From: Candidatus Poribacteria bacterium
Lineage (GTDB): Bacteria > Poribacteria > WGA-4E > PCPOR2b
Length of the DNA stretch: 64,000 nt
Direction: 5' to 3'
Assembly: GCA_965215015.1 (NCBI GenBank)
Contig: OZ244042.1
Location: 3,744,001-3,808,000 of the forward strand
Both the position numbers and the translations under genes were made by a program. The notes below the pieces were generated by a model that saw only the letters and a program-made list of their open reading frames with translations, ran no database searches and was not told the origin of the DNA. Of this stretch, positions 1-64,000 are shown in pieces. Within the stretch, counting starts at the first letter, position 1. Every line of letters starts with the position of its first letter.

Positions 1-1848
1 TCAATCTATTTGACCTTAGTCGCAGGTCAATCGGGTGCAGGGGCTGCACCTTGGGTAGCGGTTATTCTGTTTACAGAGTTGGCACGCAGGTCCTTCACGA
101 CAGCAAGGAGACAAGAACTTTACATTTTGCTAGGGTTGACCGGCGCGGCAGTCGGATCCGGAATCCATTATCGCGCCTATCCATTTGTCTGGTACGCCTA
201 CTTTATCAACACGCCGCAGGCACAGTCGTATGAAATCGCAGACAAAATCCCCTATTGGGTCGCACCAGCAAAGGACGCTGTCGCAATTGCAGAGCGGTCA
301 CTCCTACATATCGATTGGTTTTGGCCCCTTGCAATCTTCCTAATCATGAAGTTGCTGGCAGAAGTCCGCTATATTAGCGCAAGTTATTTCCTGTTCCGTC
401 TGACAGCAGATTTAGAGCGACTCCCCTATCCGCTAGCACCGATTCACGCACAAGGGGCAACCGCATTAGCCGAAACCACCGGACAGGGCGAAACATGGCG
501 TTGGCGCGTCTTTTCCATTGGATCTATGGCAGGGCTGTTCTGGGGATTTTTCTATATCGGTATACCCTCGCTCACGGGAGTGATGATGTCAACACCGATA
601 CAGATTCTGAAAATTCCATTTATCGACTTCACTCCAAGCATCGAAAGCTTTGCGCCATCGGGAATGTTTGCCCTGTGGACAGATTTCGGACTGATATTAC
701 AGGGGTTCGTACTGCCGTTTCCAATCATCATAAGCGAATTTGTCTCAGCGATGTTCACCCAATTTATCTTGAATCCGCAAATCCTTTACCGTTACGAAAT
801 TTTACATCAGTGGCGCCCCGGTCTGGATATGCGTGGAACCAAGCTATTTAACGACCTTGATTTTTGGTTGAGCTTCGACATGGGCAAATCCTTTAGCTTT
901 GCCGCCGTTGGCTTGGCAGCATCCATTCCAATCATGTTGAGTCTTAGACAGAAAAAACAGCAAGAGGCCGGTGCCCGAGGCTCGTTACAAACGCCACCGG
1001 GACGTGGCGATTTCCCAATCTGGTTGATGGGCGGTTTGTGGGTACTCAGTATGGTGGTATATGTATGGATTGTGCATCGGATGGTGCCAAACTTCCCCGT
1101 CGCTTTCCTGCTTGGCTTCGCCTTCCTGTATACTCCCTTACATTCGTATATCAACGCGCGAACATTTGGGGTGTTAGGGAGACCCCTCTTCGTGCTCCCT
1201 TACATCCATCAGGCAACGTTTATTTTAAGCCGCTACGAAGAGATCGACATCTGGTTTGTCCACCTACCAGATGAAGATTATGGCGCAGGCACACAGCACT
1301 GGCGCGTGCTTGAACTAACCGGCACCACCTTCACCAGCGATGTCCTTGGGCGCGCCTTGATGGTGCCGCTACTAATTGTTGCGACAATCATCGTCTGGCA
1401 TTTTATCTGGCAAATCGCGCCAATCCCGTCTTCACAATATCCGTTTGCACAGACATGGTGGCCCCTCTACGCAACCGATGAATGCCTCTGGAAAACCTCA
1501 CTCCGCGATGGAAACAGCCAGATGCTGCAAGCCATTCGTGGCGATTACGTGTCAGCCGGTTTTACCTCCTCGCTAGCAATCTACGGTTTTCTTTGGGTGG
1601 CGAAGCTACCCAGTATGTGGTTCTACGGTATTGTCGGCGGAATCGGTCAAGACCCAGGGATGATGGTCCCACGGGTTATCGGCGCACTCATCGGTCGATT
1701 CTACATGATCAAACAGTTCGGTCTGAAACGATGGTTTATGTATAACCCCGTCTTAGCGGCAGGCTTCACCTGTGGTGTCGGACTTGTCGGCATGGCTACG
1801 GTTGCGATTGCCCTGGTCTCCAAAGCAGTAATCGTCAAACCGTTCTAA
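1..1848 (+). CDS. OPT/YSL-like polytopic membrane (peptide transporter-like) protein, 5'-truncated by the window edge
   Basis: Open from base 1 (SIYLTLVAGQS...), many hydrophobic segments, clear paralogue of 2549..4543. Confidence 0.65.
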   Translation, partial: SIYLTLVAGQSGAGAAPWVAVILFTELARRSFTTARRQELYILLGLTGAAVGSGIHYRAYPFVWYAYFINTPQAQSYEIADKIPYWVAPAKDAVAIAERSLLHIDWFWPLAIFLIMKLLAEVRYISASYFLFRLTADLERLPYPLAPIHAQGATALAETTGQGETWRWRVFSIGSMAGLFWGFFYIGIPSLTGVMMSTPIQILKIPFIDFTPSIESFAPSGMFALWTDFGLILQGFVLPFPIIISEFVSAMFTQFILNPQILYRYEILHQWRPGLDMRGTKLFNDLDFWLSFDMGKSFSFAAVGLAASIPIMLSLRQKKQQEAGARGSLQTPPGRGDFPIWLMGGLWVLSMVVYVWIVHRMVPNFPVAFLLGFAFLYTPLHSYINARTFGVLGRPLFVLPYIHQATFILSRYEEIDIWFVHLPDEDYGAGTQHWRVLELTGTTFTSDVLGRALMVPLLIVATIIVWHFIWQIAPIPSSQYPFAQTWWPLYATDECLWKTSLRDGNSQMLQAIRGDYVSAGFTSSLAIYGFLWVAKLPSMWFYGIVGGIGQDPGMMVPRVIGALIGRFYMIKQFGLKRWFMYNPVLAAGFTCGVGLVGMATVAIALVSKAVIVKPF

Positions 1849-2181
1849 AGTAGTCGGCATACGCATACGCCGTATGCCGTAACCAATATCCATCAGACAG
1901 CACGGCGAACGCACTTACTATTAATAAGTTCATGGGCTCATTTGCAATCCCTGAACAAATCCGAATAAAGTTGAACCTGTACAACCGATTTAGCCGCTGT
2001 CATTCGTAGGGAACAATTCTTCTCGGACTCCCGGTCATCGCCCGGAGACTCATTGTTCCCTACACACAAACGCGTACCCCTGATTGGATAAGGAGATCAA
2101 GATTCATTCTTGACACCCAATTGTGATGATTGTTTGGAGAATCTTTTTTTCTTTTGAAGGTAGAATCAACCGGGGCACCTA

Positions 2182-2502
2182 TTGGGGGCGACCGCGGCGC
2201 GTCTAGTAATGTCCTGTATTTGCCTTCTTGTTTTTATCTTAACTATTGAGCAGCCAGTACACTTTAGCGTTACCGGCTTGTTTACTTTATCGTTATTCAT
2301 ACTCACATTACCGTTGTTCATACTCACATTCTACTGCGGCTATCCAATAGCCGTAAAACGTTGGCATGACAGAAACAAATCAGGTTGGTGGATACTGATT
2401 GAATGGATTCCACTTATAGGGACTTTCTGGACAATTATTGAATGCGGTTTTCTGAAAGGCACCGAAGGACCGAATCGGTTCGGACCAAACCCCTTAATAT
2501 AA
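2182..2502 (+). CDS. DUF805 (YhaH-like) inner membrane protein, possibly N-terminally degenerate
   Basis: Motifs VKRWHDRNKSGWW and GTEGPNRFGPNP typical of DUF805. Confidence 0.8.
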   Translation: MGATAARLVMSCICLLVFILTIEQPVHFSVTGLFTLSLFILTLPLFILTFYCGYPIAVKRWHDRNKSGWWILIEWIPLIGTFWTIIECGFLKGTEGPNRFGPNPLI

Positions 2503-2548
2503 CTGATCCGCTATGAACCAATGAACTAATGAACCACTAAGAGTTGTT

Positions 2549-4543
2549 ATGGCAAGAGAACGAGTTACACAAGCAGAAGAGTGGCAAGTCTGGGCGCAAC
2601 GCTACGACATTGATGGGGGCATCCGAACCTTCGAGTCGGGCTTAACGCTGAAGGTCTTCCTAGGAGCACTTTTCGTCGGCTTGCTGATGATGCCGGGGTC
2701 AATCTACCTGACCTTAGTCTCCGGTCAGTCCGGCGCAGGGGCAGCTCCGTGGGTCGCAGTCATCCTATTCACCGAGCTAGCCCGTCGATCTTTCACAACT
2801 GCTAGGCGACAAGAGCTTTATATGTTGCTTGGACTCACCGGCGCAGCGGTCGGGTCCGGGGGGCAGTACCGCGGTTTTATCTGGTACGCTTACTTTATCA
2901 ATACGCCACAAGCTGCGTCGTATGAAATTGCGGATAAAATCCCTTTCTGGATTGTGCCATCGAAAGATGCACTAGCGATTGCAGAGCGTTCGCTCCTGCA
3001 CATGGACTGGTTTTGGCCCATCGCATTCTTTCTGATATTCAAGTTGTTGGGAGAGATCCGCTATATTAGTGCAGGCTATTTTCTGTTTCGTCTGACAGCT
3101 GATATGGAGCGGCTTCCCTACCCAATGGCGCCCATCGAAGCGCAGGGCGCGACCGCATTAGCAGAGACCACCGGACGGGTCGAAACGTGGCGGTGGCGTG
3201 TCTTTTCGGTCGGATCTATGGCTGGGTTGATCTGGGGATTTATTTACATCGGTATCCCTTCACTCACTGGAGTGATGATGTCAACACCGATACAGCTCCT
3301 GAAGATTCCATTCATCGATTTTACAAACGTCATCGAAGAAATAGCGCCAACGGGGGTGTTCGCACTATCGACCGACTTTGGGGCGGTACTCACCGGTTTT
3401 GTACTGCCATTTCCCATTATCATGACGGAACTTGTCGGAGCCTTCTTTACCCAGTTTATTCTGAATCCACGAATCCTTTATCCGGCAGAAATCCTGCATC
3501 AATGGCGTCCCGGATTGGATGTCCGTGGTACAGGCTTATACAATGGGCTCGATTTCTGGATTAGCTTCGGGATGGGTAAATCTTTCAGCTTCGCCTTCGT
3601 TGGTATGGCAGCCTCGATTCCGATGCTGCTCAAGTTTAGACAGGCTCGACAAGAACAATCAGGGTTATCCAGATCACTACAAACACCGCCGGGACGTGGC
3701 GATTTTCCACTCTGGTTGATGGCAATCCTGTGGCTCTTTGGGATGGGAACTTTCATCTATATCGTTCACGTTTATATGGCACCGAACTTTCCGTTGGCTT
3801 TCCTGATCGGTTTTGCCTTTTTGTACACCCCGGTCAATTCATACATTACTGCGCGAACATACGGGATTCTCGGCCGCGACCTTTTCGAGATCCCTTACCT
3901 CCACGAAACGACATTTATCTTGAGTCGCTACGAGGAAATTGATATCTGGTTCGTCCCACTGCCGGACGAAGACTACGGACGCGGCACACAAAGCTGGCGG
4001 GTCCTTGAATTGACAGGGACCACCTTCACCAGTAGTATCGCTGCACGATTACTGCTTATGCCAATCCTGATTATCTCTGGCATTGTGGTCTGGCATTTTA
4101 TCTGGAAAGTCGCGCCAATTCCGTCGGCGCAATATCCGTTTGCACAGACATGGTGGCCCCTCTATGCGACCAACGAATGCCTCTGGAAAACCTCCCTCCG
4201 GGACGGAAATAGCCAGATGTTGCAAGCCATTCGTGGCAATTATGTCGTGGCCGGCTTCGCCTCCTCAATGGCAATCTACGGTTTACTCTGGGTGGCGAAG
4301 ATGCCAAGCATGTGGTTCTACGGGATCGTGGGGGGAATCGGTGCCGACCCCGGCATGATGCTTCCAAAAGTTATGGGGGCAATTATCGGCCGTTTTTATA
4401 TGATTAAGAAATTCGGTCTGAAACGATGGTTCATGTTTAATCCCGTTTTGGCAGCAGGCTTCATCTGCGGCGTTGGACTGGTTGGAATGGGAACCGTTGC
4501 GGTTGCGCTAGTCTCCAAAGCGGTAATCGTCAAACCGTTCTAA
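2549..4543 (+). CDS. OPT/YSL-like polytopic membrane (peptide transporter-like) protein
   Basis: 664 aa, many TM segments, ERLPYPMAP motif resembling the OPT family LPYP motif. Confidence 0.65.
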   Translation: MARERVTQAEEWQVWAQRYDIDGGIRTFESGLTLKVFLGALFVGLLMMPGSIYLTLVSGQSGAGAAPWVAVILFTELARRSFTTARRQELYMLLGLTGAAVGSGGQYRGFIWYAYFINTPQAASYEIADKIPFWIVPSKDALAIAERSLLHMDWFWPIAFFLIFKLLGEIRYISAGYFLFRLTADMERLPYPMAPIEAQGATALAETTGRVETWRWRVFSVGSMAGLIWGFIYIGIPSLTGVMMSTPIQLLKIPFIDFTNVIEEIAPTGVFALSTDFGAVLTGFVLPFPIIMTELVGAFFTQFILNPRILYPAEILHQWRPGLDVRGTGLYNGLDFWISFGMGKSFSFAFVGMAASIPMLLKFRQARQEQSGLSRSLQTPPGRGDFPLWLMAILWLFGMGTFIYIVHVYMAPNFPLAFLIGFAFLYTPVNSYITARTYGILGRDLFEIPYLHETTFILSRYEEIDIWFVPLPDEDYGRGTQSWRVLELTGTTFTSSIAARLLLMPILIISGIVVWHFIWKVAPIPSAQYPFAQTWWPLYATNECLWKTSLRDGNSQMLQAIRGNYVVAGFASSMAIYGLLWVAKMPSMWFYGIVGGIGADPGMMLPKVMGAIIGRFYMIKKFGLKRWFMFNPVLAAGFICGVGLVGMGTVAVALVSKAVIVKPF

Positions 4544-4719
4544 AGTAGTCGGCATACACCATACGCTGTATGCCGTAACCAATATCCATCAGACCGCACG
4601 ACGAGCGCACTTACTACAATGAGTTCAATAGTTCACCCGTTCATTTACACTCCCTGAACCAATGCAGATGAACTAAATAAGGTGTTTTGTGATGTCCGAA
4701 CCAAGTAAATTCACCGCAC

Positions 4720-4953
4720 TAGGGCGTGTTGACATTTGCTTAATTGAACCGATCGCCATTCCGAGCGTTTTCAATGCGTTGCCAATTTTCCAAAATCGAA
4801 AATACCTACAACATTGCGCCATAGAATACTAGACACGATAGGGGGACAATCCTGGCTCAATCGGCCCAGGACATTGCGCAAGAGTCCGGGTATTCTGTCG
4901 AGATGTGAATCTCGACCTACTAATTGGCGATAGCAAAATGTCAACACGCCCTA
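4720..4953. mobile_element. MITE-like element with terminal inverted repeats
   Basis: TAGGGCGTGTTGACATTT at the left end and AAATGTCAACACGCCCTA at the right end, no ORF; lone ends also near 31889 and 50880. Confidence 0.65.
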
Positions 4954-4972
4954 ATGAACTAATGAACCAACT

Positions 4973-5902
4973 ATGAAATGGACAACACTAGGGTGGAGCG
5001 GTATTACCCTCGAACTTCCTGAAGATTGGGAATTAAGCGGATTATCCGGCGACGATAAAAGCGGGTATTTGCGCCTAGAGGACGCCGATATACCGCGCCT
5101 TGAGTTAAAATGGTCCGAGTCAAAGCAGAAGAAGCCTGACCTCCAGCGCGTCCTCGACGACTATTTCAAGCTCGTTCGTAAAAATTATAAACGCAAAAAT
5201 ACAAACCTGCACATCCAACGGAATGTCAACCTAATCAAGGAGGCAGCGTTTTTCGAGAACCGAGAGGTTGCTTTCTTCAACTGGAAAGGGGAATTTCGGG
5301 CGAGCGGCGTCATCTTTCACTGCCACATCTGCAAACGAATCACGATTGTGCAGGTCATGGGGCATCTCAAGGAGAATATTCGGGACACAACCCATCGTAT
5401 TTTGAGCTCCGTTCAAGATCACCCCGTAGGACACGCAACGTTTTGGAATGTATACCAACTCAATGCGGAAGTGCCGAGACGGTATCGCCTCGACAAACAT
5501 AAACTGTTGTCCGGCTACCTGCTCTTTTCATTCGTAGACGGAAGTCGAAAGGTTAGCATTGAACGGTATGGAATCGCAGATGTTACCCTGAAGGAGCAGG
5601 ACCTTGAGGAGTGGTTTCGAGCGAGATACGCCAAAGCCATCCGCGGATACGGCTTCTCAATTGAGTCTAACAACAGTGATGCAGATGAACAACTGACGCT
5701 AATCGGGGAGGAAACGCGCATTATAGACCGTGTACCTTTTGCACCTGCTCTGATTATCGACAAAATAATGCGTCGTAAAACTTTCGCCATTTGCCTCTGG
5801 CACTGTCATCACTCGAATCGGATCTACGTTGTTCAAGCGATTGCCAAGCAAGATGCAGCCAAAACAGCGGAGGAGATAGCGGCGAGTATCCAGTGCCATT
5901 AA
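4973..5902 (+). CDS. Hypothetical protein
   Basis: 309-aa ORF co-oriented with the following PqqD-like and ABC ATPase genes. Confidence 0.75.
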   Translation: MKWTTLGWSGITLELPEDWELSGLSGDDKSGYLRLEDADIPRLELKWSESKQKKPDLQRVLDDYFKLVRKNYKRKNTNLHIQRNVNLIKEAAFFENREVAFFNWKGEFRASGVIFHCHICKRITIVQVMGHLKENIRDTTHRILSSVQDHPVGHATFWNVYQLNAEVPRRYRLDKHKLLSGYLLFSFVDGSRKVSIERYGIADVTLKEQDLEEWFRARYAKAIRGYGFSIESNNSDADEQLTLIGEETRIIDRVPFAPALIIDKIMRRKTFAICLWHCHHSNRIYVVQAIAKQDAAKTAEEIAASIQCH

Positions 5903-5973
5903 GCTCAGTTCACTAGTTCGTTTATTGGTTCATTTACATCCCCTGAACCAATGCGAATGAACCAAAGAAGCCC

Positions 5974-6393
5974 ATGATTAGTACAATCCTTTATAAACTC
6001 AAGCTCAAAAAACGTCCAGAATCCCAACTGGAGCGAGCAGATATTTTACAATCATTGCCGCTGCGCAACCAGTTAATCGAATGGGAAGTCGATCACAACG
6101 GGGAAGTGTCATTGGTTATCCCCCAAAAGGAGACCCTCTGGCTACGACTGGTTGCAAAGCTGTTTATGCTACCCCCCAAGCGTGTGGTTGTCTTAGACGA
6201 TGTCGGAGCCTTTGTGTGGCAACTGTGCGATGGGCATAATTCCATCGCTCAGATTGTCAAACAACTTTGTGGGAAGTATCGCATGACGAGAAAAGAGGCG
6301 GAGACTTCGCTATTCACGTTTATGCGGCAGTTAGGCAAGCGGGGAATGGTAGGATTTGCGGTTCCCCAAAAATCGAAGAAAGGAAAGCAATAA
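5974..6393 (+). CDS. PqqD-family (RiPP recognition element-like) protein
   Basis: LDDVGAFVWQLCDGHNSIAQIVKQL...LFTFMRQLGKRGMV matches the PqqD winged-helix pattern. Confidence 0.8.
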   Translation: MISTILYKLKLKKRPESQLERADILQSLPLRNQLIEWEVDHNGEVSLVIPQKETLWLRLVAKLFMLPPKRVVVLDDVGAFVWQLCDGHNSIAQIVKQLCGKYRMTRKEAETSLFTFMRQLGKRGMVGFAVPQKSKKGKQ

Positions 6394-6394
6394 A

Positions 6395-7219
6395 ATGGCA
6401 GAACTAGAAGGATTCTCTCCGGAAACAGCAGTGCATACCACTGTGCCGACGGAAACGCCTGCACGATTTGCGAGAGATTTACCCAAGGAAAACACAGTGC
6501 GAGTCAGAAACCTGATCAAGAAATACGAGATGGGCACCACTGTCGTTGAGGCACTGCGAGGCACCAATTTTGAGATTCGCCGTGGAGAGTACATCTCGAT
6601 TATGGGACCATCAGGCTCCGGTAAGTCAACGCTTTTCAACATGATTGGGGGCTTGGACAAGCCAACAGAGGGCAGAGTCTATATCGATGAAGTGGATATT
6701 GCACAACTGGATGCCTACGAATTGGCGTGGCTTCGCTGTCGCAAAATCGGTTACATTTTCCAGTCGTTCAACCTAATCCCTGTGATGACCGCCCTCGAAA
6801 ATGTCTCTCTTCCCATGATTTTCGCTGGGATGACCGCTGATGATAGCCGCATAAAAGCGATTGAATTACTAACTACTGTCGGATTAGGAGAACGGGTACA
6901 GCATAAGCCGCTTGAGCTCTCTGGCGGTCAGCAACAGCGTGTCGCCGTTGCGCGGTCGCTCGCAAACGATCCCGCAATTGTGCTCGCAGATGAACCGACC
7001 GGAAACCTAGACACACGGACCGGGCTTGAGATTATCGACCTCCTGAAAAGTCTGAACGAGGATAACGGGGTCACCATCATCACAGCCACCCACGACACAA
7101 AGATGCTTGATGTGTCGGATCGAATCTTCTACATGGCCGACGGCAAAATCGAAAAAATGGAGACCCGCGAAGAAATCGATCTGCAGGTGGGTAGACTCGA
7201 CGGTGAAGAAGTTGGGTAA
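6395..7219 (+). CDS. ABC transporter ATP-binding protein (LolD/MacB-like)
   Basis: Walker A GPSGSGKS, signature LSGGQQQR, LADEPTGNLD; ATG at 6395 follows the previous stop. Confidence 0.93.
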   Translation: MAELEGFSPETAVHTTVPTETPARFARDLPKENTVRVRNLIKKYEMGTTVVEALRGTNFEIRRGEYISIMGPSGSGKSTLFNMIGGLDKPTEGRVYIDEVDIAQLDAYELAWLRCRKIGYIFQSFNLIPVMTALENVSLPMIFAGMTADDSRIKAIELLTTVGLGERVQHKPLELSGGQQQRVAVARSLANDPAIVLADEPTGNLDTRTGLEIIDLLKSLNEDNGVTIITATHDTKMLDVSDRIFYMADGKIEKMETREEIDLQVGRLDGEEVG

Positions 7220-7360
7220 ACGTGATGCGTGCAACGTTAGAAGTACACACTAAAACAGAGGTCTCATCTTAAGAAATCGTGCAACAGAAACCGATTGAGT
7301 TCATGCGTTCACTCATGCATTAATAAACCAATAGACTAATGAACCAATGGTTTTCACGTT

Positions 7361-8314
7361 TCAATAGGTTTCCTTGAATAAGCGTGCTTTATCCCGCGCT
7401 CTTTCGATTTTTGACCATTGCGGAGCGTCCCGGGACAACCCTTCAATATCCGCTACAGTCAGACCGTCCGGAAGGTTGACAAGGTTCGACCCTATCCGAT
7501 AGAGCCACGGATAGATGCCATACTCCATGCCCTTTAACCCACACATATAAAACAGGGTAGCCGACTGCTCTAGCAGGGGGGCGAGTCCGTCCTGATGCTC
7601 TTCGAGGCGATCCTGTACATACATTTTGCCGCCGCGAGCGTTAGTTTGTTCCCGGCTGATCGCGGTGGTATAATGAAAATTTGGGTAACGGGCCGCGAAA
7701 TAGAGGAACTCCTCATTATACATAATGTCTGTGGAATACGGAACTCCAAAGATGAGCCACACCTCCCGCTCAAAGCCTTGATTGAATAGCTCAACAAGCA
7801 TCCCGACAAACGGGGCAATCCCCGTTCCTGTTGCGGTGAAGACGTAATTGTAGTCCAGCGGATTATCCGGCAGTAGGAAGCTCTTGCCCACAGGACCCGT
7901 GATGAGCATCTCATCGCCCGGCTTTGCGTCACAGATATAGTTTGAATCTACACCCAAAACCAATTCGCCTGTTTCTGCATCCTCCGCGATTTCTCGCTTT
8001 ACACACAGCGATACAGTTTCTCCCTTCCAATCATCGCCCCAGCAAGCGGAAGTGATCGAATACAGGCGAATTTTATTAGTCAGTGCCTCATGGGCATAAT
8101 TAAATTCTGCATTATTGAAGCGTCCAGCCGGCACCACGCCGATACTCTGACCAATGCGATATTTTCCCACCATTTTGCTCCCCTTCAGATTGAGAACGAC
8201 ATGCCAGCCATAGTTCGGGCTGGAACGATCTGTAATCTGATACTTACTCACGACCTCTGCCGGAAAGGGATTCTTTGGGGTATAAATATTTACCGCTATT
8301 TCTGGAATTGGCAT
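7361..8314 (-). CDS. Ferredoxin--NADP+ reductase (plant/cyanobacterial type)
   Basis: RLYSITS, TGTGIAPF, YMCGLKGM, C-terminal ETY; likely start at MPIPE (the ORF extends to 8398). Confidence 0.88.
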   Translation of the reverse strand: MPIPEIAVNIYTPKNPFPAEVVSKYQITDRSSPNYGWHVVLNLKGSKMVGKYRIGQSIGVVPAGRFNNAEFNYAHEALTNKIRLYSITSACWGDDWKGETVSLCVKREIAEDAETGELVLGVDSNYICDAKPGDEMLITGPVGKSFLLPDNPLDYNYVFTATGTGIAPFVGMLVELFNQGFEREVWLIFGVPYSTDIMYNEEFLYFAARYPNFHYTTAISREQTNARGGKMYVQDRLEEHQDGLAPLLEQSATLFYMCGLKGMEYGIYPWLYRIGSNLVNLPDGLTVADIEGLSRDAPQWSKIERARDKARLFKETY

Positions 8315-8836
8315 AAGTGGTGAATCAACAGGTTTTTCTAAGAAAGACGTTATCACGGTCCGCCTCCCGTCTAATATAATGATGAAAACTTTGAGCATAG
8401 ATCAGTGTTAAATTTTTTCACAGGGGAGATCCTAATCGGCGTAAAAATCTAACTATAGTTTTAACATTTGCTCATGTTAAGAAATCGTGCAACAGAAACC
8501 GATTGAGTTCATTAGTTCACTAGTGAACCAGTGGTTTTCACGTTTCACACGCTTCGCGTTTTGCACTTGCTTTTGACATGAATTTTATCATTATAGCACT
8601 GACCCAAATTGCTGTCAACAGAATTTCCGGGACCTTCGCTACTTTGAAGAATCACTGATCTTGACCTTTGTACCCCTAAGTAGATTGCTTATGATATAAT
8701 GTTTGGGAAATTGCAAAAGTTTACAACATTTTACAAAGATTCGCCCAGATTGGCGAAGATTCGTCGAGGAAATGAGAGTTGGTGCTTACTATCCGCGAAT
8801 CGCGCAAATCCACGCGAATAAAAACTGAGTGTTTTA

Positions 8837-9418
8837 TTGGAGCAAAGTATGGTATCCGTAGATGAACTGATCGATGTAATTGATAACGGAGATGAATTAA
8901 CCGCACAAAAACTTCTCGAACAGCAGCCCGCACTCGCCACCGGCGAATCGCTCAGAGAAGATGTCCTTCGAGGCGCAACACCACTGCATTGGGCAGCCCA
9001 CAGAAATATGACTGACCTGTGTGAGCGACTCATTGACTCAGGGGCAGACGCGAATGCCCGTCGAGCCCAATGGTGGCGGACCCCGCTCGCTTGGGCGGCG
9101 GACGCGGGGTGTACCGAAGCCGTTGAATTGCTCCTCAGAAATGGGGCAGATGTCAACGGAGACGCCTTCGGTATGACGACGGCACTTCATGCCGCAGCCC
9201 AAGGCGGTTCAACAAGCGGGAAGGAAAAGCCGGAAACCTATCGTAGAACCGCTCTGTTTCTGATAACACACGGGGTAGATATTAACCGTCGAGCAACGGG
9301 CGACCATGACCAAACTGCGTTGGATGACGCTATTCGGAAAGGAAATAAAGCCGTTGTTGAGGTCCTTGTCGAACATGGTGGGAAAACAGCAGCAGCACTA
9401 CGATTGGCGAACCAATGA
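8837..9418 (+). CDS. Ankyrin repeat protein
   Basis: TPLHWAA, TPLAWAA, TALHAAA and GADVN repeats. Confidence 0.9.
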   Translation: MEQSMVSVDELIDVIDNGDELTAQKLLEQQPALATGESLREDVLRGATPLHWAAHRNMTDLCERLIDSGADANARRAQWWRTPLAWAADAGCTEAVELLLRNGADVNGDAFGMTTALHAAAQGGSTSGKEKPETYRRTALFLITHGVDINRRATGDHDQTALDDAIRKGNKAVVEVLVEHGGKTAAALRLANQ

Positions 9419-9464
9419 ACCAACTTACGCATCACGTTTCATGCACTAGAAAAAGGAAACCCGT

Positions 9465-10625
9465 ATGTTCTCCTCCATCTTCAGTTTTCCTAACAAAATT
9501 ATCTTCGGTGTCGGGACCATTAACACACTTGCCGAGCAGCTTTCGGCGTTCTCTCCCCACAAAGTTTTATTGGTCACGGACAAGGGAATTTGCCAAACAG
9601 GACTGGTAAATGAAGTAACGCAGCGGCTCGAAGCGGCGCGAATTGACTACGTAATCTTCGATGGAGTCCACGGCAATCCCGTCGAAGAAGATGTGTTCGA
9701 GGGCGTGGCAGTTTTCCAGAAGGAAGGCTGCGATTTCGTAATCGGCATGGGCGGCGGCAGTCCTCTCGATGTCGCCAAGCTGATCTGCTTGAAGGCAACC
9801 CATCCACTGCCATTAGCAGAATACGAAGTCCTCAACGGCGGATTGAAGAAAATTTCGTCTGACCTTCCATCGATGCTTGCTATTCCAACCGCAGCAGGAA
9901 CTGGGAGTGAAGTCGGGCGCGGTGCCGTTGTTACAATAAAATCGCTGGACCGCAAAGCATTGGTCTTTAGTCCCCAGCTGCTTCCCAAAATCGCAATTGT
10001 TGATCCAGCATTGACCGTTGGACTGCCCAAAGCCTTGACCGCCGCGACGGGGATGGATGCACTTACCCACAACCTCGAATCCTATCTTTCGACCGTTTAT
10101 CATCCGATTTGCGATGCGATCGCGCTTGCTGGTGTAAAACTGGTCGCCCAAAACCTGCGGCGTGCTGTCGAGAATGGCAGCGACCTCGAAGCACGTGGTG
10201 CGATGATGATGGCGGCGATGATGGGGGCCATCGCATTTCAGAAAGAGCTGGGCGTCACCCATTCCTTGGCCCATCCCCTTTCAACCGTCGCAGGCTTGCA
10301 TCACGGGCTTGCAAACGCAATCCTCCTACCGTACACGATGGCGTTCAACCGGGAGGCGGCAACGGATCAACTGAGAGACATCGCCGCTGCATTCGGCGCG
10401 AATACCTACTCACTATCACCGGAGGAGGGCGCACAAGCCGCAATCGATCAGGTCACGCAGTTGTGTCAAGACATTGGCATCCCGTTCCGTTTGCGGGAGG
10501 TCAATGTAACGGCTGAGATGATTCCCCGCCTCGCGCAGCAGGCTATAGCGGATGGATGCCACCTAACCAATCCCCGCCCTTGCACTGAGGGGGACATGAT
10601 CAATCTATATCAACAGGCACTCTGA
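9465..10625 (+). CDS. Iron-containing alcohol dehydrogenase
   Basis: GGGSPLD, PTAAGTGSE, GMDALTH, HSLAH...HHG metal ligands. Confidence 0.93.
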   Translation: MFSSIFSFPNKIIFGVGTINTLAEQLSAFSPHKVLLVTDKGICQTGLVNEVTQRLEAARIDYVIFDGVHGNPVEEDVFEGVAVFQKEGCDFVIGMGGGSPLDVAKLICLKATHPLPLAEYEVLNGGLKKISSDLPSMLAIPTAAGTGSEVGRGAVVTIKSLDRKALVFSPQLLPKIAIVDPALTVGLPKALTAATGMDALTHNLESYLSTVYHPICDAIALAGVKLVAQNLRRAVENGSDLEARGAMMMAAMMGAIAFQKELGVTHSLAHPLSTVAGLHHGLANAILLPYTMAFNREAATDQLRDIAAAFGANTYSLSPEEGAQAAIDQVTQLCQDIGIPFRLREVNVTAEMIPRLAQQAIADGCHLTNPRPCTEGDMINLYQQAL

Positions 10626-11000
10626 TCGCATCGCGTTTCACGTCCCCCGCATCACGCATGAACCAATGAACTAGAGTTGTTATGGCGACGATGGCAGGTT
10701 CGGGCATTGTAGGTTGATTTTCCAAAATCGACAATCTTGTGTTGAGATGTGAATCTCGACCTACAGGCTGACCCTAGAACTATTGCCAATAACTGGGTAA
10801 CCTAGATTATTAGGAGTTACACCGTTTGTAGTAACGCCATTTAACCCGCGTTCCGATAGACGATAAATCGCCAACTGTAGCCACCCGATTCATCGGGCAT
10901 TGAGCGGGATGTTCACCGGCGATGAATCGCCGACGATCCCCTAACTATAGCACACTAGTCACGGCTTAAGTCATGGCTTAATCAACAGCGATATAGAAAT

Positions 11001-12953
11001 ATGCGATTTTACCTTTCCTTTCTCTCAACCCTCCTCCTCCTTCTTAATGCCGCAGAATTAGCGGCTCGGACGGATCTCTCTATCATTAACCCAATCACCG
11101 ACTTCACGACAAATAATCAAACGGTACGAATCAAGGGAATCGTTAAATCTTCAGTCCGAGGCGAAGTTATCATTTCGACCAATACACCCGCGGGCATCCC
11201 AGATCTCGCGCAATTGGCACACTCAATTTACGGGATCCTCGTAGACCTCGGCAGCGTGCAGGAACTCAAGGGGATGCTGATTCGGCCTGTCGTCGATCGA
11301 GGGTTTCCCCGCGGGCCGCGGTTGGCGCGCATCACCTTTACTGAGGACAAATCCAATTTCTCAGAAGGCCAATCCTTTAACATTCCATCGGGTATAGATC
11401 CCGACTTCCGAAGCACGGTCGTTGATTTTCCATCAGTCATCCCCGCACAATTCATTCAGATTGAGATGATCGAAGGGTGGCAGATTGACCCAATCTCGAT
11501 TGAATCAATCCAGTTTTTGGATACAAGCAATCGGGTTATACAGGGACAAATCCAATCCATTGCAATCCGACTCCCCCTAACAGATATTTGCGATCCGAAT
11601 CTGACCGAACCCTACTGTGCCGCCTTTTCGATGGAAGTGACCCTCAAGGCTGGAGAGAACCGACTTGCGGTAACTGCGAAGGAACTAGCACCATCGGATC
11701 CAGATTCGCTGAATACCGCGGATAGAGAAACGATTTCCCTCTTTTACCTCCCTGAGCTACAGCCTAAAGCGGCTGATGGCGGGGTTTTCACCTTGAGCGA
11801 TGGAGACCGAGCAACCATTGTCATTCCCGAGGATGCCTTTGGTGAACACATTAAAAAATTACAATTTTTTTTAGTGCCCCCTGACGAAGTTGACCCTCTA
11901 TCTTATCGGGGAAACAGCCGTATTGCTAAAGGAACGGCACCGGTAGTTGTGTACCGTTTTGAAGCACTGCGCCAAGGTGCCTTTGCCGCCAAAGCGACAA
12001 GCGCGTTACCTGACCAACCGCCCACCTTCGCTGCGGATGGCATCTTGGAGCCACCGTCCACATGGGTCGCAGGTCTTGTGCCACTGCCCGTCAGTTTGAC
12101 CATCGATCTTGAGGTGCGACGCACTGTCAGCCGCATGGTTGTGCACGCTAATGTGGAAGGGGAGGTCTCCTTCGGCCCACAGCGTGCAACACTCCTCGCA
12201 TCAAACGATAACGAAAATTTCACAAGCGTGCTTGAAGTCACAACCTTTGAAGATCGAGCCACTACTATTGATCTACCAACACGACCATCCGCTCGTTACT
12301 TTCGCCTCGAAATCACAGAGAGCAAGCAAGCGAATAACATTCAACTCAATGAGGTTGAGTTTTTCGATGCGTCCGGCGCGAAAATCGTGTCTTTTGACGC
12401 CTTCGATCACCTGATCCTTGACCGTCCTGCACTACTTGAATTGGGCTATCGCCCTTCAGATCTGATGGTCGCAAACATCACACGAGAGGCGGATTTGAAG
12501 GTCTTCGCTTGGGATGCATCCACGCAGGAATGGCAGTTGGTCGGCGGTGAAACTAATCTGAATCGGCAGGCTGTCCGTTTGGCACTCAACTTCATTTCTC
12601 AAGTTGCCTTGTTTCAGGCAGTCTCATCGCAGATTCAGGCAGCGTGGAGTTTCAACCCCTTCTCGCCCGATGGCAACGGAATCGCTGACCGAACGCGACT
12701 CACAATCGTGGACGCGAATGCCTCTCACATCGGGGGTACGGAGCCGGTCGTTGAAATCTTTGATCTGCACAATAAGCTTATCCGTACCTTAGTGAATCGG
12801 ACTATAATGCGTTCCAACGCGATGAGTATCGAATGGGATGGCAGGGATGAGGCAGGCGAAATCGTGAGTATCGGTCCCTACATCTACCAGATTCAGTTGA
12901 AATTTGGCGATCAGGTCCAAGTCCGCAACGGTATTATCGTGGTGGGAAAATGA
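11001..12953 (+). CDS. Secreted protein with discoidin (F5/8 type C)-like domains and a C-terminal FlgD Ig-like domain
   Basis: Signal peptide; LTIDL...ARYFRLEI...LNEVEFF; NPFSPDGNG...WDGRDEAG...GPYIY. Confidence 0.75.
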   Translation: MRFYLSFLSTLLLLLNAAELAARTDLSIINPITDFTTNNQTVRIKGIVKSSVRGEVIISTNTPAGIPDLAQLAHSIYGILVDLGSVQELKGMLIRPVVDRGFPRGPRLARITFTEDKSNFSEGQSFNIPSGIDPDFRSTVVDFPSVIPAQFIQIEMIEGWQIDPISIESIQFLDTSNRVIQGQIQSIAIRLPLTDICDPNLTEPYCAAFSMEVTLKAGENRLAVTAKELAPSDPDSLNTADRETISLFYLPELQPKAADGGVFTLSDGDRATIVIPEDAFGEHIKKLQFFLVPPDEVDPLSYRGNSRIAKGTAPVVVYRFEALRQGAFAAKATSALPDQPPTFAADGILEPPSTWVAGLVPLPVSLTIDLEVRRTVSRMVVHANVEGEVSFGPQRATLLASNDNENFTSVLEVTTFEDRATTIDLPTRPSARYFRLEITESKQANNIQLNEVEFFDASGAKIVSFDAFDHLILDRPALLELGYRPSDLMVANITREADLKVFAWDASTQEWQLVGGETNLNRQAVRLALNFISQVALFQAVSSQIQAAWSFNPFSPDGNGIADRTRLTIVDANASHIGGTEPVVEIFDLHNKLIRTLVNRTIMRSNAMSIEWDGRDEAGEIVSIGPYIYQIQLKFGDQVQVRNGIIVVGK

Positions 12954-13379
12954 GCCCATTGCGGTGTAAGTTTGCCCACGACATGACTCAAAAAGTAGGA
13001 ATTAAGTGTTGAGATATGAATCTTGACCTACGAGCTCCGCCATGCCGTTATGTGCACAATGGTTACCGCATACGGCGTATGCCTACTACTAGCGACTTGG
13101 GTTATTATACGCCAAAAGCGATGGAAAATCAGGTAGAACTTACGAGGGAACACCGATCGGTGTTCCCTACGTACGCCTTAATAGAACCCTTGTTGTAGTT
13201 GCTCGATTCATCGGGCCTCAGGGGTGTGCTCCGACGACGAATCACCAAGGATATCCTGACTCTAGCCCAATAGTCATGGCTAAACCAACCATGAATATTG
13301 CGCGCCCTTTTCTGGTGTTGGCATTGAGCGTTCAACTGCATAATTCCTACGAAATAAAGAAGAAGCCCCACCATAGAAA

Positions 13380-13683
13380 ATGAAAACGATGAAAGCCGCA
13401 ATTCTGGGCTGCACAGGGAGAGTCGTTAGCCATTGACCCGGTTCAACCGCCGAGAGATCTCTCACCGGGCCAAGTCCTCCACACCAATGTCTGCGGCTCA
13501 CAGGTCACCATGATCGAGGGAAAACGGGGAAAGGCCCCCTATCTGTCACACCTGCTCGGACATGAAGGTTCAGCAACGATTGAAGCGGTGAATCTTGGTA
13601 TCGTTGAGATGGATGGCGAGTTTATTACGTGCCTCATCGAAAAGCCCCAGAACCCACCGACAAACCTTGTTCGCTTATATTAA
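13380..13683 (+). pseudogene. Frameshifted, truncated Zn-dependent (MDR) alcohol dehydrogenase remnant
   Basis: MKAAIL, then a frameshift into PGQVL..VCGSQ..GKRGKAPYLSHLLGHEGSATIEAV, then an early stop. Confidence 0.7.
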
Positions 13684-14121
13684 GCAATCGTGTAATAGAA
13701 ACCGATTGAATGGTTTTCACGTTAGCTACAACGAATATCAGTTGACAGACGGGTTGCGGTTGATGGTAGAATGTAGCGAGCAGATGAAGGTTGAATTCAT
13801 CAATTCGCTGCATTGCGGCACCCTAGGCCAACTGTTGAACGCCAATCGGTCTATCAAAAAGAGCATCGCAAACTTGCCAATTTCTCAATAGCGTGATTAT
13901 CCCGCCCGTTTTTATCGGAGCGGACGCAGTTATTGAAAGGACTATTATCGGTCCCTATGCCTCGATTGGCAGCAGGGCGCGAGTTATCAACATACCGTAG
14001 GGGCTTAGTTTCCTCGCCCGATAGGTTAAAAAAAACAACCCCTGTGTAGGGAACACCGATTTGCGTTCCCCACAAAAGGAAACAGATAGATTACCCATCT
14101 TGACCTTATAGGAGAAAATTT

Positions 14122-15084
14122 TTGAATCCCGTTACGTTTCAAGGCGTTTTGGCTGCACGCCGCACCGTCTATCAGTTCCTGAAGCCGACGCCATTAATCC
14201 ACTATCCAGAGCTGTCAGGGCTATTTGGCTTCAAGGCTTATATCAAGCATGAAAACCATCAACCAACGGGAAGCTTTAAGGTTCGCGGCGGCTTGAACTT
14301 TATCAGTCAACTCCCGGCAGATCTGCGGGAGCGCGGTGTGATAACCGCAACGCGGGGGAATCATGGCGGATCAATCGCGTATGCAGCAAAACAGTTCGGC
14401 GTTCATGCCACAATCGTTGTACCACACGGCAACAATCCGGAGAAGAACAGTGCGATGCGTGCTTTCGGTGCAGAACTAATCGAGCACGGCATCGATTTTG
14501 ATGAATCACGGAAGTTATGCGAAAAGCTGCAGATCGAACGTGGGCTCTATTATGTCCACCCCGCCAACGAACCGCCGCTCCTCCACGGGGTCGGAACCTA
14601 TTCCCTTGAGATCTTTGAGGACCTGCCAGAGGTAGAGGCAATCCTCGTGCCCATCGGAGCGGGGAGCGGTGCGTGTGGAGCAATCACAGTGGCGCAGGCG
14701 ATTAATCCAAACGTAAAGGTCATCGGTGTGCAAGCGGAAAACGCACCGTCGGTTTACCGCTCATGGAAGGCAGGACAGAAGCTCGAGACCAACTCAGCAA
14801 ATACAGTCGCTGATGGCTTGGCGACTCGCGTAACATTTGACCTTCCGTTTTCAATTCTAAAAGATGGAATCAGTCAGATTCTGTTGGTGAGTGAGGAGGA
14901 GATTCGAGAGGCGATTCGGATGGCACTGCGGTATACACACAACCTCATAGAAGGGGCTGCTGCGGCACCAATCGCTGCTGCCCGCAAGCTGAAGGAAGAA
15001 CTCGCAGACCAAAACGTTGTAATGATTATGAGCGGTGCAAACCTAGATACCGAAACGCTCCGGTGGACCCTGCGCGAGGAATAG
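14122..15084 (+). CDS. Threonine/serine dehydratase (PLP-dependent)
   Basis: KHENHQPTGSFKVRG, TRGNHG, PIGAGSG, SGAN. Confidence 0.92.
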   Translation: MNPVTFQGVLAARRTVYQFLKPTPLIHYPELSGLFGFKAYIKHENHQPTGSFKVRGGLNFISQLPADLRERGVITATRGNHGGSIAYAAKQFGVHATIVVPHGNNPEKNSAMRAFGAELIEHGIDFDESRKLCEKLQIERGLYYVHPANEPPLLHGVGTYSLEIFEDLPEVEAILVPIGAGSGACGAITVAQAINPNVKVIGVQAENAPSVYRSWKAGQKLETNSANTVADGLATRVTFDLPFSILKDGISQILLVSEEEIREAIRMALRYTHNLIEGAAAAPIAAARKLKEELADQNVVMIMSGANLDTETLRWTLREE

Positions 15085-15316
15085 CTATTAGAGAACAACT
15101 CAATGTATTATAGGAGTTACGCATTTGAGTTTGTAGTCGCGCGTTCATTGCGCGCCTTTAAGGAGGCATACGGCGTATGCCGTAACCGTTGTGCCAATGA
15201 TGGCATGTAGGTCGAGATTTACATCTCGACACTACAATGCCCGAATTTGCTTATTCAAGCCGTTAAATGTCAACAGAACCTCGTTCATTAATGAACCAAT
15301 CTACCGATGAACTAAT

Positions 15317-15826
15317 TTACGCATCAGAATGCTGTTTAATAGAGATGGCCAACTTCTCCACTTCCTCAAATTTTGGACGATACAAAAAGAGGCCAACGAG
15401 TGAAATTGCAAGGAATATCAAGAATGTGGTAAAATTACCATTCATAAAAAAAATTGTTAATCCAAAAGCCGCAATGCTCTCCGCAATGGCAAGCGAAACA
15501 ACCACAGCGGGCTTATATCTCGCAATGTATGGCGAAATCTGCCCCGGCGTCTTTCTCGACTCTTTGGAAAGTGGTTTGGAAGACGCCCTGTGTAACATAT
15601 ACTTCCGTACAAAATAAGCCAAGAGTAATCCAACGATTGCCACACCATATAGGATTTGCGTGATCTGCCTAACAGTTTGTGGGTGGTGCCTCTGTTCGAT
15701 GCTTTTACCAAGCAGAAAGACAAATATCAGTGATAAAACTAAGGTCAAGAACATCGCAATCCAAACAGTCCAGACCTTGAACATTCCCGCCTTTAACTGC
15801 CTTACTTCCCTTGTAGGGTCTAACAT
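15317..15826 (-). CDS. Hypothetical membrane protein (about 4 TM)
   Basis: GGGGAGGA RBS before ATG 15826; hydrophobic segments. Confidence 0.75.
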   Translation of the reverse strand: MLDPTREVRQLKAGMFKVWTVWIAMFLTLVLSLIFVFLLGKSIEQRHHPQTVRQITQILYGVAIVGLLLAYFVRKYMLHRASSKPLSKESRKTPGQISPYIARYKPAVVVSLAIAESIAAFGLTIFFMNGNFTTFLIFLAISLVGLFLYRPKFEEVEKLAISIKQHSDA

Positions 15827-15900
15827 ATTCCTCCCCTTCAATGTCCCACAAAGATGGTTCACCAGTTCAATTAACCAACGAACCCGTTAAGTTCACTCGT

Positions 15901-16449
15901 TCATTCCTCGCTGAAGCGATTGGCCACAGCAACCAAATCAAGGATATTAACGGTGCCATCTTCATTGACATCTCCTAGCAGCTCCGGACCCGTTCTTCCA
16001 AGCTGATTGGCGATGAGAACCAGATCGAGGATATTGACCACGCCATCTTGGTTGACATCATAGGACGAGGGCTGTGGTGGCTTAATATATGTGAAACCAC
16101 CCACAAGCCTATCCGATTTGCCATCAGGATTGGTGACAACGACATCGGCACTTCCCGCAACACCTGCCGGCGTCTCGACTGACAACTCGGTTGGTGAAAC
16201 GAAAATCACATTTGATGCGGCATTCCGGCCAACTGTAACAGTTGCTCCGGCCTGAAAGTTTTCTCCGATAATCTGAACGGTTGCTCCGCCGTCTACCATG
16301 TCGTTATCTGGTTCAACACGGGTAAGGGTTGGTGCGACCGATTGTGTGGCAAATTGTTGATTAATTTCCGCCTGTGAGATTGGCACAGTAAGCCATAACC
16401 CGATAAGCATCAAGCATAAAAAATAAGTTGTATATCTTATCAATTTCAT
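15901..16449 (-). CDS. Secreted IPT/TIG domain plus dockerin type I protein
   Basis: Signal peptide; GGATVQIIGENF..VVVTNPDG..FTY; two DVNxDGxVNILDLV repeats. Confidence 0.88.
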   Translation of the reverse strand: MKLIRYTTYFLCLMLIGLWLTVPISQAEINQQFATQSVAPTLTRVEPDNDMVDGGATVQIIGENFQAGATVTVGRNAASNVIFVSPTELSVETPAGVAGSADVVVTNPDGKSDRLVGGFTYIKPPQPSSYDVNQDGVVNILDLVLIANQLGRTGPELLGDVNEDGTVNILDLVAVANRFSEE

Positions 16450-16963
16450 TCTCCTTAGGACTTACACAATTGACCCCTCGAAGCCTTGCAGGTCGAAATT
16501 CATATCTTGAGCCGAAACGTTAATTTCAGCGAGGACAGTCCCTGCATCACGGCTACAGATTCGATAAACATGCCTCACAACGCCCAATTTATCGGGCGGC
16601 GACAGTTAAGCGAGGGAGGCTCATAAAGTAGTAGGCATACTCCGCGGGCCGTAAACCCAACAACCATTATGGCATATGGCTTGGCTAACACGCAACTGCC
16701 GTTAAACTCCCAGCCATAATTGGGAAAAACAAAGTACCTCCAACCCCGTAGGTGGGGCATCTTGTCCCATCTACCGCTGCGAACCCTATCTGTATCCGTG
16801 CAATCTGCGTCATCTACTGAGTCCGCGATTCAGACAATAATTATGACCACCCCTCAGTTCATCCGATTTATAGTCTATCGTGATGCGGGTTGAATTGCCT
16901 TACTACAAACTCAAGGGTGTACTACCTTCTGATAATTGCGAATCAGCCACATGCTCGTCTTTA

Positions 16964-17791
16964 TCAACCATTTTTTGCAGCCTTCATTAACTCAGCAAGC
17001 CGTTCAGCAAATCTAATCGCACTATTGTCTCCAGGCTGATAGTCAATCACTTTCCGAGCGTTTACAATGCTCCAGAAGCTGTGCGAATTGTCGCTGATTC
17101 CATACACAATCTGAAACGGAATCCCATTTTCATCTTCGATGTTTGCGGTTTCAATGCTTTTGATGAACAGTTGTGTCTGATCCTTTGCGCTTAAATAGGC
17201 GCCAAGTTCCCGATGGATGTGCTTCAAGTCCTTTGGATCTGCGGCATCGAGAATTGTCTCACGCGGCGCACCGATACGGACTTGCACGTTTTCCACCTTC
17301 TTCCCATCAACGTGCCCCGTCGCAAACACAAAACCGAGATGTTCATAGGTCTCCTTCGCCCAGCCATAGAAGTTGTCGGATAACGGACGCATGTCGGGCG
17401 TCACCACATCCCACTTATCTCCCCAGATTAGGTTTTCATAGTAATCCGCCGCATGATTAGAACTACAGACGACTGCCCGACGCACCCCCTCCTCAAGACA
17501 GATTTGGTAGAGGTTATATGCCATTTGGACGTTTGCTAACTCGTTCTCAAAGCTCCCACCCTTAAAGGCACAGTGAACAACAGCATCAACACCTTTGAAA
17601 TACGCGCGATATTTGTCTCGGTCCGGATCAGTCAAGTCCGCAATCTGAATCCCATCGACTGTCTCGCCCCCTCGATTGGTCGTCTTGACATCAAGGAGCA
17701 CGAGCGCATACCGTTCACGGAAGGTAGGTAACATTCTGCTTGCGATATATCCTGATGCCCCTGTGATAAGAACCTTCCTTTTGTCAGCCAT
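16964..17791 (-). CDS. NAD-dependent epimerase/dehydratase (uronate dehydrogenase-like SDR)
   Basis: ITGASGYIA, SSNHA, YGWAK; AGGAGG RBS. Confidence 0.88.
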   Translation of the reverse strand: MADKRKVLITGASGYIASRMLPTFRERYALVLLDVKTTNRGGETVDGIQIADLTDPDRDKYRAYFKGVDAVVHCAFKGGSFENELANVQMAYNLYQICLEEGVRRAVVCSSNHAADYYENLIWGDKWDVVTPDMRPLSDNFYGWAKETYEHLGFVFATGHVDGKKVENVQVRIGAPRETILDAADPKDLKHIHRELGAYLSAKDQTQLFIKSIETANIEDENGIPFQIVYGISDNSHSFWSIVNARKVIDYQPGDNSAIRFAERLAELMKAAKNG

Positions 17792-17873
17792 GTAGTGTGT
17801 ACCTCCTTAAATATACCATGCATAATAGCATAGCCAGCACTATCCGTCAAACAAAAAAGTCGAGATAAAATCC

Positions 17874-17902
17874 TTGACAGACACATAATATCCTGTTATA
17901 AT
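17874..17902 (+). promoter_or_regulatory. Consensus sigma70 promoter for the tRNA pair
   Basis: TTGACA-17 bp-TATAAT with extended -10 TG, 15 bp upstream of tRNA-Gln. Confidence 0.85.
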
Positions 17903-17917
17903 TTTTTCATCTGGTTT

Positions 17918-17991
17918 TGCCGGGTCGTCTAATGGTAGGACGCATGGTTCTGGCCCATGTTACGAGGGTTCGAGTCCTTCCCCGGCAGCCA
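17918..17991 (+). tRNA. tRNA-Gln (CTG)
   Basis: Acceptor TGCCGGG/CCCGGCA, anticodon arm CATGG-TTCTGGC-CCATG, GGTTCGAGTCC, encoded CCA. Confidence 0.95.
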
Positions 17992-18003
17992 GCCTTTTCG
18001 CAT

Positions 18004-18075
18004 GGCGCTATCGTCTAGGGGTTAGGACGGGTGGTTCTCAGCCATCAAACCGGGGTTCGATTCCCCGTAGCGCTA
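18004..18075 (+). tRNA. tRNA-Glu (CTC), no encoded CCA
   Basis: Acceptor GGCGCTA/TAGCGCT, anticodon loop TTCTCAG, GGTTCGATTCC. Confidence 0.93.
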
Positions 18076-18230
18076 TCGTGTCAAAATAATCCTTAAAACT
18101 GCACCGAATCTCTAAAGCCGCTGTCGGATGGACAACGATTTCATCAATCAGACCCCTGACAGCGGCTTTTTGTGTGTCCGGGGCATCTAACGCAGCCAGA
18201 AGATCCGAACCGAAGGTCGTTAGGAAGGAT
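18038..18230 (-). pseudogene. C-terminal remnant of a large serine recombinase reading into tRNA-Glu
   Basis: QKAAVRGLIDEIVVHP..LEIR resembles the LSR C-terminus; the ORF ends antisense within the tRNA 3' half. Confidence 0.5.
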
Positions 18231-18555
18231 TTATAACTTTTTGGTTTGAAAACGAACAAATCTCAGCTGAACGCTCAAAATCCCGATAGGGATTTTCAAA
18301 GTCACCCAACTCCGGAGCACTATTGTCTATCAGTTTCAAGACTGTCTGAATCAGGATTCTCAGGATTAGGAGATTTTCAGGAGGATGGATTTATAACTTC
18401 CTGCGTCTGTTAGCGCGTCTGCGTCTGGAGGGCCTCACGTTGGTTAGCAATTTTGCTTTTAAGGATTTTGACACTAGCGTCAAGGTTGGGATAGGTATGT
18501 CAACGCTTTGACGCGCATGTCAACATTTTAACAGGGGTGTCAAAATTTCGCAATT

Positions 18556-18575
18556 TGTGGATAACTTGTGGATAA
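18556..18575 (-). promoter_or_regulatory. Two tandem perfect DnaA boxes
   Basis: TGTGGATAA-CT-TGTGGATAA (reverse complement TTATCCACA twice). Confidence 0.7.
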
Positions 18576-18989
18576 CTTTTCGTGAAACGTGAAAGGGGTA
18601 CCTATGAATCGGACCTATGGTGTTATTAAGATGGGCGAAATTCGGCAGCTCGTTCCTTGTCCCTGCGACAGTCTTATTATCGTTGAGTTGGGGATGCCTT
18701 CTTCTGCCGCGAGTTGGAGCCAACTGCTCCGCTATTACGAATTTGTATTCCACGGGCGAGGGTGCTGCTAAAAATGGGTAAGGCGGAGCGTTGCCTACTA
18801 CTTTTTACGGTATGGCGGGGTGTGTTTGCTGCTTTGGGCTGAACTGTAGTTGCCTGATTTATCGGGCCTCAGGGGTGTGCTCTAGGGATGAAGGATGCTA
18901 AAAACGATTCTAATACTTTAGCATTGGGCCCGGCACTGTTATTTTTTTCTTGCCAATCCCTTGGAAATGTGTTGTAATAATAGGGTACT

Positions 18990-19014
18990 GGATAAATGGC
19001 AATATCCTTGTAAC
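18990..19014 (+). promoter_or_regulatory. Sigma54-like motif upstream of the first pspA cluster
   Basis: GGATAAATGGCAATATCCTTGTAAC; GG-N10-GT spacing; 23/25 identical to 24386..24410. Confidence 0.5.
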
Positions 19015-19439
19015 GTCCTGTTCATCACAATTGAGTTTATCGTAATGCCATTCAACATCACGATAGACTATAAATCGCCCGATAGTAGTTGGTATACGGC
19101 GTATGCTGTAGTCGTTGTGCCTCGGAACGATACTCCCCCTGCGGGGCCGGGGGGCTCTCTTCGCTTAGGCGGTGTCGTCCTTCCCCCGTAAGGAGTGAGG
19201 GCCATTCCACAGATTGTTAGGTAATTGTTAGGGCAAGCCCTAACAATCCCTTGAAGCACGAGTACTACAAGCCGCCTAACAGTCAGCGCGCAATGAATTG
19301 CGCTACTACAAGCTCTCGGGGTTCACCTAGAGCTTTACGAACTTAATGCCCCCTGCTGGGACTGAGGGGGGCGGCGCGTGCTTACTACTAGCGGCGGAGT
19401 TAATTATTTAAAAACAATGTTACAGGGAGGAACTGAACC

Positions 19440-20165
19440 GTGCAAACCTTAAATCGAGCGAAGCTCATCGTGAGATCGCATGTGAACGAGCTGCTAGAGA
19501 AAGCGGAGGATACGCGCAAAACGCGGGGGCTTATGGTGGAAGAGATGCGCCAGAATGTGCGCCATGTCAAGGCTTTAATCGCCGGTGCGATAGCCGATCT
19601 CAAGTTGATAGAACGGGAGATCGATGCCCATGGGGATAAAGCCAACAAGTGGGAGGAGAGGGCGGTCTTCGCCTTGAAGAAGGGAGAGGAAGATCTCGCT
19701 CGCCGGGCACTCACCCGCAAAGGTGAGCATATAAAAAAGGCCGATCTGTATCGTGAACAGATTGGGACGCAACAGGAGATAATAGACTCCCTCAAGTCAA
19801 GTTTGAAAATGCTGGATGCTAAGCTGGACACGATGCGCTATCAAACTGCGAAATTGGCTGCCTCTGAGAGTTTAGAGGTGTTACAGTCCACTGTCGGTGC
19901 AACACGACCGGCGGATACAGTGATTGACACAACCGCCCCGATGGAATCGGGATTCAAAGCTACCTTCGATGCCTACGATCGGCTGGTTGACCGTGTCCAA
20001 GATTTGGAAGCACAGGCGGAAGCGTTGGCTGAGTTGACGCAGGGCGATGACCTTGAGCGGAAATTTCATGAACTTGAGAATAACGAAAAGGTCGAGGCAG
20101 ATCTTGCGGCGTTGAAAACCAAAGTCCATCCTGCAAACCAGGGAGGCTCGTCCCCAACGGAGTGA
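19440..20165 (+). CDS. PspA/IM30 family protein
   Basis: WEERAVFALKKGEEDLARRAL, coiled coil, ending DLAALK. Confidence 0.88.
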   Translation: MQTLNRAKLIVRSHVNELLEKAEDTRKTRGLMVEEMRQNVRHVKALIAGAIADLKLIEREIDAHGDKANKWEERAVFALKKGEEDLARRALTRKGEHIKKADLYREQIGTQQEIIDSLKSSLKMLDAKLDTMRYQTAKLAASESLEVLQSTVGATRPADTVIDTTAPMESGFKATFDAYDRLVDRVQDLEAQAEALAELTQGDDLERKFHELENNEKVEADLAALKTKVHPANQGGSSPTE

Positions 20166-20548
20166 GGTGGATGGCTGACTTTCATCGGTTACCGTTTCGT
20201 ATTCAGGAGACAACCCAAGCCCAACTGAGTGCGGAGGAGCCAATTAGATTGTGCACGCTTGGGAGGTCTCGCCTGCTGACCCCTGATTTTGTCGTTATCA
20301 CTTCTGAGCGGGTGTTGGTGCTGGAGGAGCGTCAGATGGGGAGTCTGAGTGCGTCCTACATCAACATTCGGTGCAACCTCTCATTTTCTCAGATTACGGC
20401 AGTCAAACTAGAGCAAAGCCTCAAACACCGTATCTTTGGGCAGGCTGCTCTTGAAATTACAGTGAACGGGGATAAGCATCTGATTAACAACATCGGCTAC
20501 CGCGATGCCAAACGCGCAATGATGTTGATTTCTGCTTGCCGTGAATGA
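20162..20548 (+). CDS. Bacterial PH-domain-like protein
   Basis: VVITSERVLV...FSQITAVKLEQ pattern; overlaps the pspA stop. Confidence 0.6.
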   Translation: MRWMADFHRLPFRIQETTQAQLSAEEPIRLCTLGRSRLLTPDFVVITSERVLVLEERQMGSLSASYINIRCNLSFSQITAVKLEQSLKHRIFGQAALEITVNGDKHLINNIGYRDAKRAMMLISACRE

Positions 20549-20687
20549 CTTATAGAGGGCAGCAGATCTAGGGCTATTTAGTTTTCGGTTTTTTGACCGA
20601 TTTTGGCGGGTAGGCGGAAGCTTGTCTCTACATCGTAGGCGGGGTATCTTGCGCCGCTCAAGGAATTAAATGACCCTAGGAGCAGAT

Positions 20688-21374
20688 ATGGGCGATTTTC
20701 TTAATTACATCCTTGTCTGGTATAATGTTTGGTTTACGGCACCGATTACGTGCGTTTTTCTCTTTGCCATCTTCCAGCTTGTTATGGGAAGTTTGGATTT
20801 TGGGGGGGGAGGCAATGGGGTAGATACCGATGTTTCCCCGGACGCAGACGTTAGTGTCGACAGCAGTTCGGGCGGGGCCAGCTTTAAGGACGGGGTATTA
20901 GGAATTTTGAACCTTGGCAAGGTGCCTTTTACGATTCTCTTGATGGCACTTTTTGCTACCTGGGGGATTTCAGGTTTGATTGTTAATGAGTTTCTGAATA
21001 TCAACGTTCACTCTCCACGATCTACGCTCTGGATTTCTGTCGGGGCTGCGTGCCTGTGTAGTATATTCGGCACCCGTTACCTCGCACTGGGGCTTTCAAA
21101 GCTGTTTCCTGAAAGTAACCGTGCCACTAACGACTCTCACCTAATCGGTTTAAGAGGTCGGGTGATTAGTGGTCGGGTCACAACTACTTTTGGTACCGCG
21201 CGTGTCCCGGTGCCGCATGGCCCCGAGTTGACGGTCAGTTGTCGTGTCCGTGAGGGGGAGGATGTTCCCTTAAAGGGGGACACGGTGATTCTCATTGATT
21301 ACGATTTGCGGGGACGGATTTTTGAGGTGACCAAGGAGGAGAGTTCACTTATTTCGTTATCAAAAATCCTTTAG
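20688..21374 (+). CDS. YqiJ/DUF1449 (NfeD-like OB-fold) membrane protein, flotillin partner
   Basis: LNLGKVPFTILL, LIGLRGRV..GTARV..KGDTVILIDYD; upstream of flotillin; AGGAG RBS. Confidence 0.8.
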   Translation: MGDFLNYILVWYNVWFTAPITCVFLFAIFQLVMGSLDFGGGGNGVDTDVSPDADVSVDSSSGGASFKDGVLGILNLGKVPFTILLMALFATWGISGLIVNEFLNINVHSPRSTLWISVGAACLCSIFGTRYLALGLSKLFPESNRATNDSHLIGLRGRVISGRVTTTFGTARVPVPHGPELTVSCRVREGEDVPLKGDTVILIDYDLRGRIFEVTKEESSLISLSKIL

Positions 21375-22118
21375 GGATAAACTTCATTCTCTGCCGCTCT
21401 ACCCCAAGAACCCCACCCCTGGCCCCTCCCCACAAGGAGGGAGGGGCCATTCCACAGCTTGTTTCTGAATCAGGATTCTCAAGATTAAGGGATTTTCAGG
21501 ATGGCTTGTTAGGCGGCTTGAAGGCAGATTGTTAGGGGAGGGATTAACAGCTTGTTAGGCCTCTGTTAGGTTTCACCTAACAGCCAGCTAACAGGCTTTG
21601 AATGTGATAGATCCTTCTGAATTAAGGGGATTTGCTGGCGGGGCCAATCTGTGGCAAGTGGTATCCCTCTAGTAGGAGGTGTTCGGCTTGTGGTTTTGTG
21701 GATGTGGGGCTGAATCCTGGGTGACAGGGCATGGCAGTGTCCAAGCCGTGATACGCAGTTGGATAGGGATCGCAACGCCGGGGTCAATGTCTTTCGGGTG
21801 GGGCTTCTATCCTCTCAGGAGAAGGGGTAAGCCCATCTTCGGCTGGCTCACTTTGACGGTTGTTAGATAGAGTGATTCCACTCCTAAAGGTAAGCATCCC
21901 AATCCTTTAGGAGTGGGAATGCGTTAAAGGCTCATGTCCAAAGAAAGTGCAAAACGTAAAAATCGTAAAACGTGATGTGTGGAGGGGTGATGGCAGAGGG
22001 GGGGCACGCGGAGTGTGCCTGCTACTTTAATGGACTCGCTTGGTTTCTGTTGAACGATTGCTTAATATAAGCGTCGTTATAATGATTCGACGTGTATCCT
22101 TACACGAGGAGGTTGAAA

Positions 22119-24014
22119 ATGGAAGGGCTTAGCTTGGGACCTTTTTTCGGTATTATCGTCGTCATTGCAGCATTTTTTCTGATTATGTTTTTTACCTACA
22201 AAGCGTTATATAAAAAGGCACCTGCTGATGCCGCATTGGTTATTTCAGGCGGCAAAAGTAAGAGTGTTGTCTTTGGTGGTAAAATCGTTAACCCACTCAC
22301 AAAGGAAACACAACTCGTTTCGTTGAATACCATGCAGCTTTTGGTTCAACGGACTGGACCGGATGCCTTAATCACAAAGGATAGTTTGCGTGTCGATATT
22401 GAAGCCCAATTCTATGTGAAGATCGAACCTAATGAACAGGATGTCCTTAATGCCGTTGCAAGTCTTGGGGATAAAACGCTAGAGCCAGACAATGTGAAAT
22501 CATTGCTCGAAGGAAAACTGGTTGGGATACTACGAAGTGTGGCAGCAACAATGGAGCTTCAAGAACTCCATGAAAAGCGTCAAGATTTTTCGGATCAGGT
22601 TCGGGAAAGCTGCAAAGATGACCTTGAACAGAATGGGTTTCAGCTCGAAAGTGTCGCAGTAACCAACCTCGATCAGACCCCGCTTGACCAACTCGATGAA
22701 AACAACCGTTTTGATGTAGTTGCCATCCAAACTATCAATCAAGAGGTTCAAGAGCGGCAAACGCGGACTGAACGCATTAAGCATGAGAACAGGGTCAAAC
22801 AGGAGGAGGATAAGCTGAAAGCGGACCTGGCGATCAAGCAGCAGGAGGAAGCCACGCAGACAGAGAGCCTCGAGGTCGAAAAACGACTGGCATTTGCCCA
22901 AGAGATGCAGCGCAAAGAGGTTGCGACCAATAAAGCGGAACAAGAACGGGTCGTCAAAGAGGCAGAGCTTCGGCAACAACAAGCCCTTGAGGAGGCGCGT
23001 ATCCGTCAGGAAGAAGCGGTAGAATCTTCGCAGATTCAGCAGAAGCAGCGGATTGAAACCGCTCGAATTGATCAGGAACAGCAGGTCCAAGAAGCGGGGA
23101 TTGAACAGAAAAGAGCTTTAGAGACAGCGCGTGTGTCTCAGGAGCAAGAAGTCCAATCTATTGAAATTGAGCGAGACCAAGCAATTGAACAAGCCCGAAT
23201 TGAGCAGGAGCGCACGGTTGAAGAGTCGCGTGTCCGTCAACAACAGGCAATTGAGGAAGCCAATATCGTCAGACGGATCGCGCTTATCGAGAGAAATCGA
23301 GAAGAAAAAGAGACTGAAGCCTCCAGCGAAATTCAGATTGCGTTGAAGGAGAAGGAACGCGAACTTGCTGCTACAGATCGGTTGACTGCAACCGCTGAGC
23401 GCACTAAATCTGAAGCCCAAGTCTTGACGGTGGAAGCGATTGAGGAGGCGGAGCGTAATAGCCGAATCGCGTTAATCAGGGCCGAACAGGAGGCGGATGA
23501 AGAGCGCATTTCAAAAGAGCGGTTGGCAAATGCTGAAGCCTACACTGTTATAGAAGCGGCGAAAGCGGATCGAGAGGCCGCCACTCTCAGAGCGGCAGCG
23601 CAGAAAATCCTCGCTGAGGCGATTCTGGTGGAAGCGAAAGCGAAGGCGGAAGGGGAAGAGGCACTTATTGAAGCGAAGAACACGGCGGATCAGCGGATTC
23701 TGAATAACGAGGCACTGTTGAAACTGATCCAATCCCTGCCCGAGGTCACAGGTCAATTGATGAAGCCTGCGGAACAGATTGAAAGCATCCGCATCCTTGA
23801 TCTTGGCGGAAACGGAGCTCCGGGTGGGAACACGGGTAAGATTTTCGGATCTATCTTGCAGGCTGGTGCAGCATTACCAATGCTGAAGGAGGTTCTGAAT
23901 TTTGGGGGGATTGACGCGCAGAATCTCGCTGAAACTATAAGCCAATATGTTCCTGGCTTGGATCTTGCTGCTAAAACGGAGTCCCCGGAATCAACTGACC
24001 AAGATTCGACATAA
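22119..24014 (+). CDS. Flotillin/SPFH (YqiK-like) protein
   Basis: N-terminal TM, ALITKDSLRVD, LESVAVTNLDQT, long E/Q coiled coil, KPAEQIESIRI; GAGGAGG RBS. Confidence 0.9.
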   Translation: MEGLSLGPFFGIIVVIAAFFLIMFFTYKALYKKAPADAALVISGGKSKSVVFGGKIVNPLTKETQLVSLNTMQLLVQRTGPDALITKDSLRVDIEAQFYVKIEPNEQDVLNAVASLGDKTLEPDNVKSLLEGKLVGILRSVAATMELQELHEKRQDFSDQVRESCKDDLEQNGFQLESVAVTNLDQTPLDQLDENNRFDVVAIQTINQEVQERQTRTERIKHENRVKQEEDKLKADLAIKQQEEATQTESLEVEKRLAFAQEMQRKEVATNKAEQERVVKEAELRQQQALEEARIRQEEAVESSQIQQKQRIETARIDQEQQVQEAGIEQKRALETARVSQEQEVQSIEIERDQAIEQARIEQERTVEESRVRQQQAIEEANIVRRIALIERNREEKETEASSEIQIALKEKERELAATDRLTATAERTKSEAQVLTVEAIEEAERNSRIALIRAEQEADEERISKERLANAEAYTVIEAAKADREAATLRAAAQKILAEAILVEAKAKAEGEEALIEAKNTADQRILNNEALLKLIQSLPEVTGQLMKPAEQIESIRILDLGGNGAPGGNTGKIFGSILQAGAALPMLKEVLNFGGIDAQNLAETISQYVPGLDLAAKTESPESTDQDST

Positions 24015-24385
24015 GGACTGAGCGTGAGGCCGACAGGAGGAAGTTGACAATTGTCTGAATCCGGATTTTCAGGATTCAAGGATTTTCAGGATATACCTCA
24101 ACGCTACAATCCTGACGCTTGTTAGCGGATTGGTAGGCAGATTGTTAGGGGAACCCTGACAATCGCCTAACAGAGAGCTAACAATCCACGCGCAATGAAT
24201 TGCGCGGCTACGAACTGAATTTACGCACTTCATTCCCCCCTGCTGGGACTGAGGGGGGACGGCACGCGGGGTGTGCCTACTATTTTAATGAATGAGTGAG
24301 CTAATCAATTCAATCGGTTTCCGTTGCACGATTGCTTAACATGAGCGGAATCGGTATAACAAGCAATTTGGAATTGTCGATGACG

Positions 24386-24410
24386 GGATAAATGGCAACA
24401 TTCTTGTAAC
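24386..24410 (+). promoter_or_regulatory. Sigma54-like motif upstream of DUF151 and the second pspA
   Basis: GGATAAATGGCAACATTCTTGTAAC, second copy of the 18990 motif. Confidence 0.5.
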
Positions 24411-24452
24411 ATTCCTTACACCATCGGCGGCTCCAATTAAAACTTCAAATTA

Positions 24453-25004
24453 GTGATGAAGGAGTCTACCATGAAAGAAAAAGCCAATGAACATCTCCAA
24501 ATGGATGGAAAGAACATGATCGCGGTTGAAGTGGCGTTTATTTCTATTGATGCGAGTAGTGGTGCACCTATCCTCTTTTTGAGGGAGCTGGAAGGCGATC
24601 CGAGATTGGTGCTGCCGATATGGATTGGACAGGGAGAGGCACTCTCGATTCAGTTTCAGCTCAAAGGTGAACATCCGCTACGTCCGATGACGCATGACCT
24701 CATGAAAAACATCATCGAAAGGCTTGGTGTAACGGTTGATGCGGTCTACGTACATACCATGAAGGACTCAACTTATTTTGGGCAGATCAATGTGGTTGCC
24801 AACGGCAAAACAGTGGAGATTGATGCCCGTCCGAGTGATTCGATTGCGCTCGCCTTGAGATTGAGGGCACCCATCTATGTGGCGGAATCGATTGTTCAAG
24901 AAATCGGTTTCCCTGAGACGGAGTTGAGAGAGGCCGAGCGGCAGCAGTCGAGAGAGGAGTTAGAGCATTTAGATGATGAAACACTGGGAAGGTATACTGT
25001 ATGA
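24453..25004 (+). CDS. Bifunctional nuclease family protein (DUF151)
   Basis: LPIWIG..EA, RPMTHDL, DARPSDSIALALR; true start probably further downstream. Confidence 0.92.
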   Translation: MMKESTMKEKANEHLQMDGKNMIAVEVAFISIDASSGAPILFLRELEGDPRLVLPIWIGQGEALSIQFQLKGEHPLRPMTHDLMKNIIERLGVTVDAVYVHTMKDSTYFGQINVVANGKTVEIDARPSDSIALALRLRAPIYVAESIVQEIGFPETELREAERQQSREELEHLDDETLGRYTV

Positions 25005-25351
25005 ACCAATGGTGCGAGTTTGCAACTGTAATACACTCTCTGATGATGCGTGAAACGTGAAGACAATTTGTTCATTAGTTGATTGGTTCATTAATGAACA
25101 CCCCAATGTAGGTCGAGGTTCATATCTCAACACCCCAATGTTCATAGTGTCAATTTTGAGAGATCGGCTTCATCGGGTGGCGACAGTTAGCGATTTATGG
25201 TCTATCGTGACGCGGAAGGATTTATAACATTCATGTTTCCAATGTGAATGAAGATTGTTAGGGGAGGGCATTCGCCGCGCAATGAATTGCGCGACTACGA
25301 ACTTAAGTGCGTAGTGCCTAAATCACTGATAGAGTAAGGGAGTGATCACCA

Positions 25352-26011
25352 ATGCCGATCTTTGAGAAAATCAGGCGGCTATTCAATTCAAATATAAATG
25401 ACCTCCTCGATCGGGTTGAAGATCCGGAAAAGATTTTGAATCAACTCTTGGAGGATATGCAGCACGAGCTCAAAGAGGTAAAGATTCAAGTTGCTGCGGC
25501 GATTCGGGATGGCAACAAGTTTGAAGCGCAGTATAAGGAGAACTTGGAGAGTGCCGAGAAGTGGGAGAAGCGTGCCATTATGTTCATCCGAAACGGCGAT
25601 GATGCTCGCGCCAAAGAAGCTCTTCGCCGCAAACGGTCTTTCGGCGAGTTGGCAGAGAGTTTTCGTGAGCAATTTGAGGCGCAGCAAGATAGTGTCGCTG
25701 TACTTAAAGATGGGCTGGCAACCTTAGAACAAAAAATTGCAGAGGCAAAGAACAAACGGGCGCTGCTGATTGCTCGCCAAAGACGAGCAGAGGCGGAACG
25801 GAGCATCCATCAAACGATGTCGGGTATTTCCGATTCCAGTGCGTTGAGTGCTTTTGATCGCATCCAGAACCGAGTCCTTGATACAGAAGCGGAGGCGGAA
25901 GCCCTCAGCGAAATGCGTCAACCTAGTTTGGAAGATGAGTTGAACGCGCTCGACCAGAAAGACGAAATTGATGATGAGCTTGCCAAACTCAAAGCCCGCC
26001 TAAAAGACTAG
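25352..26011 (+). CDS. pspA: PspA/IM30 family protein
   Basis: IFEKIRRLFNSNINDLLDRVEDPEK, ending IDDELAKLKARL. Confidence 0.92.
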   Translation: MPIFEKIRRLFNSNINDLLDRVEDPEKILNQLLEDMQHELKEVKIQVAAAIRDGNKFEAQYKENLESAEKWEKRAIMFIRNGDDARAKEALRRKRSFGELAESFREQFEAQQDSVAVLKDGLATLEQKIAEAKNKRALLIARQRRAEAERSIHQTMSGISDSSALSAFDRIQNRVLDTEAEAEALSEMRQPSLEDELNALDQKDEIDDELAKLKARLKD

Positions 26012-26124
26012 TGGTACTGGAATAGAAGCCGAGTTTTTCCGAAAGAACTCCGAAAGAGCTCGGTTTCTGTTCGTGCTTTGCACTTTCTGTTTATAAGAGT
26101 CGAATTGGAAAGGAGTTATATCTG

Positions 26125-26298
26125 ATGGGATTACTGAAAAACCTTGCTATCCTTGTGTTGATATTTTTACTGATTTTGATTGCATTTCGGCTTGTTTTGC
26201 CTGTTATCGCTTGGGCGTTTGAGCTCGCTTTTACCCTCATCGTGCTCGGTGCGATTGGTTTTGCAATCGTCTATCTCTGCTGCAAGCTTCGCACATAA
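26125..26298 (+). CDS. Small 57-aa two-TM membrane protein (absent from the ORF track)
   Basis: GAAAGGAG RBS; MGLLKNLAILVLIFLLILIAFRLVLPVIAWAFELAFTLIVLGAIGFAIVYLCCKLRT; followed by a terminator. Confidence 0.75.
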   Translation: MGLLKNLAILVLIFLLILIAFRLVLPVIAWAFELAFTLIVLGAIGFAIVYLCCKLRT

Positions 26299-26345
26299 CC
26301 TTCGCGATATTCACCTTGGCCATACCCCGATTGAACCAACCACAC

Positions 26346-26383
26346 AAAGCCGGGAGCGAGTATACTTGCTCACCCGGCTTTTT
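26346..26383 (+). terminator. Rho-independent terminator
   Basis: AAAGCCGGG-AGCGAGTATACTTGCT-CACCCGGCTTTTT hairpin with U-tract. Confidence 0.75.
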
Positions 26384-26784
26384 GCATTTAGGCTGCTTAT
26401 TGTATTAGGGGAATTGCATCTGTTATAGGAATTACGTAGCGGGGATCATAGGAAACCTGTGGCTCCTAGTCCATTTCCATTGTCCTATGCCAAAGTCATA
26501 TACACTCACTATTTACATGTGATTGCCCTGGCTTATTGTTTGATGTACTCCTACCCCTAAGGGCTTGGGATTCTGGGATTGCTAGCGGCTTTCCCTAGTA
26601 ATCTTCTTTCAGGTTCTCGACTTGAAGGTTATAAATCCTTAAGAACCCCACCCCAAGCCCCCCTAACCCCCAAGATCTTCAACCTTCTGGTTTCAAACAG
26701 AAGGTTATAGATCCTCCGCAAGCAGGGGAATTTGCTGGTGGAGGGGAATGGGTTTTACCTCTAAAGGATTTTTGATAATTAGGC

Positions 26785-26814
26785 TTGACATGGTTTAAAA
26801 TAAACTGTTATCAT
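26785..26814 (+). promoter_or_regulatory. Putative sigma70 promoter
   Basis: TTGACA-18 bp-TATCAT upstream of 26984. Confidence 0.5.
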
Positions 26815-26983
26815 AAGCCTGATTTTGGGAACGAAAGATTGGATTTCTATTATACGCCAAGTAAAAACTAAGGCTGATGTTAAGAAATCGTGCAACAGAC
26901 CCTGAGTTTTCAACAAAAAACTCGATGTCTCTTCGTGCCATGCACTTTCTTTTAACATGAGCGAAAATTCAATGAGGTGAGTT

Positions 26984-28837
26984 TTGAAAAAGAACTGTTT
27001 TGTATTGATGATAAGCCTCTTCTGCTTGATTGCTCTTCAAGTGGGCGCACAAATTAAATGGGATTCATCGAAATTTATGCGGTTAGCAGAGATTGCGCCC
27101 GGCATGAAAGGGGAGGGATATACCGTCTTTTCTGGCACAACCGTTGAAAAGTTCAACTTTGAGGTGGTCAGCATTGAGTACAATTACTATCCCAATTGGC
27201 ACGTGATATGGGTCAAAGGTAGTGGCGAGAACTTTGAAAAGACGGGTGTCGCCGGCGGTATGAGTGGGAGTCCGATGTATATTAACGGACAGCTCATTGG
27301 CGCGATTTCTCTCGGCTACTTTTATCAGCGTGAACATGCAAACCTCATGGGCGTAACACCCATTGAGTTGATGATTGAAGTGACACAGCGGGGGATGCAG
27401 CCCAATTTGAGCTATCGGGGTGGGACGCGCCTTAACTTTGGGACAGACACGGTTTTAAGTGGCCTGGAAATGTTGCCCCTGATGCCTGATAGGAAACATA
27501 GGCCTGAAGCCCGGATGGAGATGTCCCCGGCTCCCAATCCATTGGAGCGGGCACCCCGTCTTCAGATGCCTGTTGCATTCTCAGGGTTACCGACGGGTGC
27601 GATTGGATTTTTCAAGCAGTTTTTTGACAAATATCATCTCAGTCCGATACAGGGTACGGGCGGTGGTTCACCCGTTGAAAGTGCGCCGATTGAGCCGGGA
27701 CAGATTGTAGGTATTGAGTTGGTCCGAGGGGCTTTCACTGCCTTCGGATACGGTACCATGACCTATATTGAGGGGGATCAACTCTTGGGCTTTGGTCATT
27801 CAATGTTTGGGGAGGGCAATGTCAATCTGCCGCTTTCCGGCGGGCATGTCCACTTCATTTTACCCAGTACGCTCAGATCATCCAAAATTGCTTCTCCAAC
27901 CCAGCCGATTGGCACACTCGTCCAGGACCGTCAGGCGGGCATTGCTGGTTTGATTGGCTCCCATCCCAGTTTTATTCCAGTGAATGCGACCATCCAGACA
28001 ATGGATGGGAAGGTCCACCCCACGCGCTATGAGGTCATCCGCCATCGAGATTTTTCGACGCTGTACACCCTCATCCCTCTTTGGTTCATCATTGATGGTA
28101 TAGAAATCTACAGCGGTGACCACTCTGTCGACGTTGATGCAAAAATTCTGTTGAAGGAGCATCCGAATCTGGCCTCCCGCGAAATTGTTCGGAGAAATGT
28201 GTACTCCTCCAGCGGCTCACCGGGCTTTCAAGCGACCCGGGCACTGACGCCGCTGTTTAGCTTAATTGGCAACCGATATACAAAGGTTGATGTGGAACGC
28301 ATAGACCTCGATATTAAAATGGGGGACAAACGAAAAACGGCGGTCATTGAAGCGGTACGGATCGACAGAGATCGGTATAAGCCCGGGGCAACAATTGAAG
28401 TGACCATGCGTCTGCGTCCCTACCTCGAAGCACCGATTATCCAGACTGGTTCAATTACCGTCCCCAAGGATGCCCCTGAAGGTTTAACTACCCTTCTCGC
28501 TATCAGTCCGTCTTTATATGAAGGTTGGCAGCGGACGCGGGCTCCCTTGAACTACCAGCCGACAAACATCAACCAATTAATTAAACTGTTGCAGCGTGAG
28601 GAAAACAACAGTGACATTATCTTGGAGCTGTTTGTGCCCAAGGTCGGTATGACCGTTCAGGGGGAGGAGTTTCCCGAGCTGCCGGTATCGATGCTCTCCG
28701 TGATGGGTGTAGCGACGCAATCTGGCGAAGGGGGACCGACTCGCGGCACGACGCTGCATTTTGAAAGGGTTACTACACCCTATGTGGTTTCCGGCAGTCG
28801 ATTTTTGCGGTTTACGGTTGACCGCAATGCGCCGTAA
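26984..28837 (+). CDS. Secreted SpoIVB peptidase S55-domain protein
   Basis: GMKGEGYTVFSG, GVAGGMSGSP..GQLIGAIS, GFGH, QDR; signal peptide. Confidence 0.88.
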   Translation: MKKNCFVLMISLFCLIALQVGAQIKWDSSKFMRLAEIAPGMKGEGYTVFSGTTVEKFNFEVVSIEYNYYPNWHVIWVKGSGENFEKTGVAGGMSGSPMYINGQLIGAISLGYFYQREHANLMGVTPIELMIEVTQRGMQPNLSYRGGTRLNFGTDTVLSGLEMLPLMPDRKHRPEARMEMSPAPNPLERAPRLQMPVAFSGLPTGAIGFFKQFFDKYHLSPIQGTGGGSPVESAPIEPGQIVGIELVRGAFTAFGYGTMTYIEGDQLLGFGHSMFGEGNVNLPLSGGHVHFILPSTLRSSKIASPTQPIGTLVQDRQAGIAGLIGSHPSFIPVNATIQTMDGKVHPTRYEVIRHRDFSTLYTLIPLWFIIDGIEIYSGDHSVDVDAKILLKEHPNLASREIVRRNVYSSSGSPGFQATRALTPLFSLIGNRYTKVDVERIDLDIKMGDKRKTAVIEAVRIDRDRYKPGATIEVTMRLRPYLEAPIIQTGSITVPKDAPEGLTTLLAISPSLYEGWQRTRAPLNYQPTNINQLIKLLQREENNSDIILELFVPKVGMTVQGEEFPELPVSMLSVMGVATQSGEGGPTRGTTLHFERVTTPYVVSGSRFLRFTVDRNAP

Positions 28838-29150
28838 TTTTTCAAGATTAGCGGGTCCTGTTGAAGCGTTATTGGTGTATGGGTTGATTGAGGGGTGCTC
28901 ATAAGTATTGTCTGAATTATGGATTAAACTGGTGGCGCAGAAAACACGGATATGGATAGTGTTCTCAGGCGGGAGATGGGGCAGGATGTCCCACCTACGG
29001 GTTTGGGGATATTTTGTTTTTCCCCATTCGGGGTGCGAGTTTCATGGCAGTGGCGTGTTAGTCAATCCGTATGCGTTAACGATTGTGGGGTTTAGGGCAC
29101 GCGGAGCGTGCTTACTACTTTAATGAACTAACTTAACGGAGGATTTCTTC

Positions 29151-31250
29151 TTGATGATGTTTTACCGTGCTTTTTGTATTTTTAGTGTCGTTGTCGTTTT
29201 CTTTTGGATCCATCTCCTACCAGCGTTAGGGGTGACGACCCAGATTTGGGAACAACAGCACCAAAAGGATTTTGAATCTGGCAAGCTCGAAAATGTTTCG
29301 GTCTCAAGTAAGGGTGCGCTGATGTTGGCTCCTAAATTGGAGGCTTTCTTTGAAGATACTCAAGAGATATACGTTTGGTGTCTCGCCGAGGATTCCAAAG
29401 GAAACATCTACGCGGGCACCGGCAATGCGGGCAAAATTTATCGGATGACTCCTGAGGGTGAACCGTCGCTCTTTTATGATTCGCCAGAGGTTTCAATCTT
29501 GACGTTGGCTATTGATTCCAATGACAACATTTATGCCGGTACAGCCCCCGACGGATTAATCTACAAGCTCACTGACGATAGCACCCCGCCGACAACGATT
29601 CTTAGTTCGGAGGAGAGGTATGTTTGGGCGATGACCTTTGATGATGCAGGAAATCTATATGCGGCGACCGGAACCAATGGAAAAATTTACAAGATTATGC
29701 CCGACGGACAGACCAGTGTCCTCTTTGATTCCGACGAGCGTAACCTTTTATGCCTACTCTATCATAACGGGATGCTGTATGCGGGCAGCGATGGCAAAGG
29801 GACTATCTATAGTGTCAAAACAGTGGACGGTGCGGCCACCGTGATTTACCAAACCGGGCAGAAAGAGGTGCGTAGGCTTGTTATTGGGCCGCAGGGGCTA
29901 ATTTACGCTGGAACCATCACAACAGCAGCACCGCAGCCCGGCGGTCCGCCATCACCGCCTACCGGTCCGTCCCCTCCTAGGGGGCGTAACGCTGAAGAAA
30001 AGAAGTCAAGGGTCTATCAGATTCAGCCGGATGGCATCGTGTCTGTTATGTGGGAGGTGCCCGATCCCTTGATTTTGTCGATGGCATTTGATTCGGAGGA
30101 TGGACTTTATATCGGTACAGGCGATAGTGGTAAATTGTACTGGGTCAACGCGGCGGGCGATTCTGTCTTAAAGGGCAAATGTAGTGCGAGCCAGATTCTG
30201 GCGCTGCACCGCACGGCAAATTCAGATCGGTTCCTGCTTGCTACGGGGAATCCTGGAAAAATCTTTGAATTGAAATCGGATTATCTTGCCGAGGGGACCC
30301 TTGAATCCAAGGCATACGATACGAAGATTGTTTCTCGCTGGGGTAAGTTGTCGTGGGAGGGCGTTACGCCGGAAGGAACGGCGATCTCTTTTGCCACCCG
30401 GACTGGCAACACAGAGCAACCAAATAGCATGTGGAAGGATTGGTCAGAAGAATTGACGGCTCCTGAAGCATCCCAAATTACCAGTCCTCCCGCCCGGTAT
30501 ATTCAGTGGCGCGCCAAGCTCACAACGGGTGTGGCTTCTGCGACGCCTGTCCTCAAAAAAGTAACCGTTGCGTCGGTTCAGTCCAATACCGAACCGCGAT
30601 TCACCTCGATTGAGGTTCGCCGGGGCGATGCTCCCGAGAGCCCCGGTCCGCCCAAAGGTGTTAGTATACCGAGGGAAAGTCGGGCCCCCTCCAATCCGGA
30701 GGGAGATAGTACAAAATATACTGCCGCGTGGAAGGTGAAGGACGAAAATGGTGATACCTTACAGTTTAACGTCTATTACAAGGGGGTTGATGAGACGAAT
30801 TGGAAGCTTCTTAAAAAGGAGTTGAAGAAGAGCACCCATGCTTGGGATAGTACCTCAATGTCCGACGGGCGTTACGTCATCAAAGTCAGTGCGACGGACA
30901 AACTCAGCAATCCGCCCAATTTTGCGAAGTCTACCGAGAAGATTAGTGCCCCCTTTGATATTGATAACAGCCAACCGATGGTCACTGGTATAACTGCGAC
31001 AGTGAATGAAGATCGGACCTATCAGATTTCCTGTACGGCGGCAGACTCGTCCGGTTACATCCAGAAAGCGGTCTACAAAATCGACAGCGATGAGGAGTGG
31101 CAGGTCATCTTCCCTGACGATGGCATCTTTGACTCGAAGCGTGAAACCTTGCTACTTCATACCAACCCCCTCCCAGCCGGTGAGCACACCATCACCATTC
31201 GCGTCACCGATGCGGCGGGGAACACGGGTGTTGGGCGGGCGACATTTTAG
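29151..31250 (+). CDS. Secreted beta-propeller protein with C-terminal Ig/FN3-like domains
   Basis: Repeated YAGTG..GKIY blades; TRTGNT..W..WS; GEHTITIRVTDAAGN. Confidence 0.75.
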   Translation: MMMFYRAFCIFSVVVVFFWIHLLPALGVTTQIWEQQHQKDFESGKLENVSVSSKGALMLAPKLEAFFEDTQEIYVWCLAEDSKGNIYAGTGNAGKIYRMTPEGEPSLFYDSPEVSILTLAIDSNDNIYAGTAPDGLIYKLTDDSTPPTTILSSEERYVWAMTFDDAGNLYAATGTNGKIYKIMPDGQTSVLFDSDERNLLCLLYHNGMLYAGSDGKGTIYSVKTVDGAATVIYQTGQKEVRRLVIGPQGLIYAGTITTAAPQPGGPPSPPTGPSPPRGRNAEEKKSRVYQIQPDGIVSVMWEVPDPLILSMAFDSEDGLYIGTGDSGKLYWVNAAGDSVLKGKCSASQILALHRTANSDRFLLATGNPGKIFELKSDYLAEGTLESKAYDTKIVSRWGKLSWEGVTPEGTAISFATRTGNTEQPNSMWKDWSEELTAPEASQITSPPARYIQWRAKLTTGVASATPVLKKVTVASVQSNTEPRFTSIEVRRGDAPESPGPPKGVSIPRESRAPSNPEGDSTKYTAAWKVKDENGDTLQFNVYYKGVDETNWKLLKKELKKSTHAWDSTSMSDGRYVIKVSATDKLSNPPNFAKSTEKISAPFDIDNSQPMVTGITATVNEDRTYQISCTAADSSGYIQKAVYKIDSDEEWQVIFPDDGIFDSKRETLLLHTNPLPAGEHTITIRVTDAAGNTGVGRATF

Positions 31251-31291
31251 TTTATTGGTTCATTTGTCAATAACCCCCTTACCCCGCTAAG

Positions 31292-31402
31292 AACCCCACC
31301 CCTAACCCCTCCCCGCAAGCGGGGAGGGGAAAGGGCCCGCAAGCGGGGAGGGGAAAGGGCCCGCAAGCGGGGAGGGGAAAGGGCCCGCAAGCGGGGAGGG
31401 GC
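31292..31402. repeat. 24-bp tandem repeat of a GCAA-loop hairpin element
   Basis: CCCGCAAGCGGGGAGGGGAAAGGG about 4 times after ACCCCACCCCTAACCCCT; further copies at 31561-31620. Confidence 0.8.
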
Positions 31403-31940
31403 CATTCCACAGCTTGTGTGGTAGGTGAAATCTAACAAGCCACGCGCAATGAATTGCGCGACTACGAACTGGATTTAGGAACTTAATAAGGGAGTTTGTA
31501 AGGGGGGAGGGGAGGAACCTAAGAATCCCACCGAACCTAAGAACCCTACCCAACCTAAGAACCCCACCCCTAACCCCTCCCCGCAAGCGGGGAGGGGAAA
31601 GGGCCCGCAAGTGGGGAGGGAGGACAAGGAGGGTATTTAGTGGGGAGGGGAAAAGGGCCGGGTGGGTATTCGGGATTACCGCCCTCTATCCAAATACCCA
31701 TACGGTATCAGACCGTTCTAGGTTCAATGAGCCAGGACCTGACGGACAACCCACCGGGTATTTAGCAGGGGAAGGGCACGACGGAGCGTTCCTACTGCTA
31801 TTTCTCGCTTCCTTTGGGTTGGGAGTTGGGTTTCACGGTTCTCGTTCAACCCAACTCTGTTCGGAGAGTCTCTGACCTATATGCTGTTAAATGTCAACAC
31901 ACCCTAGTTCATTGGTTCATTTGTCAATGAGGAGAGCTTC

Positions 31941-32792
31941 ATGATTATTGATTCACACAGTCACGCCTGGCCGCGCTGGCCTTACCAACCCCCCGTCCCT
32001 GACAGCGAAAGTCGTGGCAGGATAGAGCAACTTCTCCACGAAATGGACCGTCATGGTGTTGATCAAGCCGTTCTGGTTTGTGCGCGAATTGATCATAACT
32101 CGGATAACAATGACTATATTTTTGAGTGTTCCAAACAGTATCCGGGTCGTATCATCCAATTCGCTGACGTTGATTGTTCGTGGACGGATACCTATCACAC
32201 CCCCGGTGCTGCGGATCGGCTTGCGGCGGCGGCGGATAGATACGCGCTGAAAGGGTATACGCATTATTTTAGAGGGGACGACGATGGCAGTTGGTTCTTT
32301 TCGACTGAGGGGCAGCGATTCTTTCAGACCACTGCGGATCGGGGCTTGATTGCTAGCCTCGCCATGGGGCCTCAACTACAGGCACCATTACGCCAATTGG
32401 CGGCCCAGTTCCCTTCTATCACCTTTCTCTGTCACCACATGGCTGGGGCAAGAGCTGGAGAGGCACCTCCCTATCCGAATTTGAAGGAGATTCTCGCGTC
32501 GGGGAACACACCGAATATCAATATCAAGATGTCAGGATTCGGGTATGTCTCCCAGGTCCCATGGGGCTATCCTTATTCGGATACCGGCTGGATTGTCCGC
32601 GCGCTCTATGAACATTTTGGCCCTGATCGCCTTTGCTGGGGGTCGGACTACCCTGTGGTGCGTTCCTACATGACCTACCAACACGCCCTTGAAGCCTTCC
32701 GCACCCACTGCACCTTCATCCCAGACGCCGACAAGGCGCGAATCCTTGGTGATTCCCTCAACAGGTTGCTGACTGTAGGACAGGGTGGTTAG
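31941..32792 (+). CDS. Amidohydrolase family protein
   Basis: IIDSHSHAW, CHH, IKMSG, FGPDRLCWGSDYP. Confidence 0.9.
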   Translation: MIIDSHSHAWPRWPYQPPVPDSESRGRIEQLLHEMDRHGVDQAVLVCARIDHNSDNNDYIFECSKQYPGRIIQFADVDCSWTDTYHTPGAADRLAAAADRYALKGYTHYFRGDDDGSWFFSTEGQRFFQTTADRGLIASLAMGPQLQAPLRQLAAQFPSITFLCHHMAGARAGEAPPYPNLKEILASGNTPNINIKMSGFGYVSQVPWGYPYSDTGWIVRALYEHFGPDRLCWGSDYPVVRSYMTYQHALEAFRTHCTFIPDADKARILGDSLNRLLTVGQGG

Positions 32793-32848
32793 TTCTCTTC
32801 CGTCAACCTTCTTTGGGAAAATCCGTTGGCTTTGGGGAAATTCCAATC

Positions 32849-33373
32849 ATGGCAGACGCTCTGGATCCGAAATTCCTCGCTGATGAAAATGTGGGCAAAC
32901 TTGGCAGGTGGCTGCGGATTTTAGGGTATGATGTCGCCTACCAATCTCCCGCTCTTGATGCTCAGCTCGCGCTTAAGGCGTTGCGTGAGAATCGGGTGAT
33001 TTTGACGCGCGATCGGGAATTTGTGCAACGTCGTATGGTTGAGCGGTACCTGCTGCTCACCAGCCAAGATCCGGTCGAGCAACTCAAGCAGGTCATCCAA
33101 GTGTTTCACTTAAAACTTGATTGCGATTCCTTCTTTACTCGTTGTCTCGGCTGCAATGCTCCTCTTCAATCTGTTCCCAAGGCGGAAGTGCGTTCTGCTG
33201 TCCCGGACTACGTCTATCGCACACAGGACCAATTTCATCGATGTTCAACCTGTAACCAGCTCTTTTGGGCGGGCAGCCATACGATCAATTTTCAGGAGTG
33301 GCTGAAGCGGGTGGGTAAGAACCCCACCCCTAGCCCAAGAACCTCACTCCTAACCCAAGAACCTCACCCCTAG
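32849..33373 (+). CDS. Mut7-C RNase domain (PIN-like plus Zn ribbon) protein
   Basis: FLADENVGKLGRWLRILGYD, LTRD, RCLGCN...CSTCNQLFWAGSH. Confidence 0.9.
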   Translation: MADALDPKFLADENVGKLGRWLRILGYDVAYQSPALDAQLALKALRENRVILTRDREFVQRRMVERYLLLTSQDPVEQLKQVIQVFHLKLDCDSFFTRCLGCNAPLQSVPKAEVRSAVPDYVYRTQDQFHRCSTCNQLFWAGSHTINFQEWLKRVGKNPTPSPRTSLLTQEPHP

Positions 33374-33893
33374 CCCAAGAACCCCACCCCTAGCCCCTCC
33401 CCGCAAGCGGGGAGGGGAAGAGGCCCGCAAGGAGGGTATTTAGTGGGGAGGGGCCATTCGACGCGCAATGAATTGCGCGACTACGAACTGAATTAAGGGA
33501 ATTTGCAGGCGGGGAGGGCAAGAGAATGCAGCCCCCCTCAGTCTCCCGCAAGTGGAGTGGAAAGAATGCGGGAGGGGGGCTACATTTGGGCGATTTTCCG
33601 AAATTGACGATATCTACAACATTGCGCGATAGAATACTAGACAATACGGGGCGATAGAATATCAGAGACTATGGGGCGATGATCTTGGCTTAATGGGCCC
33701 GGGACATTGCGCGCGGGTCGGGGTTCTTTGTCGAGATATGAATCTTGACCGACTTACAGTATTTGTTGAACGCTCAAAGCAACCTGACGCCTGATGAATC
33801 GGGCAACTACAGCAGGAACTCTATCAGGAAGCTGTAGGGAACAACCATCGGTGTAACCTACTGAAGCGCGTAACTCCTAACAGGTAATGGATT

Positions 33894-35015
33894 CTACACT
33901 TCGATAATTTCCACGTTTGCGCGCGGTAGGACAACCCTGTTTCCATCTTCCAGTTCAACCTCCAATACACGCACCTTTGCCTCCGTCTCAAGCTCTTGCA
34001 GTTCGACGGGTAGGGCAGACACGCGTCCCAATGCCCCGAAATAGGGTTCACGGATGATGCGGATTGGAGCACCGATATCGAGCGCGTCGCCTGCAATGCT
34101 TGTGTCAACTGTCTCTCCTTGTGTCTCGACGGGGATGATGATTTCTGGACGCACAACGCCGGCGCGAATCTGTGTGGCACCATTGATCGAAGCGGTCATG
34201 CCCTCCTGCGCTTTGAGCAGATTGAAGGTGCGCGCTGCCATACTTATCTCCCCGAACCCTTCCGTGACGACCAGTGTCAGGCCGAGCGACTCTGAACCTG
34301 TTATTGCGACCCCAAGCTCGTATCCCAACATGGCATGGAGATCGCTGTTGTGAATGCCGCCCACAATTATCCCTTTGACACCTTGCCGAATTGCCTCCTG
34401 AATTGCGTCGTTTCCGACGACAGCTCCGCCGCAGAGGATTTTATCTCGATGCGCGGATCGGATGAGATTTTTTGTCAATGGGGCGTCTGGAGAATTTACA
34501 ACGACTTCGAGCTTCCCAACCGTTTCCCCGCCGATGCCAAAAATTCCTTGGATGTATGTGCCATAGGTTTCTACGATGGCACCTTCGTTGGAGAGAATCT
34601 CGACAATTGATCCGGAGATATGCCCTCTGACATTAACAGGGATTGGTGCTTCACGAATGATTACCTGCCCTGTTACATCGGAGATGCTTTCAATCGTTCC
34701 CTCAATCGGGGCCCGTGCTTGTGACTTAAATAGCCCAAACAAGCCTTTTGTTTCGCCTATAATTTCGTCCTTTCCGATAGGTTCTCCCTCACTTTTGAGC
34801 ATGTAGTCTCTTATGTCTTCGGTGGGGATACTCAATAAATTTGCGATATTCACCAGTTGAACGTTCCCCGGCAGAGATGCTCTTGCGACCACATGCTCTG
34901 CATCGATGTTATCCCCCACGTGGACAGTGACCTCTCCCTCGATTGGGAGTCGGCGTTCATTGCGTATAGTTATGCCCGCTGCGACTTTGAGTCCGGGGGT
35001 GTAGGCATGTGCCAT
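33894..35015 (-). CDS. Conserved hypothetical protein
   Basis: 373 aa with plausible composition; motifs QGIFGIGGE, TEGFG, QIRAGVVRPEI; KOW-like C-terminus. Confidence 0.75.
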   Translation of the reverse strand: MAHAYTPGLKVAAGITIRNERRLPIEGEVTVHVGDNIDAEHVVARASLPGNVQLVNIANLLSIPTEDIRDYMLKSEGEPIGKDEIIGETKGLFGLFKSQARAPIEGTIESISDVTGQVIIREAPIPVNVRGHISGSIVEILSNEGAIVETYGTYIQGIFGIGGETVGKLEVVVNSPDAPLTKNLIRSAHRDKILCGGAVVGNDAIQEAIRQGVKGIIVGGIHNSDLHAMLGYELGVAITGSESLGLTLVVTEGFGEISMAARTFNLLKAQEGMTASINGATQIRAGVVRPEIIIPVETQGETVDTSIAGDALDIGAPIRIIREPYFGALGRVSALPVELQELETEAKVRVLEVELEDGNRVVLPRANVEIIEV

Positions 35016-35423
35016 AAATTCGCCCTTTCAAAAACCTGTTAGGAGTTACGCAGTTGAACGTTCAAAGTCAGTCGGTCAAGGTTTATATCTCGATACAAGC
35101 CTGTCTGCCAAAATTGACCGACACATTGAAAACGCTCGGAATGGAGATCGGTGCAATTGAGCAAATGTCAACAGAACTAGCAAGCACTCGGTTTCTTTTT
35201 GGTTACGGCATACGGCGTATGCCTACTACTTTCAAGGATTGTGTTTTAATTCGTTGTAGAACGGACTTAATGATAGCAAACTTCTTTCCAAAAGGCAATG
35301 TAAATCAAAAAGGCAACAAAGATGTTGACAACATAATCCCCCGCCATTATAATGACGGGCAAATGCTCATCGTAATTGGTATCTTCATCGCCAACCATCT
35401 GATTTCTTGACTGGAGACGTTTT

Positions 35424-36908
35424 ATGAATGCAACCGCCGAAATCCTGAAGGGTAACAACCCTATGAAGGTGGAGCAAATTTTTGGACCTAACATCAAGCC
35501 TTATGAGGTCCTTGAGTTTGAATCAATGCTGCGGTATGAGGATTTTCAGATTTTTGGCGAATACGGACTTAAAAAAAATGGACAGGTCATTATTACCAGA
35601 GCCCCCGCGCGGTTAGATGTGATGGGCGGCATTGCGGTGCACTGTGGTGGCAACGTTCTGGGATTGCCCCTTGAGCGTTCCGCTGTTGTCGGTTGTCAGG
35701 CGAGGGTGGACCGCCGGTTGAGTGCTTTAAGTTTTGAGGCACCGGTACAGGGGGATCAAGCCGCCGGGGAGCTTTCCATTGACGATTTCTACACAGATGG
35801 GAATCTAAAGTCTTACGAAGAGGTTCAATCACTTTTCGCGCACAATCGACACACCGCATGGACAGGGTATGTCCTTGGCGGTTTTTTCGTGCTCCTGAAA
35901 GAGGGGGTAGTTGATTGTTTGCCGCACGGCGCAGCGATTGTTATTCGGAGCAATATCCCGGTGGAGGCAGGAATCGGTTCCTCCGCAGCGATCACCGTTG
36001 CAACGCTGACAGCGATTAACCATCTATATGAACTCAACTTGGGTGCGCTAGACATCGCTCGGATCGGGCAGATTGTCGAGAACCGTATTGTCGGTGTGCC
36101 GTGCGGTGCCATGGATACGATTGCCGTCGTCGCCGGCCAGCGGGACCGCCTGCTTTCGATCCACTGTCAACCGTATCAGATGGTTGAAACTGTCCCTCTC
36201 CCCCTGAATACCAGATTAATCGGGATCCACAGCAAAGCGAGATGGCGTCCATCCAATTCGGCCTATATTGATGCGCGTACCGCAGCGTTTATGGGCTTGA
36301 CAATTCTCCAGAGGACCCTCAATCTGGAGGAGCTGCGCGATAACTATCTGTGTCGGTTATCTGTTAGAGATTTCCGTCAAAAGTGCTGGCAGGTTTTACC
36401 GGCGCGGCTGAAGGGGGAAGATTTCATCCATCGCTACGGTAAGACGGTCGATCCGCTGACAAAAGTTGAACCTCAAAAAGTGTACGCTGTGCGCAGCCGC
36501 GTCGAACATCCGATTTACGAACATGTCCGTGTGGGACGCTTTATCGAACATCTCAAAAAGGCGAATGCCAATCTGCGTCACCTTCATCACCATCTCATGG
36601 AAGCCGGAAAACTGATGTATGCCTCGGATTGGAGTGGTCGTTTCCGTGCTGGCCTTGGCTTGCCCGAAATTGAGCAGCTTGTTCGGTCTATTCGGACGGT
36701 CGGGGTCCGGGGTGGCTTCTACGGCGCGAAAATTACCAGCAGTGGCAGCACTGTTGCGGTGCTCTGCCATGGTGATGTTTCTAACGCGATGATCCAGATT
36801 CTTTCTGCGTATAAATTGGCATGGGGGCTCGATGCGGAATTGTTCAGCGGTTCATCGCCGGGTGCGTTTGAGCTTGGGCACGTGGTCTTGCGGCTCAGCA
36901 AGGAGTAG
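35424..36908 (+). CDS. GHMP kinase (galactokinase/arabinokinase-like)
   Basis: RAPARLDVMGG, PVEAGIGSSAA, PCGAMD, YGAKIT. Confidence 0.85.
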   Translation: MNATAEILKGNNPMKVEQIFGPNIKPYEVLEFESMLRYEDFQIFGEYGLKKNGQVIITRAPARLDVMGGIAVHCGGNVLGLPLERSAVVGCQARVDRRLSALSFEAPVQGDQAAGELSIDDFYTDGNLKSYEEVQSLFAHNRHTAWTGYVLGGFFVLLKEGVVDCLPHGAAIVIRSNIPVEAGIGSSAAITVATLTAINHLYELNLGALDIARIGQIVENRIVGVPCGAMDTIAVVAGQRDRLLSIHCQPYQMVETVPLPLNTRLIGIHSKARWRPSNSAYIDARTAAFMGLTILQRTLNLEELRDNYLCRLSVRDFRQKCWQVLPARLKGEDFIHRYGKTVDPLTKVEPQKVYAVRSRVEHPIYEHVRVGRFIEHLKKANANLRHLHHHLMEAGKLMYASDWSGRFRAGLGLPEIEQLVRSIRTVGVRGGFYGAKITSSGSTVAVLCHGDVSNAMIQILSAYKLAWGLDAELFSGSSPGAFELGHVVLRLSKE

Positions 36909-36945
36909 GCGGGTCTCCGTGCCATGAATTGCACGACTACGAACT

Positions 36946-37876
36946 GTGAAGCCTAAAAACCACGCGCAATGAATTGCGCTACTACGAACCGCGACTACGA
37001 ACTGAATTAAGGGAATTTGCAAGTAGGGGGGGCAGATCTCGCCGCAAGGAGTGAGGGGGCATTGGTTGCTAGGTGAAGCCTAAAACCCACGCGCAATGAA
37101 TTGCGCTACTACGAACCGCGACTACGAACTGAATTAAGGGAATTTGCAAGTAGGGGGGCAGATCTCGCCGCAAGGCGTGAGGGGGCATTGGTTGTTAGCT
37201 GAAAACTAAAAACCACGCGCAATGAATTGCGCTACTACGAACCGCTACTACGAACTGAATTAAGGGAATTTGCAAGTAGGGGGCAGAGCTCGCCGCAAGG
37301 CGTGAGGGAGCATTGGTTGTTAGCTGAAAACTAAAAACCACGCGCCTGGATATGAATTGCGCTACTACGAACCACGACTATGAACTGAATTAAGGGAATT
37401 TGCAAGTAGGGGGGCAGAGCTCGCCGCAAGGCGTGAGGGAGCATTGGTTGTTAGGTGAAACCTAAAACCCACGCGCAATGAATTGCGCTACTACGAACCG
37501 CGACTACGAACTGAATTAAGGGCATTTGCAAGTAGGGGGGGCAGATCTCGCCGCAAGGAGTGAGGGGGCATTGGTTGCTAGGTGAAGCCTAAAACCCACG
37601 CGCAATGAATTGCGCTACTACGAACCGCGACTACGAACTGAATTAAGGGCATTTGCAAGTAGGGGGGGCAGATCTCGCCGCAAGGAGTGAGGGGGCATTG
37701 GTTGTTAGGTGAAACCTAAAAACCACGCGCAACGAATTGCGCTACTACGAACCGCGACTACGAACTGAATTAAGGGCATTTGCAAGTAGGGGGGGCAGAT
37801 CTCGCCGCAAGGAGTGAGGGGGCATTGGTTGCTAGGTGAAGCCTAAAAACCACGCGCAATAAATTGCGCTACTACG
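36946..37876. repeat. Tandem array of ~127-bp units (7 full plus 1 partial)
   Basis: Unit AAACCACGCGCAATGAATTGCGCTACTACGAAC...CTCGCCGCAAGGAGTGAGGGGGCATTGGTTG; starts near 36946, 37073, 37199, 37325, 37455, 37582, 37709, 37836. Confidence 0.92.
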
Positions 37877-38150
37877 AGCGGGAGGATTTGCTGGTGGGAG
37901 AGGGTGCAAGCGGCGGGGAAAGCCCCCCAAGCCCCCCCACCCCCCGCAAGTGGGGCGGGCCCATTCTACGCGCGATGAATTGGGCGACTACGAACTGGGA
38001 GATAACTTGGGACTCAGCAGGGGGTAGGAGGGGCTCTGCTGTTGCAAAGTGTATTGAATGCAGTAGATACGAATTTTCTATTTTTTACGCGAAGCCGCAG
38101 AGCAATTATGGTGAATTATTACCCTTTCCTGTTTTACTCTTGGAGTTAAA

Positions 38151-40958
38151 ATGACCGTTTACCGACGTAAACTGATTGAAGTAGACCTACCGTTAGACGA
38201 CATCAACCGCGAATCCGCCCGTGAGAAGTCCATCCGGCACGGCCATCCCTCCACATTGCATCTATGGTGGTCGCGTAAGCCACTGGCTGCTTGCCGCGCA
38301 GTCATCTTTGCTAGCATGGTGGACGACCCCTCCCACTGCCCCGAGGAGTTCCCCACCGACCACGAGCAACGTGCCGAACGGGAACGACTCCACGATATCA
38401 TCCGTCAGCTCGTCAAATGGGAGAGCACCAATGAGAGCCAGCTGGGTGTGAAAACCCTCTTAGCAAACGCACGCTACGAAATTGCCCGATCGGTGGCGCG
38501 TTCCCGAGGAGAAACAGCACCCACTGACCCTGTTGAAGTGTTGAAATACCTGCACGACCATACGCTGCCGATATATGACCCCTTCGCCGGTGGGGGTTCT
38601 ATCCCCCTCGAAGCACAACGGCTTGGACTGAAGGCTGTTGCTTCAGACCTCAATCCGGTGGCAGTCCTCATCAACAAGGCGTTGATTGAGATACCGCCCA
38701 AGTTTCAGCATCTGCCTCCGGTCAATCCCGAAGCGGACACCCTCGGTATATCTACGGGCAGAGGCAGAAACGCGCGGCGCGTCCCTTGGCGCGGTACGTC
38801 CGGCCTTGCAGACGACATTCGCTACTACGGGGCATGGATGCGTGAGGAGGCGTTTAAGCGGATTGGCCATCTTTACCCGAAGGCGAAACTGTCCGATGGC
38901 AGTGATGCGACTGTGATTGCGTGGCTTTGGGCGCGGACAGTCCCTTGTCCCAATCCCGCCTGCGGTGTCCAGATGCCTCTCAAAACTACTTTTCAGGTAT
39001 CAAAAAAACGCACCCACCAACACTGGATTAGACCTGTCGTTGACTATGAGTCGAAGCGTGTCTCCTTTGTCGTGCAGGACCACAGCGGTGATGTCCCCGA
39101 AGGTGGCACGGTGAACCGCCACGGTGCCGTCTGTATCGCCTGCAACAGCGCGGCTCCGTTGTCTTATGTCCGTGAGCAGGCGAGGGTTGGCAACATGAGC
39201 GAGCAGATGACTGCCATCGTCGCTGAGGGGGATCGCAGGCGGCTCTATGTATCACCGACCGACGAACATATCAAGATCGCAATATCTGCCGAACCCGCGT
39301 GGCGACCGTCCCAAGCAATGCCAAATACGCCGACTTTGGTAAGTGGACGGGGTTTTGGTATTACCCATTGGCATCAACTTTTTACCAAACGTCAACTTCT
39401 CGCAATAGCCACATTCAGCGACTTGATTGTAGATGTTCTCCAAATGGTAAGGCAAGAGAGCGGAAACGACGAATACGCCGATGCGCTCTGCACATACCTT
39501 GCGCTTGTTGTTGGCAGAATAGCGGACAGCAGTTGCAGTTATGCAACTTGGATAGACGGGGGTGAATTTGTCGGCCACGTTTTCACGCGCCAAGCAATTC
39601 CGATGGTTTGGGATTTCGCGGAGGTGAATATCTTCTCTACTTCAACCCAGAACTGGACGAGTCAAATTGAGTGGGTCGCAAAAGTTGTCGAGCGATTGCC
39701 CGCAGCTGCGAACAGCGGTGCTGTGCATCAGGCGGATGCCTCCACCACTATCCACGCCCAAGATGGGCCGGTCATCGTCACCGACCCGCCCTACTACGAC
39801 AACATCGACTATGCTGACTTGTCCGATTTCTTCTATGTTTGGCTGCGTCCCCTACTCCGCGATGTTTACCCGGACCTGTTCGCCGGTATCCTGACCCCCA
39901 AAGCTGAGGAGATAACAGCTATTCCATCCCGATTTGATGACCCCCGGCAGCGATTTGAGGACCTGCTGAACAAGACACTCCAGTTAATACGAGACCGATG
40001 CAGCCCGGAGTTCCCGTCCTCCATCTTCTACGCCTACAAACAACAGGAGGAGGAGCGGGATGGTAGAGCGTCCACCGGCTGGGAGACGATGCTGAGTTCT
40101 ATCGTGTCAGCGGGTTTCGAGATAGTCGGCACCTGGCCTATGCGTACTGAGCGTTCCGCGAGATCAAACGCCTTGAGCACTAACTCACTAGCATCGTCTA
40201 TTGTGCTGGTCTGTCGCCCCCGTCCCCGTGATGCCCCCGCCGCAACGCGCCGTCAATTTTTCAACGCACTTGACAAAGAACTGCCTGCAGCACTCGACCA
40301 ACTGACGCGAAAAGGGCACATCGCCCCGACGGATCTGGCACAAGCCGCTATCGGCCCGGGGATGCAGATTTACTCCCGTTACAGTCGTGTAGAGACTATC
40401 AGCGGCAAGTCGGTGTTGGTGCGGGAGGCGTTGGCAGCAATCAACCGCGCTATCGCCGATTACGACGAGCGTCAGGAGGGGGATCTGGATTTGGAGAGCC
40501 GGTTCTGTCTCGCCTGGCTCAAGCAGCATGGGTATGCGGAGGGCCCCTACGGCGACGCGGAGACGCTGGCACGCGCCAAGAATGTCACCATCAGGGGGTT
40601 GCAGGACTCTAACGGTCTACTCACCGCCAAAGGGGGGTGGGTCAAGCTACTGCCGCTCGATGCGTTTTCTGAAAGCGAGGAGTTGCCCCTCGACGCCACG
40701 ACAGCGTGGGCGGGTTGTTTCCGGATGGCATACCACCTGAACCGTGAGGATGGTAGGGGTGTTGAAGGCGCAGCGCATGTCGGCAGGGAGATGAGGGGCA
40801 ACGTTGAGTCAGTTGAGCGGCTGGCACGCGTCCTCTACAACCACTATGACCGCACGGGGGATTCCCAGAACGCTGTTATTTTCAATAACCTCGTCACGGA
40901 GTGGCAACAGATTCAGAAGCAGATGGGAGCGGACAGACAGATCGACATGCAGTTTTAG
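38151..40958 (+). CDS. DUF1156-domain adenine DNA methyltransferase
   Basis: KLIEVDLPL..REKSIRHGHPSTLHLWWSRKPLAA, DPFAGGGSIP, TDPPYYDN, Zn-finger CPNPACG/CIAC. Confidence 0.9.
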   Translation: MTVYRRKLIEVDLPLDDINRESAREKSIRHGHPSTLHLWWSRKPLAACRAVIFASMVDDPSHCPEEFPTDHEQRAERERLHDIIRQLVKWESTNESQLGVKTLLANARYEIARSVARSRGETAPTDPVEVLKYLHDHTLPIYDPFAGGGSIPLEAQRLGLKAVASDLNPVAVLINKALIEIPPKFQHLPPVNPEADTLGISTGRGRNARRVPWRGTSGLADDIRYYGAWMREEAFKRIGHLYPKAKLSDGSDATVIAWLWARTVPCPNPACGVQMPLKTTFQVSKKRTHQHWIRPVVDYESKRVSFVVQDHSGDVPEGGTVNRHGAVCIACNSAAPLSYVREQARVGNMSEQMTAIVAEGDRRRLYVSPTDEHIKIAISAEPAWRPSQAMPNTPTLVSGRGFGITHWHQLFTKRQLLAIATFSDLIVDVLQMVRQESGNDEYADALCTYLALVVGRIADSSCSYATWIDGGEFVGHVFTRQAIPMVWDFAEVNIFSTSTQNWTSQIEWVAKVVERLPAAANSGAVHQADASTTIHAQDGPVIVTDPPYYDNIDYADLSDFFYVWLRPLLRDVYPDLFAGILTPKAEEITAIPSRFDDPRQRFEDLLNKTLQLIRDRCSPEFPSSIFYAYKQQEEERDGRASTGWETMLSSIVSAGFEIVGTWPMRTERSARSNALSTNSLASSIVLVCRPRPRDAPAATRRQFFNALDKELPAALDQLTRKGHIAPTDLAQAAIGPGMQIYSRYSRVETISGKSVLVREALAAINRAIADYDERQEGDLDLESRFCLAWLKQHGYAEGPYGDAETLARAKNVTIRGLQDSNGLLTAKGGWVKLLPLDAFSESEELPLDATTAWAGCFRMAYHLNREDGRGVEGAAHVGREMRGNVESVERLARVLYNHYDRTGDSQNAVIFNNLVTEWQQIQKQMGADRQIDMQF

Positions 40959-41173
40959 GGGAAGAGCTCCCCGCAAGGTGGGAGGGGGCATTCCACAGTT
41001 TGTTAGGTGCAACTTAACAGCGACGCGCAATGAATTGCGCGACTACGAACCGCTCTCGATCTACAGTCTATTTAACCCTTTTTGACCCAATGCACGGTTC
41101 ATCGGCTGCCGCGGATACCCCATCGCGGACAAAGATTTCACGACGCGACATAGATTGTTAGTATCCGGATTCA

Positions 41174-42346
41174 ATGGAACCCCTGTCCCTCTTTAGTGAT
41201 ATTATGGTTGACGCCCCTGCTACGGAAGGGGTAAAGTATGCCGGCTCAAAGCTGAAACTCCTTCCTCATATATTGCAACTGGCAAAGCAGACGGATGCCA
41301 AAACCGTCCTAGATGGTTTCTCTGGAACGACGCGGGTATCCCAAGCGTTTGCCAAAACAGGTTATCGCGTGCTTTGTAACGACATCGCTCCATGGTCTGA
41401 GGTGTTTGGGGTATGCTATCTTCTCAACGATAAGAAAAAAGCGGATTATGTTGAACTGATCAAACATCTCAACGTATTGCCTCCCAAAGATGGCTGGTTC
41501 ACATCGCACTATGGAGGGGAGCCGACATCGGTGCGGGCAGATGGGCTCAAGAAACCGTGGCAGATCCATAACACGCGGAAGTTAGATGCGATACGGGAGG
41601 AGATTGATCGGCTTGCCCTGACGAAAGTTGAAAGGGCAGTCGCGCTCACCAGTCTCATTCTCGCTCTTGATCGGGTTGATAGTACCCTTGGGCATTTTGC
41701 TTCGTACCTCAAGGAGTGGTCGCCCCGATCGTTTAATGCCTTGACCCTTGCGGTGCCAAATCTCTTTTGCACTGGCGTACCCCACGAGGTTTCGCGTCGG
41801 GACATCTTTGAGCTGGTAAACGATAGAGCTGTTGATCTGGCGTACTATGATCCACCGTACGGGTCTAATAATGAGAAGATGCCTCCCTCCAGAGTTAGGT
41901 ACTCCTCATATTATCACCTCTGGTCAACGGTATGCCTTAACGATAAACCGGAGCTGTTTGGTAAGGCGTTGCGCCGCAAGGATACGTCGGATACCTTGGC
42001 TGCGTCTGTGTTTGAGGAATACCGCAGAAACGGTCGTACGAGACGCTTTATCGCGGTTGAGGCTATTGAGCGGTTGATTCGGAATACTCGTGCTCGGTGG
42101 ATTATCCTCTCTTACAGCTCGGGGGGACGTGCAACCGCTGGCGAACTCGATGAAATCCTTCGGGGAAACGGCACTCTGGTTGAAGCTATTGAGATAGATT
42201 GTAAGCGAAATGTAATGGCAGAGATGAAATCGACTCATGATTGGGTGCGGAGTGCCGATGTGCCGAATCAAGAATTCCTTTTTTTAATCGAAACAAACAC
42301 CGGAAGTTCGTGTCAAAAGAGGGTGCAAAACGGGCAGAAAAGCTGA
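41174..42346 (+). CDS. D12-class (FokI/Dam-like) DNA adenine methyltransferase
   Basis: YAGSKLKL, DGFSGT, YYDPPY, LSYS. Confidence 0.88.
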   Translation: MEPLSLFSDIMVDAPATEGVKYAGSKLKLLPHILQLAKQTDAKTVLDGFSGTTRVSQAFAKTGYRVLCNDIAPWSEVFGVCYLLNDKKKADYVELIKHLNVLPPKDGWFTSHYGGEPTSVRADGLKKPWQIHNTRKLDAIREEIDRLALTKVERAVALTSLILALDRVDSTLGHFASYLKEWSPRSFNALTLAVPNLFCTGVPHEVSRRDIFELVNDRAVDLAYYDPPYGSNNEKMPPSRVRYSSYYHLWSTVCLNDKPELFGKALRRKDTSDTLAASVFEEYRRNGRTRRFIAVEAIERLIRNTRARWIILSYSSGGRATAGELDEILRGNGTLVEAIEIDCKRNVMAEMKSTHDWVRSADVPNQEFLFLIETNTGSSCQKRVQNGQKS

Positions 42347-42464
42347 GCCCCCTCTAATTCTCCACAGGCGGCCATCGCCCTGCCTCCCGCAGATGGGAGG
42401 AGAAAAGGGGACTGTTGCACGATTTTTTAACGTGAGCTACACCGCAAATCAGGGAGGTATATGA

Positions 42465-43331
42465 ATGTCCCAACAACCTATGCGTGGTATGTTTCCGGTC
42501 CTGATTACGCCTTTTGACGAACAGGATTGTATTGATGAAGATAGCTTGAGGAGCGTCGTCGAGTATAACATCAACGCCGGCGTCCACGGTGTGGTGATAG
42601 CGTTCGCCACAGAGATTATGAAGCTCACCGAGGCGGAACGCTTGCAGGTTGCCCAAGTGGTTGTCGATCAGACGCGCGGCAGGGTGCCGGTCGTTGTGAA
42701 CACCGGCGCGGTGTCAACTGCTGCAACTGTGCAATATAGCCGGCAAACCGAAAATCTCGGAGTGACAGCGGTGATGTGCACTCCACCGGCAGCAGATGTG
42801 CCGGTGGTCGAAAAAAAGGCATACTTCAAGGCGATATCGGATGCTGTGAGTGTCCCGATTTTTGTTCAGGAGGCAGGCACATCGCTCGGCGGGGCCCTGC
42901 TGCGAGAGATTGCTGAGGAGTGCGAGGGGGTACGTTATGCCAAAGTTGAGAACGCACCCCCAGCGCAGAGGGTCTACGAGGCGGTCCAACATGGTGGCGA
43001 TCTGGTCACAGTCTTCGGGGGTGCGAGTGGATCTTACCTGATTGAGGAGCTACGCCGCGGTTCACAAGGCACGATGCCTTGGCCCAGTCGTCCGCACTCC
43101 TTCGTTCAGGTCTGGGATCACTGGCAGTCCGGCGACGAGACCGCGGCCCGCGAGGTGTGGGAACGGGAGATTGATCCGATTCTGCGGGTGGGCGGGCTTG
43201 TCCACAAGGAGATTCTCTACCGGGCAGGTGTTATCAAATCCCCTCGCTGGCGTTCTCCTTCACCTGCCCCACTCGATGAGATGGGTCAATGGGAATTGGA
43301 TGAGGTTTGTGAACGGTTAGGGATTGGCTGA
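42465..43331 (+). CDS. Dihydrodipicolinate synthase-family aldolase
   Basis: TPFD..IDE, GRVPVVV, YAKVE; GGAGG RBS. Confidence 0.88.
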   Translation: MSQQPMRGMFPVLITPFDEQDCIDEDSLRSVVEYNINAGVHGVVIAFATEIMKLTEAERLQVAQVVVDQTRGRVPVVVNTGAVSTAATVQYSRQTENLGVTAVMCTPPAADVPVVEKKAYFKAISDAVSVPIFVQEAGTSLGGALLREIAEECEGVRYAKVENAPPAQRVYEAVQHGGDLVTVFGGASGSYLIEELRRGSQGTMPWPSRPHSFVQVWDHWQSGDETAAREVWEREIDPILRVGGLVHKEILYRAGVIKSPRWRSPSPAPLDEMGQWELDEVCERLGIG

Positions 43332-43632
43332 TACGCTTCAACGATTCCTATCACTATGTGTCACCAGAAGTTCGCGCAGCGATGGCCGAAGCTGAGCAGC
43401 ACATCTGGGGGCTTGAGGCTGGAGGTCCACCGAATATACACTTCAGAGACATGGGTGATGAACAGATTGCTGCGCTGACGCCTGAAGAAAAGGCAGGGCT
43501 CAACATTACACCGTTTTAGGCTTGTTGTCTCATCTGTCAAATGATTGGGAAAATTCTGCAATTCCCGCAGAATTTGTCATGATGTTCGGGCCCCAGCAAC
43601 ACCTAACCTCAGCCAAGGAAGGTTTATCCCTA

Positions 43633-44328
43633 ATGAGCCAAATCCAATCACCGCAATTAATTGAAGCACTGCAACAGTATGATAGCCCAACGGTTGCCAA
43701 TGCAATTGAACATTTTGAAGTGCGCGACCCGACTACGGGCTATGCCCACAATGAATTGATCTGCCAAATGCCTGAAATCGCCACACCGATGGTTGGCTAC
43801 GCCCTCACAGCGACAGCTGATACCACGACACCCGGCGACACAAGAACTTCACGTGTCGATAGTCTGGTGGAGGCGATTGAGGCCGCACCGAAGCCATCGG
43901 TACTCGCTGTCCAACACGTTGGGCATGACCGCAAGCGATGCTGCCTGTTCGGCGATATGTTCTGTACGATTGCACATAAACTGGGGTGTGTGGGATTTGT
44001 TACTGATGCCAACGGGCGTGACCGAAGTGCTATCCGTCAACGCACGCCGGATTTTCATGTTTTTTCGACTGGGTGGGTCGTCTCACACGGTTATGGTGTG
44101 TACCTCGACTTCAACGTGACAGTATCTGTTTGTGGTTTGACCATTTCACCGGGCGATTTGCTGCACGGCGATGAAAGCGGTCTAGTCTCGATCCCAATTG
44201 ACATCGCTGCGGATGTGGTGAAACGGGCGGAGGCGGTTCGTGAAGAGGAAGCGGAGTATTTTGATTTCCTAGAGAGCAATCGTTTCAACATGGGAGAACT
44301 GAAGCACCGCATCATCCCCCACAAGTAA
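43633..44328 (+). CDS. RraA-family (HMG aldolase-like) protein
   Basis: VANAIE, MVGYALT, GRD, PGDLLHGDESG. Confidence 0.88.
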   Translation: MSQIQSPQLIEALQQYDSPTVANAIEHFEVRDPTTGYAHNELICQMPEIATPMVGYALTATADTTTPGDTRTSRVDSLVEAIEAAPKPSVLAVQHVGHDRKRCCLFGDMFCTIAHKLGCVGFVTDANGRDRSAIRQRTPDFHVFSTGWVVSHGYGVYLDFNVTVSVCGLTISPGDLLHGDESGLVSIPIDIAADVVKRAEAVREEEAEYFDFLESNRFNMGELKHRIIPHK

Positions 44329-44352
44329 TTTTCCCCGGACCTAACTATTTTT

Positions 44353-44381
44353 TAGACAATGTTTTTGAAATCATGTATAAT
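44353..44381 (+). promoter_or_regulatory. Putative sigma70 promoter
   Basis: TAGACA-17 bp-TATAAT. Confidence 0.45.
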
Positions 44382-44573
44382 AATCCAAGTTGGCAGTAGT
44401 AGGCATACGCCGTATGCCGTAACTTCAAGAGTACATTAAAAAAAACGCTAAAGCGCGTGGGTGTATTCCTAAGCCCCCCTACTACCCCCTCCCCCCGCAG
44501 GCGGGGAAAGAACCTAAGAACCCCACCCTAACCCTCCCCGCAAGCGGGGAGGGAATAAGAACCCTACATACCC

Positions 44574-45046
44574 ATACGGTATCAGACTGTTCTAGGTTCA
44601 ATGAGCGAGGAATTGACGGACACCCCACCGGGTGTTTAGCAGGGAGGGGCCATTGTTTGTTAGCGGAAGGCTAACCAGCGACGCGCAATGAATTGCGCTA
44701 CTACGAACCAGATTTTCAACATTCATGTTCTTAACAGCTTGAATAAATCAAAGGAATAGAATCTTAGAATCTAAGATAATCTGCCAAAGCCAAGATAATG
44801 CCAAGATAATACGGTATCAGACTGTTCTAGGTTCAATGAGCGAGGCATTGACGGACACCCCACCGGGTGTTTAGCAGGGAGGGGCCATTGTTTGTTAGTG
44901 GAAGGCTAACAAGCGACGCGCAATGAATTGCGCTACTACGAACAAGATTTTCAACATTCATGTTCTTAACAGCTCGAATAAATCAAAGGAATAGAATCTT
45001 AGAATCTAAGATAATCTGCCAAAGCCAAGATAATGCCAAGATAATA
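44574..45046. repeat. Near-perfect 235-bp direct tandem duplication
   Basis: ATACGGTATCAGACTGTTCTAGG...GCCAAGATAAT begins at both 44574 and 44809. Confidence 0.9.
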
Positions 45047-45059
45047 AGGAGACACAATA

Positions 45060-46205
45060 TTGAAAATTACCGATGTCAAGACATTAGTCATGGGCACCAG
45101 CTGGCGAAACCTGACTTTTGTCAAGGTGGAAACTAACGAAGGATTGACTGGTGTCAGTGAGGTACGGATGAACAACCGCACGGACGCACTGGTCGCTTAC
45201 CTCGACGGTGCGAAGAAGCGACACGTTATCGGGAGCGATCCGTTCAATACTGAAGATCTCTACCTGCGGATGTTCCGTAACGATTATGGACGTGCCGGCG
45301 AGATCGCGGCAACAGGGATTAGCGTCGTCGAAATCGCGTGTTGGGACATCATCGGAAAGGCACTCAACCAGCCGGTGTATCGACTACTTGGAGGTGCATG
45401 TCGTGATAAGATGAAGGCATACGCCAACGGTTGGTATAAGGTCGAACGTACCCCCGAGGAATTTCATACCGCTGCCAAACAGGTACTTAAAAAAGACTAC
45501 AAGGCACTCAAATTTGATCCCTTTGGCGCCGGCTATTACGAACTCTCTTACGAAGAAAGACTGAGATCTGTCTCGCTGGTTGAAGCGGTACGCGATTCGG
45601 TGGGGCCCGAGGTAGAAATTTTGATTGAGATGCACGGACGCTTTAGCCCGGGAACCGCTATCCAGATAGCACGCGAATTGGAACCGTTCCAGCCAAGTTG
45701 GGTTGAGGAGCCCGTCCCGCCCGATAATCTCGCGGCATTGGCAAAGGCAGCGGACAGCATTAATATTCCCGTTGCCACCGGCGAACGGCTCCACAATAAG
45801 TTTGAATACCGCGAACTGATCAATCTCCAAGCAGCAGACATCCTCCAGCCTGATATCACACAAACAGGCGGTTTTCTGGAGACGAAGAAAATCGCAGCTA
45901 TTGGGGATATGTGTTATATGCTGGTTGCACCGCACAATGTAGGCGGCCCCGTGTCCACCGCAACGGCGTTGCACTTCTCCGCTTGCACACCTAACTTTAA
46001 GATTCAGGAGCATTTCAATGACTTCTCAGAGGCATGGGTTAAGGAGGCGGCAACCGGTTGCCCCGAAGTAGTTGAGGGCTATTTCAGTTTACCCAATGGT
46101 CCCGGTCTCGGCATGACACTGAACGAGGACCTGATCGCTGACCACCCTTATCGTGAGGGATCATTTAATTTATGGGAGGATGATTGGCATCGTCGTCAAT
46201 ATTGA
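45060..46205 (+). CDS. Mandelate racemase/galactonate dehydratase-like enolase superfamily protein
   Basis: WDIIGK..PVYRLLGG, YANGW, KFDPFG, EEP, GER, QPD, APHN. Confidence 0.9.
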   Translation: MKITDVKTLVMGTSWRNLTFVKVETNEGLTGVSEVRMNNRTDALVAYLDGAKKRHVIGSDPFNTEDLYLRMFRNDYGRAGEIAATGISVVEIACWDIIGKALNQPVYRLLGGACRDKMKAYANGWYKVERTPEEFHTAAKQVLKKDYKALKFDPFGAGYYELSYEERLRSVSLVEAVRDSVGPEVEILIEMHGRFSPGTAIQIARELEPFQPSWVEEPVPPDNLAALAKAADSINIPVATGERLHNKFEYRELINLQAADILQPDITQTGGFLETKKIAAIGDMCYMLVAPHNVGGPVSTATALHFSACTPNFKIQEHFNDFSEAWVKEAATGCPEVVEGYFSLPNGPGLGMTLNEDLIADHPYREGSFNLWEDDWHRRQY

Positions 46206-46361
46206 TACGCGGGACATGATGCGTAATGCGTAAGTTGGTACATTAGTTCATTCATGAACCAATGAACTAATGTACCAATGAACGGTTGAACGATGTGGAA
46301 ACGACAGACTGGCCCACCTGAATTTTGATTCCACCGACTTCCTAATTCTCCCTACCCGGAC

Positions 46362-47276
46362 TTGATGCGTGCGAAAACACTTCACCCAACTAACGAAAGT
46401 TTTATCCCCCCTCGGGTTATCTGCTTTGTCCTTTTTCTAGCGATGCTTTGGGGCGGCAATGCTGTCTCCCTCAAAATTGGGCTTCAAGAATTTTCCCCAT
46501 TTGCCTCAGCAGGGTTTCGTTTTTCGATTGGACTTTTCCTCATCGCGGGTTGGGCTTCGGCTAACGGGATATCGATCAAGCCCCAGCGGCACGAGTACCT
46601 GCGACTTTTTTTGAGTGCCCTCCTATTTATAACGCAAATCGTTGCTCTCAATTGGGGGACTAACTTGACACGCGCGGGCAGAGCCGCTGTCATGACCAAC
46701 ACCTACCCCCTCTTCGTCGCCCTGATTGCACACTTTGTCGTTCCGGGCGATTACATGACCCGTCGGAAGGGACTTGGATTAGCGTTCGCCTTCGGCGGAA
46801 TCTGTTTCGTGTTTCGAGACAACTTCATCGGAGGTACAGGAGAATTTTTAACTGGCGACCTGCTGACACTGCTCGGCGGTTTTTTACTCGGACTCCTTAT
46901 CGTCGTCACCAATCGCCTTATCCAGCATATCAATACCTACCGTGTATTGGTGTCCCAAATGGTCATTGGCGTCCCAATCTTTTTCATCCTGAGTGCAATT
47001 TTTGAAGGTAAAGCGGGATACGGTTTCTCCTATCCTGCACTATTCGCGCTTCTATATCAAGGTGCCGGAATCGCAGGGTTCTGTTTCGTCGCATGGACGC
47101 TCCTGTTAAAAGATTATCCACCCAGCCGCCTCTCCGTCTTCTTTTTTACAACACCGCTCTGGGGAATCTTACTGAGCAACCTTCTTATCGGTGAGCCGAT
47201 TACCGTTGGGCTCACTATCGGGGCAGTGTTGGTTGCACTTGGTATTTACACCATTAATCGTTCCCCAAGTGCGTAG
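46362..47276 (+). CDS. EamA/DMT family transporter
   Basis: About 10 TM; LWGGN..KIGL, AGFRF, GEPIT..GAVLV. Confidence 0.9.
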   Translation: MMRAKTLHPTNESFIPPRVICFVLFLAMLWGGNAVSLKIGLQEFSPFASAGFRFSIGLFLIAGWASANGISIKPQRHEYLRLFLSALLFITQIVALNWGTNLTRAGRAAVMTNTYPLFVALIAHFVVPGDYMTRRKGLGLAFAFGGICFVFRDNFIGGTGEFLTGDLLTLLGGFLLGLLIVVTNRLIQHINTYRVLVSQMVIGVPIFFILSAIFEGKAGYGFSYPALFALLYQGAGIAGFCFVAWTLLLKDYPPSRLSVFFFTTPLWGILLSNLLIGEPITVGLTIGAVLVALGIYTINRSPSA

Positions 47277-47977
47277 GCGGCACGCCCCACCGTGCCGTAA
47301 CTGATTGGGTTGGGACTCCCGTAGGTCAAGATTTATATCTCGACAAAATACCGGGTGTGTCGCGCAACAATCCTGGTTGATTGAAAATTGGTAAACAACG
47401 CGCAATAAATTGCGCTACTACGAACCCAGAGGGGCAATCTAACTATCGGTTAACAGCGACGCGCAATGAGTTGCGCGACTATGAACCGTTACTACGAACT
47501 GAATTAAAGGAATTTGCAAGCGGGGGCGTCTACCCTCTCATCTGAATCAGGATTAAAGGATTCTCAGGATTTTCAGGATTAACCGCTTGAACCCCTTAAA
47601 TCCTTCTGAATTAAGGGAATTGGCAAGCGGAGGGGGGCGCAAGCGGGGGAAGGGGGATGGCAGGCGGCGTGTGCCTACTACTTTGGGTTGAACTGTCGCC
47701 GCCCGATGAATCGCCGAGGATACCCTGACTCCAGTGAAATAGAATACCCGACACGGTTGTGCTCCACGATTGGCTCAATCTGCGCGGAACATTCCGCGCC
47801 CTGTACCCCCCTCTAATCCCCCCGCAAGCGGGGGGAAGAATTGCACAATATAGACTCTCGGAACAAAACTTGGTAGAAGTAAAGGAACCAAGCGGACGAG
47901 GGAAGAATTGTACAATATAGATTCTCGGAACGGAGATGTGTTCAATTGGTGTTCAATTGGTCGGATGGTAATAGCAT

Positions 47978-48514
47978 CTATTTGGACTCTGAAAAATAAA
48001 ATGATGGGTATGGAAATGGTGTGATTTGCAGGTTGAAATGTTTTTTTACATCTAGTGTATTAGAGAAGATGCGGACAAATGTCCAGCCCGAATGTTGGAC
48101 GACAAAGAAGATACGTTTGCCGTTGTGCGTGTTAAGCGTGTATATGGGCCTCCCCTCAATCCAACTATAATTGGGTAACTCGCGATAGCCTAACGCATAA
48201 ATCGCCTCGTGTGGAGTGAGCCGTCTATTGGCATAGAACGAGAGCATAACCACTTTGTCGTTCAGAATGCCTGTGGTTAATCCTCTGAATCGATATTTAT
48301 CTCCAAAATCGTAAGTGGGTGTTTTGTTCTCTATCGTTTTCCGCGCTTCTCCCAATATAGGTTCGATATTGTCATGAAAGGTTAAGAAGTTTTCGCCAAT
48401 CAAGCGATCGATCCCGTTCATCTGTTCAGGTGTCAGGTCAAGCTGAGGTATGGGGGTAGCACACCCGGATAGCAAAAGTAACAGGCACACAATACAGACA
48501 AAGCGCAGCAGCAT
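47978..48514 (-). CDS. Putative lipoprotein
   Basis: Lipobox LLLSGC after a hydrophobic signal; AAAGGA RBS. Confidence 0.65.
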   Translation of the reverse strand: MLLRFVCIVCLLLLLSGCATPIPQLDLTPEQMNGIDRLIGENFLTFHDNIEPILGEARKTIENKTPTYDFGDKYRFRGLTTGILNDKVVMLSFYANRRLTPHEAIYALGYRELPNYSWIEGRPIYTLNTHNGKRIFFVVQHSGWTFVRIFSNTLDVKKHFNLQITPFPYPSFYFSESK

Positions 48515-48832
48515 AATTGACCATCCTTTTCACCCTAAGAACCCCACCCTATCACCCTAAGAACCCCACCCTAACCCTCCCCGCAAGCGGGGAGGGAATG
48601 AGAATCCTACATACCCATACGGTATCAGACCGTTCTGTATTCATCTAACGTTGAGCGGCAGGTTCACCGGTGCTGAATCGCCGAGGATAGTATGACTCTC
48701 GTGCCAGAGCCTCCGGACACGGTTGGGTCACACAATCGGTTCAAGTCGCCCGGAAGGTTGCGCGATAGTCCGGGTATTTATAACCTCTGAATTATACTGT
48801 AAACATGAAACTTGATTCACTGCTCACAGGAA

Positions 48833-50320
48833 TCATGAGACCCAATCGCGCACGAATTGCACCAGCAGCCGCACACCGAAACCGGTACCGCCCTTGCTAG
48901 GAATATATGACGAGCCTTTGACATCCCATGCCGTGCCGGCGATGTCGAGATGCACCCAAGGATAGCCCTCCGCAAATTTCTTCAGGACCGCCCCACCGAC
49001 GATGGTCCCCGCCGTTGCGTCGCCAATATTTTTCACGTCAGCCACATCGCTTTTGATTAGCTCATCGTAATCGTCCCACAAGGGGAGCTCCCACACCCGT
49101 TCATGCGTTTTCTCTGCCGCGGATCTGACTTTATCCATCAAAGCCTCATCCGTACCCATCATCCCGCAAGCAACGGTTCCCAAAGCGGTGATGACAGCCC
49201 CGGTCAGGGTAGCCAGATCTATCGCTGCCTTCGGGTTATAGTGGGCAGCATAGCCTAACGCATCCGCCAACACCAGTCGCCCTTCCGCGTCCGTATTGAG
49301 GATCTCAATTGTTTTTCCGCCATAGGTTTCGACAACATCTCCCGGCCGCTGGGCGGTGGCACTCGGCATGTTTTCGCTCGCCGCGATTAGCCCAACGACA
49401 TGGAGGTCCGGTTTCAGATGACCGACCACCTGCATCGCGCCAAGCACCGCCGCTGCGCCGGACATATCGTGCTTCATGTCCATCATACCGGAGCCTGATT
49501 TGAGGGATAGCCCCCCGCTATCGAAGGTGATGCCCTTTCCAACAAACGCGACGGTGTCCTTGCCTTCACCGGTGGGGATATGCTCCAAGATGATAAATCG
49601 TGGCTCTTCGACGCTTCCCTGAGACACACCGAGTAAGGTGCGAAACCCTTTCTCTTTCAGTTGCGCTTGGTCAAAAACTTCGCATTTCAGTCCGACCTCA
49701 TCTGCGATCGCAACCGACTTGTCAGCGAACATCGTTGGCGTCAAGTGGTTCGGCGGCTGATTGCTTAGGTCGCGTGCGAGGTTTGTCCCTTTCGCAATTG
49801 CGTCCCCGATGGCAACATCCCCCTCGACCATCGCCTGGCTCGCTTCGTCCGCAACAAGAACGGTGATCGAGTCAAGCCCCTTAACTTTGTCGAGCCCCTC
49901 CGTTTTGTGCTGATTGAATTGATAGAGCGCGAGTCGACTCACTTCAGCGAGTGCCTGTGCTATCTCTTGTGGAGTTTCGGGTGGCAACGGAATCGCGACA
50001 GTTTTTAGTCCCAGATCCCGAAGTTCTTGGACCACTTTGCCCGCCGCCTGACGCACCTTCTCTGGAGCAAAATCTTCGTTTTTTCCCAGGCCGACCAGCC
50101 CAATCCGTGGGGCGGTGATTGCTCCTCTGGTGTAGAGCAGAGCGGTCTGTTTGTGTTCACCTTTGAAGTCGCCGGCCTCAATCAGTTCGGTGATTGCGCC
50201 ATTGGTCGCCGCATCGGCGGCTTGCGCTACGCTGGCGAGGGGTTCCCCTTCAAATACCCCGAATACAACGGCATCGGCGGTTTCTGTTCTGAAATCTCCG
50301 ACTTTGACGTTAATTTGCAT
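48833..50320 (-). CDS. pepA: Leucyl aminopeptidase (M17)
   Basis: VGKGITFDSGG, MKHDMSGAA, NTDAEGRLVLAD, WVHLDIAG. Confidence 0.95.
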   Translation of the reverse strand: MQINVKVGDFRTETADAVVFGVFEGEPLASVAQAADAATNGAITELIEAGDFKGEHKQTALLYTRGAITAPRIGLVGLGKNEDFAPEKVRQAAGKVVQELRDLGLKTVAIPLPPETPQEIAQALAEVSRLALYQFNQHKTEGLDKVKGLDSITVLVADEASQAMVEGDVAIGDAIAKGTNLARDLSNQPPNHLTPTMFADKSVAIADEVGLKCEVFDQAQLKEKGFRTLLGVSQGSVEEPRFIILEHIPTGEGKDTVAFVGKGITFDSGGLSLKSGSGMMDMKHDMSGAAAVLGAMQVVGHLKPDLHVVGLIAASENMPSATAQRPGDVVETYGGKTIEILNTDAEGRLVLADALGYAAHYNPKAAIDLATLTGAVITALGTVACGMMGTDEALMDKVRSAAEKTHERVWELPLWDDYDELIKSDVADVKNIGDATAGTIVGGAVLKKFAEGYPWVHLDIAGTAWDVKGSSYIPSKGGTGFGVRLLVQFVRDWVS

Positions 50321-50349
50321 CCTATGATTTCCTTTCAGTTGTTGGTTCA

Positions 50350-50829
50350 TTAATATCTTTCGCGGATTGTTTCGATAAGATCGGTGGTCGATTTGCCCGG
50401 CACGTTCAAACCAACGATTACTTGGCCTCCGTTCGATTCGACGGCCTCCCGCTCTATGACCTGCTCAATCGTGTAATCGCCGCCCTTGACATGGATGTTT
50501 GGCTTGATGGCGGATAATAGGTCGATCGGATCGAGTTCGGGGAAAACGGTGACGTAATTAACACATGCAAGCCCGGCGAGCATTTCGGCGCGTTCCTCCG
50601 CGGGGACGAGGGGACGGTTCTCCCCTTTGAGGACGCGCACTGAGTCATCGCTGTTGACGCCGACAACGAGGAGGTCACCGAGCGACTGTGCAGCTTGTAA
50701 GTAACGCAGATGACCGACATGCAGCACATCAAAACAACCGTTGGTCGTCACGACGATTTTGCTGTCCGCTTTCGCTTGATGGACAATTTCGACTAGTTGA
50801 TTGCGAGGATAGATCTTTTTGTTTGGCAT
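50350..50829 (-). CDS. rfaE2: D-glycero-beta-D-manno-heptose 1-phosphate adenylyltransferase
   Basis: TNGCFDVLHVGH, GVNSDDSV, KGGDY, STT. Confidence 0.92.
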   Translation of the reverse strand: MPNKKIYPRNQLVEIVHQAKADSKIVVTTNGCFDVLHVGHLRYLQAAQSLGDLLVVGVNSDDSVRVLKGENRPLVPAEERAEMLAGLACVNYVTVFPELDPIDLLSAIKPNIHVKGGDYTIEQVIEREAVESNGGQVIVGLNVPGKSTTDLIETIRERY

Positions 50830-50916
50830 GGCTCGTAACCCGTAAGTTGGTAATGGGTGAGAGGGTAAAGGTGCTCGATTAGGGCGTGTTGACATTTTGC
50901 TGTCGTCTTTTTTCCC

Positions 50917-51315
50917 TTAGTTAAAGAAAGCATTCCATAGTAACAGCGCGATCACAAGAACTGCGGTTCCCCCGGCTATCACAATATACCATTTCACCGT
51001 AGACGTGAATCGATCTACTGTGTTTTCAAGTCGATCCATCGATTCTTTCATGGAATCATTGAAATCGGAGATATCCTCCCGTAATCCTGAAAATTCGCTA
51101 TCTATTTTTGATTGCATCGTCCCCAGTTCGTGGGAAACTTTCGATTCCATTTCCAGCAGCTGATGCTCAAGTGGGCTATCGATCACCTTCACATTTGCCG
51201 AATCTGGCTCGCGCTGCGTTTCGATTGGCTGCGATGGCGTACGATCTGGCAGCTGTGAAGTCGGTTCGTCAGACCTCTCATCGGTTTGGGGGTTGGATTG
51301 GTTTTGTGTGTCCAT
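50917..51315 (-). CDS. Hypothetical coiled-coil protein with C-terminal TM anchor
   Basis: GGGAG RBS before MDTQ; heptad region then WYIVIAGGTAVLVIALLL; an in-frame upstream ATG also exists at 51489. Confidence 0.65.
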   Translation of the reverse strand: MDTQNQSNPQTDERSDEPTSQLPDRTPSQPIETQREPDSANVKVIDSPLEHQLLEMESKVSHELGTMQSKIDSEFSGLREDISDFNDSMKESMDRLENTVDRFTSTVKWYIVIAGGTAVLVIALLLWNAFFN

Positions 51316-51994
51316 GATTTTTTCTCCCACGATGGTTGTTTGTTCGTTATCAGAATCGCGAATCCATTGGATTAAAGGAGACTCGGGATTTTGGAACGCA
51401 TCTTTTGTTATTCCTATATCGCTTCCGCTAACTATCCTCGTGATGTAACGAATTGACGCGCAATGAATTGCGCTACTACGAACGGCCATTCATTTAATTC
51501 CCCTCGTGATGTAACCCCTGGCACCGCAGGCGGATGCTTGTCTGAATCAGGATATTCAGGATTGAAGGATTCATAGGATGGGCTGCTGCATCAAAGAGCT
51601 CCTTATTGAGCGTGAAGCTCGAAAATTTGGTCGGGAAGTTACCGGCTGTCAACTGATGGAGCACATTTTTGCCCGGAATGTTGAAGGTGAAGAAGTTCCG
51701 ATTTAGACAGTATAGAACATTACAAGAAGGCATGTCAAGGATTGAGCGAGGGGTATCGGCTTACAGATACATCAATAGTATACAATTGTCAGCATCTGGC
51801 TTCATCAGATTGTCTGAATCAGGATATTCAGGATTGAAGGATTCATAGGATGGTCTCATGTTAAAAAATGATGCAAAGAGACCGAGGAAGGATACCAAGA
51901 CCTATCGGGCTCAATCCGCCCAGAACATTGCGCGTCCGTTTCTGAGGTGGCGTTGAGCGTTCAATGGCGGGCCTCCTAATTTTTAGATACTGCT

Positions 51995-53368
51995 GTTTGT
52001 ATCCTATTTATCCCTCCATCCTGGAAATCCTGATTCAGGACACGGCTTCAACTAGCCGCGTTATCTAATTCAGACATTTTCCGCACACTCCACTATGGCG
52101 ATTTCTTCAGGGGTGAGACCGTATAAATTGTCAGCATCTGGATTGAGTAGATTCCATGATTCTCAGGATTCTTAGATGCTGCCGTTTGTATCCTGTTTAT
52201 CCTTCCCTCCTGGAAATCCTGATTCAGACATTTTCCGTGCTCTCCACTATGGCGATTTCTTCAGGGTTGAGCCCGTATAAATTGTCAGCATCTGGATTGA
52301 GTAGATTCTATGATTCTCAGGATTCTTAGATGCTGCCGTTTGTATCCTGTTTATCCCTCCCTCCTGGAAATCCTGATTTAGGACACGGCTTCAAATAGCC
52401 GCGTTATCTAATTCAGACATTTTCCGCGCTCTCCACAATAGCGATTTCTTCAGGGTTGAGCCCGTATCAATTGTCAGAATCTGGCTTCAGTAGATTCTAT
52501 GATTCTCAGGATTTTTAGGTGCTGCGGTTTCTATCCTGTTTATCCTTCCATCCTGGAAATCCTGATTCAGACATTTTCCGCGCTCTCCACAATAGCGATT
52601 TCTTCAGGGTTGAGCCCGTATAAATTGCCAGCATCTGGATTCAGCAGATTCTATGATTCTCAGGATTTTTAGATGCTGCGTTTTCTATCCTGTTTATCCT
52701 TCCATCCTGAAAATCCTGATTCATTCATTTTCCGCACACTCCACTATGGCGATTTCTTCAGGGGTGAGCCCGTATAAATTGCCAGCATCTGGATTCAGCA
52801 GATTCTACGATTCTCAGGATTTTTAGATGCTGCGGTTTGTATCCTGTTTATCCCTCCATCCTGAAAATCCTGATTCAGACATTTTCCGCGCTCTCCACTA
52901 TGGCGATTTCTTCAGGGGTGAGCCCGTATAAATTGCCAGCATCTGGATTCAGCAGATTCTACGATTCTCAGGATTTTTAGATGCTGCGTTTTCTATCCTG
53001 TCTATCCATCCTGGAAATCCTGATTCAGGACACGGCTTCAACTAGCCGCGTTATCTAATTCATTCATTTTCCGCGCTCTCCACAATAGCGATTTCTTCAG
53101 GGGTGAGCCCGTATAAATTGTCAGCATCTGGATTCATCAGATTCTATGATTCTCAGGATTCTTAGATGCTGCGGTTTCTATCCTGTTTATCCTTCCATCC
53201 TGGAAATCCTGATTCATCCATTTTCCGCGCTCTCCACTATGGCGATTTCTTCAGGGTTGAGCCCGTATACAATTGTCAGCATCTGGATTCACCGGATTCT
53301 ATGATTCTCAGGATTTTTAGATGCTGCGGTTTGTATCCTGTTTATCCCTCCATCCTGGAAATCCTGAT
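51995..53368 (-). repeat. Array of 8 units (154 bp, two of 185-189 bp): imperfect hairpin plus a copy of the last 19 codons of the upstream MTase gene
   Basis: Tail copies (LYGL[T/N]PEEIAIVE[S/C][A/T]EN[V/E/G]*) near 52069, 52223, 52412, 52566, 52720, 52874, 53059, 53213. Confidence 0.92.
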
Positions 53369-56300
53369 TCATCCATTTTCCGCGCTCTCCACTATGGCGA
53401 TTTCTTCAGGGGTGAGACCGTATAACAAGTATACTATCTGATCAACCTCATTTTCAAGTTCGGATACATCCGCGTCCGGGTCAGTGTCTTTGGCAGCGAG
53501 AATCTGATCGACCAGTTCAATAATCAGGGCTTGCTGCTCAGAGGGAGCATCCGGTATTGGAAATTTTTTCACATAATTGTTAATCCAACGACTTGTTCCC
53601 ATCCCACTCGTTTCTGCAATAAGGTTCAAGTAAAAACGAATTGCACTTGAATTTAGGATACCTAGCAGAAATTTTGACTCCATACCTGAAGGAGGTAATA
53701 AAAAATACGCTGAGTTTAGCAGATAAACTTCTTCATTACAAAGGGCAAACCGCCCCAAATCCGTTAGCTCAATCCACACAATCTTTTCTTTTTTGAAGTC
53801 CTCATAGAATGAACACGCTCTTAGATTCGTCCAGTGTTGTCCTTGTGCCCCACGATTTCTGAACCTATCCCCAAATGACTCTAAATGTTTGTATATATCA
53901 GGATAATCTCTTTGTACATTAATTCCATTTTTGGCCAGTAAAATATACTGCCCCCCTAATGTGTAACTGTAGCGGGAAATATCTCTGCCTCTCAAAATGG
54001 GTTTTATGATTTCAGTATTGATGGGATTTTTTTTACAAAATTCTTGTTTCTTATCTTCATCTATAAGAAAAGCTTCATTGCTGCCAGTAGCAATACCAAG
54101 TCTAATTTTTGCCCTCAACTGTTCGAGAGTTTTCCCTGATGATTCCAGTCTCTTTTGGAGCTCAACACACTTTGGTTCTACAAGATTCCACGACCTTGAG
54201 TTAAAGTAGGCTTGAGGATAATTAAAACCGTTGCTTTTTACAAAATCCTCAAAACTATTACCTGAAAATGGCGCATTAACAACAATACAAAAATCATCGG
54301 TGAGATTTGTCGGTTTACGAGACACTATTATTGCGACATTAACAATCACACTCTCGAAAACCTGCGAATCTTCAATATTTAACACTCTTAGCAGCATGTT
54401 TTTACTGTGCAGCAGTCTTCGGATTGGTGCGCCATATTCTGCCCTCAAGTATGAATTTGAAGTAATAAAACTAAATATTCCTTGCTGGTTTTGCAGCTCT
54501 ATCGCTTTTTCGATGAAATAGCAGTACACATCTGCAAACGGTTGGTAAGATTGATAGTTATTCTTAATTTCGGTTTTAAGCTGTTTAGGGATTTTATCAT
54601 GGCTAATATACGGCGGATTTCCAATGACGACATCAAAGCCGTCCGTAACCCCGAACATCCACTCCGGGTCAAACCAATCCGCGCTTGCATTCGGGTCGTA
54701 GGGGTCCCAAGCGGCGACTTTATTCGCATCATCGGCGGGTATCCCGATATGGCGTAATTCCGTCGCCAATTCTTGTCTCAATTTCTTGTCCGCTCGTTTA
54801 CAGTCGAGTTTCTGTGAGCGTGTTGTGGCGTGGAAATGCCGTTCCCGATTTTTACCCAATTCCCCTTCTAATGCTTTCGCCCTGGGGCTTGTCAGGGTTC
54901 GTTCGCCTTCGAGACCGATGAGCATGTTTGCCGCGATAAAGCGTGTCTCCAGATTCGGCAGCGGCTTAATCCCAAAGTTAGCTGCGGCACTATCCGGTTC
55001 CTGCTCAATGGCAAGGGAGATGAAAAAGCGAAGCTTGGCAATTTGGCAAGCGATAGATTGAATGTCCACACCGAAGATGCTGTTTTGAATCAGATACAAC
55101 TTCCGTCCGAAATCCGAATCGCGGTACCGTTTGAAAGTTTCGTTGATTTCGAGGAGGGCTTCACGGCGTAGGTGGTCATCTGCCGTATCAAACGCGTTAG
55201 CCGCCTGTTGGATGGCGCGTTCTTTCTGTAGCTGTTCCCATCGGGTGTTATCGGGGTCCAGCCGTCGTAGGGCGAGCGTCAGTTTATGCAGTATCCCCAT
55301 CGGAAACGCCCCGGAACCGACGGCGGGGTCAAGTATCTTCAATTCTGAAATTGCCCGCACTACCAAGTCGGCTTCGCGGCTATCGAACCGTTCGCTCGCC
55401 TCGTCAAATGCCTTTGCGTAATCGAACAGATAGTGCAACCGCTCGTCCCAAAACTTGGGGTCTCCGTCCGTCGGGGCCACCTGTCCTGCAAGCGTAGCGA
55501 CTAACGCCTCCTCTACCATGTAGTCCACGATGGGACGCGGGGTGTAATAGGAACCGGTCTGCTTCCGTGCCGTTGTGCCGGTTTCGGGGTTATACGCAGC
55601 GAGCAGGTTTTCAAACACCTTGCCAAGTAGCTCCGGGTCCAACGCGACCTCCTGCTCTATGGGTGTGTTTTCCTCAACGGTAAACTTGTACCGTTCCAGC
55701 AGGGGAATCAGACCGTAATCATCATTGAAGAAGAGATAGTTGGGGATGCTTAATTGACTGTAATGCACATCGGAGAAGCAATCCACCCGGTAGCCGCCAT
55801 CCCGTGTTGCCTCCTCGCTGTCGAGACAATCGAATAAGCCACCGTTGATGAATGGCGTTTGGGCGAACAGCCCCAGCAGCTTGTCGGGATCGGCTATCTG
55901 GTCTCTGTAGCGATACCGTGAGAAATTGCGATGGACCGGGTTGCCCCCTTCGCTAAACCCACGCTTCTCTATCTCGGTGTTCAGTGTGGCGAAAAACAGA
56001 TTCTGTAGCACCGCCCGGTAGTAGGAATCGCCGGTGTCGCGGTCATAGTCTTTCAACAGGTAGCGGACGTGTGTCTCGTTGAACAGTTCATCGGCGATCA
56101 GTCCCTTCTCTTTGATAAACCAGACAAACAGCAGTCGCGTGATTAAGCGGATGACGTGCTCCTCCGATTTCAAGGTACGCTTTTCGTTTGTGGGGAACTC
56201 GCCTTCAGCAACTGCCCATTCAAACCAAGCGAACAATTCCCGGTAGAACTGCTTATTGAGTGCTTCGGTGTCGAGAGTTTTTTCCCAAGCGCGATGCAGC

Positions 56301-56935
56301 TCGACAAAATTGCGGACACCGTGCGTTTGGTTCAACGGTTCAAGGGCGAGATCGAATAGGATATCGATGTGTGCACGGTGGGTATCGTTGCAATCAATAT
56401 CCTTGATAAGGGTTACTTTTTCGAGGACATCGCGGGCTGGGTCGGATGCGTGCAAACGGCGATTGATAATCGACAGGGTGAGTGTATCGCCGTGTTGAAA
56501 GAACAGCATCGCGGGTATCGAGAACAACTTGTTGATTTCGCGGGTGATTTGTGACAGTTGGGTGCGGTTGTAACCGCTGCCTTCCAAGCGGATTGCGAAG
56601 AAAAGGTAGGATTCGATGATGGTGTTATCTACCTGCGTCTGGCTGGGATTGAAACTCCATCGGGTTGTATCCGTGGGTGTCAGGTCCTCGCCTGTGAGTT
56701 GGAAAAGCAGGTCAATAGAGGTCCATTCTGCTGTCAGTGCCCTACCGCTATTCAGTTGCCCGTGTAGATCGTAGGCGGCAATAAAGGCGTCGGCGGTATT
56801 TGATTCAAGGGCTAGCGTCCTTTCGCTTTGATAGCCGAGTATGTTGAGCAGATTTCGTGCATTTTCAGCGAGGGCCCCATCGGTGAAGCGGTTTAGAGCG
56901 TTAGTGAGGGCGGCTTTGTGTTGTGCATCGTTCAT
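53369..56935 (-). CDS. Eco57I/type IIG-like restriction-modification N6-adenine methyltransferase with TaqI_C-like specificity region
   Basis: LLGKVFENLL, GSYYTPR, LDPAVGSGAF, GNPPY, KPILRGRDI, KIVW; no nuclease motif identified by eye. Confidence 0.88.
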   Translation of the reverse strand: MNDAQHKAALTNALNRFTDGALAENARNLLNILGYQSERTLALESNTADAFIAAYDLHGQLNSGRALTAEWTSIDLLFQLTGEDLTPTDTTRWSFNPSQTQVDNTIIESYLFFAIRLEGSGYNRTQLSQITREINKLFSIPAMLFFQHGDTLTLSIINRRLHASDPARDVLEKVTLIKDIDCNDTHRAHIDILFDLALEPLNQTHGVRNFVELHRAWEKTLDTEALNKQFYRELFAWFEWAVAEGEFPTNEKRTLKSEEHVIRLITRLLFVWFIKEKGLIADELFNETHVRYLLKDYDRDTGDSYYRAVLQNLFFATLNTEIEKRGFSEGGNPVHRNFSRYRYRDQIADPDKLLGLFAQTPFINGGLFDCLDSEEATRDGGYRVDCFSDVHYSQLSIPNYLFFNDDYGLIPLLERYKFTVEENTPIEQEVALDPELLGKVFENLLAAYNPETGTTARKQTGSYYTPRPIVDYMVEEALVATLAGQVAPTDGDPKFWDERLHYLFDYAKAFDEASERFDSREADLVVRAISELKILDPAVGSGAFPMGILHKLTLALRRLDPDNTRWEQLQKERAIQQAANAFDTADDHLRREALLEINETFKRYRDSDFGRKLYLIQNSIFGVDIQSIACQIAKLRFFISLAIEQEPDSAAANFGIKPLPNLETRFIAANMLIGLEGERTLTSPRAKALEGELGKNRERHFHATTRSQKLDCKRADKKLRQELATELRHIGIPADDANKVAAWDPYDPNASADWFDPEWMFGVTDGFDVVIGNPPYISHDKIPKQLKTEIKNNYQSYQPFADVYCYFIEKAIELQNQQGIFSFITSNSYLRAEYGAPIRRLLHSKNMLLRVLNIEDSQVFESVIVNVAIIVSRKPTNLTDDFCIVVNAPFSGNSFEDFVKSNGFNYPQAYFNSRSWNLVEPKCVELQKRLESSGKTLEQLRAKIRLGIATGSNEAFLIDEDKKQEFCKKNPINTEIIKPILRGRDISRYSYTLGGQYILLAKNGINVQRDYPDIYKHLESFGDRFRNRGAQGQHWTNLRACSFYEDFKKEKIVWIELTDLGRFALCNEEVYLLNSAYFLLPPSGMESKFLLGILNSSAIRFYLNLIAETSGMGTSRWINNYVKKFPIPDAPSEQQALIIELVDQILAAKDTDPDADVSELENEVDQIVYLLYGLTPEEIAIVESAENG

Positions 56936-56937
56936 CT

Positions 56938-57981
56938 TTAGGCTTTCCTGAGTTTAATCCTTGCTGCTATCTTTTGAGCTAAATCCTTGAAAGCGTCGCG
57001 GGCGGCATTGGCGGCGGCGGCGTGGGCACCGATAGCACCGTCTGCCGGGGTGAGGTGAAAAATGGGTTTTCGCGCTTCTTGTGCCATCGGTACTAGGCTT
57101 CGGTAGTGCTTAACAGTAGCAAGGGCATGTTTTTCATCTTGTGACGGTGTCTCGGGGTAAGGGCCTTCGTTATCGTCGAGTAGGTTCCGGGCGTATTCCT
57201 CCGGCATCCGGTTGACCCACTTATCATAGGCTATCACAGGGCGGTTCAAACGGACACTGTGTTGCTGCATTACATATCCAATTGGTTTCATATCTCCCTT
57301 CGGAAGTGGAAAATCGGGTGTGCTCCAATTATCTCGTCTGGTTTTCCAATCCTGCCTCCAGCGTTTCAGCGTAGGGCCGAGGTTACGCAACCCCCGAAGC
57401 GAAAACAGATCTGCCCCCAGTGGAACGACGACATAATCGGTTGCAATCAGCGCAGAGCGGTTGATAGCACCGAGATTGGGACCAACGTCGGCTAAAATAA
57501 TTGAGGCATTCATTTCTGCTGCGCCTTTCTGCATAATAGTCGAAAACGCGGTCAGTATTCTAAAAGGACGATACAGGTTACTGGATCCCAGTGCGTTTGG
57601 CCATTCAGTTGATAGGGTATCCTCAAACCCTGCGAGTGCTAGGTCGCCCGGAATCAACCGAAGATCCCCCTGAAACAGATCTGGTTGGCGTATAATTGGC
57701 TGAAGAGACGCTAATTGCAGGTCTCCGACGTGCATCAGTGGTTTCACACACTCAAAGATAGTACTGCTAGATGTAGAGGCAGTGTCGTTTTCGTCCCAAA
57801 GGCTCTCCAAGCATTCTTCTTTGAGAAACGCAGCGGTAAGGTTCGCCTGTGGGTCCAGGTCACAGGCAAGCACTCGATGACCGATGTCGGATAGCATCCA
57901 TGCTAGATGGTAGGCCAGGGATGTCTTGCCTACGCCGCCTTTATTGTTGAAGAAGGTTAAAACGGGAACAGGCATTTTCAT
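56938..57981 (-). CDS. ParA/Soj-like (AAA_31) ATPase
   Basis: NNKGGVGKTS, DLDPQANLT, DVGPNLGAINR. Confidence 0.9.
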   Translation of the reverse strand: MKMPVPVLTFFNNKGGVGKTSLAYHLAWMLSDIGHRVLACDLDPQANLTAAFLKEECLESLWDENDTASTSSSTIFECVKPLMHVGDLQLASLQPIIRQPDLFQGDLRLIPGDLALAGFEDTLSTEWPNALGSSNLYRPFRILTAFSTIMQKGAAEMNASIILADVGPNLGAINRSALIATDYVVVPLGADLFSLRGLRNLGPTLKRWRQDWKTRRDNWSTPDFPLPKGDMKPIGYVMQQHSVRLNRPVIAYDKWVNRMPEEYARNLLDDNEGPYPETPSQDEKHALATVKHYRSLVPMAQEARKPIFHLTPADGAIGAHAAAANAARDAFKDLAQKIAARIKLRKA

Positions 57982-57987
57982 CTCCTT

Positions 57988-59214
57988 TCAGGATTTTGGC
58001 ACTGCCTCTATTGTGACAAGCACGTTAGTATCATAAATTTCAAATCTCGGTTCCGGATGTCCTGCTTCAGTCAACAGCCTTCTTGCTGTCGGTATTCCCA
58101 CGCCAAAACGTTGCACATAGCCGAGGTTTTTCATCGCTTCCGCCAGATTGGGGTTGCGATAATCGGTCAGTCCGGGCTGGCCGAAATTCACAGCCGTTAC
58201 CACCCCAAACGCGCCGCCGGGGCTTAAAACCTCAATACGGTCGTTGAACCAAGACACACGAATTGGCGCATTGGTTGCCTCATAGGTCCTGTGCATAACG
58301 GCGTTCCGGGTAATTTGTTGCAACGCAGGAATGGGGTAAAGTTCTGTCCGTTGTTCGACGACGTTGGTTGTGAAATCAACAGCGGTGCGATTGTGAGCGG
58401 TCAGTTTCTCGTCGAGACGGCGAAGCAAGTCTGGAATTGTCCCCCCTATTTCTTCGTTGTCAAGAATATCATCCGTTAGCTGACTACCATTAATTCTGAG
58501 GAACTGGACATAAGCATTTGGAAGAAAATCCTGTGGATTTTTGCCGAGCACCAGTATTCCCAACATCGTTGCAATTCGTTCATCGCCCGGAGCAATCATC
58601 TTCGTCGCAGCTAGGCGTTCTTCGGGAGTGCGTTCATTGGCTTGTAGTACCTCGGCGGTAACAACTTGCGGTAGATATTCGTTCTCGAACTGGGCCAGGT
58701 TCAGATCGGAGATGCCGGCTGTGGGGATGGGATGCAGGTCGAAGGGACTGTCTCCAAATCGCCGCTTTTCGTTGAGAATCCTTTCATCCTGTGCCGTGGC
58801 GATGCTGCGGCGCGGCCCAACCCGGATATGGATAGAACCTTTGAATCGAACCGGCGGCGAGTCAGAGGGTTGCACTATGACCACAGCAATTTCCTTACCT
58901 TGCAGCAGCCGCTTCTCAACGTTCAGCGATGGCGGGGGCACGATATTCCCATCAGTTTTCATATCAGCTAATTGCCGGAGCAATCTGTCCGTGACAGATA
59001 GCCCTGTGATAGTTCTGTCATCTCTCACCCCTATAAAAACAAAGCCTGGTTTTTCGTGGCGTGGCAAATCATTGGTAAATGCACAAATGGCTTCTCTGAT
59101 TCTTTCTGTGGCACTGCCGCTCAAAGATTCTTTGAACTCGATACGGTCAGCTTCGCCGAATTCGATGATTTGTAGCAATTCTTCGTCTGTAAAATCTGAC
59201 ATTGTGATTTCCAT
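57988..59214 (-). CDS. Schlafen AlbA_2 plus HATPase_c_4 (RecG C-terminal-like) protein
   Basis: EADRIEFKES..ICAFTN..FIGVRD; NAVMHRTY, IEVLSPG, RNPNLA, GVGI. Confidence 0.85.
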   Translation of the reverse strand: MEITMSDFTDEELLQIIEFGEADRIEFKESLSGSATERIREAICAFTNDLPRHEKPGFVFIGVRDDRTITGLSVTDRLLRQLADMKTDGNIVPPPSLNVEKRLLQGKEIAVVIVQPSDSPPVRFKGSIHIRVGPRRSIATAQDERILNEKRRFGDSPFDLHPIPTAGISDLNLAQFENEYLPQVVTAEVLQANERTPEERLAATKMIAPGDERIATMLGILVLGKNPQDFLPNAYVQFLRINGSQLTDDILDNEEIGGTIPDLLRRLDEKLTAHNRTAVDFTTNVVEQRTELYPIPALQQITRNAVMHRTYEATNAPIRVSWFNDRIEVLSPGGAFGVVTAVNFGQPGLTDYRNPNLAEAMKNLGYVQRFGVGIPTARRLLTEAGHPEPRFEIYDTNVLVTIEAVPKS

Positions 59215-59446
59215 TCATTTAACTCCCCTCGTGATGTAACCCCTGGCACCGCAGGCGGATGCTTGTCTGAATCAGGATATTCAGGATTGAAGGATTCATA
59301 AGATGGGCTCATGTAAAAAAATGATGCAAAGAGACCGTAGGAAGGATACCAAGACCTATCGGGCTCAATCCGCCCAGAACATTGCGCGCCCGTTTCTGAG
59401 GTGGCGTTGAGCGTTCAATGGCGGGCCTCCTAATTTTTAGATACTG

Positions 59447-60631
59447 CTGTTTCTATCCTGTCTATCCATCCTGGAAATCCTGATTCAGGACACGGCTTCA
59501 ACTAGCCGCGTTATCTAATTCATCCATTTTCCGCGCTCTCCACTATGGCGATTTCTTCAGGAGTGAGACCGTATAAATTGTCAGCATCTGGATTCACCGG
59601 ATTCTATGATTCTCAGGATTTTTAGATGCTGCGTTTTCTATCCTGTTTATCCTTCCATCCTGAAAATCCTGATTCATCCATTTTCCGTGCTCTCCACCAT
59701 AGCGATTTCTTCAGGGGTGAGCCCGTATAAATTGTCAGCATCTGGATTCACCGGATTCTATGATTCTCAGGATTTTTAGATGCTGCGGTTTGTATCCTGT
59801 TTATCCATCCAGTCTGGAAATCCTGATTCAGACATTTTCAGCACCCTCCACAATAGCAATTTCTTCAGGGGTTAAATTGTATAATGAGTATACTATCCGA
59901 ATTCGGGTTGTTACGGAGGCAAAAAAATCCGTCGATGGTGATACTTATCCTGTTTATCCTTCCATCCTGAAAATCCTGATTCAGAGATTTTCCAATCCCT
60001 CCACCATAGCGATTTCTTCAGGGGTGAGCCCGTATAAATTGTCAGCATCTGGATTCACCGGATTCTATGATTCTCAGGATTTTTAGATGCTGCGGTTTCT
60101 ATCCTGTTTATCCCTCCATCCTGGAAACCCTGATTCAGCACACGGATTCAACTAGCCACCTTATCTAATTCAGACATTTTCAGCACACTCCACAATACCG
60201 ATTTCTGCAGGGGTTAAATTGTATAATGAGTATACTATCCGAATTCGGGTTGTTACGGAGGCAAAAAAATCCGTCGATGGTGATACTTATCCTGTTTATC
60301 CTTCCATCCTGAAAATCTTGATTCAGACATTTTCAGCACCCTCCACAATACCGATTTCTGCAGGAGTGACACCGTATACAATTGTCAGAATCTGGATTGA
60401 GCAGATTCTATGATTCTCAGGATTTTTAGATGCTGCCGTTTCTATCCTGTTTATCCTTCCATCCTGAAAATCCTGATTCAGAGATTTTCCAATCCCTCCA
60501 CAATAGCGATTTCTGCAGGAGTCAGACCGTATAAATTGTCAGAATCTGGATTCACCGGATTCTACGATTCTCAGGATTTTTAGATGCTGCGGTTTGTATC
60601 CTGTTTATCCCTCCATCCTGGAAATCCTGAT
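59447..60631 (-). repeat. Array of 7 units (~154 bp, one of 189 bp): hairpin plus MTase C-terminal tail copies
   Basis: Tail copies near 59519, 59673, 59827, 59980, 60169, 60322, 60477. Confidence 0.92.
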
Positions 60632-63600
60632 TCAGACATTTTCCAATCCCTCCACAATACCGATTTCTGCAGGAGTCAGACCGTATAACAAATATACTAT
60701 CTGATCAATCTCATTTTCAAGTTCAGATACATCCGCCTCCGGGTCAGTCTCTTTGGCGGCGAGGATTTGGTCAACACGCGCTTCTATCTGTGCAGCAAGG
60801 TGTTGGTTTGCTTCTGTAACAGGGGGAACAGGGAAGCGTTCCATGAACTCACCCTTAAATCTGACTCCTCTTGAACCTAAATGACCGCCCGCATAGTAAT
60901 TCTTAAATGCGAAAAGAAAGAACTTTGAATTTAGGATACCAATAAGGTAAGTAGGATTTTTGCCCGTTAATATCCGTGTGGTATCAAGCGAATAGAATTG
61001 GTTTCTATCAATAAGAAATGTTCCTTTCGTTGCCATCTCTTGCCAAACAATCTTCTCCTGCTCAAATTCAGGGTAGTAAGCAATTTGATCCGATAACTCA
61101 AACCATTTATTCCCCGTCTTCTTCCGAGATTTAGTGCCATCAGCCAGTATTTTGCCTGCCTGTTCCAACCGATCTTTACCAAATTCCAGAAGATAATTTT
61201 TAACCGCAGGATAATCGTCAATGTTCAAATTGAGTGCAGGAAATGTATTTATTGAATACAATCCCGCCCATCGGAGATGATAGCGTTCAATGTCTCGGCC
61301 GCGCAGAAGTGGTTTGATGATTTCGGCTGACTTTGGGTCTTCTGCTACCAGTTCTTCCCGCTTGGCTTCGTCTATGATAAATGCTTCATTACAACCTGTT
61401 GTAATTCCCCTATAGATGTTTATATCCCAATCCTTGAGCGGTTTGCCGACATGCTCTATTTTGCGTTTCAAGGCAAGTGCCGCAGGTGAGAGTATCGCCC
61501 ACGGTTCGCCTTTAGCGGGCAGTTCCATAGCTACGCCGCTAGCGTTCAGGTATGGGGCTATGGCACCGGTGTGTGTGTCAAAATCGGATTTGATAGTTGC
61601 CGCTTTGAATACCGAATAGGCATCAGGCATAGTATTTCTGAGTAGCAAGATGTTGGTGTCCACGGTGGCATCAAACACATCCGGCCCCATGTCGAGCAGT
61701 TGAATGGGTTGAGTATATCGAATAAAATAATCTCTCAACCTTTTGCCATACGCTGCACGCATCCATTTGTTGGAAGTAATAAGACAGCCATGCCCCCCGT
61801 TTTTCAACAGTTGATTCGCTTTTTCATAGAACAGACAGTAAATATCCCCTGTCCTGATAAAACTGTCAAAATTGCACGGTGCATACAAACGCCCCAATCT
61901 CCCGCCATCTCTTTGCAATTGAATATACGGCGGATTGCCAATGACGACATCAAAGCCGTCCGTAACCCCGAACATCCACTCCGTATCGAACCAATCCGCG
62001 CTTGCGTTCTGGTCGTAAGGGTCCCAAGCGGCGACTTTATTCGCATCATCGGCGGGTATCCCGATATGGCGTAATTCCGTCGCCAATTCTTGTCTCAATT
62101 TCTTGTCCGCTCGTTTACAGTCGAGTTTCTGGGGGCGTGTTGTGGCGTGGAAATGCCGTTCCCGATTTTTACCCAATTCCCCTTCTAATGCTTTCGCCCT
62201 GGGGCTTGTCAGGGTTCGTTCGCCTTCGAGACCGATGAGCGTGTTTGCCGCGATAAAGCGTGTCTCCAGATTCGGCAGCGGCTTAATCCCAAAGTTAGCT
62301 GCGGCACTATCCGGTTCCTGCTCAATGGCAAGGGAGATGAAAAAGCGAAGCTTGGCAATTTGGCAAGCGATAGATTGAATGTCCACACCGAAGATGCTGT
62401 TTTGGATCAGATACAACTTCCGTCCGAAGTTGCCCGAATAATTTTCAAAGATTCTGCTAATTTCCGTGAGCTCTTCGTCGCGGCTCTGTCTATCCTTCGT
62501 ATCAAACGCATCCGCCGCGCGTTGGATGGCGCGTTCTTTCTGTAGCTGTTCCCATCGGGTGTTATCGGGGTCCAGCCGTCGCAGGGCGAGCGTCAGTTTA
62601 TGCAGTATCCCCATCGGAAACGCCCCGGAACCGACGGCGGGGTCAAGTATCTTCAATTCTGAAATTGCCCGCACTACCCGGTCCGATTCACAGCTATCGA
62701 ACCGTTCGCTCGCCTCGTCAAATGCCTTTGCGTAATCGAACAGATAGTGCAACCGCTCGTCCCAAGACTTGGGGTCTCCGTCCGTCGGGGCCACCTGTCC
62801 TGCAAGCGTGGCGACTAACGTCTCCTCTACCATGTAGTCCACAATGGCACGGGGGGTGTAATAGGAGCCGGTCTGCTTCCGTGCCGTTGTGCCGGTTTCG
62901 GGGTTATACGCAGCGAGCAGGTTTTCAAACACCTTGCCAAGTAGCTCCGGGTCCAACGCGACCTCCTGCTCTATCGGTGTGTTTTCCTCAACGGTGAACT
63001 TGTACCGTTCCAGTAGGAGAATCAGACCGTAAGCATCATCGAAGAAGAGACGGTTAGGAATACTTAATTGACTGTAATGCACATCGGAGAAGCAATCCAC
63101 CCGGTAGCCGCCATCCCGTGTTGCCTCCTCGCTGTCGAGACAATCGAATAAGCCACCGTTGATGAATGGCGTTTGGGCGAACAGTCCCAGCAGCTTGTCG
63201 GGGTCGGCTATCTGGTCTTTGTAGCGATACCGTGAGAAATTGCGATGGACCGGATTGCCCCCTTCGCTAAAGCCACGCTTCTCTATCTCGGTGTTCAGTG
63301 TGGCGAAAAACAGGTTCTGTAGCACCGCCCGGTAGTAGGAATCGCCCGTGCCCCGGTCATAGTCTTTCAGCAATGGGGCGATGTGCATCTCGTTGAACAG
63401 GTCATCGGCGATCAGTCCCTTCTCTTTGATAAACCAGACGAATAGCAGTCGCGTGATTAAGCGGATGACGTGCTCCTCCGATTTCAAGGTACGCTTTTCG
63501 TTTGTCGGGAACTCGCCTTCAGCAACCGCCCATTCAAACCAAGCGAACAATTCCCGGTAGAACTGCTTATTGAGTGCTTCGGTGTCGAGAGTTTTTTCCC

Positions 63601-64000
63601 AAGCGCGATGCAGCTCGACAAAATTGCGGACACCGTGCGTTTGGTTCAACGGTTCAAGGGCGAGATCGAATAGGATATCGATGTGGGCACGGTGGGTATC
63701 GTTGCAATCAATATCCTTGATAAGGGTTACTTTTTCGAGGACATCGCGGGATGGGTCGGATGCGTGCAAACGGCGATTGATAATCGACAGGGTGAGTGTA
63801 TCGCCGTGTTGAAAGAGCAGCATCGCGGGTATCGAGAACAACTTGTTTATTTCGCGGGTGATCTGTGAGAGTTGGGTGCGGTTGTAATCGCTGCCTTCCA
63901 AGCGGATTGCGAAGAAAAGGTAGGATTCGATGATGGTGTTATCCACCTGCGTCTGGCTGGGATTGAAACTCCATCGGGTTGTATCCGTGGGGGTCAGGTC
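60632..64000 (-). CDS. Second Eco57I/type IIG-like methyltransferase paralogue, 5' end beyond the window
   Basis: Near-identical to 53369..56935 up to GNPPY, different specificity region, similar C-terminal tail. Confidence 0.88.
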   Translation of the reverse strand, partial: DLTPTDTTRWSFNPSQTQVDNTIIESYLFFAIRLEGSDYNRTQLSQITREINKLFSIPAMLLFQHGDTLTLSIINRRLHASDPSRDVLEKVTLIKDIDCNDTHRAHIDILFDLALEPLNQTHGVRNFVELHRAWEKTLDTEALNKQFYRELFAWFEWAVAEGEFPTNEKRTLKSEEHVIRLITRLLFVWFIKEKGLIADDLFNEMHIAPLLKDYDRGTGDSYYRAVLQNLFFATLNTEIEKRGFSEGGNPVHRNFSRYRYKDQIADPDKLLGLFAQTPFINGGLFDCLDSEEATRDGGYRVDCFSDVHYSQLSIPNRLFFDDAYGLILLLERYKFTVEENTPIEQEVALDPELLGKVFENLLAAYNPETGTTARKQTGSYYTPRAIVDYMVEETLVATLAGQVAPTDGDPKSWDERLHYLFDYAKAFDEASERFDSCESDRVVRAISELKILDPAVGSGAFPMGILHKLTLALRRLDPDNTRWEQLQKERAIQRAADAFDTKDRQSRDEELTEISRIFENYSGNFGRKLYLIQNSIFGVDIQSIACQIAKLRFFISLAIEQEPDSAAANFGIKPLPNLETRFIAANTLIGLEGERTLTSPRAKALEGELGKNRERHFHATTRPQKLDCKRADKKLRQELATELRHIGIPADDANKVAAWDPYDQNASADWFDTEWMFGVTDGFDVVIGNPPYIQLQRDGGRLGRLYAPCNFDSFIRTGDIYCLFYEKANQLLKNGGHGCLITSNKWMRAAYGKRLRDYFIRYTQPIQLLDMGPDVFDATVDTNILLLRNTMPDAYSVFKAATIKSDFDTHTGAIAPYLNASGVAMELPAKGEPWAILSPAALALKRKIEHVGKPLKDWDINIYRGITTGCNEAFIIDEAKREELVAEDPKSAEIIKPLLRGRDIERYHLRWAGLYSINTFPALNLNIDDYPAVKNYLLEFGKDRLEQAGKILADGTKSRKKTGNKWFELSDQIAYYPEFEQEKIVWQEMATKGTFLIDRNQFYSLDTTRILTGKNPTYLIGILNSKFFLFAFKNYYAGGHLGSRGVRFKGEFMERFPVPPVTEANQHLAAQIEARVDQILAAKETDPEADVSELENEIDQIVYLLYGLTPAEIGIVEGLENV

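What the first reader, a model, noticed from the sequence alone, without database searches (positions are those of the whole stretch)
51995..60690. Arrays of 'hairpin + gene-tail' units downstream of both type IIG-like methyltransferases: candidate specificity-switching system
Seen: right after each MTase stop is a ~97-nt imperfect palindrome (minus strand TGTCTGAATCAGGATT...AATCCAGATGCTGACAAT). It is joined at an almost fixed point (GACAAT|TTATACGG) to a 57-nt copy of the gene's last 19 codons (LYGLTPEEIAIVESAENx*). This 154-bp unit repeats 8 times after gene 1 and 7 times after gene 2. The hairpin's left end overlaps and supplies the gene's stop codon. Units differ by scattered, apparently shuffled substitutions, and most tails remain in frame with a stop. 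Inference: each replacement of the target-recognition domain by an incoming TRD+tail+hairpin segment could push the old tail downstream, so the array would count switching events or offer landing pads for exchange. Alternatively it is a structured RNA in the 3' UTR. I know of no described R-M-associated array like this.
Basis: partly seen in the sequence, partly recalled or inferred. Interest (0 to 1): 0.88.

Follow-up and report, generated by a model that had tools for sequence, protein, structure and literature searches.

The report
Gene-tail plus palindrome satellite arrays
Behind several restriction-modification genes of a sponge-symbiont-type bacterium, a 100-base palindromic repeat and the gene's last 19 codons have been copied many times in tandem, most likely a by-product of repeat-driven recombination and not a specificity switch.

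Summary
Both Type IIG genes end inside a ~100-nt imperfect palindrome. Gene 1 is followed by 8 and gene 2 by 7 further copies of the 57-nt gene tail, each with a hairpin.

It is not peculiar to these two genes. The genome, whose relatives are titled Candidatus Poribacteria, holds 46 non-gene tail copies at 7 loci. About 40 clusters carry the hairpin with several constant spacer types. One 2.6-kb array lies in an HD-gene/tRNA spacer that has no hairpin in 7 related species.

In relatives the same gene family ends inside a single hairpin in 33 of 50 loci. The hairpin-to-tail junction occurs 34 times here and is not confirmed elsewhere.

The target-recognition domains (TRDs) are old alleles shared with other species that lack arrays. 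No reverse transcriptase, REP-associated transposase (RAYT), adjacent recombinase or silent TRD copy was found.

Best reading: a REPIN-cluster-like satellite, made by a microhomology duplication, then amplified and scrambled by unequal and ectopic recombination. A new variant of a known kind, of moderate interest.

The parts
53369..56935 (-). Type IIG restriction-modification gene 1 (p1), 1188 aa. Its stop codon lies in the left end of the first hairpin.
   Evidence: Pfam Eco57I 7.6e-36 and TaqI_C 9.7e-18. PADLOC REase_MTase_IIG 6.5e-105.
60632..64000 (-). Type IIG gene 2 (p2). Its 5' end lies beyond the window; the open frame is 1218 codons in the genome.
   Evidence: Pfam Eco57I 2.5e-33 and TaqI_C 2.2e-9. 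Open frame measured.
51985..53425 (-). Array 1: the gene's own 57-nt tail (53425..53369), then 8 tail copies (starting at 53270, 53116, 52931, 52777, 52623, 52469, 52280 and 52126), each followed by a hairpin. The last hairpin is interrupted near 51985.
   Evidence: Sequence, tandem repeat periods 154/189/308/343, tail list.
59440..60688 (-). Array 2: the gene's own tail (60688..60632), then 7 tail copies (starting at 60534, 60379, 60226, 60037, 59884, 59730 and 59576) with hairpins. Units near the gene resemble p2's tail; units far from it resemble p1's.
   Evidence: Sequence, tandem repeats, tail comparison.
60534..60638 (-). Canonical hairpin copy with ends TGTCTGAATC ... GATTCTGACA. The stem has an unpaired base at position 5.
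   Evidence: Fold -32 kcal/mol, z -3.55, 0 of 200 shuffles as good.
53272..53372 (-). First hairpin after gene 1. Its left end is the variant GGATGAATC, and the fold is weaker.
   Evidence: Fold -24.9 kcal/mol, z -1.46.
53024..53059 (-). One of five 35-nt inserts between a tail and its hairpin (CTGAAT...CTGAAT). It looks like an internally deleted copy of a second hairpin subfamily.
   Evidence: Sequence, compared with CGGATT-type hairpins of relatives. The derivation is inferred.
60170..60289 (-). 'Long-type' unit: the hairpin is cut after GGATA, followed by 47 nt and a 75-nt tail (IVYSLYNLTP...) of another paralogue lineage. A second such unit lies at about 59828..59945.
   Evidence: Sequence. 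The same module occurs at genome 3336-3338k and 5413-5414k. A relative has a gene ending VYSLYNLTPEEIAIVEGAENV* (L002).
51770..51793 (-). Right hairpin end joined to the flank ATTGTATACTATTGATG. This is the proposed original right flank, whose TTGTATAC resembles TTGTTATAC inside the gene.
   Evidence: Sequence. The same flank closes arrays at 5 other loci and follows the single hairpin of paralogue E.
51850..51984 (-). Sequence inserted into the last hairpin. It is shared with 59300..59440 behind array 2, showing that the two loci are segmental duplicates.
   Evidence: Direct comparison.
56938..59214 (-). Genes between the two loci: a ParA-like ATPase (56938..57981) and a Schlafen/AlbA_2 + HATPase_c_4 protein (57988..59214).
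   Evidence: Pfam. PADLOC gives only weak matches.

Best explanation
The hairpin belongs to a family of ~100-nt palindromic repeats found widely in this bacterial order. The family has conserved 10-nt ends and variable arms. One copy has long been fixed at the stop codon of an expanded Type IIG gene family, where its left end encodes Val-stop. In this lineage, an illegitimate crossover joined TTGTATAC in the hairpin's right flank to TTGTTATAC, which lies 57 nt before the stop. That event duplicated 'tail + hairpin' as a 154-bp unit. The unit was then amplified like a satellite, by unequal crossing-over or slippage. Ectopic recombination and gene conversion scrambled it among the paralogous loci and carried it to a few unrelated loci. 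The same recombination also makes the genes mosaic. The arrays are a by-product, harmless because every copy restores an in-frame tail with a stop. They are not a dedicated specificity switch. Shown here: the anatomy, the genome-wide spread, the restriction to this genome, the mosaic genes and the old TRD alleles. Inferred: the founding crossover, and the mode of amplification and transfer.
For: 1. Genome-wide spread. The hairpin gives 158 BLAST hits (18 inside the window, 140 outside) in 40 clusters, with spacer types of 14, 17, 49 and 57 nt.
2. Of 53 tail sequences, 7 are real gene tails and 46 are copies, spread over 7 loci.
3. A second hairpin family forms arrays of 141-145-nt units with its own constant spacer at 3 loci.
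4. The undivided state exists. Paralogue E has its tail, one hairpin, then ATTGTATACTATTGATG. Both junction variants, GACAATTGTATACGG and GACAATTTATACGG, can be read as crossovers within TTGT(T)ATAC.
5. Local amplification. Higher-order periods of 308 and 343 bp match at 90-91%, against 74% for the 154-bp period. For 37 of 52 tails the nearest relative lies in the same locus, and 6 of 7 tails at 730k are identical.
6. Exchange between loci. For 15 of 52 tails the nearest relative lies only in another locus.
7. Lineage-specific. The junction pattern (up to 2 mismatches) occurs 34 times here and 0-4 times in each of 28 other genomes of the family. All 8 matches inspected there lie in ordinary coding DNA.
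8. The TRD of gene 1 is 76-88% identical in 7 other genomes, whose loci hold 0-3 tails.
9. The paralogues are mosaic. E and p2 are 51-54% identical over residues 1-300, but 94, 78 and 90% identical over the three C-terminal segments.
10. No reverse transcriptase was found. Only two IS200-like Y1 transposase fragments exist, not next to hairpins. None of the 11 tyrosine recombinase matches lies beside the arrays of this gene family.
11. Precedent: ordered REPIN clusters are tandem repeats of a REPIN together with its flanking sequence (PMC3116915, passages read).
Against: 1. The 10-nt ends are exactly conserved across the order while the arms differ by lineage. The exact pattern matched in 29 of 71 genomes and the reversed control matched in none. 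This hints at an enzyme that recognises the ends, so amplification or transfer may be catalysed rather than passive.
2. A 2.6-kb array with 7 tail units lies in an HD-gene/tRNA spacer that has no hairpin motif in 7 of 7 related species. Blocks therefore reach new sites, and homologous recombination alone does not easily explain that.
3. The stop codon lies inside the hairpin end in 33 of 50 Poribacteria-titled loci and in 0 of 23 others. The single hairpin may thus be functional, and the arrays might modulate that function.
4. Variation in the tails leans slightly towards third codon positions (minor-allele sums 116, 98 and 156 for positions 1, 2 and 3). Some tails may have evolved as coding sequence.
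5. No data on strains, long reads or RNA were available.
Confidence: 0.52

Rival explanations
1. An active mobile element. The palindrome would be a non-autonomous MITE- or REPIN-like element moved by an unidentified enzyme that recognises its conserved ends. Imprecise cutting on the left would carry flanking DNA such as the gene tail, and insertion next to existing copies would build the arrays.
For: Exact 10-nt ends are conserved across the order while the arms are lineage-specific. An array sits in a site that lacks any hairpin in 7 of 7 relatives. Several hairpin families each carry their own constant spacer. Tail fragments between hairpin pieces, with different junctions, occur in other species (L074, L025 and L008). 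REPIN clusters include flanking sequence (PMC3116915).
Against: No RAYT was found; the only Y1 transposase matches are two IS200-like fragments away from hairpins. No element of recurring length bounded by these ends was found among 77 candidate pairs. There was no flanking direct repeat at 12 of 14 elements that stand apart from other complete copies. The junction is shared by nearly all units, as expected from one event followed by recombination.
Confidence: 0.2
2. Selected 3' homology, the first reader's 'landing pads'. Tail+hairpin arrays would supply long homology downstream of the divergent TRD, so that TRD-bearing 3' halves are exchanged more easily between paralogous Type IIG loci.
For: The paralogues are mosaic. 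Arrays contain tails of other paralogue types, and 15 of 52 tails have their nearest relative only at another locus. TRD movement through 8-117 bp of flanking similarity is documented in Helicobacter pylori (PMC3467074, passages read).
Against: TRD alleles are old and are shared with species that lack arrays. The longest exact match between paralogous loci, arrays included, is at most 213 nt, so there is no sign of recent conversion. The break points between paralogues differ and fall inside conserved coding sequence. C and D diversified their TRDs without this hairpin. Arrays also follow unrelated genes: a secretin, a multicopper oxidase and an SHMT gene.
Confidence: 0.13
3. A structured 3' untranslated region. 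The hairpin over the stop codon would act in the mRNA, protecting its 3' end or stalling terminating ribosomes to limit a potentially toxic enzyme, and the arrays would strengthen or tune this effect.
For: The stop codon lies inside the hairpin end in 33 of 50 Poribacteria-titled family members, across distant paralogue lineages. In the minimum-energy fold the two ends pair with each other in 137 of 157 distinct elements. REP elements close to stop codons are reported to lower translation in E. coli; this is recalled (Liang, Rudd and Deutscher 2015) and was not seen here.
Against: Rfam gives no match. No terminator-like site lies inside the arrays. The whole 150-nt unit folds no better than shuffled sequence, z -0.68. 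The arrays are confined to one genome, whereas the single hairpin is widespread. The repeated tails have no obvious role in an RNA.
Confidence: 0.1
4. An assembly artefact of a repeat-rich metagenome-assembled genome.
For: No read or contig spanning an array was available. The public contigs laid on the region are short and break in the repeats.
Against: Seven loci hold tail+hairpin copies whose tails differ between loci, and each locus examined has its own flanks. Units differ by 5-25%, enough to be ordered. The genome is one 5.94-Mb contig. Five runs from 2 studies hold 58-71% of the sampled words of array 1 and its flanks.
Confidence: 0.03

Closest known systems
REPIN clusters in Pseudomonas fluorescens SBW25 (Bertels and Rainey 2011, PMC3116915; passages read)
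   Same: A ~100-nt hairpin-forming repeat occurs as ordered tandem arrays in which each unit is the hairpin plus its 5' flanking sequence. There are many loci per genome, and such arrays are not found in all related genomes.
   Different: No RAYT gene was found here, and the ends are TGTC.../...GACA rather than GTAG- or CGTC-tagged. The arrays are much longer (up to 18 hairpins, against 4 REPINs), and the repeated flank is the coding tail of a gene whose stop codon lies inside the element.
BIMEs, mosaic arrays of REP elements in E. coli (named in PMC3116915; details recalled)
   Same: A mosaic of palindromic units and a few fixed linker types, repeated in tandem in intergenic DNA behind genes.
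   Different: As recalled, BIME units alternate in orientation and are 20-40 nt long. Here all units are direct, ~100 nt long, and one linker is a gene fragment.
TRD 'domain movement' among methyltransferase genes of Helicobacter pylori (PMC3467074, passages read; PMC3077401, search listing only)
   Same: Paralogous restriction-modification genes with conserved flanks and exchangeable recognition domains. Exchange occurs by recombination at short similar sequences on both sides of the TRD.
   Different: Those systems have no array of tails or palindromes behind the gene. Here the exchanges look old, and the arrays are not tied to particular TRDs.
   Same: An imperfect palindrome of variable length has conserved ends, a variable centre and an unpaired base. 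It starts at or over the stop codon of the preceding gene and repeats in one direction.
   Different: The ends do not match the recalled attC core sites RYYYAAC/GTTRRRY. The 'cassettes' are 14-57 nt and nearly identical. No integrase gene lies next to the arrays.

Membership tests
REPIN/RAYT system | Two inverted REP halves that form one long hairpin | tested here: met
   Imperfect palindrome: -32 kcal/mol, z -3.55. The two ends pair with each other in 137 of 157 distinct elements.
REPIN/RAYT system | A cognate RAYT (Y1 transposase) gene flanked by the repeats | tested here: not met
   PF01797 matches only two places. Both are IS200-like fragments (one with an internal stop, one with a 91-aa frame) and have no hairpins beside them.
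REPIN/RAYT system | GTAG- or CGTC-tagged REP ends (PMC3733652, abstract in the search listing) | tested here: not met
   The ends are TGTCTGAATC and GATTCWGACA.
MITE (miniature inverted-repeat transposable element) | Terminal inverted repeats | tested here: met
   The 10-nt ends are complementary except at position 5 and are conserved in 29 of 71 genomes of the order.
MITE (miniature inverted-repeat transposable element) | Target-site duplications, and a full-length insertion sequence with the same ends | tested here: not met
   No flanking direct repeat at 12 of 14 elements that stand apart from other complete copies. No recurring length among 77 end pairs 600-4000 nt apart.
Phase-variable restriction-modification switch (inverting hsdS-type shufflon) | Silent alternative TRD copies, inverted repeats and an adjacent recombinase | tested here: not met
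   tblastn with p1 and p2 finds only the full-length paralogues. All repeats are direct. The nearest tyrosine recombinase match is about 40 kb away.
Diversity-generating retroelement or retron | A reverse transcriptase gene | tested here: not met
   PF00078 has 0 matches in the genome, which is 98% complete.
Integron cassette array | An IntI-type integrase next to the array, and attC core sites | tested here: not met
   None of the 11 tyrosine recombinase matches lies next to the arrays of this gene family. The ends differ from the attC cores as recalled.
Known RNA family (Rfam) | A match to a curated covariance model | tested here: not met
   0 matches at E up to 1 over window 44000-64000.
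Type IIG restriction-modification enzyme (the genes themselves) | Eco57I-type methyltransferase with a TaqI_C-like TRD in one long polypeptide | tested here: met
   Pfam. PADLOC REase_MTase_IIG 6.5e-105 for gene 1. A nuclease domain and enzyme activity were not tested.

The most novel reading that the evidence does not exclude
The conserved-end palindrome is the recognition site of an unidentified hairpin-specific recombinase or transposase found across Poribacteria, comparable to attC/IntI or REPIN/RAYT. It sits on the stop codon of Type IIG genes and moves their 3' segments, the tail and perhaps the TRD with it, between loci. The tail+hairpin arrays, and the array inserted in the HD-gene/tRNA spacer, would be its footprints.
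Probability: 0.12. Interest if true: 0.8.

Novelty: new variant of a known kind. Interest (0 to 1): 0.5.

Why it matters
1. It shows how a palindromic repeat fixed on a stop codon can turn the coding end of a gene into satellite DNA: 46 non-coding copies of a 19-codon tail in one genome. Such copies can be mis-called as small ORFs and can break short-read assemblies.

2. The mixed tail types record past recombination among 8 intact Type IIG paralogues in an uncultivated lineage. Sponge-associated microbial communities are reported to be rich in defence genes (PMC5099237, title and abstract start in the search listing).

3. The repeat family itself has exact 10-nt ends conserved across an order, lineage-specific periodic arms and no known partner enzyme. 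It is a concrete lead to a possibly new way of mobilising or recombining hairpin DNA.

4. For restriction-modification biology, the result argues that these arrays should not be read as a phase-variation device without data from strains.

Tried and rejected
- Rfam on window 44000-64000: no match.
- Sequencing runs: no listed holder is on record as RNA. The contigs laid from 4 runs are short; none spans an array, so copy number and assembly could not be checked. Many 'joints' there probably come from the other arrays in the genome.
- Covariation by chimeras (left arm of one element joined to the right arm of another) was confounded, because both strands of a palindrome match the search pattern. 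Chimeras folded better than native elements, and a second attempt at orienting the elements failed. These results were dropped.
- Codon-position test on the tails: only a weak excess at third positions, so not used as an argument.
- Target-site-duplication model for the constant spacers: no flanking direct repeat at 12 of 14 elements. Only 14 elements qualified, and some of them lie at array edges.
- Insertion sequence bounded by the hairpin ends: none of recurring length.
- Tyrosine recombinases: 30 end motifs (1 mismatch allowed) lie within 5 kb of the 11 genes, against my rough estimate of about 18 expected. Not convincing, because the elements are clustered.
- Y1 transposases: two IS200-like fragments.
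- Reverse transcriptase: none.
- 'A second gene's tail' in the 141-145-nt array family: the spacer ends an 81-codon frame at only one of the 3 loci, and that frame has no Pfam match. I therefore do not claim that a gene tail was captured there.
- Metagenome scans: the junction pattern found 0 contigs. The tail-end-plus-hairpin pattern found one unrelated contig, L120, which carries a 797-codon open frame that I did not identify with any tool.
- Junction-like matches in relatives are ordinary coding DNA in all 8 cases inspected.
- The paper I recall on REP elements near stop codons could not be found in the library. Supplementary figures S7 and S8 of PMC3116915, which draw the REPIN clusters, were not seen.


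Full report
OBSERVATION. All features lie on the minus strand. Two long genes (53369..56935, and 60632..beyond the window end) both match Pfam Eco57I plus TaqI_C. Gene 1 also matches PADLOC Type IIG restriction enzyme-methyltransferase models at 6.5e-105. Each stop codon lies in the left end of a ~100-nt imperfect palindrome (TGTCTGAATCAGGATT ... AATCCAGATKCTGACA). The palindrome is followed at a nearly fixed junction, GACAATT(G)TATACGG, by a copy of the gene's last 57 nt and then another palindrome, and so on. Tandem Repeats Finder reports a 154-bp period plus higher-order periods of 189, 308 and 343 bp. A loose match to the tail core finds the gene tail plus 8 copies behind gene 1, and the gene tail plus 7 copies behind gene 2. 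Of these 15 copies, 14 keep an open 19-codon frame with a stop. A canonical palindrome folds at -32 kcal/mol (z -3.55), and the first one after gene 1 at z -1.46. Some details go beyond it: five units carry a 35-nt insert, two units of array 2 are a different 'long' type, and the last hairpin of each array is interrupted by sequence that the two loci share.

THE SAME THING ELSEWHERE IN THE GENOME. The window lies in a single 5.94-Mb contig with 49% G+C. Relatives of its Type IIG genes are almost all titled Candidatus Poribacteria. The hairpin gives 158 BLAST hits, 18 inside the window and 140 outside, in 40 clusters. The arrays use a small set of spacers. These are a 14-nt spacer that looks like the last bases of the tail, a 17-nt spacer, a 49-nt spacer and the 57-nt tail. 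In all there are 53 tail sequences, of which 7 end real genes and 46 are copies. The copies are distributed as 3, 7, 9, 3, 8, 7 and 9 over seven loci. Five of these loci follow members of one paralogous family of 8 intact Type IIG genes. Two loci do not. One follows a DUF1156 methyltransferase gene (3666k) and one follows an HD-domain gene (730k). A second DUF1156 gene (5660581-5663490) has lost its own C-terminus and now ends ...IVEGAENV* inside a hairpin array. Other hairpin arrays follow another Eco57I-like gene and an SNF2+PLD helicase gene. Others again follow a secretin, a multicopper oxidase, an SHMT and a metallo-beta-lactamase-fold gene. A diverged hairpin family forms arrays of 141-145-nt units with its own constant spacer at three loci.

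RELATIVES. In other genomes of the genus, the same gene family ends ...LYxLTxEEIAIVEGAENV* with the stop inside a single hairpin, and the interior of that hairpin differs between loci. I examined the 73 loci whose C-terminus was reached. The stop lies inside TGTCTGAATC (up to 1 mismatch) in 33 of 50 titled Poribacteria and in 0 of 23 with other titles. The LYGLTEEEI..IE tail motif is present in nearly all of them. The exact ends, separated by a 65-95-nt gap, occur in 29 of 71 genomes of the order: 37 times here and 0-9 times elsewhere. The reversed control pattern matched in no genome. The arms carry different short periodic motifs in different families. By contrast, the hairpin-to-tail junction (up to 2 mismatches) occurs 34 times here and 0-4 times in each of 28 other genomes of the family. 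All 8 matches inspected there lie in unrelated coding DNA. Small independent cases do exist in relatives. L074 has two partial-tail units between half hairpins. L025 has an older, longer tail+hairpin displaced about 1 kb by an insert. L008 has two partial-tail units. L046 has an array of 150-nt hairpin units without a tail.

HOW THE UNIT AROSE (INFERENCE). Paralogue E shows the undivided arrangement: gene tail, one hairpin, then ATTGTATACTATTGATG. The same flank closes arrays at five other loci and lies behind array 1 at 51793..51770. Inside the genes, 57 nt before the stop, stands CTTGTTATACGG. A crossover within TTGT(T)ATAC yields exactly the two junction variants observed, GACAATTGTATACGG and GACAATTTATACGG. 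A single such event, or very few, duplicating tail+hairpin explains why nearly all units share one junction. Amplification afterwards is shown in two ways. The higher-order periods match at 90-91%, against 74% for the basic period. Neighbouring units can be identical, and 37 of 52 tails have their nearest relative in the same locus. Exchange between loci is shown by the other 15 of 52 tails. It is also shown by array 2, where units near the gene resemble p2's tail and the most distal unit differs from p1's own tail at 1 of 51 positions. The array at 730k lies between an HD-domain gene and a tRNA cluster. In 7 of 7 related species that locus has no hairpin motif; 4 of them have a short spacer there and 3 have other inserts. 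Blocks therefore reach new sites. Three arrays share 160-250 nt of right flank, which includes a deleted derivative of a 1.34-kb DDE-transposase insertion sequence.

IS IT A SPECIFICITY SWITCH? The paralogues are clearly mosaic. E and p2 are 51-54% identical over residues 1-300, but 94, 78 and 90% identical over residues 600-880, the TRD and the C-terminus. All other TRD pairs are 11-37% identical. The exchanges look old, however. The longest exact match between paralogous loci, arrays included, is at most 213 nt. Every TRD also has a counterpart at 66-88% amino-acid identity in another Poribacteria genome. Gene 1's TRD occurs in 7 other genomes whose loci hold 0-3 tails and never an array. 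Paralogues C and D are 96-98% identical over the first 600 residues and 25% identical in the TRD, yet no copy of this hairpin family was detected near them. There are no silent TRD copies, no inverted repeats and no reverse transcriptase. No RAYT was found, and no recombinase gene lies beside the arrays. The arrays therefore do not count switching events. A role as downstream homology remains possible but has no specific support. TRD movement through 8-117 bp of flanking similarity is known from H. pylori (PMC3467074).

RNA ROLE. Rfam gives nothing. No terminator-like site falls in the arrays, and the whole unit folds no better than shuffled sequence. The long-standing position of a single hairpin over the stop codon could still matter for expression. 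This could not be tested, because no RNA run was listed.

COMPARISON AND VERDICT. The closest described thing is the ordered REPIN cluster of Pseudomonas fluorescens. [quoted passage not shown] What is found here works like such a cluster but fails two tests of REPIN membership: no RAYT is present and the end tags differ. It goes further in three ways. The arrays are longer, up to 18 hairpins. The repeated flank is a coding gene tail, and the element supplies the stop codon. The units are shared among paralogous restriction-modification loci. I rate it a new variant of a known kind and of moderate interest. The open and more interesting question is what recognises the order-wide conserved ends.

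Noticed in passing
Whole genome and 71 genomes of the order, e.g. window 60534..60638: A palindromic element family has exact 10-nt ends, TGTCTGAATC ... GATTCWGACA. It occurs in 29 of 71 genomes of the order, and the reversed control matched in none. The arms carry lineage-specific short periodic motifs: GGATT-type in this family and CAGAAG/GCGGAAG-type in another. In many copies position 5 of the end stem is a T-T mismatch.
   Followed up: partly
Genome 1502681-1503063, 1699440-1701443 and 1753211-1754183 (outside the window): A second, diverged hairpin family forms arrays of 141-145-nt units (about 15 units at 1699k) with a constant ~38-nt spacer. At one locus the spacer coincides with the end of an 81-codon frame that has no Pfam match.
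   Followed up: partly
Genome 5660581-5663490 and 3663582-3666527 (outside the window): Two paralogous DUF1156 methyltransferase genes are each followed by hairpin arrays. One has lost its last codons and now ends with the Type IIG-derived IVEGAENV* inside the array.
   Followed up: partly
Window 51489..51560 and 59214..59300, minus strand: The same ~70-nt module, a right half-hairpin followed by GAGGGGA(A/G)TTAAATG, lies directly upstream of the start codons of two unrelated genes. A strong promoter-like site (11 of 12) lies at 51738..51709 in the shared flank.
   Followed up: no
Window 56959..59130: Contigs from 4 public runs join 56959 to 59130 with 40 other letters between. They skip the ParA-like and Schlafen/AlbA_2 genes, which suggests a variant arrangement or a paralogous locus.
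   Followed up: no
Genome 2232625-2233961 and at least 7 further copies; right flanks of the arrays at 733k, 4534k and 5660k: A 1.34-kb insertion sequence with a DDE_Tnp_1 transposase is present in several copies. A ~200-nt derivative with an internal deletion sits immediately behind three hairpin arrays.
   Followed up: partly
L025:7530-8490 (a related Poribacteria genome): A ~0.9-kb insert with one open frame of about 210 codons separates the current gene tail and partial hairpin from an older, longer tail and hairpin.
   Followed up: no
Genome 1177741-1186869, 1347739-1351040 and 3453511-3455158 (outside the window): Tandem Repeats Finder rows with periods of 66-75 nt and constant ~30-37-nt cores look like three CRISPR arrays. 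The genome also carries many other dispersed repeat families.
   Followed up: no
Genome 3373956-3381312 (outside the window): Two adjacent Type IIG paralogues, C and D, are 96-98% identical over the first 600 residues but only 25% identical in the TRD. No copy of this hairpin family was detected near them.
   Followed up: partly
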